Shown here one piece after another: positions 1 through 64,000 of a stretch of DNA of 64,000 nt. Where the stretch lies: assembly GCA_963792585.1 (NCBI GenBank), contig CAWBWI010000003.1, positions 352,001 to 416,000 on the forward strand, in the 5' to 3' direction. How positions within the stretch are numbered: the first letter of the stretch is position 1; each line of letters begins with the position of its first letter. A program made the position numbers and the translations under genes. The notes beneath the pieces were generated by a model, which had not been told where the DNA came from, made no database searches, and was given only the letters and a program-made list of their open reading frames with translations. Source of the DNA: Candidatus Eiseniibacteriota bacterium. GTDB taxonomy: Bacteria; Eisenbacteria; RBG-16-71-46; CAIMUX01; VGJL01.

Positions 1-597
1 GGCCTCGGGGATTCCCAGTTCCGTGCGCAGGGCGGCGCGATCGTCGTCGGCGTAGACGTCCAGTCGGGTGGGGTCGATGCAAGAGCGAACGACCCGAAGG
101 CGTTCGGCCGGAACGCCATGCTGTTCGAGCACCCTACGAACGGCGTCCGAGACACAGAGAAACAGGCAGGGGTCCGACGTGTAGCGCATCCGGGTCAGTG
201 GGTCCCCGCTCGGGGGAAAGTCCACGCGCCGGTGCACGACGAAAGCGGGCTTGTGGTCTTTCGGGAGGCCCGGAAGCCGGAGGGCGAAGAAGCCCAGGCT
301 GTGCGCGTTGGCCGTATGGGTGTGAAGGACAGCGGCGTCCGTCTCCTGGATCGCCTGGACGAGAGCGCGGATCGCGATCGGATCGCCCGCGCCGTGATAG
401 GAGATCTCGCGGACGGGAAGATCCAGGGCGCGGGCCCGCTGCGCCAGAGGGCTCCCCCTTGGGGTCATGACGATCGAGAGATGCCCGCGGGCGGTGAGCT
501 CGCCGGAAAGGTAGAGAACCTGTTGTTGACCACCCCTCCACTCCCGACCCGTGTCGAGATGGAGAACCCGAAGAGCAGTCCTGGCCGTCGGTTCCAA
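1..597 (-). CDS. Glycosyltransferase family 4 (GT-B), runs off the window start
   Basis: Manual minus-strand translation from TTG at 597 gives LRVLHLDTGREWRGGQQQVLYLSGELTARGH, a typical GT4 N-terminus. It is absent from the ORF track because its stop lies outside the window. Confidence 0.8.
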   Translation of the reverse strand, partial: MEPTARTALRVLHLDTGREWRGGQQQVLYLSGELTARGHLSIVMTPRGSPLAQRARALDLPVREISYHGAGDPIAIRALVQAIQETDAAVLHTHTANAHSLGFFALRLPGLPKDHKPAFVVHRRVDFPPSGDPLTRMRYTSDPCLFLCVSDAVRRVLEQHGVPAERLRVVRSCIDPTRLDVYADDDRAALRTELGIPEA

Positions 598-683
598 TAT
601 CGAATTTCCTCTCCGGTCGCCTTGAATCGTCGGACCCGCTCGGATTCTACATTGGGCCGGGCAACGGGAGGAACCTCAAGGGC

Positions 684-2036
684 CTAGCCGTTAGCAGGCG
701 TTGAGGTTGCCGCCTGAGCGGCCCGACTTCGAAATGCCAACCAGGCCAGCTGGGCGACCGCCCCCGCCACGAGTCCCGCCAGAGCGACGTAGATTCCGGT
801 CATGCCGCCATACCGGATACCCGCCAAGAGGACAATGGTGTTGACCGCAAGGTATACCCCCACAGCCTCGGTGATTCCGCGGGTCTTGCGGCTGTGGAGG
901 ATCTGCCCCTGAAACCAGCTCTGAAGGACCGCCTGGGCGGGCATCAGGAGGATGATCAGGGTTCCGCGACGGCCGAGGTCGGCGAGGGGGACCGGCAGGG
1001 CCGAGATGCGTCCGAAGTAGAGCCCGGCGAGCGGGGTTGCCGCGATGAGAAGGAGCAGCAGGGAGGTCGTCGCCCCGAGCATCAGCGCAAAACGGCGGAG
1101 GGCCGCGCCGGCGCCGGGGCGGTCGAGCAGCGCCACGACAACTTCGTTGAAGGCGATCCCGATGCTGCGGAAGGCGAAGCCGAGTCCGCTGATGACCGGC
1201 CAGACTGCGAGTGAATCGAGTGCCCGGGGCATCCGGCTCACCGCCGCACTTCCGATAGGTCCGCTGAGCAGCATCAGCAGGGGCGTCATGGCGAGCGGAA
1301 TGTAAAAGGTATAGAACTCGCGCAAGGTCAATGCGTGGGCGATCGCCGGCGCCGCGCGGAGCTGATTCGCAACTACAGGCCGAGCCGCCAAGCCAATGAA
1401 GACAGCCTCGGAGACGACGCCGAAGGCGACCGCGGTCGCGCCGACAACGATGCCCGGAATCGAGTGGATCGCATAGCCGATCGCGAGAATGATCACATTC
1501 CCGGACAGGCGAATCACCGTCCCGATCCCGACGCTGTGAGAGCGGCCGAAGCGGATGAGCACGCCCTGGTGCAGGCGCCGGTAGGCGATAGCGAATGTCC
1601 ACGGCGTCATGATGATGAGACCGATCCGCGCCGGCCCCCGAATCTCCTCAGGCGCGTGGATCAGATTCCCGACGACGAAGCCATAGAGCGGTGTGAGGGC
1701 CACGACCAGGTGGAGCACGGTCAGCCCGGCGCCGGTCCAGAGCATGAATCGACGGAGAAGTTCGTACGAACGATGATCCCTGGAGAGGGCGGTCGATGCG
1801 GACAGCAGCATGATGATCGGCGCCTCGACGATCATCGACAGGGGGAAGACGATCCCTCCATATGCGGCCAGGTGGATCTTCGGATCTGCGAGGCGAGCCA
1901 TGATCGCGCTGACGAGCGGCAGTTCGGCGGACATCAACAGCCAGCTCGCCGCGAGAGGCCACCAGGTGCGGGCGACCGCTCTCACGGTGAGGGGTTGATC
2001 CGCCGCCGTAGGGTTTGTTCCTTGATTCGACCGCAC
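684..2036 (-). CDS. Multi-pass membrane transporter, MATE/ANKH-like
   Basis: 450 aa, many hydrophobic segments, two internally similar halves (WWPLAASWLL... and FYIPLAMTPLL...). Confidence 0.7.
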   Translation of the reverse strand: MRSNQGTNPTAADQPLTVRAVARTWWPLAASWLLMSAELPLVSAIMARLADPKIHLAAYGGIVFPLSMIVEAPIIMLLSASTALSRDHRSYELLRRFMLWTGAGLTVLHLVVALTPLYGFVVGNLIHAPEEIRGPARIGLIIMTPWTFAIAYRRLHQGVLIRFGRSHSVGIGTVIRLSGNVIILAIGYAIHSIPGIVVGATAVAFGVVSEAVFIGLAARPVVANQLRAAPAIAHALTLREFYTFYIPLAMTPLLMLLSGPIGSAAVSRMPRALDSLAVWPVISGLGFAFRSIGIAFNEVVVALLDRPGAGAALRRFALMLGATTSLLLLLIAATPLAGLYFGRISALPVPLADLGRRGTLIILLMPAQAVLQSWFQGQILHSRKTRGITEAVGVYLAVNTIVLLAGIRYGGMTGIYVALAGLVAGAVAQLAWLAFRSRAAQAATSTPANG

Positions 2037-2068
2037 ACGCGATTCTAGCGATCGCGCGCACGAGTCCG

Positions 2069-3106
2069 CTAGGGATCTCGCACTCCGGCCGGTTCCGGAT
2101 TCCAGCCGAGTTGGATCACCTCGAAGTCACCCGCCTTGATGCTGTCGAAGGCGGGATTCAGCAGATCGTTGTCCCAGCGCGGGTCCATGGTCCCCTGGAT
2201 GTACATGTCCGACCCATTGTCGGCGACGATCAGACCGTAGGTCTTCATCGCCTGCAGGAGCCGGCGTATGGGCGCCGGGTAACCGGATATGTCCTTGTCC
2301 GCCCTGAGTCGCAGACGCGCCCCCATGGGGGGAGCGTCCGGATCGTCGCCCGCTTCGTGCGAGGCTGGCCAGACATAGCCGTTCGTCGCACGTGTCGTGA
2401 ACCGGAAGGCGTGGTGCACGGGCGCCGTGCCGTAGGCGTCCTCGTATCGGATCAGTCCGGGGAAGATTGCGAGGCCCGCGGCATCGGCCGAAGTCCATCC
2501 GTCCGGGCGGCGATCGTTGGTTGCGAGATTCCAGGTCGCGCCGGAGCCTGCCTCCCAGCGTTGCAGGGTGTTATTCCAGCGGGTCGCGAACGTCTCGAAG
2601 AGAAGCCAGTGATCTCGATCGATCAAGATCATGTGCCGATCGCCGCTGTTACCCCCTCCGGGGATTCCTCCCTCGATGTAGTTGGGAAGGGTTCGCGCCT
2701 CTACCGGGACCGGATATCCGGGGGGTCTCCCCGGCGCGCCAGGATCGCTTTCGCCGGGATACGAGACGAATGTGATCTCCAGCAGCGGCTGATCTCCCGC
2801 AACGCCGACATAGGGGATCCCATAGGGTGGCGGTCCGAAGTCGGGATGAAGCCCGCGCGTCCCGCCGATCCATTCGATGAGTTCCTCCGACCGGGAATCG
2901 ACAGGCGCCTGCGCGATGTCGAGGTTCCACCAGTTGTCCGTGGGGAAGACCTGCCGGTCGGAGAAGTCCTCCAGGAGCACAACCCCTCGAAAATCCGCAA
3001 GATCCTCGACGGAGCCCGGAGGGGTGTCGACGATCCGTGTGGGGCGCTCTGCGCATCCGGCGAGCGCCGCAAACGGCGCGAGGAGGAGAAGCAAGAGCGG
3101 TCGCAT
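2069..3106 (-). CDS. Hypothetical lipoprotein
   Basis: Probable start MRPLLLLL with lipobox LAGC, followed by a Pro/Gly/Asp/Trp-rich soluble domain. Confidence 0.7.
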   Translation of the reverse strand: MRPLLLLLLAPFAALAGCAERPTRIVDTPPGSVEDLADFRGVVLLEDFSDRQVFPTDNWWNLDIAQAPVDSRSEELIEWIGGTRGLHPDFGPPPYGIPYVGVAGDQPLLEITFVSYPGESDPGAPGRPPGYPVPVEARTLPNYIEGGIPGGGNSGDRHMILIDRDHWLLFETFATRWNNTLQRWEAGSGATWNLATNDRRPDGWTSADAAGLAIFPGLIRYEDAYGTAPVHHAFRFTTRATNGYVWPASHEAGDDPDAPPMGARLRLRADKDISGYPAPIRRLLQAMKTYGLIVADNGSDMYIQGTMDPRWDNDLLNPAFDSIKAGDFEVIQLGWNPEPAGVRDP

Positions 3107-3342
3107 GGGAAAAGCACGTGCGATCGCGCGATGGAAGATCCAGATCGGCGCAGGGAATTGTGAGGGGCACACAGTCCCACCCGTATCATGCACCCTTCCC
3201 ATGAAGAACCCCCGTGCCCCTCGAGGAGATGATCGGCGAAACCGGAGAAAAGCGCACCGTAATCATTTTCAGTGTTTCCGATGGGATGGCTTGGAACTTG
3301 CCCTCGCGCGATCTCGGGGGACGGGCCAGAGGAGGGGATGGA

Positions 3343-4569
3343 TCACCGGGCCCGGGAGTAGATCTCCTTCGCGGCCGGGAAGGGGCGAAGCGCGCGTTCG
3401 AAGAGGCCGAGGGAATAGGCGATCGCCATGCCGTAATTCGTGATCGAGACTCCCGCCCGGCGACAGCGTAGAACCCTCGAGAGCATCTCGCGCCGGTTGA
3501 TCATGCAGGCGCCGCAGTGGACGACGAGCCGGTAGGAGGACAGATCTTCGGGGAAATCGTGCCCCTGGACGGTGGTGAAGTCGAGTGAGCCGCCGACATA
3601 CTGGGTCAGCCATCGCGGGATCTTGGTCCGCCCGATGTCGTCAGCGATGGGGTGATGGGAACAAGCTTCGGCGACGAGGACGCGATCTCCCGGCCGCAGG
3701 GAGTCGATCTCCATGGCGCCCCGCACGAACTCGGAGAGATCGCCCTTGAACCTCGAAAAGAGAATCGAAAAGGAGGTCAAAGGCACATCGGCGGGCGTGT
3801 CGGCGGCGACCTTGAGGAACGCCTGGGAGTCGGTGACCACGATCGCGGGTGGACAGCGGAGGCGCGCGAGGGCTTCCTGCAACTCCCCTTCCTTGACCAC
3901 CATGCAGAACGAATCTCCGTCGAGCAGGTCCCGGATCGTCTGCACCTGGGGAAGGATCAACCGGCCCTTGGGGGCCTCCTTGTCAATGGGGACGACGAGC
4001 ACCGCCATCTCTCCGGGCGGCACGAGATCGCTCAGGATGACGGGCGCGTTGATGAAGTCATCGGGAACAATTCGAATGAGGACTTCGCGAAGATCGAGGA
4101 TTCCTTCCCCTGTCGCGGCGTTCGTGTTCGCGCTCGGCGTCGCGAGCGCTTCAAGACGCGCCCGGATGTCACCCGCCGGCGTCGCCCGGTCGATCTTGTT
4201 GAAGACGACGATCGTGGGGATCGAGCGGTCGCGTAGCTCCGCGAGTAGATCCTCCTCAAATGGCGTCCAGCACCCGGCCTCGGTGACCAGAAAGGCGACG
4301 TCGGTCCGGTCCAGGACGGCGCGTGTCCTCCCGACACGCATCTCGCCGAGCATGCCCGTGTCGTCGATGCCGGCGGTGTCGATGAAGAGGACGGGTCCCA
4401 ATGGGAGCATCTCCATCGGCTTTTCGACGGGATCCGTGGTCGTTCCCGGCACCTCCGAGACGATCGAGACATGCTGCCGCGTCAGGGCGTTCAGCAGCGA
4501 AGACTTGCCGACGTTACGTCGGCCGTAAATCCCAATGTGCAACCGAACGGAACGGGGCGCGGCCCTCAC
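3343..4569 (-). CDS. hydF: [FeFe]-hydrogenase H-cluster maturation GTPase
   Basis: P-loop GRRNVGKSS, GTTTD, DTAG, NKID, plus EACSHH and HCGACM Fe-S motifs. Confidence 0.97.
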   Translation of the reverse strand: MRAAPRSVRLHIGIYGRRNVGKSSLLNALTRQHVSIVSEVPGTTTDPVEKPMEMLPLGPVLFIDTAGIDDTGMLGEMRVGRTRAVLDRTDVAFLVTEAGCWTPFEEDLLAELRDRSIPTIVVFNKIDRATPAGDIRARLEALATPSANTNAATGEGILDLREVLIRIVPDDFINAPVILSDLVPPGEMAVLVVPIDKEAPKGRLILPQVQTIRDLLDGDSFCMVVKEGELQEALARLRCPPAIVVTDSQAFLKVAADTPADVPLTSFSILFSRFKGDLSEFVRGAMEIDSLRPGDRVLVAEACSHHPIADDIGRTKIPRWLTQYVGGSLDFTTVQGHDFPEDLSSYRLVVHCGACMINRREMLSRVLRCRRAGVSITNYGMAIAYSLGLFERALRPFPAAKEIYSRAR

Positions 4570-4823
4570 GATCCAAACCTCGTTGCGCGGTCGGGGGATC
4601 CAGGGCCGTGACGCCCATGTGCGCTCGAGACGGCGTGCAACTCATCGTTCATCCAGGCGCAGGCGAGCTTCACCTCGCCACATGCGCGAATCATCGCGCG
4701 ATCGATCGATTGTCCGGGGAAAGGGAAGTTCTCGGCGGCCCGAACGGCATGGATGCCATAGAGGGCACCGCCGGGAACTTCCCGGATCCCCAGAGAATCA
4801 CGCTCCGTGCGGGAATCGCTCAT
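4566..4823 (-). pseudogene. aspA: Truncated aspartate ammonia-lyase/fumarase-family remnant
   Basis: 85 aa starting RTERDSLGIREVP..ALYGIHAVRAAENF, the N-terminus of this family. The rest of the protein is missing. Confidence 0.75.
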
Positions 4824-6244
4824 ACGAGGAGATCCCGCTCACCGGACTCGGAGATCCTGCGGAGACGGTTGGCGATCTCACGCTTCATGGGCCCTTCCTC
4901 GAGGCGGGCCATCTCGTCGTCGATCTTGCGCAGACCCGCCGCACGGGTCTCCGGAGAAGCGTGATCGACGAGGTACTCCATCAGGGTCGTCAGGGCGTTG
5001 GGCGTGCAGAAGCGTTGGATGAAGCCTGGAATCGCGTATTCCATGAAGACCTCGCCCGTACGCCCCACGCGGTAGCAGGCGGTGCAGAAACTCGGCATGT
5101 GGCCGGTCTCGATCAGCTCGCGGATCACTTCGTCGAGGGGGCGCCTGTCGCCGAGCGTGAACTGCTCCCGCTCGATCGCCTGCACATCCGAGGAATCCGT
5201 ATAGCCGCCGAGTTCGATCCGGCTGCCGCCGTCGATCTGGGAGACGCCGAAGTCGATCGCCCCACGGCGGACATCGGCGGTTTCGCGGGCGGTGAGGATC
5301 ATCCCGGTGTATGGAACCGAGACGCGCAGGATCGCAATCAGGAGGAGCAGATCCGCGTCCGAGACGGAAGGAGCCCCTTTGAAGTCGACACCCTGGGCGG
5401 GACGAATGCGCGGGAAGCTGATCGTGTGGGGACCGACGCCGTAGCGATCGAAGAGATGGCGCGCGTGCGCAACGAGGCCGAGGGTGTCGATGCGCCAGTC
5501 GGCGAGACCGAACAGCGCGCCGATGCCGACGTCGTCGCATCCGGCTTCGATCGCCCTGCTCGGGCCGTCGAGTCGCCAGAGGAAGTCGCCCTTTCGTGAA
5601 CTGCTCGGGTGCATCCGCCCATAGACTTCGTGGTCGTAGGTCTCCTGGAAGATCTGGTATGTGCCGATCCCAGCGGCTTTGACGACCTTGTATCCGTCAT
5701 GATCGAGGGGCGCCGCATTCACGTTGACCCTGCGAATTTCATCATGGCCGGTGCGCGTGGCGTAGACCTCCCGTACCGCGGCGGCGATCGCCTCCGCGTC
5801 ATAGCGAGGATGCTCTCCGAAGACGAGGATCAATCTCTTGTGACCGACCCCCTCGAGGGCGCGGACCTGTTCCCTGATCTCCGCGGGATCGAGTGTGCGG
5901 CGCACTGCGTCCGGGTTCGATCTGCGGAAAGCGCAGTAGGCGCAGTCGTTCACGCAATCGTTCCCGATGTACAGGGGGGCGAAGAGGACGATTCGGTCGC
6001 CGTAGACGCGCCGCTTGAGCTCGCGAGCGGTTTCCTGGATCTCCTCGCGAAGAGCCGGGTCGTCCGCGCGGAGGAGATCAGCGGTTTCGTTCACGGTCAG
6101 CGCCTGCAGCGAGAGGCTCTTGGCTAGGATCTCGCGGACACGCTCAGGAGCGGGGCGGTCATGCTCCAACAGCGTGCGAAAGAGGGAGTCGTCTATGAAA
6201 TCAGCGGCGCCCTCGCTCAGTTTCATCGCGGGAAGGACCGGCAT
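4820..6244 (-). CDS. hydG: [FeFe]-hydrogenase radical SAM maturase
   Basis: LFAPLYIGNDCVNDCAYC radical SAM motif, YQIFQETY, and C-terminal SFCTACYR...FCTPNA auxiliary-cluster motif. Start placed at MPVLP. Confidence 0.96.
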   Translation of the reverse strand: MPVLPAMKLSEGAADFIDDSLFRTLLEHDRPAPERVREILAKSLSLQALTVNETADLLRADDPALREEIQETARELKRRVYGDRIVLFAPLYIGNDCVNDCAYCAFRRSNPDAVRRTLDPAEIREQVRALEGVGHKRLILVFGEHPRYDAEAIAAAVREVYATRTGHDEIRRVNVNAAPLDHDGYKVVKAAGIGTYQIFQETYDHEVYGRMHPSSSRKGDFLWRLDGPSRAIEAGCDDVGIGALFGLADWRIDTLGLVAHARHLFDRYGVGPHTISFPRIRPAQGVDFKGAPSVSDADLLLLIAILRVSVPYTGMILTARETADVRRGAIDFGVSQIDGGSRIELGGYTDSSDVQAIEREQFTLGDRRPLDEVIRELIETGHMPSFCTACYRVGRTGEVFMEYAIPGFIQRFCTPNALTTLMEYLVDHASPETRAAGLRKIDDEMARLEEGPMKREIANRLRRISESGERDLLV

Positions 6245-6246
6245 GC

Positions 6247-7269
6247 TCAAGTCCTCCCCCGGGCGCGGGAATCGCCGCGTCCCTTTCCCACGGATCGACC
6301 CATCGCGGCGATGCGCCCGCGGAGGCATTCGTGGCAATCGTCGGCGGTTTCGAGGAGGCAGGCTTTGTCGGGATATATCGTGTAGTGCTCGCGGTACTGC
6401 GGCGGCGTGATGTTCGGCATGAGGACATTCGCGCCGCGAGCGAGGCCGAGTTCGCGTCCGGCCAGCCTGTTCACGGTTGCCAGCGCCGTCGTGCTGGGGA
6501 TGTTGGCTGCCGGACAGACGAGCCGGGCGAGGGCGACGACTTTGTAGGTCATCGTCTCGCTGTCCCACGGCGGGCAGGCCTCCGATGCCAGAGGGGTGCC
6601 CGGGTGGGGAAGGTAAGGACCGACGCCAATCATGTCGAGACCGATACGCCGGAAGGTCTCGACATCATCGGCGAGGTCCTCGCAAGTCTGTCCTGGCAAG
6701 CCAACCATCACACCACTTCCAACCTCGTATCCCAACCGTCGAAGTCGGAGGAGAATGGTTATCCGATCCGGACCACCGGCGATCAGAGGGGGGTGGATCC
6801 GCTCGTAGAGCGCCCGGTTGGAGGTCTCGAACCGCAGGAGGTATCGATCGGCGCCCGCCCGCTTCCAGCTCGCGAGATGTTCGTCATCGCGTTCGCCAAG
6901 GCTGAGCGTCACGGCGAGGGGAGTCTCCGACTTGATCGTGTGGATCGTGTCCTCGATCGCCGCCCGTGTGAGACCCAGATCCTCGCCCGACTGCAGGACG
7001 ACGGTGCCGTATCCAAGCGCGACCGCCTCGCGGGCGCAGGCGACGATCTCATCGGGCGTCATGCGGTAGCGCTCAACGGCCGAGCCGGCGCGGATCCCGC
7101 AGTAGGCGCAGAGTCGTGCGCAGTGATTCGAGATCTCGATCAGGCCGCGCAGGTGGATCGCATCCCCGACGACCGTCCGCCGGACATGGTCCGCCCGGTC
7201 CCATAGCTCCCGGAGACGGCCGGGATCCTCTTCGTGGAGCCAACGAAGGATCTCCGCGCGCTCGATCAT
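6247..7269 (-). CDS. hydE: [FeFe]-hydrogenase radical SAM maturase
   Basis: LRGLIEISNHCARLCAYC, VVLQSGED, RYLLRFET, GANVLMPN, YTIYPDK. Confidence 0.96.
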   Translation of the reverse strand: MIERAEILRWLHEEDPGRLRELWDRADHVRRTVVGDAIHLRGLIEISNHCARLCAYCGIRAGSAVERYRMTPDEIVACAREAVALGYGTVVLQSGEDLGLTRAAIEDTIHTIKSETPLAVTLSLGERDDEHLASWKRAGADRYLLRFETSNRALYERIHPPLIAGGPDRITILLRLRRLGYEVGSGVMVGLPGQTCEDLADDVETFRRIGLDMIGVGPYLPHPGTPLASEACPPWDSETMTYKVVALARLVCPAANIPSTTALATVNRLAGRELGLARGANVLMPNITPPQYREHYTIYPDKACLLETADDCHECLRGRIAAMGRSVGKGRGDSRARGRT

Positions 7270-8417
7270 GAATGCGCGACCGTTTCCATTGCCACACCGG
7301 TTCGCCCCAGCGTCACGGTGAAGGTGGTGCCGACATCCGCCTCGCTTTCGACGCCCACGTCGCCTCCGTACACCTGGGCGAGCCGCTTGACGATGGAGAG
7401 CCCGAGCCCGCTCCCGAGGATGTTGCGCGTCTTGTCATTCTTGATCCGCACGAACTCGCCGAAGAGCTTCGCCGATTCCTCATTCGTCATGCCGATGCCG
7501 GTGTCCGCGACCCGGATCGTGACCCGATCTGCGTCCGCGGCGATCGTCACGTCGACGTGGCCCGCTTCGCGGTTGTACTTCACCGCGTTGGTGACCAGGT
7601 TGTTCAGGACGATCTCGATCTCTCCCGGGTCGGCGTTCATCGTGACGGGGCCTTCCGCGTGCATCTCGATTCCGATCCTCCGGGCGGTCGCGTCCGGCGT
7701 GACGGTTTCGATCGCCTTGCGGGCGATCTCGCAGACATCCAAGGCGACGAGATCCCGTTGCTTCTGGCCGGACTCGAGGCGGGTGAGATCGAGCAGATCG
7801 AGGATGAGCTTGCGCATGCCCTCGAGGCGGATGAGGGAGCGGTCGATCGCGCTGTCGTACGCGGCGATGTCATTCCCGATCGCGCGGTTCTGCATGATGT
7901 TCAGATAGCCCTGGATGGCCGCGAGGGGCGCCTTCAGTTCGTGGACGAGGATGGAAATGAACTGAAAGCGGATCTGGCGCTTCTCGAGGGCGAGGCGGCG
8001 GGCCTGGCGTTGGAGGAGCAGATGTTTTGCCGTCTTGCGCACCGTCGTCCTGAGTTCCTCGGGCGTGAAGGGTTTTGCGAGGAAGTCGTAGGCACCCCGC
8101 TTCGTCGCGATGACCGCGGTCTCGAGGGACGCATAGGCCGTGATCATCACGGTCAGCAGGTCGAGGGGGCGATCCGCCAGAGCCGCGAGGACGTCGAGCC
8201 CCGAGATTCCCGGGAGTTTGTGGTCGAGGAGGAGCAGGTCCGGGGCGGCCGCGGCGATCTTCTCCAGGGCTTCCTCACCGGTCCCCGCTTGTTCGACCTG
8301 GAAGCGGACGTCGCTGTCGATCTCGGGAATCGAGACGGTGAATCCGTCGAGGGCCCGGGCGACGGCGGCCCGCATCCCCGTCTCGTCATCGACGATCAGC
8401 ACGCGCAGTTGTTCCAT
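7266..8417 (-). CDS. Hybrid receiver-domain/histidine kinase
   Basis: N-terminal receiver (VLIVDD, LLLLDHKLPG, FLAKPF), H-box HELKAPL, NLVTNAVKY, DTGIG, GSGLGL. Confidence 0.92.
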   Translation of the reverse strand: MEQLRVLIVDDETGMRAAVARALDGFTVSIPEIDSDVRFQVEQAGTGEEALEKIAAAAPDLLLLDHKLPGISGLDVLAALADRPLDLLTVMITAYASLETAVIATKRGAYDFLAKPFTPEELRTTVRKTAKHLLLQRQARRLALEKRQIRFQFISILVHELKAPLAAIQGYLNIMQNRAIGNDIAAYDSAIDRSLIRLEGMRKLILDLLDLTRLESGQKQRDLVALDVCEIARKAIETVTPDATARRIGIEMHAEGPVTMNADPGEIEIVLNNLVTNAVKYNREAGHVDVTIAADADRVTIRVADTGIGMTNEESAKLFGEFVRIKNDKTRNILGSGLGLSIVKRLAQVYGGDVGVESEADVGTTFTVTLGRTGVAMETVAHS

Positions 8418-8419
8418 CG

Positions 8420-8821
8420 TCAGCTTCCTTTCAGCCGATGAGTCGGTCGATCTCGCGGCGCAGTTCCTCGAAGCGAATCGGCTTCGCCAGGAGCGCGTCG
8501 GCCTTGATCCAGGAACGCTCTTCCTGAGTGGCCGCGTCGAAGGCGATTCCGGTCTCGACTGGTCACGGCGGTCACGAGAATCACCGGCGTGCCCGGGTGG
8601 AGTTTCTTGATCCGGTGGCACAGGACGAAGCCCGCGTCGAAGTTCTCCATCATGAGGTCGAGGATCGCGAGATCGGGGGCGTTGCCCGCGATCAACTCCT
8701 CGGCCTTGGCCTGGCCGTCGGCTACAAGGACGCGAAAGCCCGCGGCTTCGAGTTGCAGCTGTTGCTGGAGGAGGAAGTCCGGGTCGTCGTCGACAACGAG
8801 GATGGTTTTGGGTTCGGTCAT
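8420..8821 (-). CDS. Single-domain response regulator (frameshifted near the C-terminus)
   Basis: ILVVDDD, LAILDLMME, VILVTAV. The C-terminal part continues in another frame. Confidence 0.85.
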   Translation of the reverse strand: MTEPKTILVVDDDPDFLLQQQLQLEAAGFRVLVADGQAKAEELIAGNAPDLAILDLMMENFDAGFVLCHRIKKLHPGTPVILVTAVTSRDRNRLRRGHSGRAFLDQGRRAPGEADSLRGTAPRDRPTHRLKGS

Positions 8822-10821
8822 TCCTGCTGCCCTCTCCTGGGAAGGGTGATGGTGAACGTGGTCCCCGTCGGACCGTTCGCCGGATCGGCGTTCGAATCGA
8901 CATGAATGTCGCCACGGTGCATCTTGATGATCCCGTAGCTGACCGCAAGTCCGAGTCCCGTGCCCTTACCGATCTGCTTGGTCGTGAAGAACGGCTCGAA
9001 GATCTTGCCGAGGTTCTCCTTCGGGATGCCGACTCCGGTGTCGGTCACCGAGATGCGCACCCGACCCTCGTCTCCGCTGGTGCCGACGATCAACGTGCCG
9101 CCCTCCGGCATCGCCGCATAGGCGTTCTCGACGAGGTTGGTGAGCACCTGCGTGATCTGATCGCCATCGAGTTCGGCGACAGGATCGGTACCGTCGTGCA
9201 CACAACGGACCGCGACGTTCGCGGGCGGTACCAGAATTCGCAGACTCGAGTCGATGAGATTGCGCAGGTCGATCGCCTCGAGCGCGACCTTGTTCTGTCG
9301 CGCGAAGTTCAGCAGGCCGGCAACGATCTTCTTGCAGCGATCGGTCTGCTCGACGATGATCGCGAGATCTTCCTCGAGTTTCTCGTCTTTCCCGTGCTCA
9401 TCGAGGAGGAGATGAGCATACATGAGCACCACGCCCAGCGGATTGTTGACTTCGTGGGCGATGCCCGCAGCGAGCTGCCCCATACTGGCGAGGTTCTCGG
9501 AGTGCATCAGCGCCTCCTGCGCGCTGGCGAGCTGCGTGTTGGAGACCGCGAGTTCGCGGACGGTTCGCTGCAGCTGATCGATGGTGTAGGGCAGGCACAT
9601 CTCGCTCTCGGCCAGTCCCTTATGGATGGCGATGGCGTGGGCCACGCAGGTGTCGTAGCCGCAGGCGCCGCAGTTGAGCTCGTCCTTTGGGCGACTCCTT
9701 GCCGATCCGCTGCAGGATCTCCGCGATCTCATCGCGGGAGGGAGGATCGAACCGCTGATCGTCGGCCGTATAGGTCCGCGTCAACCCGAGGTTGTCGAAT
9801 TTCGCCATCTCCCCGCGGATTGTCTTCTCGCTGGGGCCGATCCAGCGCTTGCGGACGAACTGGCTCACGCGCGAACGACGGCTGAAGAGGGGAGTGCCGA
9901 CGGTCATGCCCGGGCCCATGATGCAGCCGTTGCAGCAGAGGACCTCGAGCAGTCGGGCACGAAGATCGCCGGCTTCGAACTCCTTGATGGCCTCGACGAA
10001 GTTGCTGCGTCCCTCGGCGACCATCACGTCGCCGTCGACCAGGTCCTCCTGGATGTCGGCGGCCTGCAGAAGCCCGCGGCTGATGGGGAACAGGGCGCCG
10101 CCCGCCGTGCGGCGGGTCGAAGTCCGACGGTGGAACAGCGGCGGGGATCAGGTCGCGGGAGGCGAACAGTTGGCGCAGCTCGGAGAAGGTCAGCGCGCGT
10201 CGATCTCGCCGGCCATTGCCTTCGCGTCCGCCTCGCCCTTCTTGGCGATGCACGGACCGATGAAGACGATCTTCAGGTCCTCTCCGTGGAGTGCCTTGAG
10301 CGCACGGGCCATCGCGACCATCGGCGAGACGATGGGAGCGAGCGAAGGGACCGAGTCCGGGTGGTAACGCTCGACGTAGCCGACGACGGCCGGGCAGGTC
10401 GTGGCGATGAATCGTCGCTGGGGATTCTCCTCGACCAGCGTGCGGTAGCGATCGGCGACGAGATCGGCTCCGAAGCGACCTCGTGCACCATCGCGAATCC
10501 CATCGCCCGCAGCATCCCGACGAGCGTGGTGTATCCCATGTCGAGGAACTCGGCGGGGAAGCTCGGCGCCAGGCAGGCGCCGACTCGCGCGCCGGAGGCG
10601 AGCAGCGCCTCCACGTCCTCGATCGAACTGCGGACGTGCTTCGCCTTCTGCCTGCAGACGACGACGCAGTTGCCGCAGCCGATGCAGCGCTCGGCGATCA
10701 CGGCCGCCTGGCCGTCGGCGATGCGGATCGCCTTGGCCGGGCACTCGCGCACGCACGTGTAGCAGACGCGGCAGCGCTCGTTGATCGTGGAGACAAGAGG
10801 TTCGGCCGTAGCTTGCTTCAC
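8818..10821 (-). CDS. Sensory [FeFe]-hydrogenase-like protein fused to a histidine kinase (several frameshifts)
   Basis: Pieces across frames: 2x[4Fe-4S] ferredoxin ([23 protein letters not shown]), H-domain motifs [19 protein letters not shown] and [24 protein letters not shown], then AHEVNNPL and an HATPase ([14 protein letters not shown]). Confidence 0.85.
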
Positions 10822-10837
10822 ATTCCTCTCCGTGGAT

Positions 10838-12577
10838 CTATCGAATCACTTCGCGCTCCGCGTAGCGCGTGTGCAGCAGGTGGTGGCTCTTCTCCCCCAG
10901 CGGTTCGCCAGGAACTCCTCGTACAGCCGCTGGATCGCCGGGTTCGCGTGCGACGCTCGGATCTGGCCGTCCCGGTCGATCACGTAGAGCGCCTGCATGC
11001 GCTGCGCGGACCGCGTCGGCATTGATGCGCCGCGGCTGGCCGCCGCCGCCGATGCAGCCGCCCGGGCAGGTCATGACCTCGATGAAGTGCAGGTCGCTTC
11101 GGCCGGCCCGGATCTGTTCGAGCAGCCGGCGGGCGTTCGCCAGCCCGCTGACCACGGCGACGCCCAACTCGAGTCCGCCGATGCGGACACGGATCTCCTT
11201 GACGCCGTCGAGGCCGCGGAGCGGCCTGCACGCTTGAGGTTCGTCCAGTTCCGGCCGGTCAAGCAGGAAGTGCGCCGTGCGCATCGCGGCCTCCATCACG
11301 CCGCCGGTCGCGCCGAAGAGCTTGCCGGCCGTGCGTGCGCTCGCCGAAGGGCGTGTCGGCGGCCTCCGGCTCGAGCCGTGGAGGATCGAGGCCGCGCATG
11401 CGGATGAGCTGGGCCAGCTCGCGCGTGGTCAGCACGGCGTCGATGTCGGGCCACGCCGTCGCGGCCCATCTCGGGCCGGCCGGCCTCGAACTTCTTCGCC
11501 GTGCACGGCATGATCGCCACGCTGAAGATCCGCTCGGGGTCGATGCCTTCGCGTTCGCGGCGAAGAAGCTCTTGATCACGGCGCCCAGCATCTGCTGCGG
11601 GCTCTTGCAGGTGGAGAGGTTGCGGGATGAGGTCGGGGTAGAACTGCTCGACGAACTTGATCCAGCCCGGCGAGCAGCTGGTCATCATCGGCAGCGTGCC
11701 GCCGTCGGCGATGCGATGGACCAGCTCCGAGGCCTCCTCCATGATCGTCAGGTCGGCGGAGAAGGCCGTGTCGAAGACGCGGTCGAAGCCGAGCCGCCGC
11801 AGGGCCGCGGTCATCGCGCCCGTCGACGTCGGCGCCGGGCTTGAGGCCGAACTCCTCGCCCAGGGTGACCGAGACCGCCGGCGCGTGCTGCACGACGACG
11901 ACCTTGCTCGGGGTCGGCGAGGGCCGCCAGCACTTCGCGGGAGCTGGCTGCTGCTCGGCCAGCGCGCCGGTCGGGCAGACCACGACGCACTGGCCGCAGT
12001 TGATGCAGCTCGAGACGTTGAGGCCCTCGTCGAACGCCGTGCCGACGCGCGGTCGCGATGCCGCGGCCGATGAAGTCGATCGCCGCCGACGCCTGCATCT
12101 CCTCGCACACCCGCACGCACTTGCCGCAGAGGATGCACTTCGCCGGGTCGCGGACGATCGACGGGCTCGAGACGTCCAGCGTCGCCGGCATTCTTCCGGC
12201 CGACGAAGCGCCGCTGCCGGACGCCGAGCTCCGCCGCCAGGTCCTGCAGCTCGCAGTCGCCGTTGCGCGCGCAGTAGAGGCAGTCGTCGGGGTGGTTGGC
12301 GAGCAGCAGCTCGACGATCGTGCGCGCGGGCGTTCGACGGCCCGCGGCGAGTGCGTCCGGACCTTCATGCCCGTCGGCGACCGGGAAGGCGCAGCTCGGC
12401 ACGAGGCCGCGCTGGCCTTCGACCTCGACGACGCACATCCGGCAGGCGCCGCTCGGCGGGAGGCCGTCCATGGTGGCACAGCGTGGGCACGCGTGATGCC
12501 GGCGCGCCGGAGCGCCGCGAGCAGCATCTCGCCCGGCTTGGCCTCGATCGTGCGGCCGTTGACTTCAGATCATGCAT
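10838..12577 (-). CDS. hydA: Group A [FeFe]-hydrogenase catalytic subunit (many frameshifts; start approximate)
   Basis: H-cluster motifs MTSCSPGW, IMPCTAKKFE and EVMTCPGGCIGGGG; N-terminal GACRMCVVE, HPDDCLYC..NGDC and KCILCGKCVRVC; C-terminal HHLLHTRY. Confidence 0.92.
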
Positions 12578-12595
12578 CGGCTCAGTACTCCGTTC

Positions 12596-14596
12596 TCAGT
12601 TGCGCCGAGGACTGCCATGCGAGACCGACAGGCGTCCACGCAGCTGCCGCAGCCGATGCACTTGTCCGGGACGATGTAGTGCGGGCTCTTCGGCGCGCCG
12701 ACGATCGCCTCCGCCGGGCACTTCTTCACGCAGACGCCGCAGCCCTTGCACAGCTCGGCGTCGATGGCGTAGACGAGCAGCTCCGTGCAGACGCTGCGCG
12801 GGGCAGTGGCGGTCGTAGATGTGCGCCTCGTACTCGTCGCGGAACCAGCGCAGCGTGCTCGAGCACCGGGTTCGGCGCCGTCTGGCCCAGGCCGCAGAGG
12901 CTCGTGTCCTGGATCACCCTTGGCCAGACTCCGCAGGTGCATGACGCCCTGGAAGCGCTCGAGCGCGCTCGAGTGCCCGTCTCGCTGCGCCGGCCGCGGG
13001 TGATCGCTTCGAGGATCTCCAGCATGCGCCGCGTGCCCTCGCGGCACGGGATGCACTTGCCGCAGCTCTCGCGCTGGATGAAGTCCATGAAGAACTTCGC
13101 CACGTCGACCATGCAGGTGTCTTCGTCCATGACGACCAGGCCGCCGGAGCCCATCATCGCGCCGACGGTCTTCAGCGACTCGTAGTCGATCTCGATGTCG
13201 AGGTGCTGCTCGGGGATGCAGCCGCCCGACGGGCCGCCGATCTGCACGGCCTTGTAGGCCTGGCCGCCGGGGATGCCGCCGCCGATGTCGAAGACGATCT
13301 GGCGCAGCGTCGTGCCCATGGCGACTTCGACCAGGCCGGTGCGCGCCACCTTGCCCGACAGGGCGAAGACCTTCGTGCCCTTGCTCGTTGCGGTGCCGAC
13401 CGCGGCGAACCACTCCGGCGCCGTTGGCGACGATGCCCGGGACGTTGGCCAGGGTCTCGACGTTGTTGATGACCGTCGGCTTGCCGAACAAGCCCCTGGA
13501 CGGCCGGGAACGGCGGCCGCGGGCGCGGCATGCCGCGTCTGGCCTTCGATGCTGTGGATCAGCGCCGTCTCCTCGCCGCACACGAACGCGCCCGCGCCCA
13601 TCTTGATGACGATGTCGAGGCTGAAGCCGCTGTCGAGGATGTTCTCGCCGAGCAGGCCGACTGCCTTCGCCTGGGCGATGGCGCGGCGCAGCCGCGCGAT
13701 CGCCAGCGGATACTCGGCGCGGATGTAGACGTAGGCCTTGGTCGCGCCGATGGCGTAGGCCGCGATGGCCATGCCTTCGAGCAGGCGGTGCGGATCGCCC
13801 TCGATGACCGCGCGGTCCATGAACGCGCCGGGGTCGCCCTCGTCCGCGTTGCAGATCAGGTACTTCTGGTCGCTCGGCGGTCTTGCGGGCGAACTTCCAC
13901 TTCTTGCCGGTGGGGAAGCCGCCGCCGCCGCGGCCGCGCAGCCCGCTCCTCTCGACGAGGTCGGCAGACTTCCCCCGGCGTCATCGTGACGGAGCGTCTT
14001 CGCCAGCGCACGGTAGCCGCCGCGGGCGATCGCGCATCGATCGAGGCTGGATCGATGACGCCGCAGTTGGCCAGCACCCAGCGCGTCTGCGGCGCGAAGA
14101 AGGGGTGCTCGTCGAGGAACGGGACGCCGGGCCAGGGCTCGAGCGTCGCTCCTGTGCTGGCCAGCGGATCTCCGTGGGCGCCATGCCCGAGAAGACGACG
14201 TCCAGGAGCGGCGCCACCTTCTCCTCGGTGACGCGCTCGAAGCAGAGCCGGGCCCGCCCGGGCAGCTGGATGTCGACGAGCGGTTCTTCGAGGCACAGAG
14301 GCCGATGCAGCCGACTTCGACGATCTCCGCCGTGATTCCGTGCTCCTCGAGGTACGTGCGTGCGGCCGCGATCATCCGCGCCGCGCCCGCGCCGAGCCCG
14401 CACGTGCCGGTGCCCACGAAGATGACCGGGCGGACCTGCGCCTCGCACCGGGCCGACCCGACTCGCTCGTGATCGCGATGCGGCAGGCCTCGCCCTCGTG
14501 ACACAAGGGGCCTTCGGTCAGGCAACGAACCAGGTCGGCGCACGGGCGCTCGGCGCATGCCAGCACTCGGCGCAGCAGCGGCGCAGTTGTCGTCAT
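12596..14596 (-). CDS. hydB: NuoF-like NADH/FMN-binding hydrogenase subunit (many frameshifts; end approximate)
   Basis: CNADEGDPGAFMDR, GAGAFVCGEETAL, GGPSGGC, ESCGKCIPCREG, C-terminal 2x[4Fe-4S], and an N-terminal thioredoxin-like 2Fe-2S domain (GTCGLGAGA, GCIGLC). Confidence 0.92.
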
Positions 14597-15072
14597 CTCA
14601 GGCGACCTTCCTTCCGATAGTCCGCAATGATCCGGCCGATGCTGTCGGCCGTCACGCCCCGCGTGGAACTCGCCGTTGACCGCGATCACCGGCGCCAGAC
14701 CGCACGCGCCGAGGCAGGCCACGACCTCGAGGCTGAACAGTCCGTCGCGCGTCGTCTGGCCGGGCTTGATCTTCAGCGTCCGCTTGAGGCCTTCGAGGCG
14801 TCTGCGCGACCCTTCACGTGGCACGCCGTGCCGCGGCAGACCTGGATGTGGTAGCGGCCCAGCGGCTGGAAACGGAACTGGTTGTAGAACGTCGCCACGC
14901 CGTAGATCTTGCTGGCGGGGAGTCCGAGGTGCCGGCCGATCTGAAGGATCGACTCTCGCGAGAGGAAACCATCGACCCCTTGGACCTCCTGGAGTAGGGG
15001 AATCAACGAATCCCTGCGGGCATCGGGGAATCTGGCCAGGATCGAATCGAGGTCCTTCGTTTCGGTTCTCAT
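14593..15072 (-). CDS. hydC: NuoE-like 2Fe-2S hydrogenase subunit (frameshifted)
   Basis: LIPLLQEVQ, GVATFYNQF, VCRGTACHVKG, VACLGACGLAP. ATGA overlaps with rex and hydB. Confidence 0.92.
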
Positions 15073-15701
15073 GAGGCCCTCTGGATGACGCCCTTCCGGG
15101 CGAAGTAGGCGGCCTTCTCCAGCGCATAGGTGATGTCCCGCTGCTCGACGTGAACATCCGGCGGCAAGGAGAGATGCGTGGGAGCGTAGTTGACGATCGC
15201 GCGAACACCGGCGGCTACGAGTTGATCGGCGATCGTGTGGGCATCGATGGCCGGAACGGCGATGATCGCTGCGCGGATGTCCATCTCTCGAATGCGATCG
15301 ACCATCTCGACCAAGGGGTAGCAGCGGCATCCGTGGACGACCCGATGGACCTTCTGCTCGTCCTTGTCGAATGCGGCCGCAATCCAAAGCTTCGGCCTGC
15401 GTCCCGAGAAGTAGGCGATGATCGCACGACCGAGGTTTCCGAGACCGACAAGAGCCATTCCCTGCCCCTCCGGTTCGTCGAGACACTCGCCGATCTTGGA
15501 ATGGAGCATGGCAACGTCGTAGCCGCGCGCGGGGCTGCCGGAGACGCCGATGTTCATCAAGTCGCGTCGGACCTGCGCGGGTGTGCTTCCCGCCATGGCG
15601 GCAAGCTCATGGGAATAGAGCCTGCCCCCCCGCGACGGGGGAAACTTGTCCAATAGGTGCCGGTAGAGACTCAGCCTCTCGACCATGCGTTCGGAGATCA
15701 C
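15069..15701 (-). CDS. rex: Redox-sensing transcriptional repressor Rex
   Basis: ERLSLY, SHELA..AQVRRDL winged helix, GYDV, Rossmann VGLGNLGRA, IVNYAP. GTG start at 15701 with GGAGG ribosome-binding site at 15706-15710. Confidence 0.93.
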   Translation of the reverse strand: MISERMVERLSLYRHLLDKFPPSRGGRLYSHELAAMAGSTPAQVRRDLMNIGVSGSPARGYDVAMLHSKIGECLDEPEGQGMALVGLGNLGRAIIAYFSGRRPKLWIAAAFDKDEQKVHRVVHGCRCYPLVEMVDRIREMDIRAAIIAVPAIDAHTIADQLVAAGVRAIVNYAPTHLSLPPDVHVEQRDITYALEKAAYFARKGVIQRAS

Positions 15702-15733
15702 GCAGCCTCCCGAGTTCATCGCGATTTCCATTG

Positions 15734-15768
15734 CTGTGATCGTCATCACATTGTGAATCGGATCACAG
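15734..15768. promoter_or_regulatory. Two tandem Rex operator-like palindromes
   Basis: CTGTGAT-CGTC-ATCACAT (15734-15751) and TTGTGAA-TCGG-ATCACAG (15751-15768) resemble the Rex box TTGTGAA-N4-TTCACAA and lie just upstream of rex. Confidence 0.75.
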
Positions 15769-15899
15769 TTCTATTATCTTCACTACAATCACGATTGTCA
15801 ATCCGGCTATTCCCTAATACTTTGGATTTGTTGGGAGCTCGTCGAACTTGAGTAACATATTGGCTACAAATAGATTGGGCCTCAAGAATTGCGGAGTGC

Positions 15900-16916
15900 C
15901 TAGGCGAGGGGCCCGCCGCTCCGAGCGGCTGGGTCGGGTCGATCGACCTGGGAGTGACCGAGGCGCCGGCCCCCAAATCGGAGGGCTGAGAGCCGTCCAG
16001 GTGGAATTCGCGTCCACCTCAGGAGGGTGCGATGTAGCTTGGGGCCGAGCAACGAGCCGAGGGTTCCAATCCCGAGGCCGGCGATCACGTCGATGCCGTA
16101 GTGGAATCCGCAGTAGACGACACCGAAGAAGATCCCGGCGCTCAGGATTCCGATCAACGGAATCAAGGGTCGCTCGAAGCGACAAGTCATCCAGAGGACG
16201 GTGAGCGCGCCAGCGACATGGGAGCTGGGGAAAGCAGTTCCCCGACTCGCGCCCCCGGCCAGGATTCCGTGGACGATTCGGGGGAAGAGGCCCGTTCCAG
16301 CGTCGTTCTGGATGAAGACGTAGTAGGGCCCGGCGACCGGGAAGAGAATGAAGATCAGGTAGCACGTGAAGAAGGTGAGCATCACCGTCGTGGCAAAGAC
16401 TCGGCAGAGCTCTTCGCGGCCGCGTAGATAGAGTCGAAAACCCAAGATCGGAATGAGCGCGTAATAAGCGACGTACGAAAGATGCAGCAATTCGACGAGC
16501 AGGGTGCTGGGAAACCAGATGCGCAGCCAAACGCTCGGGAAAAGGCCGAAGAGGGCTTGCTCCCACTTCAGAACGACCGCGTCGCGGAATCCCGAATGGA
16601 AGATGTGGTTGAGCATCCCGACATCTCTGTAGAAGAAGGGGAGACCCCAGAGCGGATACGTATCGCGGAAGAACATGAAGAAGGCGTTGCCCCGCAGGGG
16701 CAGGGCCCCCAACAGAATAATCGAGAGAAAGATCCCGAAGTGGAGCAGGAGAAGCCCCCCGCCGCTTGGGATTCGTCGCCAACCGAAGAGAAGGAGGAGG
16801 ACCGTAAGCCCGAAGTACGCTCCCGTCATCAGATCCAGGGGGGTGTACCCGCGTCGAGGCGGAGCTTTGACGGGAATCAGCTCTTGGTGCGGAGCCAACC
16901 CTGGGTCTGATACCAA
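15900..16916 (-). CDS. PAP2-superfamily membrane phosphotransferase (AUR1/IPC-synthase-like)
   Basis: Multiple transmembrane helices with FPVAGP, AFPSSH and HYGIDVIAG catalytic motifs. Confidence 0.8.
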   Translation of the reverse strand: MVSDPGLAPHQELIPVKAPPRRGYTPLDLMTGAYFGLTVLLLLFGWRRIPSGGGLLLLHFGIFLSIILLGALPLRGNAFFMFFRDTYPLWGLPFFYRDVGMLNHIFHSGFRDAVVLKWEQALFGLFPSVWLRIWFPSTLLVELLHLSYVAYYALIPILGFRLYLRGREELCRVFATTVMLTFFTCYLIFILFPVAGPYYVFIQNDAGTGLFPRIVHGILAGGASRGTAFPSSHVAGALTVLWMTCRFERPLIPLIGILSAGIFFGVVYCGFHYGIDVIAGLGIGTLGSLLGPKLHRTLLRWTRIPPGRLSALRFGGRRLGHSQVDRPDPAARSGGPLA

Positions 16917-17904
16917 CGAATCGTCTCCTTCATGCCGTCGACGGTACGAACCGTGGGTCGAAAGCCAAAGTCATGGGCGGCCCGGTCCGACAGGCAGACC
17001 CAACAACTCTCCCGCATCTCACGAACCTTGCCGAAACTGACGAGAGGCGCGGCCCCCCCAAGGGCGGCGATGCACTCGCCGCAGGCGGCGGCGAGCCAAG
17101 CTGCGGCGATCGGGATGCGGACCTTGCGCAGGCGCTTTCCGAGTGTCCGGCCGACCAACTCCCCGATATCTTCCCACCGATGGGCCTCACCGTCACCCAC
17201 GACATACACGCCGCGCGCTTGGGGGCTCTCGAGCGCCTCCACGGTGGCGTCGACGAGGTCGGAGACGTGGATCATGCTGAACGTCGCGCCTTTCCGGGCG
17301 GGGATCGGGAACCAACCCCTCTGTGCCCAGCGCATGAGGACGAGGATCGCCTCGTCGCGAGGGCCATACACCGCGGGGGGACGGATGATCACCGTTCGCA
17401 CGCGATCGCGGAGGATGTCGAGACTGCGCTCCCCTGCGAGCTTGCTCTCTCCGTACGCGCTGACCGGCCGGGGCGGGTCGCTATCGCAGCACGTGAGGAA
17501 ACGGCGCGCGCATCTCTGCTGGCGCCGGGCCTGACGCCGCGAGGCTGCTGCAGTAGAGAAAGACTCCGGATGCCGTCGATGGGCGCTCTTTCGAGGAACG
17601 CCGACGCCAGTGATGCGGTCCCCTCCGCGTTCGCGTCGAGGAATTCCGCGTTCGAGCGCGCGCGCTGATCCGGCCGCCGAAGTGCAGGACGGCGCCCACG
17701 CCGTTGAGCGCGGCGCGCAGATCCGGCGGGGTCGCGCAGATCCGCAACGGCGAGCTCGACCGGCTTGCCCTCCGAGCCACCGAAGATTGCTCGTCCGCCG
17801 CACGAGAACGCGGACACGATATCCCCGCTCGAGGAGCCGGTCGACGACGTGGCTGCCGACGAAGCCGGTGGCTCCGGTGACGAGGATCGAGCGGCGCCGG
17901 ACAC
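16877..17904 (-). CDS. NAD-dependent epimerase/dehydratase, candidate ceramide reductase (frameshifted)
   Basis: VTGATGFVGSH recovered across frames, YGESK catalytic motif, RPPAVYGPRD, IHVSDL. Confidence 0.8.
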
Positions 17905-17908
17905 GGAT

Positions 17909-19055
17909 CTACGCTCGATCGGATCGAGCGCTCGTAGAATCGATAGGTCTTGTACACCCTCGCGCCGATCCGCTCGAGCGGCCTGCGGATCGCCATGTTG
18001 TCCTCCAGGATCCAGGAGAACTCTCCCTCCGTAGTACCCCTTTCGGGTTCCGTTTCGGATGAGGGTGAGGTAGAGAAGAACGTCGAGCCCGCGGCCCCGA
18101 TACTCCTTTAGGAGACCGAGGACGAGGACGCGCACCTTGTGGATGTGCCGCGCGTGATAGAGGATCTTGAGCAGCCCAAACGGGAAGAGTCGGCCGTTCG
18201 CGTGGCGCACCGCCTGGTTCACGTCGGGAAGCGCGAGGGCGAAGCCGATCGGCTCGCCGTCCTTCTCGAGGAAGAGAACGATCATCGGGATCGATGACCG
18301 GTTTCAGGGACTTCGCCATGTGGGCGATCTCCTCGTCGGTCATCGGCACGAAGCCCCAATTCCGCTCCCACGCCTGGTTGTACACGAGGCGCGACATCGA
18401 TCGACCTCCACTCGCAGGTGCTTCATGTCGATCTTGCGGATCGTGACGCCCTTCGCGCTGGGCGATCTCGTCCGCGAAGCTTCTGGAGCCGCTCGCGGAA
18501 TCTCGGATCTGTGGACGATAGTAGGCGACGAGGTCCTTCACCTTCGCGAAACCCGGCCGCCTCGATCAGGTCGGGGTAGTAGCGGGGGATTGTACGGCAT
18601 CATCACGCGGGCGTGCGAGTCGAAGCCGTCGATGAGCATCGCGCACTCCTCGTTGGTGGAGAAGTTGGCCGGGCCCGCGCAGGCGGTCCATCCCGCGCTC
18701 GCCGCCAATAGCGCGCGGCCGTCTCGAGCAGGGCGCCCGAAACGGCCGGATCGTCGATCGACTCGAAGAAGCCGAAGAAGCCGGTCTTCTCGTCGGCGAA
18801 CTCAGTTGTGGTGGTGGTTGACGATCGCCGCGATCCGTCCCGACCGGCTCGCCGTGCCGGCGCGCGAGGAAGAGCTCCACCTCGGCGTGCTTGGAAGAAC
18901 GGGTTCTTCGCGGGATCGAGCATCTTCTTCGTGTCCCCGATCAAGGGCGGCACCCAGTTCGGGTCGCCCCGGTAGATCTTCCAGGGAAGCATGACGAAGC
19001 GGTCGAGGTCCCGCTCGCCCTTGACGGATGTGATTTCGACGTTGGGGATCGGCAT
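17909..19055 (-). CDS. GNAT-fold acyltransferase, bacterial ceramide synthase (bCerS)-like (frameshifted)
   Basis: LPWKIYRGDPNWVPPL, NPFF, GRIAAI, GFFGFFES, YNQAWERNWGFVP, LPDVNQ, YKTYRFYE. Confidence 0.75.
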
Positions 19056-19206
19056 GACGTGGGAGGATACGGGCCCTTCGCCGGCACGGCAACGGGAAGT
19101 CACGCTCGGGGGTCGATCAAGATCCGGGTCGTCCTACAGCGTTCCGGCCCGATTCATGCTATACTGCGACGGTCAACCCTGCGGACAACCCTCGAGAGAA
19201 GGATCC

Positions 19207-21993
19207 ATGGAAGCACTCGATCTGCGAGAGAAGATTGCGGAGGCGTCCGGCGCCTCGTTACAGGAGGGTTCGCCCGAACCGTTTCAATCTCTCGACCGAC
19301 TTCTGGACGCGGTCGAGGAGACACGCCAACTCCAAGGCCTCGCCGACATCACCGGCGAGGCCTTGACCGTTCAGAAGGTGGACCCCGCGCGAGCTCTACC
19401 TCCACGGCTTCTCCCTCGTTCGACTCGGCAAGCCCGACGACGCGGTCAAGGTCCTCGTCTCGCTCTGCGGTAAGCTCGAGCAGGAGGCGCGCTGGGACGA
19501 TCCTCGCCGTCCTCCTCCCGCGGGTGCTCGAGTCGGCCCCGTCGGTCGAGTCCGCGCGCTCCCTCGCAAAGGTCGGCGAGACGGTTGGCGTGGACAAGGT
19601 CGACCCCGAGGTCCTCTCGAGCGGGCCTACGAGCTCTACCCGGACGAGGAGCGGCTCGCCTACCTGATGGGCGAGCAGGCAGCCGCCGCGGGCGGATCGG
19701 AGGAAGCAGTCGGACTACTGGGCCGAGAGCCTCGACGGCTTCGTCGGTCTGAAACGGTACGACCGGATCGAGGAGATCATCCTGAAGGTCGCCGACTCGA
19801 CAAGCCCGAACACCAGCGACACGTCCTGAACGTGCTCCATCGTCTCGCCGACCAGAACCAGTGGCACCGTCTCGGCTCGTTCCTCGATCTTGCCCTGCCC
19901 GGGATCCGGAATCGCGGGCTCATCGGCGACCTTTGGAAGCTCGTTCTGCACGTCTTCCCGAAGGCGCCGGAGGAAGCGGCCTGCGCAAGTGGATCCGGAC
20001 CCTCGCGCCCGAGGCGTTCCCGGAGGCGGACGGGATCCTCGACCTTCTCGGCCGTTCGGGCATTCTCGATCCGCAGATCCGCATCGAAGTCTCGATCAAG
20101 CAGCTCGAGACGCTGCTCGGAGTTCGCCCCCGGTTTCCGTGTCTTGCACGCCTCATGGGGGATCGGCAAGGTCGCGCTGAACGACGGCGACACGCTCGTG
20201 GTCGATTTCAAAGAGACGAAGAACCACCGGATGAAGCTTGACGCTTGCCCGGCGCGCGCTGATCGTCATGGCGCCCGACGATCTTCGGGTGCTGCAGGCG
20301 GAGGGCCCCGACGAGCTGAAGCGGCTGATCAAGGAGGAGCCGGCCGAGGTGATCGTCCGCACCCTGCGGCTGCTGCGAGGGGAGGCGACCACGCAGGATC
20401 TTCGCCGCACCCTGACGGGTCAGGGGATCATCTGCGACGCCGGGCTGGACGAGCTGGTGGAAGGATGCGCGGGCCGCGCTGGAGAAGGATGATCGGATCG
20501 ATCTCTCGCAGTCTTCCGGCAGGTCTACCGGCTTGAGGGCCGAGGGAGACGACGGCGACGAGCAGATGCAACTGCCCACCATCGAGCCGCGGCGCGGGAT
20601 CCGGCCGAACCTGAACCTGCTTCGCCGGTTCCTCGAGCAACATCCTGACGAAACGGCGCGTGCAGCCCGCATGTACACGGCCATTCTCGAGCGATGGGCG
20701 CGGGATGAGAAGACGTCGGCGGAGGACTGTCTGGCGGTTCATCTCCAGCTCTACCGCTGGCGTCGGGAGATCCGCGAGGACTTCGCGCGCGCGGTTTCCA
20801 GGGCTGCCGAGGCTGGCGTTGAGATGTCGGCCTACTCCGATCCCGAGGATCAGAAGCTCATCGCCGAGGCTGCCGTCACCTCGGATGCCTCATGGAAGGA
20901 CGGCTGTCTCTTTGTCCTCTCCGCCCGCTCGGCGGAGATCCGCGAGGTCGCGCGCGAGCGGATGCGCGGGGACCCGGCGGGGGCCCAGTCCTTCCTGAAC
21001 GAACTGCTGCGGGATCCGACCGCGCGGCCGTTGGCCACGCTCGCGGTCATCGACCTCGTCCTCGATGAGACACAGGAGCCCTTCACGCCGGAACCGTGGC
21101 TCGCGGCCCTCGCCGCGACCCTTCTGATCGACGGCGCGAACAAGGAGCCGTTGCGCAAGCAGGCCCTTTCGATTCTCCGTCCCCACGGCCCCCTCGCCGA
21201 GCGGCTACGGGACTGCGAGACGCCGTATGGAAACGCCGAGCGCTGGACCGTCGTCCTCCGCCGCTGGCGGGCATCGGAACGATATCTCCAGCCGGTGCTC
21301 GAATTCCTTCGTGCCGCCGGGCACGCGGAGCTGGTCCAGGAGGTCGTCAGCGCGCACGCGGAGCGGACCGACAAGGCGCTCGGCGGTGCGGCTTCGGCTT
21401 CCGCTGTCGACTACCGAGGTCATCTGATGGCGCGCGCAACGATCCAGAAGCTCGTACACGAGCGTAACCAACTCGTGTGGGATCTGAAGAACGTCGTCTC
21501 GAAGGCGATCCAGCGGGCACGCGAATTCGGAGACCTGAGCGAGAACGCCGAGTACGACGCCGCGAAGATGAAGCAGGCCGACCACGCGCGACGGATCGCC
21601 GAGATCAGCCGAAGGCTGGCCGAGGCGAAGGCGATCGAGAACCTGGCAATTCCCGATGACGAGGTGGCGCCGGGGACCGAGATCCACGTCGAGGACGTCG
21701 TCACGCGGGACAAACGGGTCCTTTGGCTCCTGGGCGAAGGAGACGACTGGCTCGGGCCGGAGGTGATCTCCTACGTCGCGCCTCTGGGGCGGAGCCTGAT
21801 CGGCAAGCGGGTCGGGGAGCGGGTGAGCGTGGTCGGTTCCGATAGCGTCCACGAGCTTCTGATCCGCGGCATTGCGAAGAGGCTTCCGCAGGTGGCGGAA
21901 GAGACGACGCCTGCGGATCTCGAGGTCACCGACCAGGACGTTCGCGAGGTCGTCGAGGGGATCGGGGAGGCGGGTGTCGGTCCCACCGCCTAG
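19207..21993 (+). CDS. Large protein with a C-terminal GreA/GreB domain (frameshifts in the 5' part)
   Basis: C-terminal AREFGDLSENAEYDAAK and ISYVAPLGRSLIGK. Upstream helical fragments continue across frames from ATG 19207. Confidence 0.8.
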
Positions 21994-22693
21994 GTGCTCC
22001 GGCTATCGCGCCATCCTCTTCGATCTTGACGGAACTCTTGTCGAGACGCGGCAGGATATCGCCGCAGGCGTGAACGTGATGCTCGCCGATCGCCGACTCG
22101 GCCCTCTATCCGTCGACGAAGTGAGCCGGCACGTCGGTCGCGGCGCGCGGGTGCTCGTGACCCGTTGCCTCGCCGCTTGCGGGGTGGACTCTCCATCGGA
22201 AGAGACGATCGACGCCGCCTACGCCGGCTTCCACGGCGCTTACTCCGCCCGTCTCCTCGACACGACGCTGCCGTATCCGGGAATCGAAGAAATGTGCGCC
22301 CGTCTCGACGGGGCCGGAATCGCGATGGCGATCGTCTCCAACAAGCCCGAGGATCTGTCGCGACGGATCCTCGAAGGGCTGGGGCTTGCGCGATTCTTCC
22401 CCGTGGTCCTCGGCGGCGACAGCCTACCCGTGCGCAAGCCGGATCCCGCCCCGCTTCTCCATGCTCTCACCCTCATGGGGGTCGATGCGAACGCCGGCGC
22501 TCGGAATCCGGATGGGGCTCTGATGGTGGGCGATTCGGTGGTCGACGTCCAGGCCGCCCGCGCTGCAGGGTTGCCCGTTGCGGTCGTGACGTGGGGATTC
22601 GGCTCGCGGGAAGAACTCCTGGCAGCGGGGCCGGATCGACTCGTTGCCGACGCCGAAGAGCTGACCGGCTGGATTCTTTTCGGGAGATCGTAA
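21974..22693 (+). CDS. HAD hydrolase, phosphoglycolate phosphatase-like
   Basis: FDLDGTL, IVSNK, RKPDP, MVGDS..D. GTG start after GGAGG. Confidence 0.88.
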   Translation: MSVPPPRCSGYRAILFDLDGTLVETRQDIAAGVNVMLADRRLGPLSVDEVSRHVGRGARVLVTRCLAACGVDSPSEETIDAAYAGFHGAYSARLLDTTLPYPGIEEMCARLDGAGIAMAIVSNKPEDLSRRILEGLGLARFFPVVLGGDSLPVRKPDPAPLLHALTLMGVDANAGARNPDGALMVGDSVVDVQAARAAGLPVAVVTWGFGSREELLAAGPDRLVADAEELTGWILFGRS

Positions 22694-22931
22694 GGACGGC
22701 CATCCATCGGCCGGAGGCCGAGGTGGGGTCGGCGACCGGCTCCGGTGAGCTGGGCAGCGAAATCGGGTTCGTTGGAGATGGGCGCGGCGATGGACAGAAC
22801 CGGTAGCGGAACGGCGACCGAGGCGTTGCATGGCGGCAGGAAGGCGCATTCGATCGTGGTTTGGTCTGAGAGAACGGCGAGCCATGGCCCGGGGTCGACC
22901 GAGGACAACCCGGTCGTCGCGTGGATCTTCG

Positions 22932-23162
22932 CTAGGCTCTGGTCCGCCCGTCGATCTGCGAGAAGATCTCGTCCTCCTCGGGGAATCGTCCTAGAGACTT
23001 CTTGGAGAAGATCAGAGATCCGTCGACCGTGACCTCGAATACGCCGCCGGAACTGGGGATGAGCTTCGGCGCGATCCCGTATTTCGCTTCGATCGCCTCC
23101 GCCAAACTGACGGCACGGGGATCGTAGTTTCAGACCTGGCAGTACTCGATTGAGATCTTCAC
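22932..23162 (-). CDS. Rdx/SelW-family selenoprotein (76 aa, CxxU)
   Basis: Manual translation: MKISIEYCQV-U(TGA 23130-23132)-NYDPRAVSLAEAIEAKYGIAPKLIPSSGGVFEVTVDGSLIFSKKSLGRFPEEDEIFSQIDGRTRA. Family motifs IEYCxxU, GGVFEV and GRFP lie on both sides of the TGA. Confidence 0.92.
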
Positions 23163-23184
23163 GGATGTTCCTCTTCCGCCGGAA

Positions 23185-23385
23185 TCAGCCGGTGATCGAC
23201 TCTTGGGGGACGAAGAGCCACAGGAGGATGTAGGCGAGCAACCCCGCCCCGAAGCTCAGGGCCGCAACCACCCAGATCACGCGCACGAGGACCGGATCCA
23301 GGCCGAAGTAGTTGGCCAGCCCGCCGCAGACCCCCGCGATCATCTTGTCCGTGCGCGACCGATAAAGCCGTTTGGTTTCTACCAT
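23185..23385 (-). CDS. PspC domain protein
   Basis: KRLYRSRTDKMIAGVCGGLANYFGLDPVLVR...AYILLWLFVP. Confidence 0.93.
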   Translation of the reverse strand: MVETKRLYRSRTDKMIAGVCGGLANYFGLDPVLVRVIWVVAALSFGAGLLAYILLWLFVPQESITG

Positions 23386-23655
23386 GACTTCAAGATCCCA
23401 CACCGAGGGGGTGGACGCAACGGCCCAGGGGGGCGGCTTGCCCCGACGTCAGCGGATCGGTGCCCGCGCCTGGGCAAGCCCCGACACGCCAGGGCGCTCA
23501 ACATGCCGCTATGGAATGGAGGGGTCGACATGGAACCTCCTTCGGAGGGATGAGCCCCTCCCTTGACCCCGTACCTGAACCCTCCCTACTCTACTTTCGT
23601 TCCCGAGCCTGCCGACGATTTCGAGTCCATCACACCCCGAACGGAGGGATCACCC

Positions 23656-24144
23656 ATGACCCCGAAGGAGCTGGCCGCCTATGCGGACGGGACTTACCGA
23701 GCGAGCGCAGGGCTCATCCGCATGGCGCCCGAGGATCGATGGGATTGGAAACCCCAGGGATCGAACTACATGACGATCGGGCAACTCTGTCATCACTTGG
23801 CCGAAGCGACGGGTAAGGGAGTCCGAGGTTTCGTGATGGGGGATTGGGGGCCGCCGCCGGAGGGGCAGAAGATGCCGGCGGCGGAGACGCTACCGTCGTG
23901 CACCAAACAGGAGGCCCTCGATCTCCTCGAGGATGACCGACTCCTGATGCATGAGATTCTCGACACGCTGCCTTCCGAGGACTTCGACCACCGGGTGGTG
24001 AAGGCGCCTTGGGGGGGAGAAGGACCGCTGTGGAGCTACTGCCTGCTCATGGTCGAGCATCAATCGAACCACAAGATGCAGCTCTTCCAGTACCTGAAGC
24101 AGATGGGGCTCGAGATTCACACGGGGCACCTGTATGGAGTGTAA
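23656..24144 (+). CDS. DinB/YfiT-family protein
   Basis: WDWKP..MTIGQLCHHLA and EHQSNHKMQLFQYLK. Confidence 0.85.
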   Translation: MTPKELAAYADGTYRASAGLIRMAPEDRWDWKPQGSNYMTIGQLCHHLAEATGKGVRGFVMGDWGPPPEGQKMPAAETLPSCTKQEALDLLEDDRLLMHEILDTLPSEDFDHRVVKAPWGGEGPLWSYCLLMVEHQSNHKMQLFQYLKQMGLEIHTGHLYGV

Positions 24145-24781
24145 GGGTCTCCGGAAAGCCTTCTGTGCACTGCTCTTCGGGGTCATGGTCTTTTCCGCGT
24201 GCTCGTCGGAAGAGAAACCCGCGCCCAAACCGGCCCCGTCGGCGAGCCCCGCGGTGCAGTACGAGGAACTGAAGTTCGTTGCCGATCCAACGCTTCTCGG
24301 ATTCGTCTATTCCGAGCCCTCGCTCGGGATCAGCATTGCGCCCCCTCGTGATTGGCCCTCGATGGACCCCGACTCGCTGGCGAAGCTGCAGTCGCAGTAC
24401 GACAAGTTGGCTGCCGGCAACAACAACTTCGTCGCGCGCCCGGTCCGGATCTTCTATGAAGAGAACCGGCGGCTCTTCATGAGCATCTCGCGGTTTCCGT
24501 CCTGGCCTGTGGTGATGAGTCCGCAGGTGGCGATCGCCCAGTACCGGCAGCTCGTCATGGCGGCGATGCCGGAAGCGCAAATGATGGACGGCTTCTTTCG
24601 CAACGGAGACGTGACCGGCTACCGGTTGCTGCTCGTGAACAACATGATGGCCAACTTCCGCATCGTGGTGATGCGCGAGGGGCAAGCCCCGGTCCAGATC
24701 AACTATCTCGTGCCCCGGGGTCTCTTCCCGGAACTGCAGAAGGCGATCGAGGCGTCCGTCGGGTCGATTCGCTACATCTAG
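24134..24781 (+). CDS. Hypothetical lipoprotein
   Basis: Signal peptide ending FSAC, followed by a Pro/Ala linker; 215 aa. Confidence 0.65.
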   Translation: MECKGLRKAFCALLFGVMVFSACSSEEKPAPKPAPSASPAVQYEELKFVADPTLLGFVYSEPSLGISIAPPRDWPSMDPDSLAKLQSQYDKLAAGNNNFVARPVRIFYEENRRLFMSISRFPSWPVVMSPQVAIAQYRQLVMAAMPEAQMMDGFFRNGDVTGYRLLLVNNMMANFRIVVMREGQAPVQINYLVPRGLFPELQKAIEASVGSIRYI

Positions 24782-25746
24782 GAGTCCTGAGATCCATTGG
24801 CGGGGGGCTCGCGGTCCTTCGGGTCCTCCGTCGTTGCGTTTCTACCGGCGCGGAACCGCCCCTCTTCCAGCTCATCGAGCGATCGGGGCCAATCCCCCTT
24901 CAGCAGCCTCGATAGGCCCCGATCGGCCAGCAACTTTCCTCCGGTCTGGCATCGCGCGCAGTAGTTCGTCTCGTTTTCCGCGTAGCGGATCCGCTGAACC
25001 GGGGCGCCGCAAACGGGACACGGCTTCTCATAGCGTCCATGAACGGCCATCTCGGGTCGGAAGGCGGTGACCTTCTCCGGGAATTCGCCCCCCGCCTGAT
25101 TGCGCAGCAGATCAGTCCACTCGATCAATACTGCGCGGACGGCCTCGTACAGGGTCCCGATCTCGGGATCGCTGAGCTGGCGGGTCAACCGGACGGGGGA
25201 GAGGCGTGCGCGGTGGAGGATCTCGTCCGAGTAGGAGTTTCCGATCCCGCTAAAGAGGCGCGGGTCGGTGAGGGATCGCTTCAACGTGTGGTTCTCGCGC
25301 AGAAGCGCTGCGCGAAACGTCCCGAGATCGGCATCGAGGACCTCGATGCCCCCGCGATCGAGTGCGCGTAGATCCTCCGACCCGCGAACGAGTCGGATCG
25401 AGGCGCGCCGGTTCTTGCTCGCTTCCGTGAGGGTGAGGGTTCCGTTCGGAAAGTCGAGAGCGACGAGATTGATCTTGCCGCCGAGTTTGGCGTCGGACGG
25501 CTTCCAGTGGAGCCGTCCCGCGATCATCAGGTGGATCACGAGGTAGAGATCCTCTTGCAGCGCGATGACGATCCGCTTGCCGATACGGAAGACGTCGATC
25601 ACCGACTTGTTGACGGCTTCCTCGATCGGCGGCTCGAACGAGCGGAGGACGAAGGGGTTGGCGATGCGAACACCGCGCAGTTCGGCGCCACGGATGCGTG
25701 CGGAGATCGCCTCGATGTAGACGGTGATGTCGGGGAGCTCGGGCAT
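24778..25746 (-). CDS. mutM: Fpg/Nei-family DNA glycosylase
   Basis: N-terminal MPELPD, HLMIAG, H2TH motif SGIGNSYSDEIL, zinc finger CPVC...YCARCQ. Confidence 0.88.
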   Translation of the reverse strand: MPELPDITVYIEAISARIRGAELRGVRIANPFVLRSFEPPIEEAVNKSVIDVFRIGKRIVIALQEDLYLVIHLMIAGRLHWKPSDAKLGGKINLVALDFPNGTLTLTEASKNRRASIRLVRGSEDLRALDRGGIEVLDADLGTFRAALLRENHTLKRSLTDPRLFSGIGNSYSDEILHRARLSPVRLTRQLSDPEIGTLYEAVRAVLIEWTDLLRNQAGGEFPEKVTAFRPEMAVHGRYEKPCPVCGAPVQRIRYAENETNYCARCQTGGKLLADRGLSRLLKGDWPRSLDELEEGRFRAGRNATTEDPKDREPPANGSQDS

Positions 25747-25750
25747 CGGC

Positions 25751-26916
25751 CTACGCCGCGCGAAGCGCGTCGGTCACAGTCCTTCGGGCGGCATTGCGCG
25801 CGGGGAAGTACCCGCCGATCGCACCGAGGAGGATCGAGGCGATGAGCCCCGTGAGGAGGATGCCGGGCGTGAGGCGGAACTGGAATGCGATCTCGCTGAA
25901 GGATGACCAGTTCGTGGTACCCGTCGACATGCCGTGGATCGGGAGCGCCAGAGCGCAACCGATGAGCCCGCCGACGAGGGAGAGGAGTATCGACTCGATC
26001 ATGAAGCTCACCAGGATGTTCGCGGGCGTGAAGCCGAGCGCCAGCATCGTCCCGATCTCGCGCGTCCTAGCCCCGACTGCGGCATACATCGTGTTCAGCG
26101 CCCCGAAGATGGCCCCGAAGGCCATGACGACGACGAGAAACATTCCAAGGACCCGGATCACCTGCGCGAGCTGCTTGGACTGGGCGCTGTAGTAATCGTT
26201 CTCGCGAAAGGCATCGACGTGCAGTCGGGGATCGGCCTCGAGACGTTCTTTCATCATCCCGAAGGCGTTCGGATCGAGCATCCGCATCGTGACCGATGAG
26301 TAGGCGTCGCGATCGAATGCGGGAAGGAGCGACTCGACGTCTCCCCAGATCTCCGACTCGAACCCGCTCCCTCCGGATTCGAAGATGCCGACGACGAGCC
26401 AGTCGCGTGAACCGAAGCGAAGGGTCGACCCGAGTTGGCATCCCAGGAATCGTCTCGAGAGGGCGCGTCCGACCATCACCTCATCGACGCCCGGACGGAA
26501 GGGGCGCCCTTCGGCAATCCGCACGGAGGGTCGAAGCGCCAGACCCTGCTCGCCGATACCCCGCACCGTGATGTTCGAGGTGCCACCGCTCCTGCGCTCC
26601 AGGTTCGTGAGGACGACGGACTCATCGCTCACGCATGGCGATACCGCCGGGAAGGCTCGCCACGCTTCGGGTCCGCGTCGATGATGTGGGCGACCTCCCG
26701 GCCCAAGCCCGACTGCATCTCCGTCTGGGAGCCGGTACGGATCACGAGAACGTTGTCCGGGCTGCCCGTCGCGACGAGGGTTTCCTGGAATCCGTGGGCG
26801 AGCGCGAGGGTCAGCACCAGCACGGCGACGACCAGCGCGATCCCGCCGGCGGTCATCAGGGTCGCCGTCTTTCGGACGAATAGGTTGCGCAGGTTGTATT
26901 CCAGGGGGATCGCCAT
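25751..26916 (-). CDS. MacB/FtsX-type ABC permease (frameshifted)
   Basis: YNLRNLFVRK N-terminus and ARTREIGTMLALGF permease motif. Confidence 0.88.
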
Positions 26917-26920
26917 GCGT

Positions 26921-28073
26921 CTATCCCGAATGCCGGAGCGCGTCGACCACCTTGAGTCGCGAGGCGTTCCAGGCGGGAATCGCCCCGCTGATCAGGCCGA
27001 GGGTCGAGAGCGATCCCGAGGGCGCGCAGGATCGTCCCGTCGGTGACGTACGAAGCCGCGGAAAGAAACCACCGGCTGTGAAGTCGGTCAGGCCGAAGAT
27101 GAGGCGGGCCAGACCCGCCCCGAGCAGACCCCCGAGGAGTGAGATCATCAGCGACTCGCGCAAGGACGAGGTCCAGAACGGCTCGGTCGGTGAAGCCGAG
27201 CGCCTTCAGGACGGCCATCTCTCGGGTCCGCTCCCGGGCGGCCATCATCATCGTGTTCATCGAGACGAGCATGATCGCGATCACGATCGCCGTCCCGACG
27301 GCGTAGATGACCGTCTGGATGTTGCCGAGCATGGTGATGAAGCCGAGCTGGAACGCCTTCTCGGTCTCGGTCTTGGTTTCGGCTGGGCTGTTGGCGAAGG
27401 TCGCGTCGACGGCGCGGGCGATGTCGCCCGCTGCGGCCGGGTCATTGATCTCCGAGCAAGTAGATTCCGACCTGGTTGAGATCACCCATCCTCTGGTTCA
27501 GGTACTCCCAGGAGAAGAGCAGGAAGTTCGAGTCGGCGTCGCGGAGAATCGGAGCGGGCGATACCGCGGATCGTGAAGTCCCAGGTGCCGGGGAAGATCG
27601 TTCCCTTCAGCGTGAGCTGATCGCCGACCTTGAACCCGTACTTCTTCGCGAGCTTCTCCCCGACGATGCAGGCCGTCCGCTCGCGCTGGAAGGCCTGGCG
27701 GCCGTCGGGCGGGATGATCGTGTACTCGGGATACATGTCGAGGTAGTTCTTCGGGTCGACCGCGAACTGCGCGAAGAAGTTTCGTTCGTCGATGTAGACG
27801 CCGCCGAACCAGTCCGAGTAGCTCACCCTGTTCACACCCGGCATCTGCGCCAGACGGTCCTTGTACGAGAGGGGAAGGAAGAACGTGAGCGAGGTCGATC
27901 TTCGAATGACGAGACGCGTGGCGCCGCTCATCTTCAGGGATGTCTCGAACGAGGTCAGGACGGTGCGGAGCGTGCAGAAGAGGAACAGCGAGACGACGAT
28001 CGACAGCACGGTCAGGATCGTGCGTCGCTTGCTCCGCAGGGCAGTTACGGAGGATGAAGGGAAGGAACTTCAT
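26921..28073 (-). CDS. MacB/FtsX-type ABC permease (frameshifted)
   Basis: [25 protein letters not shown] and [15 protein letters not shown] recovered across frames. Confidence 0.85.
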
Positions 28074-28775
28074 CGTTCGCCGCGGACCACCTGCTCGACC
28101 AGGATCCCCTTCTCGAGGTGAAGGGTTCGGTCGGCGCGCTCGGCCGCATGCGGATCGTGCGTGACCATGACGATCGCCTTGCCGAACTCCCGGTGCAAGC
28201 GCTGGAGGAGGTCGAGAACGTATCCGGCGCTCGAGGCATCGAGGTCCCCGGTCGGCTCGTCGGCTACGCAGTAGGGTCGGATCGGTCACGATCGCGCGGG
28301 CGATCGCCACTCGTTGCTCCTGTCCCCCGGAGAGCTGGCGCGGGAAGTGATCCATCCGGTCTGCGAGGCCCACAATCTCGAGGGCGGCGATGACGTGCTG
28401 CTTGCGCGCGGTGCGGGAGAGTCCCGTCAACAGGAGGGGCAACTCGACGTTCTGGTAGGCGGTCAGGACCGGGATGAGGTTGTACGTTTGGAAGATGAAT
28501 CCAATGTGACGCGAACGAAATGAGGCGAGCTGGGAACTCGAAAGCTCGGCCAGGTCGATCCCCGCGACGATCACGCGGCCGTCCGTCGGTGTGTCGATTC
28601 CGCTGATCAGGTTCAGGATCGTCGACTTGCCGGATCCGGAGGGTCCCATGAGACCGAGGAACTCACCTGCTTCCACCTGCAGGTCCAGACGCTCGAGCAC
28701 GGGGATCCGGATCGAATCCCGGCGATAGACCTTCGTCACCCCTTCGAGACGGACGATCGGATCGGTGGCGCTCAT
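28070..28775 (-). CDS. ABC transporter ATP-binding subunit (frameshifted)
   Basis: GPSGSGKS and [14 protein letters not shown]. The frame breaks at the Walker B motif. Confidence 0.9.
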
Positions 28776-28783
28776 CCGTCGAC

Positions 28784-30029
28784 CTACTGCGGGTTCGCTA
28801 TGCGCACGCGCTGGCCCTTGCGAAGACGCGCCGGCTTCAGGACGACCTGGTCCCCCTCGGCCACGCCGGACGCAATCTCAGCCGTCGCGCCTTGGGTCAT
28901 CAGGATCGTTTCCCCGAGCGTGACCACGGCCTGTTCGACCTTGCCGTTGCGGACGATCCATACGAACCGTTCGCCGTTCTTCGATTGCACGGCCGCGGAC
29001 GGGAGGCGAATGACCCTTCGGACCGTTACGATCGCGGTCGTGGGACGGGTTTTCAGGAAGGAGACCTTGGCGCCGAGATCGGGACGGATCCGCGGGATCC
29101 TCTGAGAGGAAGCGGACACGAACGGGGATTGTCGCCTTGTCGCGGTCCGCGGATGGGTAGACGGCGCGGACCTCGCCGGGGAAGTGAACATCGGGGTGCG
29201 CGTCGAGCACGACGTCTGCCGGCATCCCATCCGTGATACGGGCGATGTACGACTCGTTGACGTCGACGCCAACCTCGAGGGTCTTCATGTCGGCGATCGT
29301 GACGACGGCGCCCGCCCGGGCGGTGTTGCTCGTCATGATCGGTCCAACGATCTCTCCGACCTCGGCGTCTTTGCGAAGGACGACGCCGCTGAAAGGAGCG
29401 GTCACGCGAGTCTTCTCGAGGGCAAGTCTCGCCGTCTCGAGATTGGCCTGGGCGACGCGGACACTCGCTTCGGCGGCGGAACGATCCGCTCGGGCGGTTT
29501 CGGCTCCGGTCTGCGCGGCCTGCGCCTCCTCATCGGCGATCAGGTTCTGTGTGCGCAACTCCGCCCGGCGCTGCGCGCGGCGTCCAGCATCGGTCTCGGC
29601 GGCGCGCGCCTGTTCGAGTCGCGCCCGGGCGAGCGACAGGGCGGCGTCGGCCTGGCTCACCATCGCGCGCTCGTCTTCGTCGATCAGTCGCGCCACCATC
29701 TGGCCCAGCTGGACGGTGTCCCCCTCTTCCACGTTGACCTCGGCAAGGCGGCCCGTTGTACGCGCCGCGACTGCGGTCTGGTGACGCGCCTCGATGTAGC
29801 CGTTGGCGGTCAAGACCGAACCACCCTCTTCGGCGGGACCGCCCCCTTCCGTCTTGGCCGTGACGACCTCGACGGGGGTCGGTTTCAACAGGATCGAGAG
29901 GAGAACGATCAGGACGACCGCGCCCAAGAGGTAGAATGGCCAGCGGCGGCGACCGCGCGCCGCCCGCCGCTCGCCGTCGCGGATTCGAAGGCGCTCCAAA
30001 TCGGAGACCGAGGAAGTTCGATCGCTCAT
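28784..30029 (-). CDS. Efflux periplasmic adaptor, MacA-like (frameshifted)
   Basis: N-terminal membrane anchor, VEEGDTV, coiled coil, VTAPFSGVV, DVNESYI. Confidence 0.88.
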
Positions 30030-30240
30030 TGGGGTCTCTCCACCGGCTTGCGGCCGGAAAACGTGTCGAAATCAGTCGGATGGGAGGCCGGTACCATGCA
30101 ACGAATTCGCCCCGCCGGCAGGGAACTGTCTATTCTCCCTGACGAGCCGCCATGTTTCAAGGAGCAAGCCGATCGCGGGCGGCGGGTCGTGGGTGCGGAT
30201 CGGCCGCGATGACGGGCCGTTGACCGATGGGGAAACAACG

Positions 30241-32341
30241 ATGCCGACGGATCTAAGGCCACGAACCACACGCACGGTCCTGCCGGGGCAGTACTATCCG
30301 CTGGGCGCGACGCTCGCCGCCGACGGGGTGAACTTCGCGATCTACTCGCAGCACGCGACCGAGGTGTTCCTGCTGCTGTTCGACGATCCCGCGGGGGATC
30401 CGACGGACGTCATCCGGCTCGAGGAGAGAACGCGGAACATTTGGCACGCATTCGTGCGCGGCCTGGGGCCGGGCGCCTCCTATGGCTACAAGATGCGGGG
30501 GCCATTCGACCCCGCGCACGGTTTGCGCTTCAACGAGAACAAGCTCCTGATCGACCCGTATGCAAGGGCGCTGAGCGGCAAGGCCCGAAACCGCGAGAAC
30601 CTACTTCTCCCGTACGATCCCACCTCGCCCGTGAAGGATCTCTCCATCGACACGCGCGACAATGTCCGGATCGTTCCCAAGGCGATCGTCGTCGACGACC
30701 GATTCGACTGGCAGGGCGACGCGCCCCCCGACCTTCCCCTGGAGAAGCTCGTCATCTACGAGGTTCACGTGAAAGGGTTCACCGCGCATCCGTCCTCGGG
30801 GGTTCGGAATCCCGGAACCTACCTCGGCTTCATCGAGAAGATCCCGCATCTGCAGCGGCTGGGCATCAACGCAGTCGAACTGCTTCCGATCCAGGAGTTC
30901 TACGTGGACGACTTCCTGATCGATCGGGGTCTGACGAACTACTGGGGCTACAACACGATCGGGTTCTTCGCCCCGGAGTCCTCCTACGCCTCGGGCGCGC
31001 GGGTGGGATGCCAGGTGGAGGAGTTCAAGTCCATGGTCCGCGCGCTCCACCGCGCAGGGATCGAAGTGATCCTCGACGTTGTGTACAACCACACGGCCGA
31101 GGGCAACGAGCAGGGTCCGATGCTCTCCTTCCGGGGAATCGACAATCCGGCCTATTACGCGCTGACCGGACCTCCGACGCGAACCACGGCGTTTCTACAT
31201 GAACTACACCGGTTGCGGCAACAGCATGAACGTGGCGAGCCCGGCACCGATCCGTCTCGTGATGGATTCGCTCCGTTACTGGGTGGAGGCGATGCACGTC
31301 GACGGTTTTCGCTTCGACCTCGCCTCGGTTCTCGGGCGGGAAGACGGAAGGTTCCAGAAGTCGGCCTCGTTCTTCGACGCGATCTCGCAAGATCCGGTGC
31401 TGAACAGGGTCAAGCTGATCGCCGAACCATGGGATCTGGCGACGTATCAAGTCGGCGGCTTTCCCGTCGACTGGTCGGAGTGGAACGGTCGATTTCGCGA
31501 CACGGTTCGTCGTTTCGTCAAGGGAGACGCGAACCAGGTGCGCGACCTCGGGTGGCGCCTCACCGGGTCGGCGGACCTGTACGCCGACGACGGACGCTCT
31601 CCGTACAACAGCATCAACTTCGTGACCTGCCACGATGGTTTCACATTGTGGGATCTGGTTTCGTACAACGGGAAGCACAACGAGGCGAACGGTGAAGGCA
31701 ACAGAGACGGCTCGGACGACAACAACTCCTGGAACTGCGGGGTGGAGGGAGAGACGGACGCCGTGGGGGTCAATCGGCTCCGGCGGCAACTGGCGAAGAA
31801 CTACATCTGCTCGCTCCTCTTCTCATCGGGCACGCCGATGCTCCTGGGCGGCGACGAGTTCTTACGGACCCAGGGCGGAAACAACAACGCCTACTGCCAG
31901 GACAACGAGACAAGCTGGTTCGACTGGGCCGAGGTGGAGCGAAACGCCGACTTCCTTGCCTTCACGAGGAAGGCGATCGCGTTCACGCGCAGATTCCCCC
32001 TGCTCCAGAGACGCAAGTTCTACGGGAATGGAGGCGCCGAAATCGCCTGGTTCGGAAAGGACCTCAACGCGCCCGCGTGGGACGATCCGGAGTTGCGAAC
32101 CCTGTCATGCATGCTGGGTGGGCGGGATGGCCCGCGGCTGTTCTTCATCCAGAATGCCGACTATCGCACGCAGGGAGTCGCCCTTCCGCCTTCCGCGGGT
32201 CGCGTGCCTTGGCGGCGGGTGATCGACACGAGCCTGCCTGCCGGGGAAGACTTCTCGGAGGAAGGGCAGGAGGGAACCCTCGACAATCAGATCCGCTATC
32301 TCGCGGCGCCGCGGAGCACGGTGGTCCTGGTCGGCGCATGA
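30241..32341 (+). CDS. glgX: Glycogen debranching enzyme (one frameshift near 31170-31200)
   Basis: YPLGAT, NYWGYNT, DVVYNHTAEG, DGFRFDLA, IAEPWD, NFVTCHDGFTL, GNNNAYCQDN. Confidence 0.95.
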
Positions 32342-32467
32342 TGCGGGCGGTCGTGGGAGGGCGTGAGAGCCTCCCGGCCGTAGATCGGAAGCCTGTTCTA
32401 CTGGAAAGCGGACCCCGGGTGGGCTTGAATGGACGGGGCGGAACCGAGGCTCGGGGAGGAGGTCGCG

Positions 32468-33649
32468 ATGGCGGGTTCGGGTCGACGGCGGAGATGGCTC
32501 ATTGGGTGCCTCGGGACGATCGCGCTGATCGTGATCCTCGCGATCGCCGGATCGCTGCGAGGGCCGAGAGTCCCGACGGTCACCGTCGAGCGTAAGCCCC
32601 TCGTCCAGAGGGTCGTCGCCACCGGCCGAGTCCTCGTCCAGAATCGGATCCGCTTCGGCACGATGGCAGCCGGCATCGTGAGCTGCGTCAACGTGGACAA
32701 GGGAGACCGTGTGAAGTCCGGCGATCTCCTCGTCGAGCTTCGGGACGATGAGGCCCAAGCGGCAGTCGATCAGGCCCGGGCGCGTCTCGCGCAGGTTCGC
32801 GACGTGGAGGCAAGGACGGCGGACGAGGATCTCGTACAGGCGGAGACGGCGCTCGCACAGGCCGAGCGGCAATTCCGGCGCGCGGATGCGTTGATCAAGG
32901 ATGGCGGCATATCGACCGAGGAGTTCGACCGCGCGCGGGAATCGCGCGATTCGGCCAAGAGCCGGCGCGACAGCGCGGTCGCCCGGGCGCGAAGCAAGCG
33001 CAACGGCGGCAGCGATGAGCGCTCGGCGGCGGCGGCGCTCTCCCAAGCAGAGGCGCGCCTGGCGTACACCAGAATCACCGCCTCGGCGGAAGGGGTGGTT
33101 CTAAGCCGCGATGTGGAGCCCGGTGACGTCGTGCAGGCCGGCCAGGCGTTGATCGTTGTCGCGAAGGAGGGGCCGACCTATCTCTCCCTGCAGCCGGAGG
33201 AGAAGAACCTCGCCTACCTCAGTGTCGGTCAGGAGGCGATCGCATCGGCCGATGCCTTCGCCGATCGGACCTTCACCGCGCGCATCGATCTGATCGCCCC
33301 GGCCGTCGATCCGGCGCGGGGAACGGTGGAGGTGCGCCTCATCGTGCCGGATCCTCCCGACTACCTCCGTCCCGACATGACTGTTTCCGTCGATGTCGCG
33401 ACTGGGCGAAGCGAAAACGCGCTCGTGGTTCCGACCGACGCGGTGCGGGACGCGGATGGGGGCCGCCCTTGGCTCTATCTCGCGCGCAACGGACGGGCGG
33501 AGCGCCGGGAGATCGTCCTCGGGATTCGGGGGCAGGGCGTCGTCGAAGTGCGCGACGGTGTCGCAGAAGGGGATCGCGTGATCCTGGCGACGGCGCGCGT
33601 CCGCGAGGGGCAGCGCGTCCGGACGGTCTCCCAGCGGTCGGCGTCGTAG
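32468..33649 (+). CDS. Efflux periplasmic adaptor, MacA-like
   Basis: Membrane anchor, VDKGDRVKSG, coiled coil, LRPDMT. ATG follows GGAGGAGG. Confidence 0.9.
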   Translation: MAGSGRRRRWLIGCLGTIALIVILAIAGSLRGPRVPTVTVERKPLVQRVVATGRVLVQNRIRFGTMAAGIVSCVNVDKGDRVKSGDLLVELRDDEAQAAVDQARARLAQVRDVEARTADEDLVQAETALAQAERQFRRADALIKDGGISTEEFDRARESRDSAKSRRDSAVARARSKRNGGSDERSAAAALSQAEARLAYTRITASAEGVVLSRDVEPGDVVQAGQALIVVAKEGPTYLSLQPEEKNLAYLSVGQEAIASADAFADRTFTARIDLIAPAVDPARGTVEVRLIVPDPPDYLRPDMTVSVDVATGRSENALVVPTDAVRDADGGRPWLYLARNGRAERREIVLGIRGQGVVEVRDGVAEGDRVILATARVREGQRVRTVSQRSAS

Positions 33650-33657
33650 GACTCGCG

Positions 33658-34875
33658 ATGCCATTTTCCTGGTTTGTCGCTCTCCGCTACCTCCGCGAGG
33701 GACGCATGCAGACCCTCTTGATCCTCGCTGGCGTGGCGGTCGGCGTGGGTGTCATCATCTTCCTCACCGCCCTGATCGACGGCCTGCAAACGACTTTGAT
33801 CGACCGCACTCTCGGTTACCAGGCACACATCGTCGTGCGTCCCCCGGAGGAGGCGCCGCGCCCGCTCGCCGTCGAGGAAGGGGCCGCCCTCGATTTCCGG
33901 ATCGAGAAGCCGGCGCAGCGGATCCGCTCGATCAACCAGTGGGGTCAGATCGTCGATCTGATCAATCGGACCCCGGGGGTGACGGCGACTTCGGCGGCCG
34001 CCTCGGGCGCCGCCTTCGCGACCCGGGGAAGCGCGAGTCGCTCGATCTTCCTTCGTGGAGTCGATCCCGATCGCTTCAACAAGATCATCGACGTTCAGAA
34101 GAACATCCAAGCGGGCAGATTCGCTCTGGGGGGGGGACGGGCGGCAATCGGTGTGGAGCTTGCGAAGGACCTGGGCATCCGCATCGGCGACAAGATGCGG
34201 GTCGCCACCCTCGAGGGGCGCGGCGACGTATTCACCGTCAGCGGAATCTTCGACCTGCAGAACCTGGATGTGAATCAGCGCTGGGTCCTGGTCGCCCTAC
34301 CCGCCGCGCAGACGATTCTCGACCTGTCCGGCGGGGTCTCGACGATCGAGGTCAAGGTCGCTGACGTCTTCACGGCGGAGCGGATCGCAGGAGCGATCCA
34401 GGCGAAGACGGGACTGATTGCGGAGAGCTGGATGGAGTTGAACCAGCAACTGCTTGTAGGGCTGAAATCCCAGAACAGCTCACGCTACATGATCGAGCTC
34501 TTCGTCGTCATCGCCGTGGCCCTTGGGATCGCGAGCGTGCTCGTGGTGTGGGTCGTGCAGAAGAACCGCGAGATCGGAATCTTGCGCGCGGTCGGCACCT
34601 CCCGCGGGCAGATCCTGCGTATCTTCCTGATTCAGGGTGCGGTTCTCGGGCTCCTCGGCGCGCTCGGAGGAATGATCGTCGGCACCGGCCTCTCCCACTT
34701 CTTCCAGACCCTGGCGCGCAACCCGGATGGTTCCCCGACCTTCCCGGTCGCGCTGAACCTCGCGCTCTACCTCGGCGCCGCGGCCCTGGCGACGGTCACG
34801 GGGCTCGTGGCATCGGTCGCGCCGGCGCGGCGCGCGGCAGGACTCGATCCCGCCGACGCGATTCATCAGGGATAG
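33658..34875 (+). CDS. LolC/E-MacB-type ABC permease
   Basis: [27 protein letters not shown]. Confidence 0.9.
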
Positions 34876-34879
34876 CGCG

Positions 34880-35569
34880 ATGGACGGGAGCGTCGTTCGC
34901 CTGGAATCCGTCGTGAAGGACTACGGTGAAACGGTTCTCACGCGCGCCCTCGATGGTGTCGACATGAGGGTCGATGCGGCAGAGTTCACGGCGCTGATCG
35001 GTCCGTCGGGATCCGGGAAGAGCACCCTGCTGAATATCATCGGGCTCCTCGATCGGCCCACGTCCGGCCGCGTGAGCATTGCAGGGATCGACACGTCCGA
35101 CCGTCCCGAGCGGGAACTCACCCGGCTTCGCGGCGGCGAGGTCGGTTTTGTCTTCCAGTTTCACCACCTCCTGCCGGCCTTCACGGCCGAGGAGAACGTC
35201 ATGCTTCCGGCCTACGCGGCTCGCGGACGGCAGGATCGAGCCATGCGGGAGCGGGCGCGCGAGCTTCTCGTCCGCGTCGGTCTCGAGAACAGGATTCTCT
35301 ACAGGTCGAACGACCTATCGGGCGGACAGCAGCAAAGGGTCGCGATCGCGCGCGCGTTGATCGCGAGGCCGCGCCTCGTTCTCGCCGATGAGCCGACGGG
35401 GAATCTCGACACCAAGTCCGCGGACGAAGTCTTCGGTCTCCTTCGCGAGATCAACCGCGAAGATCGCACTGCCTTTCTCATCGTAACCCACGACCCCCGG
35501 ATGGCGGAGCGTTGCGATCGAATCGTCGAACTCGTGGACGGCCGGGTCGTTTCGGACAGGAGGCAATGA
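34880..35569 (+). CDS. ABC ATP-binding subunit, LolD-like
   Basis: [31 protein letters not shown]. Confidence 0.95.
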
Positions 35570-36138
35570 AGATGGAAATGATCTTCGCGACCGAACGCCT
35601 GATCATCCGGCGGATTCAGGCAGCCGACGCCGACGCCTGCCATGAATGGATGAGCGATCCGAGGGTCGCCCGGTACGAATACTGGGACCCGTACACGCTC
35701 GAGGCGGTCCGGGCGGAGATGGCGGAAGTCGCCCGGGTGCCGCCGGGGACGATCGGGGTCTGGAATCTCCACGGGGCCTGCTTGAAGGAAACGGAGGAGA
35801 TCATCGGCTGCGTCCTGATCCGGATGAACGATGAGATCAACCGACAGGCTGAGATCGGTTTCCACTTTCACCCCGCGCATTGGGGGCGAGGATATGCGCG
35901 AGAGGCGGCCGCGGGGTTGATCGCCTACGGCTTCCAAGCGATGCGCGCGCACAGGATTCACGGCGTCGCGGACGCGCGCAATGCCGCCTCCATTCGCGTC
36001 ATGGAGCGGCTTGGCATGCGCCGCGAGGCGTGGTTGCGCGAGAACTGCTTCGTCAAAGGCGAGTGGTGCGACGAGGTCGTCTATGCGCTCCTTGCGAGCG
36101 AATGGCCCGGCGCCGCCACAGGCCGTCAGGGCAACTGA
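35566..36138 (+). CDS. RimJ/RimL-family GNAT acetyltransferase
   Basis: [31 protein letters not shown]. Confidence 0.9.
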
Positions 36139-36614
36139 AACGCCCTGACGAAGTCCGATCCGCTCGAATGACACCCGATACATCCGCTCGGATGACCTGA
36201 GGCGAGCACGCTACCGTCGGGGTGATACTCCGCCCAGTACCAGCCGTCCGAGCGCTTCTCGATCGCCGCGACGAGGGTCTGGACGCCACCAGCGAAGCCG
36301 TCCTTCACGATGATCGACCCGACCGGCCAGGCGGTCGGATGTTGGCCGGAGGTGAGGGTCGTCGCGATCACCGTGTTCACGAAGACGTCAACCGAATCAC
36401 CATGGGGGGCGGAACTTGCCGTCCGCTGCTCGTGTCCGGGCGCCCGCGTCCAAGCACGATAACCCTGCGTGTGGATCTTGGCCCAGAATTCCTGTGCTTC
36501 GTTCGTTTGCTGCGGGTCCGTGCCGTACGACGTCTTGTTGTCGTAGCAGCCGCTTCCGGCTACGAGCATCGCGGCGAGGAGGAGCCATCCTCGGTGCATC
36601 TTCCGGGACTTCAT
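36126..36614 (-). CDS. Cytochrome P460-family lipoprotein
   Basis: Lipobox [22 protein letters not shown]-terminal heme motif CIGCH. Confidence 0.75.
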
Positions 36615-36830
36615 GGAGGGAACCTCCGATGGATCCGCGCGCGGAACGGCCCGTCGGACGGGGATCCAGACTGGCGGCCAAACGAACATAGTCGCCGGAG
36701 GAACTTCCCGGATACATCCCGCCGCTCGTGAATGTCGGCCCGGGGCGGGGAGCAGTCCTCAGCCCGAATACGAAGGCGGTCCGGTCGCCCGAACCGCCCT
36801 CCAGGACCCGAAGCGCAAAGGCGCCATGGA

Positions 36831-38092
36831 TCAGCCCCCGTACATCTCCATGATCTCCTTCTTGCCCTTGCCGAGGATTCCGTACTTCGCGCCGACCTTC
36901 TTGAAGGCCTCGAGCGCGATCTTCAGATCCTCGATCTCGTGCGCGGCGGAGATCTGTGTGCGGATGCGCGCCGGCTCCCTTCGGCACGACGGGGAAGAAG
37001 AAGCCGATCACGTAGACTCCCTCGGCGAAGAGGTCGCGGGCCATGTCGGAGGCGAGCTTCGCGTTGTAGAGCATGACCGGAACGATCGGGCTGTCACCGG
37101 CCTTGAGATCGAATCCCGCCTCGGTGAGTCCCTTGCGCCAGTACACGGTGTTCTTCTCGAGCTTGTCGCGCCGCTCGGTGCTGGCAGAGATGAGGTCGAT
37201 GACTTTGATCGCCCCGTTGACGATCACCGGCGGCATCGTGTTGGAGAAGAGATAGGGACGCGCCTTCTGGCGACAGAGTTCGACGATTTCGCGCCGGCCG
37301 CTCACGCAGCCGCCGGAGGCGCCGCCGAGCGCCTTGCCGAGCGTGGTCGTGATGATGTCGATCTTGCCCACGACGCCGCAATGCTCCTGCGTCCCGCGTC
37401 CGGTCTTGCCCATGAAGCCGCTCGCGTGCGAGTCGTCGAGGAAGATCATGGCGTCGTAGCGCTCGGCCAGCTGCGACGATCTTGTCGAGGGGGGCGATAT
37501 CGCCGTCCATCGAGAAGACGCCGTCGGTGATGATCAGGCGGATCCGCGCATCCTGGTGCTCCTGCAGCTTCTCCTCGAGGTGACCCATGTCGGAGTGCTT
37601 GTAGGTGTCCCGCCGCGTCTTGCGCTTCTGCTCACAGAGCGTGATGCCGTCGATGATGGAAGCGTGGACGAGACGATCGGAGATCATCACGTCCTGATCG
37701 TTCAGCACCGCCTCGAAGACGCCGGCGTTCGCGTCCATGCAGGAAGGGAAGAGAACCGTGTCTTCGGTGCCGAGGAACGCAGTCAGCTTCTGCTCGAGCG
37801 TGCGGTGGATATCCTGGGTGCCACAGATGAATCTCACCGATGACATCCCGTAGCCGCGCGTGTCGAGACCCTCGTGGGCCGCTTTGATCACGTCGGGGTG
37901 GCTGGATAGCCCCAGGTAGTTGTTCGCGCAGAGGTTGATCACCCTCTTCGGCGCCGAACCGCGCGGGAACTCGACTTCGATGTGGGAAGCTTGAGGGGAG
38001 TGGATGAACCGCTCCTCCTTGAGGAGTCCCTGATCCTTGATATCCGCCAACTCGGTCTGGAGCGAACCCCGGACCTTCTCGCTGATCGCCAT
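36831..38092 (-). CDS. kbl: Glycine C-acetyltransferase (alpha-oxoamine synthase family; frameshifted)
   Basis: CANNYLGL, SVRFICGT, DGVFSMDGD, DDSHA, TTLGKALGG (PLP lysine), RPYLFSN. Confidence 0.88.
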
Positions 38093-38103
38093 GTCGTCCC
38101 CCC

Positions 38104-38355
38104 CTAGGCCTGGGTGAACTCGCGAACCAGCTTCGCGATCTTCGTGACCGAGTCGAACGCTTCAGGCGAAGCCTTGGCGTCGGGAATCGAGATCTTGTAC
38201 TTCTTCTCGAGGAAGGCCTTCAGCGAGACCATCGAGAAGGAGTCGACGATCCCGCTCGAAATGAGCGGGGAATCGACGTCGATCTCGGTATCCGAGTCCT
38301 CGTCGAGGTATTCCTTCTTCACGTACTCCAGGATTGCCTTGTGCAGCTCGTCCAT
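38104..38355 (-). CDS. Acyl carrier protein
   Basis: 83 aa, acidic, with phosphopantetheine site GIVDSFSMV. Confidence 0.88.
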   Translation of the reverse strand: MDELHKAILEYVKKEYLDEDSDTEIDVDSPLISSGIVDSFSMVSLKAFLEKKYKISIPDAKASPEAFDSVTKIAKLVREFTQA

Positions 38356-38413
38356 CTCATCCTCCCCTTGCTTCAGTCCACACCCATGGAACGTTCTAGA
38401 GAACCGGTTTCGA

Positions 38414-40114
38414 CTAGTCGTTTTCCAGCGTCGAGGTATCGCCGATCGGCTCGCCCCACTCCTTCGCGCGCAGGAGGCGCCGGAGAATCTTCCCGCTGCG
38501 CGTCTTGGGCAGCGACGGGACGAACTCGATCTCCTGGGGCATCGCGAGCGGAGAGAGCCGCTTGCGGATGTAGTTCATGATGTCCAGCTCGAGATCGTCG
38601 CTGGCTACGAAGCCCGGCTTCAGGGCGACGAAAGCCTTCACGACCTCCATGTTGACCGGGTCGGGCTTGCCCACGGCGGCCGACTCCGCGACCGCCGGGT
38701 GCTCGAGCAACGCCGATTCGATCTCGAACGGGCCGACGAGGTGGCCGCCCGTGTTGATGACGTCGTCATCGCGGCCCACGAACCAGAAGTAGCCCTCCGG
38801 GTCGATCGACGAGCGGTCGCCGCAGAGGTACCAGCCGTTCTTGAACTTCCCCTCGTAGGTCGTCGGGTTCTTCCAGTAGGTTCGGAACATCGACGGCCAG
38901 CCGGGTCGCAGGGCGATCAGCCCGACCTTGCCCGGATCGTTGATCGGCTCGAACGACTGAGGGTCGACGACCGTTGCGGTGATTCCGGGGAACGGCTTGC
39001 CCATCGAACCGGGCTTGATCGGCATACCGGGGTAGTTCGAGATCATGATCGAGCCTGTCTCGGTTTGCCAGTACGAGTCGTGGAACATCATCCCGTAGGC
39101 TTCCTTCGACCAGATGACCGCCTCGGCGTTCAACGGCTCGCCCACGCTGGCGAGGTGGCGGAGCGAGGACAGGTCGTGTTTCCTCACCAGCTCGACGCCG
39201 TCCTTCATCAGGAGACGGATCGCGGTCGGCGCGGAATACCAGACCGTGACCTTGTACTTCTCGATCGTCTTGTACCAACGTTCGCTCGAGAAGCCGCTGT
39301 CGAGGACGACCTGGGTCACGCCGCAGCTCCACGGCCCGATGATCCCATACGAAGTCCCCGTGACCCAGCCGGGGTCGGCCGTGCACCAGTAGATGTCGTC
39401 CTTGGTGACGTCGAGCACCCACTTCGTCGAGAGGTGCTGCGCGAAGATCGATCCATGGACGTGCAACGCGCCCTTCGGCTTGCCCGTCGTGCCGGATGTG
39501 TAGTGGAGGACCGAAGGGGTCTCCGCATCGGCCTTGAACCAGTCGAGCGTCTCGACGCGCGGCGCCTTGGCGAAGTCGAAGGCGAGCTCGCCTTCCTTCA
39601 TCTTCTCTGCCTCACCGTCCACTACAATTATATGGCGCAGGGACGGAAGCTGCTCACGGATGCGCCGGACCTTGTTCGCGTGCTTCTTGGTCGTGATGAC
39701 CGCCGCCGTCTGCGCGTCCTCGAGTCGGGTGATCAGCGAGTCCTCCCCGAAGGCGGAGAAGAGCGGTTGGGCGATCGATCCGTTCTTCAGGATCCCGAGG
39801 AACGAGAAGTAGAGGTCGGGCACCTTGTCCATGAAGATGCAGACGCGGTCGCCGACGCCGATCCCGATCTGGCGCAGCATGGTCGTGAACGCGTTCGAAT
39901 GCACCCGGAGATCGTCGAACGTGTACCGGCGTTCCTCGCCGTCGAAACCTTCCCAGATCATCGCGGTCTTCTGACCCAGACCTTGATCACAGATCCGGTC
40001 GGAGCAGAAGGCGCCGATGTTGAGCGGACTGCCGTCCCGGTACCCGAGTTCCTGCTTGGCGAGGCTCCAGTCGAAGCCCTCGAGACGCTCCTCGTAAGAG
40101 CGGATATTGCTCAC
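38414..40114 (-). CDS. acsA: Acetate--CoA/acyl ligase (AMP-forming)
   Basis: YTSGTTGKPKG, WCTADPGWVTG, SVGEPLN, WQTETG, PKTRSGKILRR. Confidence 0.9.
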   Translation of the reverse strand: MSNIRSYEERLEGFDWSLAKQELGYRDGSPLNIGAFCSDRICDQGLGQKTAMIWEGFDGEERRYTFDDLRVHSNAFTTMLRQIGIGVGDRVCIFMDKVPDLYFSFLGILKNGSIAQPLFSAFGEDSLITRLEDAQTAAVITTKKHANKVRRIREQLPSLRHIIVVDGEAEKMKEGELAFDFAKAPRVETLDWFKADAETPSVLHYTSGTTGKPKGALHVHGSIFAQHLSTKWVLDVTKDDIYWCTADPGWVTGTSYGIIGPWSCGVTQVVLDSGFSSERWYKTIEKYKVTVWYSAPTAIRLLMKDGVELVRKHDLSSLRHLASVGEPLNAEAVIWSKEAYGMMFHDSYWQTETGSIMISNYPGMPIKPGSMGKPFPGITATVVDPQSFEPINDPGKVGLIALRPGWPSMFRTYWKNPTTYEGKFKNGWYLCGDRSSIDPEGYFWFVGRDDDVINTGGHLVGPFEIESALLEHPAVAESAAVGKPDPVNMEVVKAFVALKPGFVASDDLELDIMNYIRKRLSPLAMPQEIEFVPSLPKTRSGKILRRLLRAKEWGEPIGDTSTLEND

Positions 40115-40399
40115 CTTTCCTCCTCCTCCCTCCTTCGTCGGCCACCCTGAAAAGCGGCGTCACCGCTGCGCGCTAGAGTACCAAGGGGGCCGGGGAAGGC
40201 ACAAGCGGCGGGGGAGGGTGTAGCGCGTCAGGCCGGCCTCTGCGCCGACTCCGGACGCGGTGGGGGGTGGGTCGGAGGTCCGCTCCCGGCCCCCGTCCAA
40301 CATTCAGCGCGCCTTGCCGATGCGGGCGGGAGCGTGCTAGCGTGGGCTGCTTTCCCGAAGGCCGCGGGATCGGTGGGACTCCGGAACAGGAAGGATCGG

Positions 40400-41830
40400 A
40401 TGATGGATCCGTTCGATCAGTACGCCGACGAGATGGTCGGCCGGGCATGGGAAGCCGGTGAGAAGTTCCGCCAGTTCACGCAGGAGCAGGTCGACCGGAT
40501 CGTAACGGCGGTCTTCGAGGCTGCCTACGACGCCCGGCTCGAGCTGGCCCGCCTCGCCCACGAAGAGACCGGAATGGGCCTCTACGAGCACAAGGTGATC
40601 AAGAATGCCTGGGCGAGTCTCCTGGTTTACGAGGACATCCGCGAGAAGAAGACGGTGGGGATGATCTCCCACGATCCATCCACCGGAATCACCGAAATCG
40701 CCCAGCCCAAGGGAGTCATCCTGGCGACGATCCCCGTCACGAACCCTACGTCCACGACGATCTTCAAGGCCCTGATCTGCCTCAAGACCCGCAACCCGCT
40801 GATATTGAGTCCGCACCGGGCGGCCCGGAAGGCGACCCGCAGAGCGGCCGAGATCCTCGCGGAGGCGGCCTATCGGGCCGGTGCGCCAACCGATTCGATC
40901 CAGTGGATCACCAAGGCCGAGAGCGAGTACTTCGAGCGGATGATCCGCCACCGCAAGCTCTCGCTCATCCTGGCCACGGGGACGAGCGAGATCGTGCGCA
41001 AGGTGCAGGCGGCGGGGAAGCCGGCGCTGGGCGTCGGTCCCGGAAATGTCCCCGTATACGTTTCGCGATCCTCCGATCTTCAGCTCGCGGCGCAGTCGAT
41101 TGTACATTCGAAGACATTCGACAACGGGACCGTTTGTGCAAGCGAGCAGGCGATCGTCATGCAAGAGGTCGTCGACCACGCGCTACGACCGTTGATGGTG
41201 GAACGCGGGGCATACTTCTGCAGCGAAGAGCAGATGCGCGCACTCGGACCGGTCTGCTACGACGCGGAGCGACGGATGATGCGGGCCGACATCGTCGGCA
41301 AGCCGGCGGCCGAGATCGCCGCGAAGGCGGGCTTCGAGGTGCCCGAAGGGACTCGCCTCTTGATCGCGGAACCCGAGGGGATTGGCGCGGAACACCCGCT
41401 GTCGCACGAGATCCTCGCGCCGGTGCTCTCGTGGTACCGCGTTGCCGACTACGCGGCGGCGATTCGCACCTGCGAGGCACTGAACCACCTCGGGGGGATC
41501 GGTCACACCGTCGGCCTGTACACGAACGAGGAGCGGATCGTCACCGACTTCGCCAAGATGAATGCCGGACGGATCGTTGTGAACACTCCATCGACCGAGG
41601 GGGCCATCGGAGGCATCTACAACGGCCTATCGCCGTCGCTGACCCTTGCGTGTGGAACCGGGGCGGGGAACCTCAGCACCGACAACATCACCGTCGAGCA
41701 CTTGCTCAACATCCACCGTGTCGCGCGCCGGCGGCTGAACCCACGCTGGGCGAGCGTGCCGAGGGAGACATGGCTCGATCCGCGGGTGGGGCCGAAGGGG
41801 ATCCTGGAGATCTACAACCGGAATTACTAG
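40400..41830 (+). CDS. CoA-acylating aldehyde dehydrogenase (AdhE N-domain/EutE-like)
   Basis: PVTNPTST, ILATG, GVGPGNVP, SKTFDNGTVCASEQ, PSLTLACG, DNITVEHLLN. Confidence 0.9.
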   Translation: MMDPFDQYADEMVGRAWEAGEKFRQFTQEQVDRIVTAVFEAAYDARLELARLAHEETGMGLYEHKVIKNAWASLLVYEDIREKKTVGMISHDPSTGITEIAQPKGVILATIPVTNPTSTTIFKALICLKTRNPLILSPHRAARKATRRAAEILAEAAYRAGAPTDSIQWITKAESEYFERMIRHRKLSLILATGTSEIVRKVQAAGKPALGVGPGNVPVYVSRSSDLQLAAQSIVHSKTFDNGTVCASEQAIVMQEVVDHALRPLMVERGAYFCSEEQMRALGPVCYDAERRMMRADIVGKPAAEIAAKAGFEVPEGTRLLIAEPEGIGAEHPLSHEILAPVLSWYRVADYAAAIRTCEALNHLGGIGHTVGLYTNEERIVTDFAKMNAGRIVVNTPSTEGAIGGIYNGLSPSLTLACGTGAGNLSTDNITVEHLLNIHRVARRRLNPRWASVPRETWLDPRVGPKGILEIYNRNY

Positions 41831-41893
41831 GGGCGGGTGATCCGCCCCTCACGATCCTGCTATTCCCGGGGTACCCCGGGTCTTCGGTTGCTC

Positions 41894-42958
41894 CTAGAAC
41901 TCCACCTTGCACTCGTGCGCCCGCTCCAAGAAGCAGACCAGGAGCTTGACGGTCGCCTCGAGGTCGGCTTTGTGGATCATCTCGTTCGGCGAGTGGACGT
42001 AGCGGGTCGGCACGGAGAGCGTGCAGACGGGACCCTGACCGAAGAGCTGCATGCCCATCGCGTCGGTCCCGCCGAAGGGCAGGATCTCCATCTGGTGCTT
42101 GATCTTGTTCTTCACGGCGAGCTGCTTCATGAAGCGGACGATTCCGTGGTTGGAGATGGTCGCGCTGTCGTTGATCTTGATGGCGACCCCGCCCCCCAAG
42201 GTGGTGACGTATTGATGCTCGGCCACCCCGGGTGTGTCGAACGCTCCGGTGACGTCGATCGCCACCCCGAGATCGGGATTGATGACCCTCGCGGCCCCGC
42301 GGGCGCCGCGCACCCCGACTTCCTCCTGCGCGCTGCCGACGGCATACACCTCCACGCAATGCCCGCTCAGTCGGCGGGCGGCCTCCAGTACCGCGTAGCA
42401 TCCTACCCGGTTGTCGAAGGCCTTGGAGATGTAGGAGTCTCCTTGGGCCATGAATCCCCGCTCGAGGACGATCGGATCCCCGACCTCGACGAGCTTCCGC
42501 AGTGCGCTTTCGCGCAGTCCGGTATCGATGAAGCAGTTCTTGATCTCGGCGGCCTTCTGCATTTCATCGGGCTGTCCGATGAATGCGGGGGCGCCTTCGA
42601 CGATACCGATGATCTCTTGCCGCCCGATGATCCGCACGCGCTGCGAGTAGAGCACCTTCGGGATGTGGCCGCCGCGGGGGGCGAGACGGATGAACCCTCG
42701 CTTGTCGATGTGGCTGACGACGAAACCGATTTCGTCCATGTGACCGACGATCATGACCTTGAGCGGGGGGGCCTTCTTCGAGCCGGCCTTTGCGGCACGT
42801 TTAACCCCGATCACGTTTCCCAGACCGTCCACGCGAACCTCGTCGCAGCTCTTCTTGAGTTCGCGCTCCATCAAGCTGATCATCGATTGCTCGCGTCCGG
42901 GGATCGCGGGCGTCTCACACAGCTCTTTGAGCAGCTCCATTCCCGTCAGGGTCTTCAT
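41894..42958 (-). CDS. M42-family aminopeptidase
   Basis: GHMDEIG, KAFDNRVG, QEEVGVRGA, AIDVT, GGTDA, RYVHS. Confidence 0.93.
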   Translation of the reverse strand: MKTLTGMELLKELCETPAIPGREQSMISLMERELKKSCDEVRVDGLGNVIGVKRAAKAGSKKAPPLKVMIVGHMDEIGFVVSHIDKRGFIRLAPRGGHIPKVLYSQRVRIIGRQEIIGIVEGAPAFIGQPDEMQKAAEIKNCFIDTGLRESALRKLVEVGDPIVLERGFMAQGDSYISKAFDNRVGCYAVLEAARRLSGHCVEVYAVGSAQEEVGVRGARGAARVINPDLGVAIDVTGAFDTPGVAEHQYVTTLGGGVAIKINDSATISNHGIVRFMKQLAVKNKIKHQMEILPFGGTDAMGMQLFGQGPVCTLSVPTRYVHSPNEMIHKADLEATVKLLVCFLERAHECKVEF

Positions 42959-43188
42959 GCTTCCTCCTCGTTGCACGGGTCGGCGGACCGCGATCGTGGC
43001 CGTGATCCCACGATCGTCGACGGCCATGAGCGTAGCGGGTCCCGGGGCGGCAGGAAGCCCATTTTCCACAGAGGGCATCGGGAGGGCACCATGGGCGCGC
43101 GTCGGAGGAAGCTCGTGGTAGACTGCCGCACGGTTCGATCATTCCCGGCCAAGAGGCTGTGGGGCGGGCGGGTCACAGGGGAGTTTTC

Positions 43189-43461
43189 ATGGAGCAATCA
43201 CACGAGGCGGATCACGGGTTCTCCTTCCGCCGGACGAAGGACGGCCAGGTCTTCATTCGCCGCGAAGGGCGGATCGTGGTCACCCTCCGTGGCGACGCGG
43301 CCGGGGGCTTTCTTTCTGAGATCGAGGGCGCCTCGATCATCGAACAGCAACAGGTCATGGCGTGTGTTACCGGCAACTACAAGCGGGGGAACGAGCGGCG
43401 GGCGGCGGAACATCCGCGAAATCGGCCGGTGGCGCAACGGCGGCGAAAGGAGGACGCATGA
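43189..43461 (+). CDS. Small hypothetical protein
   Basis: 90 aa after a GGGAG ribosome-binding site, containing TKDGQVFI...TGNYKRGNER. Stop overlaps the next ATG. Confidence 0.7.
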   Translation: MEQSHEADHGFSFRRTKDGQVFIRREGRIVVTLRGDAAGGFLSEIEGASIIEQQQVMACVTGNYKRGNERRAAEHPRNRPVAQRRRKEDA

Positions 43462-46400
43462 GCGGGTCACGCGTGGGGATCTGTGTCTTCGGCGTCTTGT
43501 TCTTCATGCTCACGAGTTCCGTGGGAGCGGGTGTGGTGGCGCCCTACCCGCCTTCGGAGTTCTTCAACGCGGACCCCGTTCCGCTTCCCATGCGACCACC
43601 GGGGAATCCGCTGGACTACGCAGCGGCCCGCATCGGCCTCGACATCCGAGGCGTGGAGCTTCCTCGGGCGTACGAGGGCGGATATCGACTCGCCTGCCGG
43701 TTCCCGATCATCGATGCGGTGTCGAACCGGCCCCTCTATATGAAGGAGTGGGCCGAGGGGACGACATCGTCGATTGACAGAGAGCATCGTGAGAACAAGC
43801 TCCTCGCCGTGCGTCGGGCGTTGGCCCTGCTCCGCGGGCTCGAGGGGAGCGCCGCCCTCGTGGGCGATGCCGGCGGCCACCGCCATTCGCCTCCCGGAGA
43901 TGCGAACGTTGCATTGAAGGCAGCCCTCGCCCCGTCGGGCATCACCCCGGCGTACTCCGCCGCGGTGATCGATCTCTACACGTCATACCTGACGGCCGCC
44001 GCACTTGCCGCATCCGGCGTTTCGGCCCTCAACGTGGAGGACCGCACTTTCTTCGCCGCCAATCCGGGCTATTTCCTCGCGCCCGACGGCGAGCGGATGC
44101 CCGATTTGACCGGCAACGTCGACACCCACTTCCGATTCGTCGAGAAGGCCCGGCGCGTTCGCTTCGAGGAGATCTTCGCCGCCGCGGACACGTTGGCCGT
44201 GGCCGCGCAGGCATACGTCGATCGCACCGCGGGATGGAAGTCGTCCGATTTTCTGATCGATCCCGCGAGACCGTTTGCTGGTGTGCGGTTCGGCGATCTC
44301 ACGATCACGGGTGTTGGGGTCGACACGCACGCCGGCACCGCGCTGCTCTCGATCGACCTGGGGGGCGACGATCTCTATCCGCAGGGCGCGGGGGCCTGCC
44401 CGATGGAGGGCGGTCACGTCGCGCTCTGCATCGACCATGGCGGCAACGATCGGTACGACGCGGGGAATGGACGTTACGTCCAGGGGTTCGGCTTTCTAGG
44501 CGCGGGCTACCTGATCGATCTGGCCGGGAGCGACGTCTACCATTCCGGGCCCTTCTCCCAGGCCGCGGGGATCCTCGGCGTCGGGACGATCTGGGACGCC
44601 GCGGGTGACGATAGCTACTCCGGCGGGGCGTTCGTGCAAGGAGCGGGAATGTTCGGGTTGGGGATCCTGCTCGACTCCGCCGGGGAGGATCGATACGAGT
44701 GCGCCACGGTCGGTCAGGGTGGGGCGACGACGCTGGGACTCGGGATCCTCTCCGACCTGGAGGGGGACGATCGCTACGAACTGGGGCTGGGCCGAGCCGG
44801 TGACTCGATGGGGCAGGGCCCCGGCTTCGGACAGGGAGGCGCCCTCTCGTTCCGCCATCTTCCGTGGACGAAGAAGCTCACGGCGTACGGTGGCGTCGGT
44901 GTCCTGACCGACGCGGGCGGGAACGATCGCTATCGGTCGGGTGGTTGGTGCGATCAGGGCGGCAGCTACATCATGTCGCTCGGCGTGTTGAACGATGGCG
45001 ATGGGAATGACCACTACACGAGCCTGACAGGGCTGGGGAGCGGCATCCACATCACCAACGCGATCCTCATCGATCGCAAGGGCAACGACATCTATGAAGG
45101 GGCGTTCCGGTCCGGAGGCTCGGGGGGCGATCGCTCGCCGGGCTTCCTGATCGACTATGAGGGGAACGACGTCTACGAATCGAAGAGCTCCTGCTTCGGC
45201 ACCGGTTGCAAGCCCTTCTGCGTTTCGCTCTTCATCGACTATGGCGGCAACGACACCTACGTGAGCCCCGAGCCGAAGGGACCGATCCTCTTCAATCTGT
45301 GGGACAGCGTCGGCGGCGTATGGCCCGAGTCGGAGCCGTATCTGTGGCCGTATGCGCTCTGCCTCGACCTGGGCGGCAAGGACGACTACCGGATTCGCAA
45401 CCGGGCCAACGACGCGGAACGTCACAGCTTCGGCCATGGCCTCCAGCTCGATACGGAATGGGCTGGCGGGGACGTCATCGGTCCGATCGCGAGCCCGCTG
45501 TCCGCTTACCGACCACAGCCAATCCCGCCCGAGGTCGAGGCCTCCCGCTGGGCAAACGAGATCCGGGCACTTCAGAATCCCGATCTCTTCGCGCGATTTC
45601 AGGCCGTTGGCAGGATCGTGGTGGCGGACTCGTCGATCATTCCGCCCCTCATCCGGACGCTGATCGCTTCCGATCATCGGCCGTACAACCGAGACCTCAC
45701 CGAGTGTCTCCACTACTTCCTCGCAGACGGGAAGATCACGGACGCGAGCGGGCCACTCCTGGCCGCGCTGCTGCATGCCCGGGATCCCGAGGTGCGGACG
45801 ATCTTCGCCATGGATATCGGGAACTGGAAGCTGCCGGATTGCGAGGACGCGCTCATCAAGGCGGCGCGGATGGATCCGTCGTCGGCGGTCCGTGTGGCGG
45901 CAGTCGCAGCTCTCCAAGAGCTGGCGTCCACGAACGCGATCGCGCCCGTAAGGGCGCTCACCGGCCGCGATCCATCGGACGAGGTGCGCCGTGTTTCCGC
46001 CCGCTTCCTCGGGCGCGTGGATGGCGCGGCTTCCCTCGATCTCCTCCAGGAGACCCTCCGGGACGATCCCAGTCCACCGGTTCGTGTTGCGGCCGCCGAG
46101 GCGCTCACGCGACTGCGCGATCCCCGCGCGTTGGATGCGCTGCGCGCGGCGGCGCGCTCGAAGGATGTCTATCTCCAACGTGCGGCCGCGAAGGGAATGG
46201 CGAGCCTGTACGACGTCGATGGAATCGGCGTACTGATCGAATCGCTCACATTTCCATCGATCGACGCCTTCGTGAACTATGGCGTCAACGTCCCGAACGC
46301 CGTGTCCGCCTTCGCGGGCGTCGACATGCCGGAAGACCAGCGCTACGACCAGCAGAAGTGGCGGGACTGGTTCCGTGCGAACCGAGAGAAGATCGACATC

Positions 46401-46811
46401 CACACGAACGCTGACGCCTATGTCGCCTACATGGATCTCCTGATGGCGACGCGTTTCTCCGAGGAGCCCGAGAAGATCCAGAAGTACGAGGAGTTCGTCG
46501 CGCGCTATCCGAACTACCCGGTCGCGACGAAGGCGCTCGCGCAGACATTGAATGCGGCGGCATGGAGGATGGTGACCGCGCCGGACGGCTCGGCCGACCG
46601 GGACCTCCCCAAAGGGCTTCAGCTTGCGAAGCGATCTGTGGAGTTGATCCCCGATCCGGACGCAGTCGACACGCTTGCGGAGGCGTTCCTCGCGAACGGC
46701 CAGCCGGACAAGGCGGCAGACGTTTGCCGGGCCGCACTCAGCAGGAACCCGCAGCACGCGGGACTGCGAGAGAAACTCGAGAGGGCGGAGAAGGCTGCAG
46801 GAGGGCGGTAG
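43458..46811 (+). CDS. Large secreted protein with DxxGxDxY repeats, HEAT repeats and a C-terminal TPR
   Basis: Signal peptide, repeated IDxGGNDxY units, VRVAA-type HEAT repeats, DTLAEAF TPR. Confidence 0.82.
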   Translation: MSGSRVGICVFGVLFFMLTSSVGAGVVAPYPPSEFFNADPVPLPMRPPGNPLDYAAARIGLDIRGVELPRAYEGGYRLACRFPIIDAVSNRPLYMKEWAEGTTSSIDREHRENKLLAVRRALALLRGLEGSAALVGDAGGHRHSPPGDANVALKAALAPSGITPAYSAAVIDLYTSYLTAAALAASGVSALNVEDRTFFAANPGYFLAPDGERMPDLTGNVDTHFRFVEKARRVRFEEIFAAADTLAVAAQAYVDRTAGWKSSDFLIDPARPFAGVRFGDLTITGVGVDTHAGTALLSIDLGGDDLYPQGAGACPMEGGHVALCIDHGGNDRYDAGNGRYVQGFGFLGAGYLIDLAGSDVYHSGPFSQAAGILGVGTIWDAAGDDSYSGGAFVQGAGMFGLGILLDSAGEDRYECATVGQGGATTLGLGILSDLEGDDRYELGLGRAGDSMGQGPGFGQGGALSFRHLPWTKKLTAYGGVGVLTDAGGNDRYRSGGWCDQGGSYIMSLGVLNDGDGNDHYTSLTGLGSGIHITNAILIDRKGNDIYEGAFRSGGSGGDRSPGFLIDYEGNDVYESKSSCFGTGCKPFCVSLFIDYGGNDTYVSPEPKGPILFNLWDSVGGVWPESEPYLWPYALCLDLGGKDDYRIRNRANDAERHSFGHGLQLDTEWAGGDVIGPIASPLSAYRPQPIPPEVEASRWANEIRALQNPDLFARFQAVGRIVVADSSIIPPLIRTLIASDHRPYNRDLTECLHYFLADGKITDASGPLLAALLHARDPEVRTIFAMDIGNWKLPDCEDALIKAARMDPSSAVRVAAVAALQELASTNAIAPVRALTGRDPSDEVRRVSARFLGRVDGAASLDLLQETLRDDPSPPVRVAAAEALTRLRDPRALDALRAAARSKDVYLQRAAAKGMASLYDVDGIGVLIESLTFPSIDAFVNYGVNVPNAVSAFAGVDMPEDQRYDQQKWRDWFRANREKIDIHTNADAYVAYMDLLMATRFSEEPEKIQKYEEFVARYPNYPVATKALAQTLNAAAWRMVTAPDGSADRDLPKGLQLAKRSVELIPDPDAVDTLAEAFLANGQPDKAADVCRAALSRNPQHAGLREKLERAEKAAGGR

Positions 46812-46818
46812 TCCGGGC

Positions 46819-46851
46819 GAGCGCATTCCGACTCAGCGCCGGAATGCGCTC
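46819..46851. terminator. Perfect 12-bp inverted repeat between convergent genes
   Basis: GAGCGCATTCCG-N9-CGGAATGCGCTC lies between the stops at 46811 (+) and 46863 (-). No U-tract follows. Confidence 0.6.
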
Positions 46852-46862
46852 CCTCGACGATT

Positions 46863-49220
46863 CTACCGGATCCGCACGAACCGGCCCTCGAAGCGATCAG
46901 AGCCGTCCGAGGCCTCGTAGAAGTAGGTCCCGTTCGCGGCCTCGCCGTCATCGCCCCGGCCGTCCCAGGTCCAACTTGCAATGCCCGCGCCGCCGTCGAT
47001 CCGCGTCGAGAGGATCGTCCGTCCGGCCGCGTCCACGATCCGGATCGAGATCGGACCGCGCAGCGGCCGCTCGAAGGAGATCGTGCAGCTCGTGTGGAAC
47101 GGGTTCGGCGCGCTTCGAGGCGCGAACCCGGGGGTGGAATCTTCCACCCCGGCCGACTCGAGCGAGTAGCGGCGGACTCCCTTCCCGCGCGGACTGCAGA
47201 AGAGATCCGTCGTTGACGAGCCATAGCAGATGTCCCAGATCACCTGGTTCTCGATTCCGGTGTTCATCGCGGCCCAGTTGGTCCCGTCGTCGGTCGACAG
47301 AAAGACGCCGAGGCGGTTGCGTCCCGCGTAGACGTTCGTGGTCCGCGTCCCGAGCAACGACCAGACGACGCTCGTGAGCCCCGAAGCGGTCCAGGTGGCG
47401 CCGTAGTCGGTCGACTTGTACGCGCCGATGTCCGTCCCGCAGAACGCGATCGCGGGATTCGCATCGCGGATCGTGAGCGACGGTTGGTATGCAGTCGTGC
47501 TGAGGCCGGTTGCCGGCGTGAAGTGATCCCCCAGATCGTCGGAGTAGTAGATCTGGTTCGTGATCTGCTCGTAGTTCACGAACAGGCGCGGGCCGTTCAA
47601 CGGATTGCGCCCCATGTTGAAGTCGGGATAGAAACCCGACGTGATCCCCGCGCCGACCTGATTCCAGCTCGTCCCGCCGTCTTCGGATCGCCAGATCTGC
47701 TGGTTGACCGCGCCGCCCGTCCAGACGCGATCGGGATTGGCCGGATCGATCAAGATCCCGCGCATGAACTGCCCCGAGAAGCCCACGAGCTGCCAGCTCT
47801 CACCGTGATCGATCGAGCGGTAGACTCCGGTCGAGGTCGTCATGAACATGCGATCGCCCTGACCGTGTTCGTGGTCCTTCGGGGTGAGCCGGTAGGTGGA
47901 CCATTCGGTCATCCCCGCCGCCTTCATCTCCCACGTCTGCCCCAGGTCCGTGCTGCGCCAGACGCCGCTCTGGTCCGTACCGGCCCACAACTCGCCGCGG
48001 TCGGCGTAGTAGGCGATCGTCCGGACGTAGGCGTTGTTCAGGCCGAGCTGCGAGACGACCCATGCCGCCCCCGGAGTCGTCGAGCGGTAGATGCCACCGT
48101 AGTGGCCGGCGAGGACGCCGGCGGAAGTCGCGCCCGATGCGTAGAAGAAGGCCGCCACGAGTCCGGCGTTGACGTTCGTCCAGGTATCGCCCCCATCGGA
48201 GCTTTCGAAGACCCCCTGGGCAACGAGCGGCGCATAGAAGACGCCGTCCTTTTCGCTCACGTTTGCGTAGCAGGTGCCGGAGAGGACGAGCGTCCAGTGC
48301 GCGCCCCCGTCCGTCGTGCGATAGATGCCCGCGCCCGTCGAGAGGAGGACACGGTCGCCGTTGGCAGGGTCGACCCAGATTCCCCATCCGTCCGTGCCGG
48401 CGGGACCTACCGCGACCCAGGTCGCGCCCGCGTCCTCGCTGCGCCAGCACGGGTTGGTCGATGAGCTCATCGCCATGAACATCCGATTCGGCATGGCAGG
48501 ACTCGCCGCGTAACCTTTCATGAAGGTCGTGCTGATGCCGACCGTGTTCCATGTCACGCCACGGTCGGTCGAGCGGCGCACGCCCTGACTGCTGGCGAGC
48601 CCGGCGATCAGAATGTTGCCGTCGTCCGGCTTGACGCCCACGCCGATGATCTGCGCGGTGAAGGCGATCCGCGTCCAGTGCGCACCCGAGTCGATGGAGC
48701 GGTAGAGCCCGTCGTAGGCTGCCGCATAGAAGACGCCCGCTTCCGAGAGAGAGGCGGCCGCCATGTTCGTGGGAAAGCCCTGCAGGTCGGTGTCGATCCA
48801 GCTAGTTCCGCCGTCGGTGCTGAGCCAGATGCCGCCCGACTCACGCGCAGCGCTCAGCCCGCAAGCGACGAGCACGCGCGAGGCATCTGTGGGGTCGGTA
48901 GCGAACGACTTGACGTTCCCACCCCATGGACCGCGACCGTCCCAGACGAGGTAGCCGCGAGCGGAATCGCCCCCTTCCCGGGCGCCGCCCGTCTGCTCGT
49001 CGAGGGAACCGTCGAACGCGGCATAGCCCGGCGCCGTGAGCGCCTGCGCCGGCATCGGCGTGTCGTCGCACGCGATCCGTACGGCGTCAGCAGCAATGCC
49101 GCTCCCCGTCCATCCGAACAGCGTGAAGAGCGCGAGCGGGCCGGCGCACGCCCAGATGACACTGGGGTTGTGGGCGGTCCGCGATGCGCGGGTGATGATG
49201 TTTGGCCGAATCCGATGCAT
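46863..49220 (-). CDS. Secreted BNR/Asp-box beta-propeller protein with FlgD-Ig C-terminal domain
   Basis: Many SxDxGxTW repeats; C-terminal PNPF...IVDAAGR...WDGRGDDG...GTYF. Confidence 0.85.
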   Translation of the reverse strand: MHRIRPNIITRASRTAHNPSVIWACAGPLALFTLFGWTGSGIAADAVRIACDDTPMPAQALTAPGYAAFDGSLDEQTGGAREGGDSARGYLVWDGRGPWGGNVKSFATDPTDASRVLVACGLSAARESGGIWLSTDGGTSWIDTDLQGFPTNMAAASLSEAGVFYAAAYDGLYRSIDSGAHWTRIAFTAQIIGVGVKPDDGNILIAGLASSQGVRRSTDRGVTWNTVGISTTFMKGYAASPAMPNRMFMAMSSSTNPCWRSEDAGATWVAVGPAGTDGWGIWVDPANGDRVLLSTGAGIYRTTDGGAHWTLVLSGTCYANVSEKDGVFYAPLVAQGVFESSDGGDTWTNVNAGLVAAFFYASGATSAGVLAGHYGGIYRSTTPGAAWVVSQLGLNNAYVRTIAYYADRGELWAGTDQSGVWRSTDLGQTWEMKAAGMTEWSTYRLTPKDHEHGQGDRMFMTTSTGVYRSIDHGESWQLVGFSGQFMRGILIDPANPDRVWTGGAVNQQIWRSEDGGTSWNQVGAGITSGFYPDFNMGRNPLNGPRLFVNYEQITNQIYYSDDLGDHFTPATGLSTTAYQPSLTIRDANPAIAFCGTDIGAYKSTDYGATWTASGLTSVVWSLLGTRTTNVYAGRNRLGVFLSTDDGTNWAAMNTGIENQVIWDICYGSSTTDLFCSPRGKGVRRYSLESAGVEDSTPGFAPRSAPNPFHTSCTISFERPLRGPISIRIVDAAGRTILSTRIDGGAGIASWTWDGRGDDGEAANGTYFYEASDGSDRFEGRFVRIR

Positions 49221-49392
49221 CCTGTGCTCCTTTCCTCCGAGATGAGGGATGTCGCACGACATCTTCCTCTTTATGGGGACGGGAGTCGAATAAGGGGCTA
49301 TCGCCGGTTCAAGAAGGTGGAATTGGCGGGAATCGCGACTACAATCGGCCACGGCAAGCAGAGGCGGACGACTGCGATCGAAGGAGCCCGAG

Positions 49393-49809
49393 ATGTCGAA
49401 TCAGGACATGCAAGCGCGGTTGAAGGAGGTGGGGGACGGCGCCCTCGCCGAGAAGATGGGGATCCGGATCGTCGAAGCGAGCGCGGCGCGGGTTGTGGCG
49501 ACGATGCCGGTGGCAGGCAACACGCAGCCGTTCGGCCTGTTGCATGGCGGCGCGTCGGTCACTCTCGCGGAGCAGGCGGGATCGATTGCCGCGAACCTGG
49601 CCGCCGGCTCGGACCGCATCGCCGTCGGGATCGAGGTTTCCGCCTCCCACCTCAAATCGGTGAAGTCCGGCGTCGTGACCGCAGTGGCGACCCCGGTATC
49701 GATCGGCAGGACGCTTGCCACGTATCTGATCGAGATCACGAACGAGGAGGGGAAACGCACATGCATCGCGCGGCTGACGTGCCTCCTACGGGATCGATCG
49801 ACCGCATGA
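49393..49809 (+). CDS. Hotdog-fold thioesterase (PaaI/MenI-like)
   Basis: QPFGLLHGGAS..LAE and VGIEVSASHL. Confidence 0.9.
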   Translation: MSNQDMQARLKEVGDGALAEKMGIRIVEASAARVVATMPVAGNTQPFGLLHGGASVTLAEQAGSIAANLAAGSDRIAVGIEVSASHLKSVKSGVVTAVATPVSIGRTLATYLIEITNEEGKRTCIARLTCLLRDRSTA

Positions 49810-49944
49810 GGATCGAGCGTCCGCGACAGCGGCCGGCCACGCCGACCGGGACCCCATACGGGCGCCCGGTGGCGCCCGATTCGCGTGCGTCCGGAAACGA
49901 AGGCGGCGCCTCCATCGGAGGCGGGGCGAGGCGCCGCGCGATCG

Positions 49945-51702
49945 TCAGGGGGCGATGACGATCTTCGAGAAGCCGTCGTTGCCGTGGATCCAGTAGATTC
50001 CCGCGGCAACAGGCCTACCTCGCGCGTCCCTCCCGTCCCACCCATTTCCCGCAAGTGTGCGAATGATCCGCCCCGCGGAATCCAGGATCATCACGGGGCC
50101 AAGTCCGCCGAAGTGAATCGGCTCGCCCGCGACTGCGGGGTTGGGCCATGCGGTCACGCGCGGGATTCGGTCCTCCGCCATGCCATCACCAACCGACGCG
50201 GGATCGAGATGACCGAACCACCCGGTGTGATCGATGCCGAGGTGGTAATACGGCCACGGTGTGAGGGCAGCGTTGAATGTTCCCGGTGCGTCCCAGGCGT
50301 ACACCTGCTGCGAATAGCTCAAGACGATCTCGACGTTCCCGTCCGCGTCGATATCGGCGAGCGCGGGATTCGGGGGCGCCGCGGTTCCCATGTCCGCCGG
50401 CCAGCCCGGCATCAGGGTTCCGTCCGCCTGCAGGACGTAGGTCTTGCTGATCGCGCCGCTGGGACAGCCGAAAGGCGTGAAGCCCGAGCCCGATCCGACG
50501 ACGATGTCGACCCGACCGTCGCCGTTCACGTCACCTAGCACCGGCGAGGAGCCGTCAACCACCGCATTGGTGACGAAAGGCCAACCCGGCATGACGGTTC
50601 CATTCCGACGCCAGGCGTAGACGGTTCCACATTGACCGCAGCTTCCGGCAACGATATCGAGCGCGCCATCCCCATCGATGTCGCCGATGGCCGGAGAGGA
50701 TGAGATATGGGATCCGCTCGCCGGAGCACGGGGGATTGTATAAGGCCATCCCGCCATGTTGCTGCCGTCATAGCGCCAGACATAGATCTTCGCGTCCGTC
50801 TCATAGGTTCCGGTGATGATTTCCAGCGCGCCGTCTCCGTCGAGGTCGGCGAGGGCCGGAGAGGCGATCACCGAGGTGTGCGTCGCGGTGAGCTTCGGCC
50901 AACCCGGGAGCTGAGCGCCGCTATGATCGAACGCATAGACGCCGCCGGTGCTCGTCGCGCCGTAGTCGTACCACGAGCCGATAAAGACCTCGAGGTCGCC
51001 GTCTCCGTCGACGTCGCCTACGGCGGGGGAGCAGCGCTCGACAAAATTGCCGGCCTGCACGGGCCATCCCGAAACCACCGTTCCGTCCGCGTGCCATGCC
51101 TGGACGGTCCCGTCCTGGACCCCGACGATGATCTCGAGTCCCGCGTACGTCGGATCGAGATCGATCAAGGCAGCGGTGGATCGAACATTCGCGCCAACCG
51201 CGATCGGCCAGCCCGGGAGGGGCGTCCCGTTCGCGTGGAGCGCCCAGACCTGGTTGCCGCCGAAGTCACCGACCACGATCTCCGGAAGACCGTCGCCGTT
51301 GATGTCGGCGATCGATGGGGATGCGGCAATGAAGAAGCCCAGGTCGACCGGATATCCGCTCATCAGCGTCCCGTCTTGATGGAACACATAGAGATTGGCC
51401 GCGGACGTCAGGGTCCCGACGGCGATCTCGAGACCCGGATAGGTGGGGTCGAGATCCGCGCAGACGGGCGGGGAGCCTCCACCCTGAACGTTGACGGGCC
51501 AGCCCGGGTGGATCGGATACACAGGGAGAGCGGGCGGAATCGCCGAATTCACGGTCGGCCCGAAATCGGAACCGAGCATCTCGCGAGTCGTTCCCGCGGG
51601 AAGTGAAGACCGGGTCTGGAGCGTAGCGGCTGCGTTTGGCGCCGCGAAGGTCGTTGCGACCGTGGCTGCGATCGCGGTCAACACGAGCAATCGTCGAATC
51701 AT
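49945..51702 (-). CDS. Secreted FG-GAP repeat protein with short FlgD-like C-terminal domain
   Basis: Signal peptide, repeated SPAxGDxDGDGxxEI and PGWP units, C-terminal WPNP...DSAGR..WDGRD...GIY. Confidence 0.87.
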   Translation of the reverse strand: MIRRLLVLTAIAATVATTFAAPNAAATLQTRSSLPAGTTREMLGSDFGPTVNSAIPPALPVYPIHPGWPVNVQGGGSPPVCADLDPTYPGLEIAVGTLTSAANLYVFHQDGTLMSGYPVDLGFFIAASPSIADINGDGLPEIVVGDFGGNQVWALHANGTPLPGWPIAVGANVRSTAALIDLDPTYAGLEIIVGVQDGTVQAWHADGTVVSGWPVQAGNFVERCSPAVGDVDGDGDLEVFIGSWYDYGATSTGGVYAFDHSGAQLPGWPKLTATHTSVIASPALADLDGDGALEIITGTYETDAKIYVWRYDGSNMAGWPYTIPRAPASGSHISSSPAIGDIDGDGALDIVAGSCGQCGTVYAWRRNGTVMPGWPFVTNAVVDGSSPVLGDVNGDGRVDIVVGSGSGFTPFGCPSGAISKTYVLQADGTLMPGWPADMGTAAPPNPALADIDADGNVEIVLSYSQQVYAWDAPGTFNAALTPWPYYHLGIDHTGWFGHLDPASVGDGMAEDRIPRVTAWPNPAVAGEPIHFGGLGPVMILDSAGRIIRTLAGNGWDGRDARGRPVAAGIYWIHGNDGFSKIVIAP

Positions 51703-51880
51703 CGATGCCTCCCTGCGCCCGAAGCGAAGCAGCGCAGGGAGATGATACCACCACAAAACGGGAGGACGGTAGTTCCGGCATCCCGCAGCGGTGTAAGGAG
51801 GATGAATATGCTGCATTCATGGGTCGTTTTCCCCATGCAACCTAACAGCGGATTGCCGGCCATGGGCGAGGACTCACCCC

Positions 51881-51909
51881 TTGACGGCCCCCCGGGATTT
51901 CTCCAGAAT
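51881..51909 (+). promoter_or_regulatory. Sigma70-type promoter for the tRNA/enzyme operon
   Basis: TTGACG (51881-51886), 17-nt spacer, CAGAAT (51904-51909), about 90 nt upstream of the tRNA 5' end. Confidence 0.6.
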
Positions 51910-52001
51910 TGAATGGCGGGATTGAGACGTCTCTCGTGCGTCGTGGGAGTCAAGGAACCGCGACCCGCTTCGATCCCCCGATTCAGGTGCGTGATTTTTG
52001 T

Positions 52002-52307
52002 GCGTCCGTAGCTCAATCGGAAAGAGAAGTCCCACATACGACGGCCCGAGCACGGTGACGCGGACTGAGAAGCGAGGATATGTCGGTAATGCCTTCTGAC
52101 GTCCGGGTCTGGGGGCAGGAGGAGAGCCGGAACCTCTCTTCCCGACGGATCCCCGGTATTCCCTTTCCTGCTTCGCCTGCCTTCAGTATCGGCGCCACCT
52201 TTCTGAAGGCACGCATGTCACGTGTGAATGCCTCTCGTCGTGGGAAGCTCAAGAGCACCGGCCTTATAATCCGGAGACTGCGGGTTCGAGCCCCGTCGGA
52301 CGCACCA
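52002..52307 (+). tRNA. tRNA gene with anticodon UAU (reads AUA), split by a 229-nt insertion in the D-arm
   Basis: Joining 52002-52026 to 52256-52307 gives a 77-nt cloverleaf: acceptor GCGTCCG/CGGACGC, D-arm GCTC-AATCGGAAA-GAGC, anticodon arm CCGGC-CTTATAA-TCCGG (TAT at 52265-52267), 5-nt variable loop, T-arm GCGGG-TTCGAGC-CCCGT, A73, encoded CCA. Confidence 0.85.
52027..52255 (+). ncRNA. Structured intervening sequence inside the tRNA (intron-like, class unknown)
   Basis: AAGAG is repeated at both junctions. The ends pair (TCCCA..CGACG with CGTCGTGGGA). Internal stems include TGCCTTCAG/CTGAAGGCA (52178-52211), GGCAGGA/TCCTGCT and CGGAC/GTCCG. Confidence 0.6.
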
Positions 52308-52357
52308 CCCTACACCGATTCATCCACCCCGAGGTCGCCGATGGAGGAGAGTCTCTC

Positions 52358-53422
52358 GTGAAACGACCGTCCACTCGCCAGGAGACTCTGGAGCGGGACG
52401 GCGCGCGGGAGAGAATCCCCGCGGGCGTGGATCCCTCGACGCGTCTCGTCGATCTGTCGCCCTACTACGGACACCTGGAGTGCTTTCAGGCTCTCCGTCC
52501 ACTCCTGGTGAAGACGAATCGCTTCACGTATGCGCCCAGCTACCCGCCGAACGAGCGGATGCAGAACACGTGGCTTTCGATCGCACTGGAAGGAATCGCG
52601 ACGCTTGCCGCGCATCGCACCGGGGAGGTCTGGGAGGATCTCGCGATCGTCGGCACGGGCAACGGCCTCGACGCCGTGGGGATCTCCCGAATCGTCCAGC
52701 CGAGGTCGATCATCGCCTCCGATATCCACCCGATCGCACTACAAGCGGCACGATGGAACATCGCCAACTATGTTGCGGAGGATTGCCGGGTCGCGGTTGT
52801 ACAAAGCGATCTCTTCGATGGATATCCGCCCGGGGCCGCATTCGACCTCATCTATGAGAATCTCCCGAACATCCCGGACGAGAAGGAGCTATTCGACGGG
52901 GTCCGCAGCGCGAGCTGTTTCGCGCCACGCGCCCAGCGGGTCGCCACGACGTTCGACCGGCATCTCCTGACCCTCCACCACGATTTTCTCATCCAAGCGC
53001 ACACTCGTCTCCGCGACTCCGGTTGGATCGTGGGTGTGATCGGAGGACGGATCCCGGTGCAGACGATTCACGAGCTGTTTGCGGACGCCGGGTATCGGTC
53101 CACGGTCGCCGCCTTCGGCCTCAAGATCCAGAGCGAGGGCGATGTGGTTCTGCCCGCCTATGCCGCAGCAGAGCAAGAGACCGGCGTCTCCTTCGTCTAT
53201 TACCATCCGCTCGAGGCGTGTCTTGCGATCGTGCGTGAGCTGTCGCAGCCGGAGGATCTTGCCGCGCGCGCGGAATACGCGGGACTGCTCACGGAACGAC
53301 TTCGGCCCCTCCAGATTCCGTCGACCGAAGCCGTACGCCTCCACGCAGGAGGAGCGGCCGTTTGCCACACGGTCTATGTCATGGCGGCTCAGCGAATCTG
53401 TGGTGGTCCCGCGAATGGGTGA
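52358..53422 (+). CDS. SAM-dependent methyltransferase, methionine S-methyltransferase (MmtN/MMT)-like
   Basis: IVGTGNGLDA, ASDIHP, FDLIYENLPNIP, IGGRIP, LKIQSE, VCHTVYV. GGAGGAG ribosome-binding site before the GTG. Confidence 0.75.
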   Translation: MKRPSTRQETLERDGARERIPAGVDPSTRLVDLSPYYGHLECFQALRPLLVKTNRFTYAPSYPPNERMQNTWLSIALEGIATLAAHRTGEVWEDLAIVGTGNGLDAVGISRIVQPRSIIASDIHPIALQAARWNIANYVAEDCRVAVVQSDLFDGYPPGAAFDLIYENLPNIPDEKELFDGVRSASCFAPRAQRVATTFDRHLLTLHHDFLIQAHTRLRDSGWIVGVIGGRIPVQTIHELFADAGYRSTVAAFGLKIQSEGDVVLPAYAAAEQETGVSFVYYHPLEACLAIVRELSQPEDLAARAEYAGLLTERLRPLQIPSTEAVRLHAGGAAVCHTVYVMAAQRICGGPANG

Positions 53423-54182
53423 AGCCGACTACTTCAGGGAAGCCTCCGTCATCGATGCGATGACGGCGGAGCATCGGATTCTGTGGCGAACCCTCTTCGT
53501 GGCCTGTGGGCCGCACATCCGACCCGGCATGCGGGTTCTGGATTTCGGTTGCGGCAACGGTGGGATGCTCGCCTATCTCATGCTTGGGGACGGGAAGAAG
53601 TGGCCCGGGTGTCACTGCTCCCTTGGGATGGGGATCGATCGTCCCGAGCTGAACGCTGTGCTGGCGATGGCCGGCGACCGGCTTGGCCGGGAGTTGCCCG
53701 TCGTGTTCACTTCCGCTTCTCCCCGCTCGTTCCCTGGCCAATTCGATCTCGCCCTTTCGCACGAGGTCATCTACCTCCTCTCGGACCTCGCCGAGACGTT
53801 CCAAGGGTTGCGCGCCGCGTTGAGGCCGGGCGGCGTGATCGCCCTGGCGACGGGATGCCACAGCGAGAACCTCCTCTATCCAAGATGGACGGAAGCTCTT
53901 GCGCGGGTGGGGGTGTGTGCCCACCCGTACGGGATCCCGGACTACGTTCGGGCGCTCCGCGATGCCGGCTTCGAGGATGTCGGCAGTGCCAGCATGCGGA
54001 TGGAGGTCGATGACTACGAGGAATGGCTAGAGGTCCGGGGAGACCCTGAGCCGAATCCCGAGTGGTTCTCCACGTCCGAGGAAGAGCGGCGGTATTACAC
54101 GGAGTTCGGCAAGACGCTGATCACCGCTCGCCGGGCGTTGGCCGAGGAGCCGTCGACTGTACCCCCGCGGGAAGGGCCGTGA
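53415..54182 (+). CDS. Class I SAM-dependent methyltransferase (255 aa)
   Basis: VLDFGCGNGG, FDLALSHEVIY, LRPGG. Overlaps both neighbours. Confidence 0.88.
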   Translation: MGEADYFREASVIDAMTAEHRILWRTLFVACGPHIRPGMRVLDFGCGNGGMLAYLMLGDGKKWPGCHCSLGMGIDRPELNAVLAMAGDRLGRELPVVFTSASPRSFPGQFDLALSHEVIYLLSDLAETFQGLRAALRPGGVIALATGCHSENLLYPRWTEALARVGVCAHPYGIPDYVRALRDAGFEDVGSASMRMEVDDYEEWLEVRGDPEPNPEWFSTSEEERRYYTEFGKTLITARRALAEEPSTVPPREGP

Positions 54183-56245
54183 CCGTCGCGCCCGACTATA
54201 TCCCCGAGACCATCGAGGCCAAGTGGCAACGGTTCTGGGAGGAGCGGGGGACGTTCCATGCGCATGCCTGCGGGGCGAGCAAGTTCTACTGCTACAATCC
54301 CGCGCCCTATGTCACCGGCACCCTTCATATGGGTCATGTCCGCAATTACACCTACGGTGATTTCCTCAGCAAGTTCCGGCGTCTTCACGGAGCGAACGTC
54401 CTCTACACGATCGGCTTCGACGCATTCGGCGTGCCCACAGAGGTGGCGGCCATGCGGAAACGGTTGGACCCGGCCGCCTGGACGGCCGGCTGCATCGGGG
54501 AGATGAAGAAGCAGCTTGTTCGAATGGGGTTTGGATTCGATTGGCGACGCTCCTTCTCCACGGCCGATGCGGACTACTACAAGTGGACCCAGTGGATCTT
54601 CATCGAGATGTTTCGGGAGGGCATCGTCTACGAACGGGAAGCGGAGACGCTCTGGTGTCCGCAGTGCGACATGGCCCTCGCCAAGTCGCTCACGGTCGAC
54701 GGCAGGTGCTTCCTGTGCAACATCGCAGTCGAGACGCGCGTCACAAGCCAGTGGTTCCTTCGCATCTCGCGCTATCTGGACCGTCTCAGGGATGATCTCG
54801 CCGAGGTCAGGGACCTCAACGGCCAGGCGCGTGCGGGACAGGAGAGTCTCCTCGCCTTCCGCAGCCTCTGGGGTGTCTGGTTGATCGAGCCGAAGACCGG
54901 GACCAAGGTTCTCGCCTGCATGGATTCTCCCGATGACTGGTCCAGGCATCTCGTGTTGGCGGTTCACCCTCAGGATTGGCCGACGCGACGGGCGCTCGCG
55001 GGGATCGCCGTCGAGCCGATCTCGGGCAGGTCCTTCGCAGTCGTCGTCGATCCTATGCTCGACTCGCTCTATCTGGATCAACCCGTGCTGAAGATTGTCC
55101 CGCGGGAGGGCGGAGCGCAGGCAATTGAACATGCGCCGGCGGATGGGATCTTCCCGCTCACGGTGAACGAACAGAAGGACTTCTCTGTTTCGCGCCAGCG
55201 ACTCTGGGGAACGCCCATCCCGATGGTCCGGTGTGAGACGTGCGGAGTCGTCCCGGTGGAGGCCGCGGATCTTCCCGTGCGGTTGCCGCGGATCGAAGCC
55301 GATGGCTCCGGACGGCTGCGGCGAACCGAACCCGGGTGGGACGTTCGCGCGTGCCCTTCATGCAAACGGCCGGCAATGCTCGATCCCCAGGTCATGGATT
55401 GCCACTTCGATGCGCTATGGCACTACTGGCGCCCCTGTGTTGGCTCCACGGCGGAGTTTCCTTTCGACTCGGACGAAGCCCGGTATTGGATGCCGGTCGA
55501 CCAGATCCAATTCGGCAGGGACACGATTCCGTTCCTCCTGACCCTGCGGCTGTTCACGAAGTTCCTGAAGGACCGCGGGCTCTCGGATTGCTCGGAGTTC
55601 GCCCGCGAGATGCTTGCGCACGGTCTGATCCTCATGGGCAATCGGAAGATGAGCAAGCACATCGGCAACGTCGTCGATCCGGAGCAAATGATCACCCGTT
55701 TCGGGGCGGACAGTCTTCGGTTCTATGTCCTCGCCAGGAGCGATCCCAGGAGCGATTATAGCTGGTCGGAGGCGAGCCTCGCGCGCTATCACGAGCTCTT
55801 GAAGCACTACTACGAGGATCTGGACCCTGAGACTTCGAGGGAGACAGCGGCGGCGGGAATGGAGGGATCGAAGACGGGATCCGCGGGGAAGTACCTGTCG
55901 ATCTTTCTCACAAAGGTGTTGCGCGAGGTGGAGGTACTGGAGTCGAGCGTTGAAAGTGGACGGTTCGACATCTACGCGCGGGCGGTTGCGCGAATCCTGG
56001 AAGCGCTTCATCTGTTCAAGGAGCGGTACTACACGCAGGCGGGATCGTGGGGGCGGGAAGCGTGGGGGAAGTGCGCGGAGCAGTCCATTCTCTACCTCGC
56101 CCCGATCGCGCCACACATCGCGGAGGAGTGCTGGGAGCGAAGCGGCCGAGCGCCGGGAGTCTTCGCGGGAGTGCGTTGGCCATCAGACGGCCCGATGGTC
56201 GTTCGAGATTTGGTGGAGGAAGCGAAGAGGCGGAGGCAGTCGTGA
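54179..56245 (+). CDS. Divergent leucyl-tRNA synthetase paralog (class Ia, 688 aa)
   Basis: IEAKWQRFW, PYVTGTLHMGHVRNY (HIGH), GFDAFG, YYKWTQWIF, SRQRLWGTPIP, KMSKHIGNVVDP (KMSKS), GADSLR, LAPIAPHIAEECW. GTGA overlap with the upstream gene. Confidence 0.9.
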   Translation: MTVAPDYIPETIEAKWQRFWEERGTFHAHACGASKFYCYNPAPYVTGTLHMGHVRNYTYGDFLSKFRRLHGANVLYTIGFDAFGVPTEVAAMRKRLDPAAWTAGCIGEMKKQLVRMGFGFDWRRSFSTADADYYKWTQWIFIEMFREGIVYEREAETLWCPQCDMALAKSLTVDGRCFLCNIAVETRVTSQWFLRISRYLDRLRDDLAEVRDLNGQARAGQESLLAFRSLWGVWLIEPKTGTKVLACMDSPDDWSRHLVLAVHPQDWPTRRALAGIAVEPISGRSFAVVVDPMLDSLYLDQPVLKIVPREGGAQAIEHAPADGIFPLTVNEQKDFSVSRQRLWGTPIPMVRCETCGVVPVEAADLPVRLPRIEADGSGRLRRTEPGWDVRACPSCKRPAMLDPQVMDCHFDALWHYWRPCVGSTAEFPFDSDEARYWMPVDQIQFGRDTIPFLLTLRLFTKFLKDRGLSDCSEFAREMLAHGLILMGNRKMSKHIGNVVDPEQMITRFGADSLRFYVLARSDPRSDYSWSEASLARYHELLKHYYEDLDPETSRETAAAGMEGSKTGSAGKYLSIFLTKVLREVEVLESSVESGRFDIYARAVARILEALHLFKERYYTQAGSWGREAWGKCAEQSILYLAPIAPHIAEECWERSGRAPGVFAGVRWPSDGPMVVRDLVEEAKRRRQS

Positions 56246-57042
56246 ATCGGGAAGTCATGTGCGACCACTTGGTTCGGTTGATCGACGATCTGGAACGGTG
56301 CTCCGGCGGGGCGCCGCGCGACCTGCTCCGCGCCGCGTTGTGCATCGAGCACGTCGTGATGTCCGATCTACTGCCTCCGGAGGAGGAGGACGCCGTCTTT
56401 GCGGACCCGAGGATCGCCGTGCGGGCGTCCGGTTGTCAGAGGATCTTCTCGGATCTCGAGAGCACCATCGAGCGGAGCATGGCCGAGGTTGTGCGGCTCG
56501 GCGGGGCCGAAACGACTTGGGCCCGGGAGAACGTGAGCCAGCACTACATTGCGCGTTACGAGTACCTTTCCCAGTGCGAGATCGAGCTGGCGCGGATGGG
56601 ACCGGAGGATCGTGTCCTCTTCATCGGGAGCGGGTACCTGCCGATCACGGCGTTCGAATACGTCCGTCAGTCCGGCTGCAAGGTTGACTGCGCCGACTTC
56701 GTCCCGGAAGCGATCGATTGCGCCCGAAAGATCACGGAACGGATCGGGATGACGGAGCGTGTGCGGTTCTTCCAGACGCGAGGGGAGCAGCACGATCCCT
56801 CCCCATACGACGTCATCCTCGTAGGTGTGCTTGCACTGCCGAAACGGGCGATCCTGTCCCACCTGGATGCGGGGGCGAAGGGCGGATGCCGTGTGCTGTG
56901 TCGGACCACCTACGGGCTGCGGCAACTCGTCTACCAGCAAGCGTCCTACGAGGTGCGGAGCCTCCGTCGACTCGTTCCGGGAGAACGAAGCGTGGCCCGT
57001 GGGGAGCGGGTCATTTCTGCGGAGCTCTTGAGGGCTTCTTGA
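56242..57042 (+). CDS. Nicotianamine synthase-like (CntL-like) SAM-dependent aminocarboxypropyl transferase (266 aa)
   Basis: YIARYEYL..CE, VLFIGSGYLPITA, YDVILVGVLA.PK..IL, CRTTYGLRQLVY. GTGA overlap with the synthetase. Confidence 0.8.
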   Translation: MNREVMCDHLVRLIDDLERCSGGAPRDLLRAALCIEHVVMSDLLPPEEEDAVFADPRIAVRASGCQRIFSDLESTIERSMAEVVRLGGAETTWARENVSQHYIARYEYLSQCEIELARMGPEDRVLFIGSGYLPITAFEYVRQSGCKVDCADFVPEAIDCARKITERIGMTERVRFFQTRGEQHDPSPYDVILVGVLALPKRAILSHLDAGAKGGCRVLCRTTYGLRQLVYQQASYEVRSLRRLVPGERSVARGERVISAELLRAS

Positions 57043-57306
57043 GACCCGGTTGGGAGGGTCGGGGCCCGATTCGCGAGCAAGCGCAGGTCGCATCGAGAAC
57101 CGAGATCGCCGGTGGAGGTTTGAAACACTGAGGATATCCCAGCCAGTTGAGCGTATAATTGAGTGCGACGGATCCTCCGGGCTCATCTGCTGAGAGGATC
57201 TGGTGCGACGGCGATCGACGGGGGGACCGCACCGCAGTTCTCCGCCGGTTCGGTCCCGACCTCGTTCGACCGCCGGTTCCATGTCACACGAAAGGAGGGA
57301 GTCCTC

Positions 57307-58029
57307 ATGATGAGGAAGGTCGCCCTGCTCCTTGTTCTGAGTTCCATTTTCGGAGGCGGCGCGCTCGCCGCCAATCCCAGCCTGAGTGCGGGAGGTGGCG
57401 GCAGCCCGAACGTCCTCAACTCCGGCCGAGAAGTTATCTGGAGTGAGCCGCCTGACCTCGAAGGTCTGATCGCCTCGTCGGAAGTCATCGGGCAATTCGC
57501 CCTTGAGACGGAAATCGCCAACGACTTCTATATCTCCTGGGATACCTGTATCGGCGGCGCTCGCTGGTGGGGCGGTTATTACAACAACAACGGCTGTAGC
57601 GACATTGGCATCGCGACAAACTGGAACCTCCGATTCTACGATGACGGCGGCTGCGTTCCGTTGACGACTCTTTCCGAGACGGTGGGCGCCTTCGCAAACG
57701 AGACTTTCATTTACTGCCAGGGCGGGTTCTACCCGGTCTTCCAGTACGAAGCCTACACATCATACGTCTACATCACGGCGAACACCCTGTACTGGTTCGG
57801 CGCACAGGCATCCGATCACGCGTTTCCGCCGCAGGTGGGCCGTATCGCCTCCGCATGGGTCGTCGGCTGCGACACGGTGTTCAAGAGTGCCTACTTCTCG
57901 TACCCCGACTGGACGCCCGGCATCGACGTGTTCGGTGTCGCCTTCGATGCCAGCCAGGAGTTCGAGAACTGGTGCATAGTTCCGACCGTGACGACCACGT
58001 GGGGCGCCGTGAAGGGGCTCTACCGGTAG
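57307..58029 (+). CDS. Array copy 1: secreted protein with C-terminal TTWGAVKGLYR motif
   Basis: AAGGAGG ribosome-binding site, signal peptide, WSEPPDL, IANDF, RWWGGY, YWF. One ATA at 57976-57978. Confidence 0.9.
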   Translation: MMRKVALLLVLSSIFGGGALAANPSLSAGGGGSPNVLNSGREVIWSEPPDLEGLIASSEVIGQFALETEIANDFYISWDTCIGGARWWGGYYNNNGCSDIGIATNWNLRFYDDGGCVPLTTLSETVGAFANETFIYCQGGFYPVFQYEAYTSYVYITANTLYWFGAQASDHAFPPQVGRIASAWVVGCDTVFKSAYFSYPDWTPGIDVFGVAFDASQEFENWCIVPTVTTTWGAVKGLYR

Positions 58030-58333
58030 GTCCGGCGAATGGGGAGGTCCGCTGTGGCGCAGCGGGCTTCAGGTGGCACACAAAGAGTTTGGTGGCGTTG
58101 GGGCGCTCCCGTCGATGCGGCGGGGGCGCTTCTTGCATCCGGCCGCGGCGGCCCTCGGTGGACTCCATCCCCGGGACGGTAGATAATCGACGGCAACAAT
58201 TCCCGACGGCTCTTGGGTCGGGGGTGCAGGCGGCTCGGCGGTCAAACGAGGACGGGCACCGCACCGTGACGCCCGCCTGGTCCCGCGCGTGATCGTCGTT
58301 GTGTGCTGTGACAAACCACAGGAGGGAGTCCTC

Positions 58334-59047
58334 ATGATGATACAGATCGCCCTTGTCCTGAGTCTGGTCGTTGCCAGCGGAGCGCTTGCCATCAACCCAT
58401 CCCTGAGCGGGGGCGGTGGCGGTACGAATGTTCTGAACTCCGGTCGCGAAGTCGTCTGGAGCGAGCCACCGAACCTCGACGGTTTGATCGGGTCGTCGGA
58501 GGTTATTTGGGAGTTCTATGTCGTGACGGAACTTGCCAACGATTTCTTCCTCACTACGAACCACGGCCTCGACATCGCTCGCTGGTGGGGTGGCTATTTT
58601 TACAACAGCAGTTGCGGCGATGTCGGTGTCGCCACAAATTGGAACCTAACATTCTACGATGATGTCGGTTGCATACCGGAACATGTGCTTTACGAGCGTA
58701 TGGGCGTCGATGCGAACGAGACTTTCGTCTATTGCCAAAGCGACGTCTACCCGATCTTCAGCTACGAGGTCGCCGATCTGAACTTCACAGCTCAGGCGAA
58801 TACCCGATACTGGTTCGTCGCGCAGGCAGCTGACCATACGTTCCCGCCCCAGGTAGGTCGCGTCGCTTCCGCCGGAGTCGTCGGCTGCGAGACCGTCTTC
58901 AGAGGGTCCTACTTCTCGTACAACTACTGGACTCCCGTTATCGATGTGTTCGGCGTGGCGTTTGATGCCAGCCAGGAGTTCGAGGAGTATCACATAGTCC
59001 CTACTGAAAGGACCACGTGGGGCGCCGTGAAGGAGCTCTACCGGTAG
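58334..59047 (+). CDS. Array copy 2 (most divergent)
   Basis: Same motifs, ending TTWGAVKELYR. ATA at 58994-58996, and also at 58340 and 58673. Confidence 0.9.
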   Translation: MMIQIALVLSLVVASGALAINPSLSGGGGGTNVLNSGREVVWSEPPNLDGLIGSSEVIWEFYVVTELANDFFLTTNHGLDIARWWGGYFYNSSCGDVGVATNWNLTFYDDVGCIPEHVLYERMGVDANETFVYCQSDVYPIFSYEVADLNFTAQANTRYWFVAQAADHTFPPQVGRVASAGVVGCETVFRGSYFSYNYWTPVIDVFGVAFDASQEFEEYHIVPTERTTWGAVKELYR

Positions 59048-59350
59048 GTCCGGCGAATGGAGAGGTCCGCTGTGGCGCAGCGGGCTTCAGGTGGCACACA
59101 AAGAGTTTGGTGGCGATGAGGCGCTTCCGTCGTTGCGGCGGGGCGCTTCTCACGTCCAGTCGCCACAGGCTTGGGTGGACATCGGCCTCGCAGGAGCAGA
59201 TACTCGTAGGCGGCGAATCCCTGCGGCTCTCGAGCCGGGGGATCCGACGGACTGCTGGTCGAGGGAGCCCGCCACCCACCGACCGTCGGTCCGGCCATGG
59301 ACCTGTTCGTCGTTGAGTCTCGTGACAGCCGAAAGGAGGGAATCCTCGCT

Positions 59351-60079
59351 ATGAGGAAGGTCGCCCTTGTCCTTGTCCTGAGCTGCGTCGCCGGGGGCGG
59401 CGCGCTGGCCGTCAACCCGAGCATCATGGCCGGCGGAGAGGGCACGCAGAACGTCCTAGACTCCGGTCGAGATCCCGTCTGGAGTGAGCCGCCCGATCTA
59501 GAGGGTCTGATCGCTTCGTCGGAAGTTATCGGGCAGGTCGGCCTCGAGACGGAAATCGCAAATGACTTCTACATCGACCATGACGAGTACATCAGTATCG
59601 CCCGCTGGTGGGGCGGATACTACAACAACAACGGCTGCAGTGACATCGGGTACGGCACGAACTGGAATCTGCGCCTCTACGATGACTTGGGCTGTGTTCC
59701 GGGGTCAGTGCTTTCCGAGACTCTAGGGCTGTCGGTGATCGAGGCCTTCGTATACTGCCAGGCTGGCCTCTACCCGGTCTTCGAATACTGGGCATGCGTC
59801 GAGTTCTGGGTCGCGGGGAATACATTGTACTGGTTCGGTGCACAAGCATCCGATCACACGTTCCCACCGCAGGTCGGTCGCGTGGCCTCTGCCGGAGTCG
59901 TCGGCTGCGACTCCGTATTCAAGAGCGCCTACTTCTCGTATCCGGATTGGACGCCCGGTATCGACGTCTTCGGGGTCGCATTCGACGCGAGTCAGGAATT
60001 CGGCAATGGTATCTGCATAGACGGACCTGTCCCTAATCAGCGGACCACGTGGGGCGCCGTGAAGGGGCTCTACCGGTAG
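59351..60079 (+). CDS. Array copy 3
   Basis: Same motifs. One ATA at 60017-60019. Confidence 0.9.
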   Translation: MRKVALVLVLSCVAGGGALAVNPSIMAGGEGTQNVLDSGRDPVWSEPPDLEGLIASSEVIGQVGLETEIANDFYIDHDEYISIARWWGGYYNNNGCSDIGYGTNWNLRLYDDLGCVPGSVLSETLGLSVIEAFVYCQAGLYPVFEYWACVEFWVAGNTLYWFGAQASDHTFPPQVGRVASAGVVGCDSVFKSAYFSYPDWTPGIDVFGVAFDASQEFGNGICIDGPVPNQRTTWGAVKGLYR

Positions 60080-60381
60080 GTCCGGCGAATGGGGAGGTCC
60101 GCTGTGGCGCAGCGGGCTTCAGGTGGCACACAAAGAGTTTGGTGGCGATGAGGCGCTTCCGCCGTTGCGGCGGGGGCGCTTCTTGCGTCCAGCCGCACAG
60201 GCTTCGGTGGACGTCGGCCTCACAGGAGCAGATACTCGTAGGCGGCGAATCAAAGCGGTCACTGAGCCGGGGGATCCGACGGACTGCTGGTCGAAGGAGC
60301 CCGCCTCCCACCAACCGTCGGTCCGGCCATGGATCTGTTCGCCGTTAGTCTCGTGACAGCCGAAAGGAGGGAATCCTCGCC

Positions 60382-61098
60382 ATGAGGAAGGTCGCCCTTG
60401 TCCTTGTCCTGAGCTTCGTCGCCACAGGCGGCGCGCTCGCCATCAACCCGGGCATCATGGCTGGCGGGGGGGGCACGCAGAACGTCCTCAACTCCAGCCG
60501 AGATGTTGTCTGGAGTGAGCCGCCCGACCTCGAAGGTCTGATTGCCTCGTCAGAAGTCATCGGGCAATTGGCTCTCGAGACGGAAATCGCAAACGATTTC
60601 TACCTTCCCTGGGACTACTGGATCTGCGTCGCCCGCTGGTGGGGTGGTTACTACAACAACAACGGCTGCGGCGATGTCGGCATCGCGACGAACTGGAACG
60701 TTCGGTTCTACGATGACGGCGGCTGCGTGCCTCTTACCCTGCTGAACGAGACGCTCGGCGCGTTCGCGAACGAGACCAGCGTCTATTGCCAGGATGGCTT
60801 CTACCCGATCTTTAGGTACGAAGTTGACGTCAGCATGCCGATCACCGGCAACACCCTGTACTGGTTCGGCGCGCAGGCTGCCGACCATGCGTTCCCGCCG
60901 CAGTGCGGCCGCGTTGCCTCCGGCTCCGTCGTCGGTTGCGACACGGTGTTCAAGAGTGCCTACTTCTCGTACTCCGACTGGACGCCCGGCATCGACGTGT
61001 TCGGTGTTGCGTTCGACGCCAGCCAGGAGTTCGTGATCGGGTGCATAGTTCCAACCGTCACGACCACGTGGGGCGCCGTGAAGGGGCTCTACCGGTAG
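60382..61098 (+). CDS. Array copy 4
   Basis: Same motifs. One ATA at 61045-61047. Confidence 0.9.
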   Translation: MRKVALVLVLSFVATGGALAINPGIMAGGGGTQNVLNSSRDVVWSEPPDLEGLIASSEVIGQLALETEIANDFYLPWDYWICVARWWGGYYNNNGCGDVGIATNWNVRFYDDGGCVPLTLLNETLGAFANETSVYCQDGFYPIFRYEVDVSMPITGNTLYWFGAQAADHAFPPQCGRVASGSVVGCDTVFKSAYFSYSDWTPGIDVFGVAFDASQEFVIGCIVPTVTTTWGAVKGLYR

Positions 61099-61406
61099 GT
61101 CCGGCGAATAGAGAGGTCCGCTGTGGCGCAGCGGGCTTCAGGTGGCACATAAAGAGTTTGGTGGCGATGGGGCGCTCCCGTCGATGCGGCGGGGGCGCTT
61201 CCTGCATCCGCCGCGCAGGACGACGTTTGACCCCCCGTCCCAATGAGCGGATACTCATAGGCGGCAGATCCTACCCGGCATGTGTGCCGACTGGATCTGA
61301 CGGTCCTGCGATTGTGGTGAGACCCGCCGCGTGGGCAGCAGCCAGTCCGGTCCGGGACTTGTTCGCACGTGAGTTCCGCAACAAGCGAAAGGAGGGAATC
61401 CTCGCC

Positions 61407-62129
61407 ATGAGGAAGGTCGCCCTTGTCCTTGCGCTGAGTTTCGTCGCCGCAGGCGGTGCACTCGCCGTCAATCCGAGCATCATGGCCGGTGGGGGGGGCA
61501 CGCAGAACGTCCTCAACTCCGGCCGTGACGTGGTCTGGGGTGAGCCGCCCGATCTCGATGGCCTCATCGCCTCGTCAGAAGTCATCGGACAACTCGCTCT
61601 CGAGACGGAAATCGCAAATGACTTCTGGGTTGATCATGACGGCTCCATCGATTGTGCCTGCTGGTGGGGAGGGTACTACAATAACAACGGCTGCGGTGAC
61701 ATCGGTATCGCTACGAACTGGAACCTCCGGTTCTACGATGACGGTGGCTGCGTTCCGCTGTCGGTCCTCGCCGAGACGGTGGGCGCCTTCGCTTACGAGA
61801 CCAGTGTGTACTGTCAGGGTGGGCTCTACCCGGTCTTCCAGTACGAAGCTGGCGTCGACTTCCAGATCACGGGGAACACATTGTACTGGTTCGGCGCGCA
61901 GGCATCCGACCACACGTTTCCGCCGCAGGTAGGCCGTATCGCCTCCGCAGGGGTCGTCGGCTGCGACTCCGTGTTCAAGAGTGCCTACTTCTCGTACCCC
62001 GACTGGACGCCTGGTATCGACGTATTCGGTGTCGCCTTCGATGCGAGTCAGGAGTTTAGGGAATACTGCATACTACCTGTCGGCACGCAGCGGACCACGT
62101 GGGGCGCCGTGAAGGGGCTCTACCGGTAG
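61407..62129 (+). CDS. Array copy 5
   Basis: Same motifs. One ATA at 62070-62072. Confidence 0.9.
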   Translation: MRKVALVLALSFVAAGGALAVNPSIMAGGGGTQNVLNSGRDVVWGEPPDLDGLIASSEVIGQLALETEIANDFWVDHDGSIDCACWWGGYYNNNGCGDIGIATNWNLRFYDDGGCVPLSVLAETVGAFAYETSVYCQGGLYPVFQYEAGVDFQITGNTLYWFGAQASDHTFPPQVGRIASAGVVGCDSVFKSAYFSYPDWTPGIDVFGVAFDASQEFREYCILPVGTQRTTWGAVKGLYR

Positions 62130-62432
62130 GTCCGGCGAATGGGGAGGTCCGCTGTGGCGCAGCGGGCTTCAGGTGGCACACAGAGAGTTTGGTGGCGATG
62201 AGGCGCTTCCGCCGTTGCGGCGGGGGCGCTTCTCACGTCCGGCCGCAGCAGGCTTCGGTGGACATCGGCCTCACAGGAGCAGATACTCGTAGGCGGCGAA
62301 TCCCTGCGGCTCTCGGGCCGGGGGATCCGACGGACTGCTGGTCGAGGAGCCCGCCTCCCACCGACCCTCGGTCCGGCCATGGACCTGCTCGTCGTTGGGT
62401 CTCGTGACAGCCGAAAGGAGGGAATCCTCGCC

Positions 62433-63158
62433 ATGAGGAAGGTCGCCCTTGTCCTTGTCCTGAGCTTCGTCGCCACAGGCGGCGCGCTCGCCATCAACCC
62501 GAGCCTGAGTGCGGGGGGTGGCGGCAGCCCGAACGTCCTCAACTCCGGCCGATACGTCATCTGGAGTGAGCCGCCTGACCTCGAAGGTCTGATCGCCTCG
62601 TCGGAAGTCATCGGGCAATTCGCCCTCGAGACGGAAATCGCCAACGACTTCTACGTCCCCTGGGATACCTGTGTTGGTCTCGCTCGCTGGTGGGGAGGCT
62701 ACTACAATAACGCCGGTTGCGGTGACATCGGTGTCGCTACGAACTGGAACCTCCGATTCTACGATGACGGTGGCTGCGTTCCGTTGTCGATCCTGTCCGA
62801 GACGGTGGGGGTCTTCGCGAACGAGACCTTCATCTACTGCCAGGGCGGGTTCTATCCGGTCTACCAGTACGAAACCGCCGCAGTATACGTCGCCGTCACG
62901 GCGAACACGCTGTACTGGTTCGGCGCGCAGGCATCGGATCACGCGTTTCCGCCGCAGGTGGGCCGTATCGCTTCTGCATCGGTCGTCGGTTGCGACACGG
63001 TGTTCAAGAGTGCCTACTTCTCGTATCCCGACTGGACGCCTGGCATCGACGTGTTCGGTGTCGCCTTCGATGCCAGTCAGGAATTCGAGAACTACAATTG
63101 CGGCATAGTTCCAACTCAGAAGACCACGTGGGGCGCCGTGAAGGGGCTCTACCGGTAG
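62433..63158 (+). CDS. Array copy 6
   Basis: Same motifs. One ATA at 63105-63107. Confidence 0.9.
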   Translation: MRKVALVLVLSFVATGGALAINPSLSAGGGGSPNVLNSGRYVIWSEPPDLEGLIASSEVIGQFALETEIANDFYVPWDTCVGLARWWGGYYNNAGCGDIGVATNWNLRFYDDGGCVPLSILSETVGVFANETFIYCQGGFYPVYQYETAAVYVAVTANTLYWFGAQASDHAFPPQVGRIASASVVGCDTVFKSAYFSYPDWTPGIDVFGVAFDASQEFENYNCGIVPTQKTTWGAVKGLYR

Positions 63159-63462
63159 GTCGGGCGAATGGAGAGGTCCGCTGTGGCGCAGCGGACTTCA
63201 GGTGGCACACAGAGAGTTTGGTGGCGTTGGGGCGTCCCTGTCGTTGTGACGGGGGCGCTTCATACGTCCAGCCGCCACAGGCTTCGTTGGACATCGGCCA
63301 CACAGGAGCAGATACTCGTGGGCGGCGAATCCCTGCGGCTCTCGGGCCGGGGGATCCGACGGACTGCTGGTCGAGGGAGTCCGCCTCCCACCGACCGTCG
63401 GTCCGGCCATGGACCTGCTCGTCGTTGGGTCTCGTGACAGCCGAAAGGAGGGAATCCTCGCC

Positions 63463-64000
63463 ATGAGGAAGGTCGCCCTTGTCCTTGTCCTGAGCTTCGT
63501 CGCCACAGGCGGCGCGCTCGCCGTCAACCCGAGCCTCATGGCCGGTGGGGGGGGCACGCAGAACGTCCTCAACTCCGGCCGAGATACCTACTGGAGTGAG
63601 CCGCCCGATCTGGAGGGTCTGATCGCGTCCTCGGAAGTCATCGGGCAGTTCGGCCTCGAGACGGAAATCGCAAACGACTTCTATCTCACCCAGAACGCCA
63701 CTGTCTGGGCCGTCTGGTGGGGTGGGTACTACAACAACAATGGTTGTGGCGACATCGGTGTTGCAACGAACTGGAATCTTCGGTACTACGACGACGGTGG
63801 CTGTGTTCCGCTGAACACGGTTTCCGAAGGTCTCGGCGCGTATGCGAACGAGAACTTCGTCTATTGTCAGGGCGGGTTCTACCCGATCTTCCGGTACACG
63901 GCCGACGTCTGCTGCGCGGTTCTCGCGAATACGCTGTACTGGTTCGGCGCGCAGGCAGCCGATCACGCGTTCCCGCCTCAGGTCGGCCGCGTAGCCTCTG
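63463..64000 (+). CDS. Array copy 7, truncated by the window end
   Basis: ATGAGGAAGGTCGCC start and an open frame with WSEPPDLEG, IANDF, WWGGY and YWFGAQ to the end of the window. Confidence 0.88.
   Translation, partial: MRKVALVLVLSFVATGGALAVNPSLMAGGGGTQNVLNSGRDTYWSEPPDLEGLIASSEVIGQFGLETEIANDFYLTQNATVWAVWWGGYYNNNGCGDIGVATNWNLRYYDDGGCVPLNTVSEGLGAYANENFVYCQGGFYPIFRYTADVCCAVLANTLYWFGAQAADHAFPPQVGRVAS

Follow-up and report, generated by a model that had tools for sequence, protein, structure and literature searches.

We observed that a 306-nt tRNA(UAU) of Candidatus Eiseniibacteriota bacterium carries, within a giant D-loop, a loop complementary to the hairpin loop of an element in the 3' UTRs of genes with an ATA codon in a linker. 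This predicted pairing, which an earlier note on the same DNA did not see, was found in a window of 64,000 nt (GCA_963792585.1, contig CAWBWI010000003.1, forward strand 352,001-416,000), whose positions 51,881 to 64,000 hold the locus. We give a probability of about 0.55 to the reading in which the tRNA attaches itself to particular mRNAs and gives their AUA a new meaning, a non-canonical amino acid derived from SAM, in a SECIS-like way that works through RNA-RNA pairing. For the stronger claim of a 23rd genetically encoded amino acid, derived from SAM and placed at the sense codon AUA in no other mRNAs than those with a 3' UTR pairing with the guide loop of the tRNA, in other words for a natural programmable, mRNA-addressed orthogonal tRNA/synthetase/biosynthesis cassette, the odds appear to us about even. 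A literature search found no published description of such a system.

The cassette and its giant tRNA

The cassette consists of the tRNA(UAU), two methyltransferases, a LeuRS paralog (LeuX), a nicotianamine-synthase-like (NAS-like) enzyme and seven genes for secreted proteins, all on the forward strand. Upstream of the tRNA stands a sigma-70-like promoter (51,881-51,909; TTGACG-17-CAGAAT, 9 of 12 matches, by consensus only), and the four enzyme genes overlap one another between 52,358 and 57,042, according to ORF calls and Pfam/NCBIfam affinities. This is the layout that the earlier note had described, and it is confirmed by the sequence, by a 35-bit Rfam match and by the Pfam/NCBIfam profiles.

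The tRNA (52,002-52,307) has a tRNA-Arg-like scaffold with A73 and an encoded CCA, and its anticodon TAT is at 52,265-52,267. Its 3' part scored 35 bits in Rfam, against a gathering score of 29, and ARAGORN missed the gene. A structured insertion of about 230 extra nt (52,024-52,250), which matches no Rfam family, brings the D-loop to 238 nt; homologs of the tRNA are present in L013, in the metagenome contig L016 and in L017, and the D-loop measures 241 nt in L016 and L017 and 183 nt in G017, the genome of another genus. The UAU anticodon is retained in 4/4 copies found. Irregularities in the anticodon arm are a C31-U39 mismatch in the genome of the window (G000) and C33 in the G017 tRNA. RNA runs of a related strain contain the insert region in abundance (high contig depth), with contigs that end near the anticodon loop. 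The tRNA had been called split; splitting or splicing was not borne out, the gene being a single one, and no joint skipping the insert was seen in 3 RNA runs, where only contigs were searched and absence weighs little. An intron or split-tRNA reading was rejected on the lack of an Rfam intron match and of a spliced joint in RNA contigs, the splice-site rules, which for group I/II and BHB introns were considered, being judged by eye; this exclusion is weak, since RNA runs would capture little of a spliced tRNA of 77 nt. A second tRNA(UAU), at C3:75042, was discarded as part of the system: the 100-kb piece around it differs in composition, and in five genomes of the family the tRNAs that match it best are those for Val and Asn. 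Nor is the insert an inverted copy of the UTR element, since blastn of the tRNA region against the genome gave only itself and two tRNAs.

LeuX (54,179-56,245) scored 391 bits for TIGR00396, below the cut-off of 548. It keeps HMGH and KMSKH, and H50, G52, H53, D81 and K490-K493 are invariant in 13 homologs; by its motifs (HIGH, KMSKS and the amino-group-binding Asp) it is a predicted class I aminoacyl-tRNA synthetase. A canonical LeuRS it is not, considering that the leucine pocket, the CP1 editing motifs and the C-terminal tRNA-Leu domain are all changed or lost. In fact, the editing domain is degenerate, the C-terminal domain is absent and all six of the LeuRS positions M40, L/F41, Y499, Y527, H533 and H537 are altered, with changes that are invariant or nearly so in the 13 homologs. 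M40, L41, Y499 and Y527 are among the LeuRS sites that have been randomised for acceptance of non-canonical amino acids. The rebuilt pocket (P41, A42, H409, H415, R447, D448) is predicted to be more polar and larger, and a poor fit for Ile or Leu; these statements rest on the sequence alignment, because confidence in the structure model is low at the pocket (residues 412-451), and the gap near D448 is placed differently in two reference alignments. LeuX is of bacterial type; in a quick tree of 50 rows without bootstrap it falls in a separate clade of 13 (support 100), sister to orphan LeuRS paralogs, one of them GNAT-fused.

Methyltransferase 1 (52,358-53,422) is a SAM-dependent enzyme with a HemK fold. 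Of its earlier label, MmtN-like, the methyltransferase fold stood, whereas the likeness to MmtN is weak: assignment as this Met S-methyltransferase takes homology together with Asp69, Ser101, Leu102, Cys121, Glu127, Arg132 and Glu250, and the profile match to 7VVV (MmtN) is the longest match, at an E of 0.011, with HemK-type matches scoring higher. Methyltransferase 2 (53,415-54,182) is of class I and its best solved match is phosphoethanolamine N-methyltransferase; a likeness to N-methyltransferases is common to both. In L018, homologs of the two adjoin an NRPS thioesterase, without a tRNA. The NAS-like enzyme (56,242-57,042), an aminocarboxypropyl transferase by likeness, belongs to PF03059 (45.3 bits, gathering 27.1), falls below the CntL equivalog cut-off and matched thermonicotianamine synthase with E 1e-25 (profile).

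The co-occurrence of these genes, which the earlier note had proposed as a check, was found in three lineages, each time beside linker-ATA genes. L016 (protein identity 64-72%) and G017 (41-46%) preserve both the order of the cassette and its giant tRNA(UAU), and the cassette enzymes occur in only 2 of 206 genomes of the phylum, always together. Metagenomes gave 186 relatives of methyltransferase 1, of which 80 were retained; 2 are close, both with the tRNA, and the 78 distant ones, mostly short loci, showed no such tRNA. A scan of genome contigs for more lineages gave one spurious locus only, and viral and plasmid searches for the cassette found nothing.

Target genes, linker ATA codons and the 3' UTR element

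The secreted target genes lie at 57,307-58,029, 58,337-59,047, 59,351-60,079, 60,382-61,098, 61,407-62,129 and 62,433-63,158, and the seventh begins at 63,463, leaves the window at 64,000 and ends at C3:416179 of G000. The ATA described earlier in the linker of the six complete paralogs (at 57,976, 58,994, 60,017, 61,045, 62,070 and 63,105) was recovered, and the seventh has it too, its linker ATA and UTR element lying just past the window; in all seven the codon stands 7-10 codons ahead of a C-terminal TWG motif. Target gene 2 has further ATA at 58,340 and 58,673. The 11 linker-ATA genes first found contain 101 ATC, 12 ATT and 13 ATA, and 11 of these ATA are in the linker. Every linker ATA comes directly after a complete domain, ahead of a sorting motif or a Cys-rich module, and a two-domain target has one behind each domain; no fixed DNA context surrounds the codon. 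In the cassette-less genome G016 (99% complete), a linker ATA is present in 0 of 38 sorting-motif genes.

A hairpin within the tRNA insert (52,179-52,210) exposes an unpaired CGCCA at 52,193-52,197, the complement of UGGCG in the target UTR elements. The first element (58,043-58,133) contains a hairpin with a UGGCG loop, two further GUGGC(G/A) copies and a second long hairpin; elements 2 to 6 are at 59,061-59,150, 60,093-60,183, 61,112-61,202, 62,143-62,233 and 63,172-63,262. The guide loop is invariant in the window, L016 and L017 and its stem varies, and the stems of the UTR elements covary around an invariant loop. The distance from the linker codon to the element, which follows the stop, is 50-290 nt.

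The specificity seems to come from this element, which would be able to pair with the D-loop insert. In G000, ATA is present in 13/13 genes that have three GTGGC(G/A) copies in the 110 nt behind the stop, as compared to 1101/4225 genes with none, counts that are inflated by paralogs, the independent guide/element pairs being two only. All 13 have the ATA in a linker and are spread over three domain families; 2 of them were found through the element alone, with ATA in inter-domain linkers of other domain families. The most enriched UTR word in late-ATA sorting-motif genes, chosen without the tRNA, is GTGGCGC (13/22 vs. 2/67), and its complement is present, unpaired, in the tRNA insert (28/2000 shuffles). 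A late ATA also occurs in 13/77 sorting-motif genes of G000 without the element, one of them in a linker-like place. The triple-motif pattern matches 8/205 other genomes, and the matches listed look like tandem or coding repeats.

In G017, guide loop and UTR loop differ in sequence from those of G000 and are once more complementary to each other: the insert carries another unpaired word, GGGAAGUA, and the targets have U(A/G)CUUCCC hairpin loops; exact TACTTCCCAG accounts for 3 of 68 pattern matches, which are the tRNA and two target UTRs. Among 57 sorting-motif genes of G017, element and late ATA come together in 5 and, by a one-base variant of the element, in a sixth, so that the element marks 6 of 8 late-ATA genes; 2 have the ATA only and 1 the word only. 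L270, a linker-like ATA of G017, has no element. A blind 6-mer test in G017 gave 141/2000 shuffles, and the top 7-mer is a word of the stem that has no complement. The G000 insert, too, contains the core of 6-7 nt of the G017 guide, mostly paired there, whereas L016 and L017 do not. Linker ATA and element occur together in five domain families and two genera, and one domain family has the ATA in its linker in the two genera alike, with the element proper to each.

Decoding of AUA and possible mechanisms

TilS is above cut-off in G000 and G017 and tRNA-Ile2(CAU) is present; the check for canonical decoders that had been advised found LeuS (C1:260148), TilS and tRNA-Ile2 in G000, and the ATA usage, likewise to be computed, is 1697 of the 75,981 Ile codons in our gene calls (2.2%). 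At 153 ATA sites across the genome, the aligned residue is I in 38%, V in 21% and L in 15%, and the cassette genes of L016 use 4 ATA themselves, at least one at a conserved I/V column. The presence of TilS and tRNA-Ile2 and the Ile-like ATA columns therefore rule out a genome-wide reassignment of AUA, and by this comparison the codon stays Ile elsewhere. For this reason the system is not pyrrolysine-like, the one change that the earlier main inference needs. Its core, in which a tRNA, a synthetase and SAM enzymes are devoted to the AUA codons of adjacent genes, passed all genomic tests run, namely the recurrence in three lineages, the linker ATA of unrelated domain families and the rebuilt pocket of LeuX.

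In the mechanism that we propose, the product of the three SAM enzymes would be a non-canonical L-amino acid, formed either free or while attached to the tRNA, in its simplest form an aminocarboxypropyl adduct that is also methylated. LeuX, with its pocket rebuilt and editing gone, would charge the tRNA(UAU) with it. The unpaired loop of the D-loop domain, whose complementarity was described above, would then kiss the 3' UTR hairpin loop and hold the tRNA on selected mRNAs, where it would outcompete the lysidine-bearing tRNA-Ile2 at the AUA just behind the folded domain; secreted surface proteins would therefore receive the new residue in an exposed linker. The 230-nt D-loop appendage must fit and pass through the ribosome, for which we know of no precedent.

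The same tethering and aminoacyl-tRNA might instead end the chain at AUA, in a tmRNA- or puromycin-like way, with the domain transferred to an unusual residue and released without the C-terminal sorting motif, so that a tagged protein lacking its anchor would occur along with the full-length one read with Ile. The place of each ATA behind a complete domain and before the C-terminal module, one per domain in the two-domain target, would fit this outcome, the giant D-loop may block translocation, and enzymes resembling N-methyltransferases could block an amine. We nevertheless hold it to be unlikely, considering that the C-terminal modules and the motif behind the ATA are fully conserved, that an amino acid with a blocked alpha-amine would be unable to accept the chain and that the cassette has no dedicated release partner.

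Less likely again is a purely regulatory role, bldA-like and mRNA-addressed, in which the tethered tRNA would carry Ile or another standard amino acid, or pause the ribosome at AUA, and so control surface-protein output, the SAM enzymes modifying the tRNA with aminocarboxypropyl or methyl groups. Transfer of aminocarboxypropyl onto tRNA bases is known chemistry, a modified base would make the RNA contigs end where they do, near the anticodon loop, AUA aligns to I/V/L across the genome, and ProRSx with tRNA-ProX (see below) is a paralog pair inserting a standard amino acid. Against this, the LeuX pocket would accommodate Ile or Leu poorly, the substrates of the enzymes nearest to the NAS-like one are small amino acids, and a rare-codon switch has little leverage because TilS and tRNA-Ile2 already read AUA.

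The least probable reading, which we regard as a long shot, separates two jobs, with enzymes, LeuX and tRNA making a small molecule (a metallophore or similar) off the ribosome, the insert acting as a small RNA on target mRNA stability and the ATA being inherited passengers: the NAS family makes metallophores, LeuX has orphan sisters with one GNAT fusion and the insert region is abundant in RNA, but the constant UAU anticodon and the element-linked linker ATA across families and genera are left unexplained, and the three complete loci lack any transferase, carrier or transporter gene.

Comparison with known systems

The pyrrolysine genes pylTSBCD form a compact cassette, with a tRNA, a synthetase and three biosynthetic enzymes beside target genes; PylRS is a class II enzyme and reads UAG. 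The present cassette shares this compact make-up beside its targets. It differs in having a class I, LeuRS-derived synthetase and SAM chemistry (methyltransferases and NAS-like enzyme) with no PylRS, tRNA-Pyl(CUA) or PylBCD, and in using a sense codon that keeps its Ile decoder, together with an mRNA address; use of the Pyl codon is itself described as ambiguous. Bacterial tRNA-Ile(UAU), which reads AUA, can replace the TilS-dependent tRNA-Ile2, whereas here TilS and tRNA-Ile2(CAU) are present, the scaffold is tRNA-Arg-like and the tRNA is linked to a non-Ile synthetase. LeuRS-I of Sulfolobaceae and LeuRS2 of Halobacteria are LeuRS duplicates that charge weakly or have the editing domain disrupted; they are archaeal in type, leucine-directed and without a partner tRNA, whereas LeuX is bacterial in type with a different pocket. 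The Streptomyces ProRSx, with tRNA-ProA, -ProT and -ProN, is a case of deliberate mistranslation, in which a synthetase paralog and the foreign-anticodon tRNAs encoded along with it give a sense codon two meanings (PMC9437257, PMC10404621). ProRSx inserts a standard amino acid proteome-wide, with normal-sized tRNAs and without biosynthetic genes, unlike the present cassette, in which the synthetase pocket is altered and three SAM enzymes, a D-loop domain of 230 nt and UTR elements of particular genes are added.

If the recoding reading is true, selenocysteine and pyrrolysine would be joined by a third natural extension of the genetic code, the first to use a sense codon and have a biosynthesis of its own; it would follow an undescribed rule, by which the tRNA itself locates the mRNA by base pairing, and would show a route to a second sense-codon meaning without mistranslation of the proteome. 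The system looks reprogrammable, because the guide differs between lineages, and mRNA-selective incorporation is what genetic-code engineering lacks. Even under the rival explanations, a tRNA with a 180-240-nt D-loop domain addressing 3' UTRs would be a new kind of RNA, one missed by standard tRNA scanners.

SECIS elements are read by proteins, SelB or SBP2. The selenocysteine codon gains its second meaning only in mRNAs with an RNA structure (PMC9622424). The present system would resemble this in the structure in cis that marks target mRNAs (13/13 element genes with ATA, covarying stems; predicted function), in its dedicated tRNA and biosynthesis and in the element after the stop, as in the 3' UTR SECIS of archaea and eukaryotes. 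It differs in the codon and anticodon (ATA and UAU, against UGA and the UCA of tRNA-Sec), in having its own synthetase where Sec uses SerRS plus conversion, and in an element apparently read by the tRNA's own loop; five element loci gave no Rfam SECIS match, the sole Rfam match being a neighbouring tRNA, and the cassette contains no gene for an elongation factor. Like tmRNA, which acts on selected ribosomes during translation, the giant tRNA combines a tRNA body with a large structured insertion, but it keeps a full anticodon arm, has the insertion in the D-loop, and showed neither a tag ORF nor an Rfam tmRNA match. The genome of the window has its own tmRNA, and its tRNA-Sec lies elsewhere, at C1:683832.

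Anatomy, expression and conservation of the tRNA(UAU) cassette

The locus opens with a promoter-like site (from position 51881), followed by a tRNA gene (52002-52307), four overlapping open reading frames and seven paralogous secreted-protein genes, so that the layout described in the earlier note (promoter, tRNA(UAU), four overlapping genes and at least seven secreted paralogs) was found again. ARAGORN called no tRNA in the whole window, and Rfam gave a tRNA match of 35 bits on the 3' part of the gene. The acceptor stem, the D-stem, the anticodon arm with UAU, the T-arm and the CCA end are all recognisable; the D-loop is 238 nt long. The tRNA body is closest to tRNA-Arg(UCU), and according to the identity rules of ArgRS an altered anticodon would release such a body from that synthetase. 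Judging from the irregular anticodon arms, this tRNA could be a weak decoder unless tethered.

Three RNA runs from bioreactor communities contain a related strain; there, contigs reach depths of 4,216, 8,621 and 43,041 over 52011-52221, and about 10 or below over the genes of the LeuRS paralog (LeuX) and the nicotianamine-synthase-like (NAS-like) enzyme; these are contig depths, which do not support a strict ranking of genes. Depth in the DNA run was flat near 30. In two studies, deep contigs extend beyond the D-loop insert as far as the anticodon stem, breaking off near 52260-52262, and no joint skipping the insert was seen in the RNA contigs of the three runs. This hints that the insert is retained in the RNA; a spliced form may occur as well.

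Among 206 genomes of the phylum, methyltransferase 1, LeuX and the NAS-like enzyme each gave a strong match in only two, the source genome (G000) and a genome of another genus (G017); ten more contained methyltransferase matches, all of them weak. The G017 cassette has the identical gene order at 41-46% identity, and its tRNA(UAU) carries a 183-nt D-loop, with D-stem and acceptor stem that differ through compensatory changes. A metagenome contig (L016) contains the complete cassette at 64-72%, and a second one (L017) the tRNA and the first cassette gene. The co-occurrence of LeuX, methyltransferase, NAS-like enzyme and tRNA(UAU), which the earlier note had proposed to look for, holds in G000, G017 and L016. 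Protein searches returned 12 more full-length LeuX sequences, 21 more of methyltransferase 1 (at least 41%) and 20 more of the NAS-like enzyme (at least 45%), and, to judge from same-sized contigs in the homolog tables, cassette enzymes appear to lie together on one contig in six or more additional cases. As a unit, the cassette is conserved and rare.

The synthetase paralog and the SAM enzymes

LeuX has the bacterial LeuRS fold and keeps HMGH, D81 and KMSKH. Its 13-member clade (support 100) is sister to orphan paralogs and differs from LeuRS by M40P, L41A, F493H, Y499H, Y527I, G529F, E532R, H533D and H537F, all invariant or nearly so (E. coli LeuRS numbering, with an offset inferred from a reference LeuRS chain); H533 and H537 we take to be functional positions of LeuRS. 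M40, L41, Y499 and Y527 are named, in the available portion of the source, among the sites randomised to obtain LeuRS variants for non-canonical amino acids (10.1101/2024.11.27.625662). LeuX has lost the editing motifs as well as the C-terminal domain, in keeping with a tRNA that has no long variable arm. The orphan sister clade (P0032, P0038, P0044, P0055, P0059, P0060, P0062 and P0069) also has altered pockets; its members are mostly of 716-749 aa, one is fused to a GNAT domain, and those that are named carry the labels Acidobacteriota and Solirubrobacterales.

The NAS-like enzyme is closest to thermonicotianamine synthase and CntL, which use SAM as the donor of an aminocarboxypropyl group and an amino acid as its acceptor. 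By analogy, its product would combine an L-alpha-amino acid end with a long polar side chain, which would suit an enlarged polar pocket. Methyltransferase 2 is closest to N-methyltransferases. For methyltransferase 1, the label 'MmtN-like' used previously stands only in part: a weak match to MmtN exists (E 0.011), but HemK-type enzymes give the top scores. From these relationships, a cassette product derived from Met is possible. Another metagenome locus (L018:983-2678) has no tRNA, but genes related to those of methyltransferases 1 and 2 (35% and 32%) lie there side by side, immediately downstream of a gene for an NRPS-like thioesterase; the two may form a portable module that supplies a building block.

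Linker ATA codons and the 3' UTR element

In all seven array genes an ATA codon is found 7-10 codons upstream of the C-terminal TWG..K..YR motif, in a linker whose flanking residues vary freely. The motif, in the form (S/T)WGxx(K/R)xx(Y/F)R, ends 89 genes in G000, 57 in G017 and 38 in G016, a cassette-less relative. It resembles a sorting signal and often comes after a Cys-rich module or a linker of the V/T-P-T type; the array proteins matched no model of Pfam or NCBIfam. A second G000 array, on contig C6, has the linker ATA in 4/4 genes, and an equally close array on C1 has none. Positional conservation in neighbouring genes, as the earlier note had anticipated, was found in the gene behind the L016 cassette and in both genes beside the G017 cassette; the latter belong to another family, and the terminal motif is their sole detectable likeness. 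In G016 (99% complete), late ATA codons occur in 2 of the 38 sorting-motif genes, both within the motif itself. The linker ATA tracks the presence of the cassette.

ATA accounts for 1697 of the 75,981 Ile codons of G000, totals that rest on our own gene calls. TilS, a tRNA-Ile2-type tRNA(CAU) and canonical LeuS, whose presence had been left to be checked together with ATA usage, were all found in G000, and TilS also in 5/5 other family genomes. Where paralogs were aligned, the residues opposite 153 ATA sites include I (38%), V (21%) and L (15%), as compared to 52%, 19% and 13% for 7906 ATC sites. A global reassignment of AUA is ruled out by TilS, the tRNA-Ile2-type tRNA and these Ile-like columns; therefore, a special reading would be confined to certain mRNAs.

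After the stop codon, an element in which GUGGC(G/A) occurs three times is present in all 11 first-found linker-ATA genes and in the L016 gene, and missing from the ATA-less C1 array. The first copy forms the loop of a 10-pair hairpin, and a 15-pair hairpin follows. In an alignment of 14 sequences, related to one another, 97.7% of stem cells are paired and 11 are changed on both sides; pairing falls to about 50% when the alignment is slid. Three copies within 110 nt follow 13 of 4555 G000 gene calls, and all 13 genes carry ATA (1101/4225 with no copy, 78/305 with one, 3/12 with two); the pattern has 13 occurrences in G000 and none in five other family genomes. Two genes found through the element alone have ATA exactly in inter-domain linkers, the longer one after each of its two domains. 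An array paralog at G000:C3:658799-659512, whose element has decayed to two copies, carries an ATA within the domain and not in the linker; it is possibly a target that left the system. On C6, three near-identical sorting-motif genes (ends at 627221, 629974 and 636427) are each followed by an identical long inverted-repeat element that also overlaps the beginning of the following frame, an arrangement like that of a cassette.

Guide complementarity and a proposed reading of AUA

The G000 insert contains GGCGCCACC at 52191-52199, within a hairpin whose loop is invariant across the window, L016 and L017 and whose stem varies. The CGCCA of this guide is unpaired with a probability near 1 and is complementary to the UGGCG loop of the element. 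The UTR 7-mer most enriched in late-ATA sorting-motif genes, chosen blind to the tRNA, was GTGGCGC (13/22 vs. 2/67), and its complement occurred in 28 of 2000 shuffled inserts. Late ATA was present in 13 of 77 element-less genes, linker-like in one.

The G017 insert is unrelated in sequence, has no G000 guide word and exposes GGGAAGUA; its targets show U(A/G)CUUCCC in hairpin loops. ATA falls within the last 100 codons in 8 of the 57 sorting-motif genes. The word is present in five of these, and in a sixth, L261, a hairpin loop holds a version that differs by one base; one sorting-motif gene has the word without ATA, and two paralogs that lack ATA contain a hairpin that matches in part. The exact 10-mer TACTTCCCAG makes up three of 68 pattern matches, namely the tRNA and two target UTRs. 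The blind procedure returned CTTCCC (7/8 vs. 4/49), with the complement in 141 of 2000 shuffles; the G000 insert contains this complement too, mostly in paired form, and L016 and L017 lack it. In one domain family the linker ATA occurs in G000 and G017 alike, each time together with the local element. Weighing against a guide function are the shuffle result for CTTCCC and the presence of its complement in the G000 insert, the partly matching hairpins of the two ATA-less paralogs and the late ATA codons of element-less G000 genes; in addition, paralogs are included in the counts, and the independent guide/element pairs number no more than two.

Beyond the observed anatomy, co-occurrence, codon/element association and complementarity, we infer tRNA-UTR pairing, charging, product and ribosomal use in the following form, to which we assign a probability of about 0.55: the cassette enzymes would produce an amino acid, LeuX would charge it on tRNA(UAU), and the target 3' UTR would capture this tRNA, limiting delivery at AUA to such mRNAs. 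It is doubtful that the same machinery tags the chain and ends it once the domain has been made, and unlikely that it serves an mRNA-addressed regulation with a standard residue. Small-molecule synthesis combined with sRNA action seems very improbable. The system is real and its RNA/gene architecture categorically new; for a new genetically encoded amino acid the odds are about even.

The pyrrolysine cassette has a comparably compact layout, and the likeness is one of gene arrangement. As far as the available portions of the sources go, selenocysteine recoding depends on an mRNA element (PMC9622424), which, judging from the sequence, would be needed here too, and ProRSx/tRNA-ProX gives a sense codon a second meaning (PMC9437257, PMC10404621), as proposed here; the present system belongs to none of the three. 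No description of such a system was found in open-access literature listings, and a term look-up in the accessible parts of PMC13092985, PMC12636597 and PMC9437257 gave no mention of Eisenbacteria.

Two regions of G000 stand apart in composition from the remainder of the bin and have the look of foreign DNA: C3:1-100000 (70-71% GC, ATT and ATA almost absent) and C5:1-45000 (39-56% GC, negative tetranucleotide correlation). The former includes an ordinary-sized tRNA(UAU) (C3:75042-75118) with no counterpart in five family genomes. In the window, 12565-15731 and 3343-7269 contain what we take to be NADH-dependent hydrogenase-like and hydrogenase-maturation-like genes, several of which appear fragmented in our gene calls.

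Follow-up and report, generated by a model that had tools for sequence, protein, structure and literature searches.

In the pyl cluster, a special tRNA, its own synthetase and the enzymes that make the amino acid lie together, and a programmed codon occupies a fixed position in the target genes; it was this cluster layout of tRNA, synthetase and biosynthetic genes that led to pyrrolysine. The introns described in tRNA genes belong to group I in bacteria, to group II in plastids and to the bulge-helix-bulge type in archaea, with D-arm positions known from archaea and plastids. In the portions available of the sources, PMC9437257 gives background on PylRS, and PMC10404621 and PMC9437257 describe the ProRSx/tRNAProA/ProT/ProN set of Streptomyces, in which a synthetase paralog sits beside a tRNA with the anticodon of another amino acid. 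The engineered tRNA tags in the available part of PMC7590224 sit on the V-arm, not on the D-loop.

Here we describe a locus within a 64,000-nt stretch of genome G000 (the window) at which a real, conserved and expressed giant tRNA heads an apparently undescribed aminoacylation operon (Table 1). A sequence-only reading of the same DNA had singled out the tRNA and the sequence that interrupts it; it overlooked the operon, which encodes a synthetase paralog and three S-adenosylmethionine (SAM) enzymes, and the secreted proteins marked by AUA, both of which change what the element is. We found no report of the giant RNA, the operon or such D-loop arms in the literature searched, which comprised few subscription papers and no supplements.

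Table 1. Features of the locus, in positions of the window
Feature	Position	Strand	Remarks
Sigma-70-type promoter	51881..51909	+	About 90 nt upstream of the RNA; 1 found against 0.1 expected
Giant tRNA-like RNA	52002..52307	+	306 nt; A73, encoded CCA, G18G19, A15-U48, intact T-loop
Extra arm off the D-loop, 227 nt	52024..52250	+	Constrained fold; identity to the L198 and L204 arms
Two neighbouring top-hairpin loops	52101-52106 and 52127-52133 (feature 52101..52133)	+	Invariant in three homologs, mutually complementary
Anticodon UAU, reads AUA	52265..52267	+	ARAGORN call on the 77-nt product
MT1, SAM methyltransferase	52358..53422	+	Among solved structures, MmtN, a methionine S-methyltransferase, has the nearest fold
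MT2, class I SAM methyltransferase	53415..54182	+	Best PDB sequence matches are phosphoethanolamine N-methyltransferases
LeuRS paralog	54179..56245	+	HMGH, KMSK and D80 kept; amino-acid pocket changed
Nicotianamine-synthase/CntL-like enzyme	56242..57042	+	Similar to thermonicotianamine synthase and to CntL
Seven genes in tandem for secreted TWG-tail proteins	57307..64000	+	Last gene extends beyond the window end
ATA codon just past the domain end, paralog 1	57976..57978	+	Equivalents at 58994, 60017, 61045, 62070, 63105 and G000:C3:416120 (outside the window)

A tRNA with an extra arm on the D-loop

Removing 229 nt (52027-52255) from the gene restores a 77-nt cloverleaf with CCA, as the sequence-only reading had proposed, and ARAGORN called this product tRNA-Ile(UAU), with a C31.U39 mismatch. 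The boundary ambiguity that it had noted within AAGAG amounts to six cut positions with one identical 77-nt product, and the AGCTCAA duplication and the mutual pairing of the insert ends that it had described are both present. Standard tRNA finders do miss the gene, as it had foreseen: ARAGORN run without introns reported no tRNA in the window, and Rfam matched the 3' half only, at 35 bits. When defined as an arm rather than as an intron, the extra sequence comprises 227 nt, and in a constrained fold it builds a 3-bp closing helix followed by a long irregular stem and a branched top. The acceptor branch is 7/5. The whole 306-nt RNA folds no better than shuffled sequences (z = -1.33), with the cloverleaf-plus-arm fold at most 1.1 kcal/mol above the minimum, and a cloverleaf with the insert as fifth arm lay 0.6-2.6 kcal/mol above the minimum in all five RNAs folded. 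Judged by their sequence, the two top-hairpin loops are candidates for a kissing contact, which a variant at 52131 in an RNA contig would weaken. In the leader, 51929-51955 repeats part of the 3' end of the arm in two exact 10-nt matches and could compete for the basal stem of the arm; conservation of this repeat was not seen.

Parts of the stretch are contained in 20 sequencing runs from 14 studies, of which we compared one DNA run (X1) and three RNA runs (X14, X17 and X20). The DNA contigs showed no differences over 51700-52037 and 52175-52347, so that they span the whole 3' junction but extend no more than 11 nt across the 5' junction. RNA contigs from the three RNA runs, which stem from three studies, were near-identical to the locus (0-5 differences) over 52011-52301, 52019-52305 and 52094-52287; they crossed both junctions unspliced and covered nothing outside the tRNA ends. 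Because independent DNA contigs match and RNA contigs cross both junctions, the locus is not a misassembly. The bare flanks in the RNA runs give a weak hint of end trimming. Where RNA contigs have loose ends before the 3' part, these are long foreign sequences and not the 5' part. Loose ends at 52067, 52188 and 52252 (X14, X17 and X20) belong to contigs whose RNAs are related but differ in the sequence of the arm, and two of these contigs carry at least 225 nt ahead of a near-identical 3' part, and such ends point to further family members.

Homologs, which the sequence-only reading had proposed to collect, were found at three further loci (L198, L204 and G005) with the same layout. A search for the UAU 3'-half pattern without a normal D-loop returned 32 metagenome loci, two of which (L198 and L204) are full homologs that also lead into MT1; their arms are 77% identical to that of G000, and in 7 of the 105 predicted pairs both partners differ, although a count of pairs says little when only two arms are effectively independent. 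Searching with MT1, the gene next to the RNA, identified two of 206 genomes of the phylum, G000 and G005. In G005, which belongs to another genus, a UAU tRNA with C33 lies directly upstream of the operon, with a D-loop arm of about 175 nt and no junction repeat, and a similar -35/17/-10 arrangement is visible upstream of it; this RNA adopts the cloverleaf-plus-arm fold unconstrained (z = -2.9). All three homologs have the UAU anticodon, G005 alone having been found without selecting for it. The UAU pattern recovered only G000 from the 206 phylum genomes and missed G005 through C33, so that pattern counts are lower bounds.

Searches further afield yielded little. The exact 3'-half pattern had no match in genome and metagenome collections; the arm DNA gave only matches shorter than 40 nt in the 206 phylum genomes outside G000 and none in plasmid and phage records; and in viral contigs the arm motif gave two chance coding matches, with no junction pattern and no MT1 relatives. 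The UAU pattern without a normal D-loop was also found at seven loci in genomes, one of which has an unrelated D-loop arm: L180:711-960 (G206:C559, an Acidimicrobiales MAG) encodes a tRNA(UAU) with an arm of about 175 nt and no CCA, lies on a 14.6-kb contig where nothing points to the operon, and is possibly an independent case. The pattern is present in 4 of 401 Acidimicrobiia genomes, and the one followed, that of L180, has ordinary synthetase matches only. Separately, L179, L187, L188, L190-L192, L195, L196, L201, L205, L211 and L216-L218 are tRNA-Ile(UAU) genes of eukaryote or giant-virus type with D-loop hairpin inserts of 30-60 nt, many of them bounded by GT or GC and AG, which may be mRNA-type introns.

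Intron, insertion or retained arm

None of the described intron classes accounts for the insert, in agreement with the sequence-only reading, which had seen no group I core, no group II domain V and no clean bulge-helix-bulge. The Rfam check that it had called for, with E values up to 10 admitted, matched the insert to no intron family and to none of 6S, RNase P and SRP. A group I intron follows a 5' exon that closes with U and itself terminates in G, and at each of the six possible junctions the last base of exon 1 is A or G; a group I core was rejected on the Rfam result and because the arms of G000 and G005 are unrelated, and a resemblance to R/S-like group I sequence near the 5' end of the arm is in the wrong position and not conserved. 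For group II, no junction option has a GUGYG start and an AY end, and Rfam gave no domain V match. An archaeal-type intron was rejected because the closing helix has 3 bp, inspection revealed no bulge-helix-bulge and no bulge pattern is shared with G005; EndA (PF01974) was not found in the genome, which is 84% complete. A fusion of 6S, RNase P, SRP or Y RNA to the tRNA was dismissed for want of an Rfam match in the arm, and the 6S and RNase P genes of the genome sit elsewhere. A MITE or other mobile insertion was likewise rejected, as the insert is present in one copy in G000, G005 has no junction repeat and plasmid and phage records hold no copy. We read the AAGAG repeat, given that the G005 arm has no junction repeat, not as a target-site duplication but as a product of an arm closing helix that appears to resemble the D-stem. 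No sequence common to the G000 and G005 arms was detected (z = -0.9).

We think, with some reserve, that the D-loop arm is retained in the RNA. Among the three options offered by the sequence-only reading, a retained domain of a giant tRNA fits best, and a new intron type gained no support, given no spliced form among the RNA contigs, no kept arm sequence, no group I or II ends and no EndA. An intron of an undescribed, protein-dependent kind would make the 306-nt RNA a stable precursor, whose slow or regulated excision would yield a 77-nt tRNA(UAU) charged by the synthetase paralog or by IleRS. Such an intron would suit the clean excision to a canonical cloverleaf, the length (about 177 to 235 nt as cut) and sequence of the arm, which vary freely as in protein-spliced introns, the presence of RtcB in the genome and the better fit of a normal-sized tRNA to the ribosome. 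However, no exon-exon joint was present among 11 RNA contigs of the three runs (contigs cannot prove that a form is missing, and the sampling of short, modified tRNAs is poor), no exon-1 loose end was found at exon 2, and the genome and insert offered neither EndA nor a bulge-helix-bulge by inspection, group I or II ends or an Rfam match; we therefore consider this intron rather unlikely. The view that a mobile element landed in a tRNA gene now in decay, or that the assembly is in error here, could draw on the 5-nt direct repeat at the junctions and on the fact that the assembly has indel errors and probably a foreign stretch elsewhere, but is largely refuted and extremely improbable in view of the single genome copy, the conserved homologs, the independent DNA and RNA contigs and the absence of a junction repeat in G005. 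The possibilities that the sequence-only reading had held against itself, a known intron, a MITE or a decayed gene, fell away on the Rfam result, the copy number, the homologs and the RNA contigs.

A synthetase operon and AUA codons in secreted proteins

Four overlapping genes follow the RNA, and G005 has them in the same order with 41-46% protein identity, so that tRNA, synthetase and biosynthetic genes are clustered in both genomes. The model of MT1 (pLDDT 84) gave MmtN as all of its top nine Foldseek matches (E = 1.7e-13, 17% identity). The last enzyme scores under the curated CntL cut-off; enzymes of the nicotianamine synthase/CntL kind transfer the aminocarboxypropyl group of SAM. The synthetase paralog has the LeuRS fold, lacks about 170 aa of the length of LeuRS, has a short C-terminus and scored 391 bits against a leuS cut-off of 548. 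Compared with Thermus LeuRS (1h3n), it has M40P, F41A, F501H, Y507H, a gap at H541 and H545F, at positions that we take to form the leucine pocket, and the new residues, which differ from those of LeuRS, are nearly fixed across 14 aligned paralogs. The class I hallmarks (HIGH, KMSKS and the amino-group Asp) are present in the paralog, with HMGH or HLGH and KMSK in 14 of 14 aligned paralogs and the Asp motif in 13. An ordinary bacterial LeuRS was rejected on the replaced pocket residues, the short length and the score below the cut-off, and the housekeeping LeuRS is encoded elsewhere in the genome. According to the available part of PMC9135737, MmtN is a methionine S-methyltransferase whose Met-binding residues are E127, R132 and E250.

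We found 26 relatives of MT1, one labelled Ca. Eisenbacteria by its source, and 13 close relatives of the synthetase, and contigs of matching length suggest that at least seven carry relatives of both. No EF-Tu-like gene was found beyond two copies. Other LeuRS-like proteins with altered pocket motifs, such as P0045 and P0048, occur among the best 150 matches and, by their sequences, may mark further systems of the same type. The RNA and the synthetase paralog are very probably partners.

The operon is followed by genes for secreted proteins, and all seven paralogs of the array have ATA in the variable linker between domain and TWG tail; in the seventh the ATA is shifted, with ATC at the old position. 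The domain of these seven has no Pfam match. About 105 G000 proteins end in a tail of the form TWG-x-hydrophobic-K/R-x-x-aromatic-R, which is likely a sorting signal. Within the family of the array proteins, 11 of 25 members in G000 have ATA within 10 codons of the domain end, four of them on another contig and with a Cys-rich repeat after the ATA, and none of the seven members examined in G001, G002 and G004, which have no operon, does. Inside the domain of the 11, Ile is encoded by ATC 77 times, by ATT 10 times and by ATA once. The linker ATA has been kept despite a median four-fold divergence of 0.52, and not one of 75 invariant columns keeps a single A/T-ending codon (the divergence and tree analysis covered 22 of the 25 members, three distant or partial ones being omitted); the 11 paralogs could owe their ATA to a single event.

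G005 provided an independent comparison in other protein families, based on 58 tail genes of the stretches covered (69 pattern matches), with G004 as control (39 genes, 49 pattern matches). ATA accounted for 5 of 32 linker Ile codons in G005 versus 7 of 365 upstream in the body (p = 0.0013, with no correction for the number of rare codons compared) and was the top rare codon there, and both tail genes adjoining the G005 operon, which belong to a different family, have one ATA at the domain end; G004 had none among 18 linker Ile codons. ATA is the sole rare codon enriched in the linkers of both operon genomes, and G000 without the seven tandem genes shows no enrichment (1 of 44). Across 35 genomes of the order, the ratio of in-frame to out-of-frame matches was 10:5 for the pair of genomes with the operon and 5:25 for the remainder (p = 0.0014, rising to 0.10 with the seven tandem genes counted once), the in-frame five coming from four genomes without detected MT1 and including one with a stop. 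A second group of four tail-protein genes, at G000:C6:627189-645745, has ATA 19 codons before the tail and may comprise further targets. Arm-mRNA pairing (-58.5) was not above control (-60.6, s.d. 9.9), and no shared mRNA hairpin follows the ATA. We consider it quite likely that the AUA sites are targets of the giant tRNA.

TilS and tRNA-Ile2 already provide for the reading of AUA: G000 encodes TilS, as do four relatives, and a tRNA-Ile2-like CAU gene whose isotype is our own reading. In rough gene calls, ATA makes up 1,239 of about 69,500 Ile codons (1.8%). Genome-wide reassignment of AUA was rejected, because in an alignment to 800 kb of G004 it faces I, V or L much as ATT does (77 of 98 cases versus 499 of 578). 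The operon's own genes have no ATA (0 of 72 and 0 of 68 Ile codons), as expected by chance. The stretch G000:C3:1-100000 differs from the rest of the genome (GC 0.70, ATA 0.2% of Ile codons) and is probably a misjoined foreign stretch; given this odd composition, an intact tRNA-Ile(UAU) that lies there, at C3:75042-75118, may come from a different organism. IleRS-like and ValRS-like genes (G000:C3:267843-270328 and C4:58414-60626) lie in frameshifted pieces, probably through long-read indel errors.

A possible aminoacylation system and its described counterparts

The RNA contigs support a first step in which the RNA would be transcribed, trimmed at both ends to about 306 nt and accumulated with its arm in place. 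We infer that it would then be charged by the LeuRS paralog, not by the host IleRS, the arm taking the place of a long variable arm and serving as a handle for the synthetase or the SAM enzymes. S- or N-methylation together with aminocarboxypropyl transfer, on the free amino acid or on the tRNA, would produce a non-standard amino acid, at a first guess a methionine-derived residue such as S-methylmethionine; we are evenly divided on whether the residue is non-standard. At AUA just after the folded domain of selected secreted proteins, the giant tRNA would compete with tRNA-Ile2, so that part of each protein would receive the special residue, either within the chain or at a new C-terminus. Should translocation be blocked by the large arm, the domain would end in the special residue and the sorting tail would not be made, and linkers would tolerate an ambiguous reading of AUA. 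That a dedicated tRNA keeping its D-loop arm forms the RNA part of an operon-encoded orthogonal aminoacylation system is a reading that we hold with about as much belief as doubt. Its furthest extension is tentative and, on balance, doubtful: an expansion of the code at a sense codon, in which the giant tRNA and the LeuRS-derived synthetase would deliver a SAM-built amino acid outside the 22 known to the domain-end AUA, as an internal residue or as a tag that ends the chain and so costs it the sorting tail.

Several observations count against the orthogonal system. The ribosome may have no room for a 227-nt arm at the elbow, C33 in G005 and the C31.U39 mismatch in G000 are both poor for decoding, the operon is present in only two of 206 genomes, AUA aligns as Ile in general, the ATA contrast weakens once the tandem genes are collapsed and has in-frame matches in genomes without detected MT1, and MT1 shares only 17% identity with MmtN; the choice of sites is explained neither by an extra EF-Tu-like gene nor by an mRNA hairpin or arm-mRNA pairing. 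A large arm, C33 and a 31-39 mismatch would suit an RNA kept off the ribosome, and the RNA could instead be a non-ribosomal carrier onto which the paralog loads an amino acid and on which the SAM enzymes build a small metabolite, such as a nicotianamine- or staphylopine-like chelator or a sulfonium compound, the anticodon being an identity element and the ATA pattern inherited chance. Relatives of NAS/CntL and of MmtN make small molecules (for MmtN, in the available part of PMC9135737), and the ATA signal drops when paralogs are collapsed. Against such a carrier, which we judge unlikely, ATA is the one rare codon enriched in the linkers of G000 and G005, the protein families differ between the two, and G004 lacks the enrichment; ATA-marked genes flank the operon in both genomes; and the neighbours examined include no transporter, peptide ligase or dehydrogenase. 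The RNA might also act as a bldA-like switch that carries plain Ile and, upon induction of the operon, boosts translation of the secreted proteins that contain AUA, or the codon might mark an interdomain pause, as would befit a codon that is rare among Ile codons and aligns as Ile, and ordinary tRNA-Ile(UAU) genes are common in viral contigs. This would leave the altered synthetase and the three SAM enzymes unexplained, other rare codons are not enriched at the sites, and TilS and tRNA-Ile2 are present, which makes a switch or pause very unlikely in our estimate.

If the orthogonal system is real, it would be a natural tRNA-synthetase pair with its own biosynthetic genes and target sites, a pyl-like layout acting on a sense codon whose five parts could all be moved to a laboratory host, and the pair could serve as a tool for AUA recoding. 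Even without a new amino acid, there remain tRNAs of 250-310 nt with a fifth arm on the D-loop that tRNA finders miss, and genes hidden in this way can mark whole pathways.

The locus resembles pylTSBCD in combining tRNA, synthetase and enzymes able to make an amino acid in one cluster, and perhaps also in a codon programmed at a fixed position of its targets. It differs in its class I, LeuRS-derived synthetase, in a sense codon, AUA, shared with tRNA-Ile2, in SAM-dependent enzymes and in a tRNA of 306 nt. The nearest solved folds or sequences are MmtN for MT1, nicotianamine synthase/CntL for the last enzyme and bacterial LeuRS for the synthetase. Like tRNA introns, the arm can be removed to restore a cloverleaf; unlike them, it came with no matching ends, core, Rfam match or endonuclease, and with no spliced product among the RNA contigs. 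Viral tRNA-Ile(UAU) genes (80 loci fetched of more than 120 matches) have an intact D-arm in 79 of 79 with upstream DNA, whereas the G000 RNA has its D-loop arm. As in Mycoplasma mobile and phages, UAU is used for AUA, but M. mobile is without tilS in the available part of PMC3575796 and G000 has it. The selC* tRNA-Cys/CysRS*/SelB* system, in the available part of PMC7609411, likewise pairs an odd tRNA with a dedicated, domain-trimmed class I synthetase; its acceptor branch is 8/4, and it employs a standard amino acid and a separate elongation factor, whereas the RNA here is 7/5 and no extra EF-Tu-like gene was seen. ProRSx, as far as the available parts of its descriptions go, shares a synthetase paralog adjoining an anticodon-mismatched tRNA, further operon enzymes and probably an ambiguous sense codon, but keeps Pro and mistranslates proteome-wide with a tRNA of normal size; the G000 locus combines a rebuilt pocket and a giant D-loop arm with a codon that seems to be placed in chosen genes.

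Follow-up and report, generated by a model that had tools for sequence, protein, structure and literature searches.

An operon with a LeuRS-derived synthetase and an oversized tRNA(UAU): possible recoding of AUA on selected messages in two bacterial genera

Organization of the locus

The window, i.e., the whole stretch of DNA that was analysed (64 kb), holds a compact operon in the order tRNA(UAU), MT1, MT2, synthetase and a nicotianamine synthase (NAS)-like gene, followed by a row of secreted-protein genes that are referred to as target genes. The features discussed below are as follows.

51881–51909, + strand: candidate sigma-70-like promoter (TTGACG-17-CAGAAT) upstream of the tRNA, a consensus match only
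52002–52307, + strand: tRNA, anticodon UAU at 52265–52267
52180–52209, + strand: hairpin in the tRNA insert, a candidate guide; its loop GCGCCAC (52192–52198) complements the loop of the 3′ element
52358–53422, + strand: MT1, class I SAM methyltransferase; closest structural match MmtN
53415–54182, + strand: MT2, class I SAM methyltransferase
54179–56245, + strand: LeuRS-derived class Ia synthetase with a rebuilt pocket, a shrunken CP1 and no C-terminal domain
56242–57042, + strand: NAS-like aminocarboxypropyl transferase (PF03059)
57307–58029, + strand: target gene r1, secreted, with TWGAVKGLYR as its C-terminal motif; its one ATA, at 57976, lies where domain and linker meet
58036–58140, + strand: 3′ element, copy 1: hairpin with the invariant loop GTGGCGC (58054), two more GTGGC repeats and a second long hairpin
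58334–59047, + strand: target gene r2, junction ATA 58994, two further ATA at 58340 and 58673
59351–60079, + strand: target gene r3, single junction ATA 60017
60382–61098, + strand: target gene r4, single junction ATA 61045
61407–62129, + strand: target gene r5, single junction ATA 62070
62433–63158, + strand: target gene r6, single junction ATA 63105
63463–64000, + strand: target gene r7, cut off by the end of the window (stop at C3:416179), just beyond which lie its only ATA, at the junction, and its 3′ element

The DNA context of the operon comes from two of 206 genomes of the phylum, this one (G000) and one from a second genus (G017), where gene order and UAU anticodon are the same and the proteins are 41–46% identical. 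In eight of 12 synthetase clusters the longest contig equals in size that of an MT1 or NAS homolog, from which we infer that the genes are co-located there as well. No transporter or tailoring genes are found in the operon.

The synthetase

The open reading frame encodes 688 residues, and its GTG start overlaps the stop of the upstream gene. LeuRS is the closest named family and 1H3N the best PDB match (E 2e-130), while the score against the NCBIfam leuS_bact model (TIGR00396) is 391 bits, below the cut-off of 548.4. The first-pass annotation of this DNA had described a LeuRS paralog with an intact ATP site, an altered amino-acid pocket, a degenerate editing domain and a missing C-terminal domain, and each part of this description was borne out. 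The ATP-binding motifs HMGH (residues 50–53) and KMSKH (490–494) are invariant or nearly so across 13 aligned rows. In the pocket, as read from the alignment to 1H3N and the roles of LeuRS residues, PAPYVTG, MDCHFDALWH and FGRDTIPFLLT replace the canonical MFPYPSG, MDTFxxSSWY and GGxEHAxLHLLY. The TTRPDT motif and the GTG..PAHD block of the CP1 editing domain are missing, and the CP1-containing span is 142 residues long, compared to 227–234 in five canonical LeuRS. The VQVNGK-containing C-terminal domain is also absent; the chain ends 42 residues after the last LxPxxPH helix, compared to 92–93 in the four canonical LeuRS rows that were scored.

These features are common to 12 of the 120 homolog clusters listed (45–89% identical), in which PAPY, DCH, QFGRD and KMSKH are invariant. 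Because the same changes are kept throughout, the rebuilt pocket is not a product of decay. PF13603 is absent in clusters P0002–P0013 and present in the other matches listed. In a FastTree phylogeny the family forms a clade of its own on a long branch and does not derive from the host leuS; its sister group consists of other editing-less LeuRS paralogs (SH 94). Two collection scans with the synthetase alignment, whose matches were dominated by a generic LeuRS word, yielded the family in none of 160 loci.

A canonical housekeeping leuS, the presence of which had been left to be checked, lies elsewhere in the genome at C1:260148–262571. Together with the conserved rebuilt pocket it is consistent with the earlier suggestion of a substrate other than Leu.

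The tRNA

The tRNA has a 7-bp acceptor stem, A73, an encoded CCA, a 7/5 acceptor branch and a variable loop of 5 nt. Its D-loop contains an insertion of about 229 nucleotides (approximately 52023–52251). Because of this insertion ARAGORN reports no tRNA in the 64-kb window and Rfam detects the 3′ half only. The neighbouring tRNA noted before is real, though unusual. Its variable loop of 4–5 nt, and its position next to the synthetase gene in the second genus too, fit the proposed role of a short-variable-arm partner. The second tRNA has the same layout with about 175 extra nucleotides and carries C33; the insert sequences of the two genomes cannot be aligned. What the first-pass annotation said about synthetase and tRNA is supported, but the insertion in the D-loop had gone unnoticed there, as had the target genes and the 3′ elements.

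In neither genome does Rfam give an intron match for the insert at E ≤ 1, group I and group II included. Insert RNA is abundant in two metatranscriptomes, and no spliced tRNA joint was seen in their contigs, which could miss a spliced form; RtcB is encoded, so splicing may occur.

Companion enzymes

The MmtN fold is present in MT1, for which MmtN, a Met S-methyltransferase, is the top structural match at 17–19% identity. This match lends some support to the earlier hint at S-methylmethionine. The motif YENLPN is invariant in MT1 and, at this low identity, may lie where Cys121 of MmtN would. A scan of IMG/VR with MT1 gave no matches. The residues reported for MmtN are Asp69, Ser101, Leu102, Cys121, Arg132 and Glu127/250 (PMC9135737).

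For MT2 the best sequence match is phosphoethanolamine N-methyltransferase (E 8e-10). The NAS-like protein scores 45.3 bits against PF03059 (cut-off 27.1) and falls far under the CntL equivalog cut-off; E77 and Y106, equivalent to Glu81 and Tyr107 of MtNAS, do not vary across the 11 aligned rows.

Target genes and the junction AUA

In this genome ATA makes up 1.6% of the Ile codons. The 3′ element follows 14 of 108 genes for secreted proteins with the TWG motif, and an ATA in codons −110 to −12 is found in all 14 of these, as compared to 14 of the 94 other TWG genes. In 13 of the 14, which belong to three unrelated protein families, the ATA lies at the junction between passenger domain and linker; one gene carries an ATA at two successive junctions. 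The exception, C3:658799, has the element but only an internal ATA, where its paralogs have Val. Within the largest target family a junction ATA is present in 11 of 12 members with the element and in none of 11 without it, and element-less members nest twice within the element clade (weak support). Most targets in this genome are paralogs, so that Fisher values overstate the association. The broader idea that all TWG proteins are targets was rejected, given that an ATA within the 35 codons preceding the motif occurs in 16 of the 108. The sequence beyond the AUA stays in frame, with a conserved linker and TWG motif. The target proteins matched no named family.

In the second genome the sequence RCTTCCCRG follows the stop codon in five of six junction-ATA genes and in none of 64 others, one junction-ATA gene being without the full motif. 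A search with the RNA motif alone uncovered one further, previously missed gene with a single junction ATA; in total, seven genes of this genome have an ATA between passenger domain and linker/sorting motif. Junctions were called by eye, in the second genome with the 3′ sequences already known. Altogether the pattern spans at least five unrelated protein families in two genera. In relatives that lack the operon, all 30 TWG genes examined (117 found) are free of ATA over their final 130 codons and of both elements.

The 3′ element and its complementarity to the tRNA insert

The element recurs after r2 to r6, with loops at 59072, 60104, 61123, 62154 and 63183. In its hairpin 98% of cells are paired, the loop is invariant and the closing pair varies (U-A/A-U/C-G); the distance from hairpin to AUA is 17–240 codons. 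One partial element is an orphan. No Rfam family matches the element, and among the 206 phylum genomes, with four candidates scored per genome, it was found in no other. The element of the second genome is different, and the AUA pattern is the same.

The tRNA insert of each genome contains an unpaired segment complementary to the loop of that genome's own element. Complements to the own target are unpaired in the tRNAs (0.74–0.87) and cross-genome complements are paired (0.26–0.34); the G000 tRNA also contains TGGGAAG, complementary to the G017 loops, but paired. The complementarity passes shuffle tests in some settings only: the shuffle values are 1/150 (7-mer, Watson-Crick) and 131/150, 32/150 and 120/150 at the other three settings for G000, and 0/150, 7/150, 8/150 and 28/150 for G017. 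When the insert was compared directly with the target region by BLAST, matches did not exceed chance level.

Ordinary decoding of AUA

TilS and tRNA-Ile2 are intact and IleRS is encoded. More than 98% of AUA codons fall outside tagged genes, and ordinary ATA aligns to Ile (42 of 102) like ATC does (872 of 2073), so that a genome-wide reassignment of AUA was rejected. Judged from these alignments, AUA outside tagged genes is Ile.

Proposed function and alternatives

We consider it fairly probable that the operon serves an mRNA-selective recoding of AUA to a non-standard, SAM-derived residue, where the residue, its insertion and the RNA pairing are inferred from sequence. From SAM, the two methyltransferases and the NAS-like enzyme would build an amino acid whose backbone stems from methionine, i.e., an aminocarboxypropyl adduct and/or a sulfonium, probably methylated and charged. 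The synthetase, in which the former hydrophobic Leu pocket would now present conserved His, Arg and Asp and editing would be lost, would load this amino acid onto tRNA(UAU). The unspliced D-loop extension may then pair loop-to-loop with the 3′ element, such that the tRNA reaches tagged messages only, where it would compete with the ordinary, lysidine-containing tRNA-Ile2. If the rest holds, the odds on this guide step are slightly better than even; the alternative would be a protein adaptor. The residue would come to lie in an exposed linker, rich in Gly, Pro and Cys, that directly precedes the C-terminal sorting motif, and its most likely role there would be that of a chemical hinge, i.e., a site of self-cleavage and release, or a handle for cross-linking or metal binding. 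In general peptide chemistry, chains can be cut by formation of a gamma-amine lactam or by sulfonium-type scission. The complete picture, in which a new encoded amino acid at a sense codon of selected mRNAs is addressed by a D-loop guide RNA and provides a programmable cleavage or cross-linking site in surface proteins, is put forward tentatively, with the balance somewhat against it.

Insertion of a canonical amino acid (e.g., Ile, Met, His or Glu), either as regulated mistranslation like that by ProRSx/tRNA-ProA or as a rare-codon on-switch, with the SAM enzymes modifying the tRNA (U34, A37) or the finished protein, appears unlikely. The NAS-like enzyme retains the small-molecule catalytic pair of MtNAS, the best match of MT1 acts on free Met, the pocket is unlike that of LeuRS and editing is gone; furthermore, where IleRS and TilS are present an Ile-tRNA would need no synthetase of its own.

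The tRNA could also end the chain at the tagged AUA and add a terminal residue, i.e., programmed release or tagging, whereby one gene would yield an anchored full-length form and a freed passenger domain. The position of the AUA, precisely where the passenger domain gives way to the linker/sorting motif in 13 of 14 targets here and in the seven genes of the second genome, points in this direction, as does the large extra RNA domain, which resembles that of tmRNA; acp-derived gamma-amines are able to cyclise onto their own carbonyl. However, the conserved, in-frame linker and TWG motif fit at least occasional read-through, and one gene has an AUA at two successive junctions, which renders this outcome improbable. 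The machinery would be the same as for recoding, with a difference in outcome only.

A small-metabolite operon, metallophore- or peptide-like, with acyl transfer that may or may not depend on the tRNA, would imply that the insert is an intervening sequence or intron and that gene duplication has passed on the pattern of AUA and element. Such a role would suit a clade that is sister to editing-less LeuRS paralogs, and many targets are indeed paralogs. SbzA-type synthetase homologs, as outlined in PMC9437257, act in biosynthesis, and NAS-like enzymes make metallophores (PMC10491745). We regard it as quite improbable: the pattern recurs in unrelated families and in two genera with unrelated elements, the junction ATA is lost together with the element, the pattern predicted a new gene, and neither transporter or tailoring genes nor an intron-family match to the insert were found. 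A plain second LeuRS, i.e., a resistance or back-up copy, is very improbable, given that the Leu pocket, the editing site and the tRNA-Leu-binding C-terminal domain are all gone, the variable loop of the partner tRNA is short and a canonical leuS is present in this genome, even though LeuRS is the closest named family and the G017 assembly (94% complete) contains no canonical leuS.

A search of open-licence papers found no description of this system, which appears to be an undescribed bacterial kit: three enzymes besides the synthetase, a tRNA of unusual size, and RNA tags that mark particular messages. To our knowledge, nature has extended the standard set of 20 amino acids only twice, in each case by way of a stop codon. 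Should the proposed recoding hold, it would be a third natural extension, this time using a sense codon, and would provide mRNA-specific addressing, perhaps without any protein factor, as well as an orthogonal class I synthetase/tRNA pair with re-programmable recoding of chosen transcripts. Screens for codon reassignment that use genome-wide averages would miss such codes. All five components and the targets are small and expressible in a laboratory host, and the claim is therefore directly testable.

Comparison with known systems

The pyrrolysine system (pylTSBCD) similarly combines a tRNA, a dedicated synthetase and three possible amino-acid-making enzymes in a single operon and serves few target proteins. 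Here, too, tRNA, synthetase and putative biosynthetic enzymes form a conserved operon, but the enzyme is class Ia and LeuRS-derived, the codon is the sense codon AUA rather than UAG, the predicted chemistry starts from SAM rather than Lys, and targets would be picked by a 3′ RNA element. A class II PylRS and an amber (CUA) tRNA are absent from the operon, which holds class I families only and the anticodon UAU.

With selenocysteine and its SECIS element in the 3′-UTR, the system shares a codon with two meanings set by a hairpin after the stop; a cis-acting mRNA hairpin tied to a putatively recoded codon is present here by association. In contrast, AUA is a sense codon, unlike UGA, the system has its own synthetase, no SelB-like gene lies in the operon (across the genomes, PF00009 has 16 matches in G000 and 12 in G017), and the tRNA carries an extension of 175–229 nt complementary to the element. 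A separate tRNA-Sec is found at C1:683832.

The pairs ProRSx/tRNA-ProA of Streptomyces and CysRS*/SelC* likewise consist of a paralogous synthetase that co-evolved with a neighbouring tRNA of mismatched anticodon; they are reported to have kept the ancestral canonical amino acid and come without biosynthetic genes or a described mRNA tag (PMC9437257, PMC5389517). In the present synthetase, the pocket residues are replaced. Bacterial LeuRS (TIGR00396; PDB 1H3N) and the odd duplicates LeuRS-I and LeuRS2 share with it the catalytic fold, the HIGH and KMSKS motifs, the Zn knuckles and the anticodon-binding helical bundle, but here the pocket is rebuilt, CP1 is shorter by about 85–90 residues and the C-terminal domain is lost.

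Non-canonical tRNA architecture is also known from allo-tRNAs, which are defined by an 8/4 or 9/3 acceptor branch and a long variable arm and in which UAU is a frequent anticodon (PMC5389517). The tRNA described here has a normal 7/5 branch, a short variable loop and an intact anticodon arm. Like tmRNA, in which a tRNA part is joined to a large RNA domain, it carries an extra domain, but unlike in either allo-tRNA or tmRNA this domain sits in the D-loop.

A LeuRS paralog with a rebuilt pocket

The synthetase of the operon is encoded by the following feature.

54179-56245: LeuRS paralog, open reading frame of 688 amino acids

Judged from its sequence, this protein is LeuRS-derived, i.e., its best NCBIfam family is leuS_bact (391 bits, below the cut-off of 548) and its closest PDB structure is 1H3N, the T. 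thermophilus LeuRS. Every motif change listed in the first-pass annotation is present, and its claims of a degenerate editing domain and a missing C-terminal domain are borne out by comparison with canonical LeuRS: the GTG..PAHD block is deleted, the CP1-containing span comprises 142 residues vs 227-234, and the C-terminal domain is absent. This build is common to 12 of the 120 homolog clusters listed (45-89% identical), and because it is shared while the new pocket residues N40, P41, A42, C408, H409, H415, Q444, F445, R447 and D448 are invariant across the 12, the pocket is under selection. Alignment to 1H3N indicates that the Asp and Tyr that bind the amino group are retained, while the side-chain wall, hydrophobic in LeuRS, gains two His, one Arg and one Asp and loses one Phe. 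By this alignment the pocket is larger and polar, and it probably binds a zwitterion.

In a FastTree phylogeny of 58 hand-picked rows, a long branch leads to the family, whose members all group together (SH 100); its sister is a set of other editing-less LeuRS paralogs (SH 94), and the host's own leuS is placed far away. The latter, a separate housekeeping gene of the kind that the earlier annotation proposed to look for, is a canonical leuS at C1:260148-262571 in the source genome. At least 25 other LeuRS paralogs (P0058 and P0163-P0242) are likewise editing-less but have pockets rebuilt in different ways, and they fall in several clades; their pocket types include CPFTSG/DTLDCH.D/KMSKHL and LPPF.NG, one carries a GNAT domain, and they may mark more such systems or biosynthetic clusters.

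Operon and enzymes

Downstream of the operon tRNA, the genes for two SAM methyltransferase-like proteins (MT1 and MT2), for the synthetase and for a nicotianamine-synthase-like (NAS-like) protein overlap by 4-8 bases. The synthetase is found in 2 of 206 phylum genomes, and MT1 in the same two; in the second genome (G017, another genus of the same family) the order is kept at 41-46% identity. Eight of the 12 synthetase clusters (10 were looked up) equal an MT1 or NAS homolog in the size of the longest contig and are therefore read as the same operon. One MT1 homolog is assigned to Candidatus Eisenbacteria by a protein source.

The NAS-like protein scores above the PF03059 cut-off and retains, in 11 of 11 aligned rows, the Glu and Tyr of MtNAS, whose catalytic roles are given in PMC10491745. 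Nearest to MT2 by comparison are phosphoethanolamine N-methyltransferases. The predicted model of MT1 (pLDDT 84) is closest to MmtN, the Met S-methyltransferase (PMC9135737); because identity is 17-19% and HemK-type enzymes trail by just 1.6-2.5 Z units, MmtN is only a candidate guide to the substrate. Remoter MT1 homologs (P0156-P0160, 32-36% identity, one from Aspergillus) and Atlas clusters from Pseudomonadota and Ascomycota make up an unnamed MmtN-like family.

A tRNA(UAU) with an extended D-arm

The operon tRNA, which escapes ARAGORN, is closed by the following stem.

52002-52008 with 52297-52303: acceptor stem, perfect 7 bp

It has the anticodon UAU, an encoded CCA and about 229 extra bases in the D-loop. 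In the G017 counterpart the corresponding site carries about 175 additional bases, unrelated in sequence. When folded, both inserts form a long D-arm extension that leaves the cloverleaf undisturbed (z -2.2 and -3.2). By eye, the core of the operon tRNA resembles the source genome's tRNA-Arg(UCU), whose anticodon is one base change from UAU. The G017 tRNA (L163:12130-12379) has C33 in place of the usual U, and G1-U72; a G49-U65 T-stem pair is common to both. A second tRNA(UAU), of ordinary length, is located outside the window at C3:75042-75118. The region that contains it, C3:1-100000 (GC 0.70, ATA 0.1% of Ile codons; rest of the genome 0.62-0.67 and about 1.6%), is probably either foreign or a chimeric join.

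In two metatranscriptomes with a relative about 93-95% alike, short RNA contigs across 52122-52212 reach depths of about 1,000-10,000, except for one minor variant per run (4-5); MT1 contigs have depths of 9 and 266. No insert-skipping joint is listed among these contigs. Because contig depth is coarse and 76-base mature tRNAs are poorly captured, the data show that insert RNA is abundant and are compatible with splicing. RtcB is found in 5/5 genomes, whether or not they have the operon.

Candidate target genes and the junction ATA

Downstream of the operon are seven tandem genes for secreted proteins ending in TWGAVKxLYR. In each, an ATA lies 17-20 codons ahead of the stop, within an otherwise hypervariable stretch, and a conserved element about 105 bases long comes after the gene. 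A profile search (E<=1e-19) yields 14 strong element copies in the source genome, all directly after TWG-motif genes. Counts that are inflated by paralogy show ATA in codons -110 to -12 in 14/14 element-bearing TWG genes vs 14/94 others. In 13 of the 14 targets an ATA lies exactly at the boundary between a folded domain and a Gly/Pro/Cys-rich linker (e.g., EQGG#PPPDD, LSYTG#GGGG, VNQD#GGLP and IPGC#PEACC, # being the ATA-encoded position), and these 13 genes fall into three unrelated families. The largest has the junction ATA in 11/12 members with the element and 0/11 without; in its tree, element-less members nest twice among element-bearing ones (support 92 and 80). Exceptions are C3:658799, with a divergent element and a solely internal ATA, and the second tandem gene (r2), with two extra ATA.

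Among 70 TWG genes recovered in G017, six have a junction ATA (the reading was not blind), and RCTTCCCRG occurs within 120 bases of the stop in 5/6 of these vs 0/64 others; the exception, L214, has just CTTCC in a loop. A search with the RNA motif only gave 15 places, of which four are known targets, one is a TWG-variant gene that is new to the set and carries a single junction ATA, and nine are without a target gene, the same number as with a reversed-pattern control. The remaining place, C23:128199, is an orphan that has the 3' half of this genome's element but no TWG gene ahead. Three operon-less relatives yielded 117 TWG genes; of the 30 that were examined, none has an ATA in its last 130 codons or either of the elements.

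The motif [TS]WG.[IVL][KR]..[YF]R ends 25-108 secreted proteins per genome (source genome and relatives G015-G018). No NCBIfam or Pfam model matches the tested proteins, and the motif is likely an undescribed sorting signal.

The 3' element and its complementarity to the insert

Hairpin 1 of the element is 98% paired across 13 aligned copies from the source genome, with an invariant 7-base loop, GTGGCGC, and a closing pair that is U-A, A-U, C-G or U-G. The overall pairing and covariation exceed those of 500/500 shuffles, although the relatedness of the sequences can give this outcome even where no structure exists. Rfam holds no matching family. The G017 motif likewise resides in hairpin loops (unpaired 0.85-1.0).

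The source genome's insert presents GCGCCAC in a hairpin loop, and that of G017 has TGGGAAGTA within an unpaired stretch; each is the top-ranked complement to its own genome's targets. Own-genome complements are accessible (0.74-0.87), while cross-genome complements are paired (0.26-0.34). Shuffle tests gave mixed results, 1/150 for the source genome (Watson-Crick 7-mers; not significant in three other settings) and 0/150, 7/150, 8/150 and 28/150 for G017. From two genomes, the complementarity is suggestive.

Ordinary decoding of AUA

TilS scores above its cut-off in 5/5 genomes tested, and the source genome has three CAU tRNAs. With genes from a simple purpose-made caller (3,574), ATA accounts for 1033 of 64,164 Ile codons, and it aligns to Ile as ATC does (42/102 vs 872/2073 positions). 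AUA retains its ordinary meaning in this genome, and the extra tRNA(UAU) is therefore dispensable for normal decoding.

IleRS, ValRS, one EF-Tu copy and an EF-G are found in at least two frames (C1:1985897, C3:268485-270298, C3:1187441-1187951, C4:58009-60632), probably as a result of assembly indel errors. A tRNA-Sec adjoins a SelB-sized GTPase (C1:683832-684989); the selenocysteine system is thus present in this genome too.

Interpretation and comparison with known systems

The operon is Pyl-like and the 3' tag Sec-like; together with a tRNA that has a built-in extension, they point to selective AUA recoding with a SAM-derived residue, which we consider the probable reading. The tRNA extension invites comparison with tmRNA, and general peptide chemistry suggests that the residue might serve as a cleavage site. 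Insertion of a canonical residue at AUA is a doubtful alternative, and chain release at the same codon is marginally more doubtful. Improbable, too, is an operon that serves as a metabolite pathway. Least credible is a plain LeuRS, in favor of which stands the G017 assembly (94% complete), where no canonical leuS was found and the gene is missing from the position held in relatives, likely because of an assembly gap.

Among the titles and abstract openings searched in an open-licence library, none describes this system; supplements of PMC5389517 could list such tRNAs. Of the systems on record, ProRSx/tRNA-ProA and CysRS*/SelC* (PMC9437257; PMC5389517) come closest but, as described there, have no biosynthetic genes, mRNA tag or D-loop domain.

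Follow-up and report, generated by a model that had tools for sequence, protein, structure and literature searches.

A bacterial locus with a giant D-loop tRNA, a LeuRS paralog and UTR-marked ATA codons: a candidate for site-specific sense-codon recoding

Genes of the locus and their ATA codons

The window (the whole 64,000-nucleotide stretch of DNA that was analysed, from a genome here called G000) contains an operon with a UAU tRNA, two methyltransferases (MT1 and MT2), a LeuRS paralog and a nicotianamine-synthase-like (NAS-like) enzyme, upstream of an array of TWG-tail genes (Table 1). Array copies 1 and 2 had no Pfam or NCBIfam family match.

Table 1. Positions of the operon genes, the array genes and the putative cis-acting features in the window.
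Feature	Position	Strand	Description
tRNA, anticodon UAU	52002..52307	+	anticodon 52265-52267, encoded CCA end, 238-nt D-loop 52015-52252
Candidate guide GCGCCACC	52192..52199	+	insert hairpin loop; complementary to GGTGGCGC / GTGGCGC of target 3'-UTR elements
MT1, SAM-dependent methyltransferase	52358..53422	+	closest solved fold MmtN (methionine S-methyltransferase)
MT2, class I methyltransferase	53415..54182	+	Pfam Methyltransf_23; phmmer 5wp5 E 8e-10
LeuRS paralog, 688 aa	54179..56245	+	HMGH and KMSKH retained; without editing motifs or C-terminal domain
NAS-like aminocarboxypropyl transferase (predicted)	56242..57042	+	Pfam NAS E 9.5e-12
Array gene 1	57307..58029	+	signal-peptide-like start, TWG tail; ATA at 57976
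3'-UTR element 1	58030..58146	+	TGGCG-loop hairpin, two further GTGGC(G/A) motifs, a second hairpin that ends in GCGCTTC
Array gene 2	58334..59047	+	ATA at 58994, plus 58340 and 58673
3'-UTR element 2	59048..59165	+	profile match
Array gene 3	59351..60079	+	ATA at 60017
3'-UTR element 3	60080..60197	+	profile match
Array gene 4	60382..61098	+	ATA at 61045
3'-UTR element 4	61099..61212	+	profile match
Array gene 5	61407..62129	+	ATA at 62070
3'-UTR element 5	62130..62247	+	profile match
Array gene 6	62433..63158	+	ATA at 63105
3'-UTR element 6	63159..63277	+	profile match
Array gene 7	63463..64000 in window, ends G000 C3:416179	+	ATA and own UTR element outside window

The original prediction was that a rare ATA codon is fixed in the linker of all six complete array genes, and each of these in-frame ATAs was confirmed in the sequence; array gene 7, which extends past the window end, has one at residue -19. 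The accompanying counts also stood: ATA is one of the 14 Ile codons of copy 1, copies 3-6 have a single ATA apiece, copy 2 has two further ones, the linker of copy 3 reads ATC-TGC-ATA, and the four enzyme genes have none (0/22, 0/8, 0/28 and 0/15 Ile codons). The placement of the codon at the 17th to 20th residue from the C-terminus describes copies 1-6 correctly (-17, -17, -20, -17, -19, -17), but the distance is not fixed: paralogs with extra Cys-rich modules have ATA at -60 to -64, -62 or -98, and what is invariant is the site right after the folded domain.

ATA being common in this genome or in unrelated TWG linkers, and paralogs using ATC or ATT freely at the site, had been named as observations against the prediction; the corresponding checks did not refute it. 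The codon makes up 2.2% of Ile codons, or 1.09 per 1000 codons (crude set of 3691 genes of this genome). In TWG linkers it occurs in 5 of 69 in G005, a second genome with the operon, compared with 7 of 813 across 33 further genomes in the order (Fisher p 0.0013), the seven coming from genomes without the operon. The 11 close paralogs without a junction ATA have no Ile directly at the junction (among the tails listed), and none of them matches the UTR element described below.

Elsewhere in the genome ATA still behaves as Ile, judging from alignments. When compared with G005, the ATA codons of G000 align to I in 39 of 72 conserved columns and to I/V/L/M in 68, as ATC codons do. The host genome has its own LeuRS, tilS and a CAU tRNA next to tilS, and tilS is also present in G005. 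The 68 columns and the presence of tilS in both genomes speak against global sense-codon reassignment.

A 3'-UTR element and its recurrence in other genomes

An nhmmer profile trained solely on the six 3'-UTRs of the window array gave 14 matches genome-wide, each 3' of a TWG-tail gene, and the eight held-out matches include four paralogs on contig C6 and two proteins of other families. All 14 genes have an ATA within their last 100 codons and 13 within the last 75, compared with 343 of 3691 genes having ATA in the last 75 codons. The cis mRNA structure is thus confined to ATA-bearing genes (14/14 matches), as in Sec/SECIS-type recoding. The ATA lies at the end of the folded domain in 13 of the 14, the exception being C3:658802, where it is inside the domain. 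The hairpin loop TGGCG is invariant, and its stem varies on both sides (CTG/CAG, CAG/CTG, CCG/CGG).

G005 has a gene order identical to that of the G000 operon, including a UAU tRNA with a 183-nt D-loop. A different 3'-UTR motif, [AG]CTTCCC, follows 6 of the 10 ATA-bearing genes vs 1 of the 59 other TWG genes of G005 (p 1e-5), and the pattern is spread over four contigs; one linker ATA (L235/L415) is an exception and lacks the motif. Among 35 genomes the 3' half of the UAU tRNA was found only in G000 and G005, and four matches to it in genome G008 were not recovered as split tRNAs. The DNA context covers these two Eisenbacteria-type genomes and one Ralstonia type (L253), which has a related editing-less LeuRS paralog and a tRNA with anticodon UGG and a 119-nt D-loop, whose cloverleaf is not the minimum-energy fold. 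CCA makes up 9 of the 11 Pro codons in an adjacent 81-aa ORF, but 15 of 281 across 11 annotated genes at that locus (p 2e-10). Since the UGG tRNA lies beside this CCA-rich ORF, codon and anticodon change together; the previously noted match between ATA and the adjacent tRNA anticodon holds in the window and recurs in G005 (UAU/ATA) and, with another codon, in Ralstonia (UGG/CCA).

Because the array copies are not independent, chance was judged on loci outside the array: the second array on C6, the two unrelated proteins and genome G005. The six array ATAs are not due to chance, and the view that the codon is under selection is supported. A functionless ATA and UTR element carried along by tandem duplication would suit the array itself, where identity to copy 1 is 64-88% and the copies have flanking DNA in common. 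This reading is largely refuted, and we regard it as highly improbable: the linkers vary in length and sequence around a constant ATA, the two unrelated proteins bear both ATA and element, and the pattern recurs in G005, on four contigs and together with a different UTR motif, as well as in Ralstonia, where the codon differs.

The tRNA and the operon enzymes

The UAU tRNA was not detected by ARAGORN, and the Rfam tRNA match covers its 3' part (E 2.5e-4). Its cloverleaf has full acceptor (7/7) and D-stem (4/4) pairing and four anticodon-stem pairs, and forcing it costs about 1 kcal/mol (-121.3 vs -122.4 kcal/mol). The tRNA carries A37, A38 and A73, as expected of a tRNA-Ile(UAU). The acceptor arm is Arg-like, however, and the molecule has U4-A69 and G29-C41, compared with C4-G69 and C29-G41 in the host tRNA-Ile(GAU), which we take to be IleRS identity pairs. 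The G005 tRNA has C4-G69, yet G29-C41.

The LeuRS paralog (model pLDDT 89.6) scores 391 bits against TIGR00396, under the 548.4 cut-off. Its class I HIGH and KMSKS motifs are present as HMGH and KMSKH, whereas the TTRPDT motif, the GTG motif and about 60 C-terminal residues are missing; PF13603 (CP1 editing domain) is absent from the 12 members of its family and present in the 108 other matches listed. We take M40, F41, F501, Y507, H541 and H545 (T. thermophilus numbering) to be Leu pocket residues. Counted on the alignment with T. thermophilus LeuRS, the changes are M40>P41, F41>A42, F501>H409, Y507>H415 and Y535>I443, with E540/H541>R447/D448 and H545>F452 in addition. The rebuilt residues are nearly fixed across the 14 full-length members, in which D81, HMGH and KMSK are retained, and at least 20 other short LeuRS paralogs have different pockets. 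For comparison, the available part of a study on retargeting E. coli LeuRS describes randomisation of M40, L41, Y499 and Y527 (10.1101/2024.11.27.625662).

These features bear on a reading in which ATA means Ile throughout, the tRNA and UTR element only set the rate or level of translation, through a pause or a rare-codon switch, and the metabolite made by the enzymes has nothing to do with it. The Ile-like alignment of ATA (68 of 72 columns) agrees with it, and a U34 tRNA-Ile beside tilS is described in bacteria in the available part of PMC4237120. We nonetheless give this little credence, since it leaves unexplained why a synthetase with a rebuilt pocket and no editing motifs adjoins the tRNA, the acceptor-stem and anticodon-stem pairs unlike those of the host tRNA-Ile, the domain-end position of ATA, and the nine CCA codons of the 81-aa ORF beside the UGG tRNA. 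A ribosome pause at ATA is the weaker reading when set against an amino-acid change.

The RNA might also not be an ordinary elongator, being spliced to a normal 76-nt tRNA, with the insert as an intron, or serving as an aminoacyl carrier or a tmRNA-like adaptor, the chain being tagged or released at ATA. AAG repeats flank the insert and its excision would, by direct reading, leave a canonical D-loop; in addition, large D-loop domains look hard to accommodate in the ribosome. Against this, no Rfam intron family was listed for the insert at E<=1 or E<=0.5, two RNA runs listed no splice joint across it (contigs only, weak), one RNA contig extends from the insert to 52260 (likewise weak, contigs only), and the reading frames run on in frame into conserved tails. 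We judge it quite unlikely.

MT1, found in 2 of 206 genomes of the phylum, has an AlphaFold model (pLDDT 84) whose Foldseek ranks 1-9 are all MmtN. The comparison with MmtN VIA gives Z 21.8 (rmsd 3.4, 237 aligned), the next unrelated match Z 19.5; identity to MmtN, a remote homolog, is 19%, and the azetidine-2-carboxylate synthases AzeJ/VioH (8RYD-8RYG) were not among the matches listed. The best PDB match of MT2 is a phosphoethanolamine N-methyltransferase. The NAS-like protein reaches 45.3 bits against PF03059 (gathering cut-off 27.1) and matches thermonicotianamine synthase (E 2e-12) and CntL (E 7e-5). The resemblance to these two in sequence, and to MmtN in fold, is that of remote homologs only, and unlike theirs, the genes here adjoin a tRNA and a synthetase rather than transport genes.

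A private pair could instead recode ATA with a standard amino acid, as deliberate mistranslation, with the three enzymes acting on the finished protein, on the tRNA or on the amino acid loaded onto it. The RNA and protein methyltransferases HemK2, RsmC and TrmM follow closely behind MmtN for MT1 (Z 18-19.5), MT2 has weak CmoB-like matches, and ProRSx/tRNAProX of Streptomyces is a precedent in the available parts of PMC10404621 and PMC9437257. On the other hand, ProRSx-type enzymes retain the parental amino acid, as far as the available part of PMC9437257 goes, and the pocket here is rebuilt; MT1, MT2 and the NAS-like protein each match best to enzymes that act on small molecules; and there are the other short LeuRS paralogs with their different pockets. 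We consider this alternative unlikely.

A proposed recoding mechanism and known systems

The reading that we favour, with moderate confidence and from sequence analysis, is that chosen ATA codons are recoded site-specifically to a non-standard amino acid, X, through the private tRNA/synthetase operon. From family chemistry, the NAS-like enzyme, MT1 and MT2 would make X from SAM. X may be polar and probably zwitterionic, the simplest guess being an N-(3-amino-3-carboxypropyl) compound with subsequent methylation. The LeuRS paralog would load it onto the UAU tRNA. Target mRNAs bear the structured element 3' of the stop codon, which co-occurs with ATA, and a single-stranded guide in the D-loop extension would probably pair with this element, holding X-tRNA on the mRNA and letting it win over the normal lysidine tRNA when the AUA close by is read. 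X would be placed where the folded domain of secreted proteins gives way to the Cys-rich or TWG tail, in many cases neighbouring Cys or Gly, and metal binding or a cross-link there can be speculated upon; the remaining ATA codons would be read as Ile.

We know of no citable precedent for a D-loop domain of 120-240 nt passing through the ribosome, which counts against the model. With the pairing step included, we hold the recoding model only tentatively. The candidate guide, whose five central bases are unpaired (probability about 1.0), is inferred to pair with the target elements; a complement of GTGGCGC occurs in 1.45% of insert dinucleotide shuffles. Each of the three inserts (G000, G005, Ralstonia) holds a complement of the target 3'-UTR motif, these motifs having been chosen post hoc, after looking at the sequences. 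In G005, the best-pairing insert window, CTGGGAAGTACGGC, has a permutation p of 0.002. For the most repeated 6-mer of the Ralstonia UTR, CCCTGG (3 copies), the Ralstonia insert contains two complementary sites and the other two inserts contain none; the Ralstonia duplex energy is unexceptional, since 18 of the 120 control UTRs and 19 of the 200 shuffles do as well. In the G000 duplex scan the proposed guide was not the top window, the best being at insert position 47, the foreign G005 insert scored better than the G000 insert on the near-identical array UTRs, and complements of only 2 of the top 10 enriched 7-mers of G000 are present in the insert. The G000 insert also contains the complement of the G005 UTR motif.

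Selenocysteine recoding uses SelC, SelB and SECIS, the cis structure lying in the 3'-UTR in archaea and eukaryotes. The proposed system resembles it in that a dedicated tRNA, biosynthetic enzymes and a cis mRNA structure give a codon a second meaning in chosen genes, and resembles its archaeal and eukaryotic forms in the 3'-UTR location. Unlike selenocysteine, it would use the sense codon ATA instead of UGA and a LeuRS paralog instead of SerRS, and the operon has no dedicated elongation-factor gene, the tRNA itself seeming to carry the targeting domain. The pyrrolysine system is the pylTSBCD operon. As there, tRNA, own synthetase and (here predicted) amino-acid-making enzymes share one operon; unlike there, the synthetase is of class I and derives from LeuRS, the codon is a sense codon, the tRNA has a giant D-loop, a cis element is present, and the enzymes are NAS-like and MmtN-like.

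A synthetase paralog beside a foreign-anticodon tRNA is found in the window, G005 and Ralstonia. ProRSx/tRNAProX (Streptomyces, Kitasatospora) similarly places a synthetase paralog beside a tRNA reading another amino acid's sense codon; in the available parts of the reports, ProRSx keeps Pro specificity and gives proteome-wide substitutions in E. coli (PMC10404621, PMC9437257), unlike the rebuilt pocket (judged from sequence), attached biosynthetic enzymes and codon concentrated at UTR-marked sites here. LeuRS-I (Sulfolobaceae) and LeuRS2 (Halobacteria) are likewise LeuRS duplicates whose editing or C-terminal domain is disrupted; the available part of PMC9437257 has them keeping Leu and tRNA-Leu binding, charging poorly or not at all, and names no private tRNA. 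The U34 tRNA-Ile(UAU) of Mycoplasma mobile, Lactobacillus and Planctomyces shares the UAU anticodon, in some genera with tilS, and is treated in the available part of PMC4237120 as an Ile tRNA served by IleRS; unlike it, the tRNA here has an Arg-like acceptor arm, no host tRNA-Ile pairs and a 238-nt D-loop.

The literature searched held no description of such a system. To our knowledge the ribosome inserts only two amino acids outside the standard twenty, both at stop codons. If confirmed, the locus would extend the genetic code in a new and natural way, adding to selenocysteine and pyrrolysine a further ribosomally inserted amino acid, at a sense codon. A whole family of such extensions, each with a D-loop-guided tRNA, a retargeted class I synthetase, a locally made amino acid and UTR-marked rare sense codons, is possible though somewhat doubtful; the many LeuRS paralogs with different pockets would then each encode further amino acids. 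If a tRNA selects its mRNAs through base pairing, one codon could have two meanings in the same cell by a new route, which would also offer a ready-made tool for recoding sense codons at specific sites. Database translations of these secreted proteins would be wrong, and standard tRNA finders would miss such tRNAs as a class, as ARAGORN did here. Since the candidate tRNA, its synthetase, the biosynthetic enzymes, the target sites and the cis element are all specified by the locus, the proposal is directly testable. The tRNA-SeC of this genome is a separate gene, at C1:683832.

ATA codons in the array and across the genome

Direct reading of the array confirmed the in-frame ATA codons of the six complete genes (57976, 58994, 60017, 61045, 62070 and 63105), each 17-20 residues from the C-terminus. 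The accompanying codon counts hold on recount: this ATA is the only one in copies 1, 3, 4, 5 and 6 (1 of 14 Ile codons in copy 1), and copy 2 has two more. Array copy 7, which extends past the window end, has the codon as well. The linker between SQEF and the TTWG of the tail varies in length and sequence over the seven copies, with one ATA kept in every copy. In a crude genome-wide set of 3691 predicted genes, 1532 of the 69264 Ile codons (2.2%) are ATA. In six of the seven copies a TGC or GGC codon precedes the junction ATA, and an internal ATA of copy 2 (58673) lies in a Cys-ATA-Pro context resembling the junction sites. Sigma-70-like sites directly past UTR elements (58159-58187 and 59176-59204) suggest, at the level of sequence, a separate promoter for every array gene.

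ATA is not reassigned genome-wide. We aligned 337 gene pairs between the source genome (G000) and G005, a second genome with the same operon, of which about 0.8 Mb was used. ATA codons of G000 fell on Ile in 39/72 columns and on I/V/L/M in 68/72, behaving like ATC (56% and 90%, respectively). Those of G005 fell on Ile in 15/29 columns and on I/V/L/M in 22/29. Against a further genome, G004, the G000 codons aligned to Ile in 4/21 columns and to I/V/L/M in 19/21, too few to outweigh the comparison with G005. Since ATA aligns like ATC across conserved genes, any recoding has to be site-specific or partial. The alternative that array ATA is also read as Ile, the system having a regulatory function, we regard as improbable.

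The 3'-UTR element and the tRNA with a long D-loop

An element of about 115 nt lies directly 3' of each array gene. A profile built from the six UTR copies of the window identified 14 sites across G000, and the eight held-out sites belong to array copy 7, four paralogs on contig C6, two proteins of other families and one more paralog. In the C6 paralogs ATA is found 3-5 codons past SQEF (at -60 to -64), in the two other-family proteins where the domain ends (-62 and -98), and in the further paralog within the domain (-57); as background, 343/3691 genes have ATA within their last 75 codons. The element is confined to genes with ATA. Eleven other paralogs have neither a junction ATA nor an element match; plain hairpins form the end of three of them, which share 72-74% identity with copy 1. 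Another 11 TWG genes have ATA in the last 70 codons without the element, and there it is taken as ordinary Ile. In the hairpin of the element the TGGCG loop is fixed and the stem varies on both sides; at least two more GTGGC(G/A) motifs are present. Its counterpart motif in G005, [AG]CTTCCC, placed by eye in a hairpin loop, occurs in 6/10 ATA-bearing versus 1/59 other TWG genes (9/10 versus 5/59 for the 6-mer CTTCCC).

The TWG tail pattern gave 979 matches in 34/35 genomes of the order; two tailed proteins scanned against Pfam and NCBIfam had no family match. An in-frame ATA 15-26 codons before the stop was found in 7/97 TWG-tail genes of G000, 5/69 of G005 and 7/813 of 33 other genomes of the order, where frames were read from match lengths and overlapping pairs reported once, so that a few may be missed. 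The enrichment is significant for G005 alone (Fisher p 0.0013) and for both genomes with the array counted once (p 0.011). The ATA codons are real and under selection, and they belong to a multi-gene system; that codon and element are passengers is hardly credible.

The UAU tRNA of the operon is missed by ARAGORN, and Rfam detects its 3' part alone, because of the size of its D-loop. Every tRNA stem closes, and a forced cloverleaf costs about 1 kcal/mol. The acceptor arm is similar to those of host tRNA-Arg genes, and two pairs of the tRNA, which count among the IleRS identity elements, differ from host tRNA-Ile(GAU). In G005 the genes of the operon recur in identical order, and the UAU tRNA in the equivalent place has a 183-nt D-loop of unrelated sequence. 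The G005 tRNA (locus L084, 14030-14279) has C, not U, at position 33, and both tRNAs have a TGGGAAG segment near the 3' end of the insert.

Read data from 4 of 23 listed runs yielded contigs of a relative (about 6-9% differences). Two RNA runs covered the insert to a depth of 4228 and 8364, compared with about 8 for the synthetase, a hint only, because contig depth cannot rank genes. No splice joint across the insert appeared among those listed in these contigs, and the predicted fold leaves the sites of all four listed insert substitutions unpaired. It seems doubtful, at a low probability, that the RNA is spliced or acts as a non-elongator. A second, ordinary-looking tRNA-Ile(UAU) at C3:75042 was set aside as probable contamination, being inside a 90-kb stretch of foreign composition. 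This stretch (C3:1-90000) and C5:1-35000 have a GC content of 70% and 39-56%, versus about 65%, and probably reflect chimeric assembly.

The G000 insert contains GCGCCAC(C), complement of the target 3'-UTR motif GTGGCGC; the G005 insert contains TGGGAAGT, complement of ACTTCCCA; and the insert of a Ralstonia tRNA (see below) contains CCAGGG twice, complement of CCCTGG, present three times in its target 3'-UTR. The complementary segments of the G000 and G005 inserts are predicted to be unpaired. Shuffled inserts contained the complement in 1.5% (G000), 0.4% (G005; 8.6% for the 6-mer) and 18% (Ralstonia) of cases. For the G005 insert window, the permutation test was significant (p 0.002). The G000 duplex scan does not select the proposed guide, near-identical UTRs confounding it, and the Ralstonia duplex energy is unexceptional; pairing as a mechanistic step is thus likely but unproven. 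Pairing of the insert with coding sequence around ATA gave no specific signal.

Operon enzymes and a proposed mechanism

Downstream of the tRNA comes MT1, which has MmtN as its closest fold (Z 21.8); azetidine synthases are absent among the matches listed, where MmtN ranks first. MT2 best matches phosphoethanolamine N-methyltransferase. The methyltransferases are followed by the LeuRS paralog (688 aa) and then a nicotianamine-synthase-like (NAS) protein. The synthetase retains HMGH, KMSKH and an aspartate corresponding to D80; its editing motifs and C-terminal domain are missing. In the alignment its side-chain pocket is rebuilt and polar (H409, H415, R447 and D448). It belongs to a distinct family of 12 proteins (45-89% identity), confirmed by profile search without a word index, whose members are tentatively linked to MT1 and NAS solely through equal lengths of their longest contigs. 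An ordinary LeuRS and tilS, with a CAU tRNA adjoining tilS, are also encoded by the host, so the operon is extra. A fungal protein (P0158, Aspergillus hancockii) is 32% identical to MT1 and keeps its YENLPN and KxQxE motifs. Two class I synthetase genes of G000 (C3:268485-270298 and C4:58957-60593) look split across frames, probably through long-read indel errors.

We propose that a polar amino acid would be synthesised from SAM and loaded on the UAU tRNA, and that the loaded tRNA would be tethered to the target UTR, the residue being inserted at the domain/tail junction. Site-specific recoding with a non-standard amino acid is, with moderate confidence, our preferred reading; recoding to a standard amino acid has a small but appreciable probability. 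Speculatively, the residue could bind metal or cross-link beside Cys, and the TWG tail could also have a role. Selenocysteine with its SECIS and pyrrolysine follow a similar logic, but the system here differs from each in a defining respect. ProRSx (PMC10404621, PMC9437257) has a similar layout, with a defining difference too. A full-text literature search, covering a minority of subscription journals, returned no description of the system. It fits no described family, and its mechanism is an unproven proposal.

Distribution, LeuRS paralogs and the Ralstonia system

Among 206 genomes of the phylum, MT1 matches were found in G000 and G005 only; the unpublished genome G079 contributes to the tallies as one of these 206, and its sequence supports none of the claims. 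Run on 411 loci, a split-tRNA finder identified the three systems only, apart from four calls within two clusters of phage tRNAs, which were spurious. Loci from the genome-contig scan and a second metagenome scan were rejected (28-46% best-segment identity, family motif never in frame), as were four plasmid-collection matches, which were ordinary LeuRS or had ordinary contexts. The NAS-like query had no match in metagenomes, and viral scans and a broad paralog profile revealed no new system.

Profile search identified 20 or more additional short LeuRS paralogs whose pockets differ. A radiation of LeuRS paralogs, mostly of 700-790 aa, has a different rebuilt pocket per group and one member from Solirubrobacterales; each group may define another system.

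Location of the tRNAs and of the Ralstonia cluster, and members of the LeuRS paralog radiation
Feature	Location or members	Remarks
tRNA, anticodon UAU	52002..52307	D-loop 238 nt; CCA at 3' end
Ralstonia cluster: LeuRS paralog, tailoring enzymes	L253 8875-17728	Ralstonia solanacearum CP023017
D-loop-extended tRNA(UGG)	L253 17257-17443	Unannotated; 119-nt D-loop; T stem same
LeuRS paralog radiation	P0057, P0184-P0186, P0194, P0195, P0197, P0198, P0204, P0208, P0209, P0215, P0217-P0219, P0230, P0237, P0238, P0241, P0249, P0253, P0257, P0279, P0289, P0290, P0304, P0313	

One paralog type is found on Ralstonia megaplasmids, with annotated neighbours that include methyltransferases, an AurF-family protein, a glutathione-synthetase-like protein and an aminotransferase. 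In an 81-aa ORF after the tRNA, CCA makes up 9/11 Pro codons versus 15/281 in annotated genes; codon and anticodon co-vary between the systems. We found the tRNA in 19 records; the synthetase is present in 19 Ralstonia records. The CCA-rich ORF resembles a precursor peptide, with the three CCCTGG repeats behind it. Upstream of the cluster (L253 291-6293) we found PigD- and PigE-like genes and a fluoride riboswitch.
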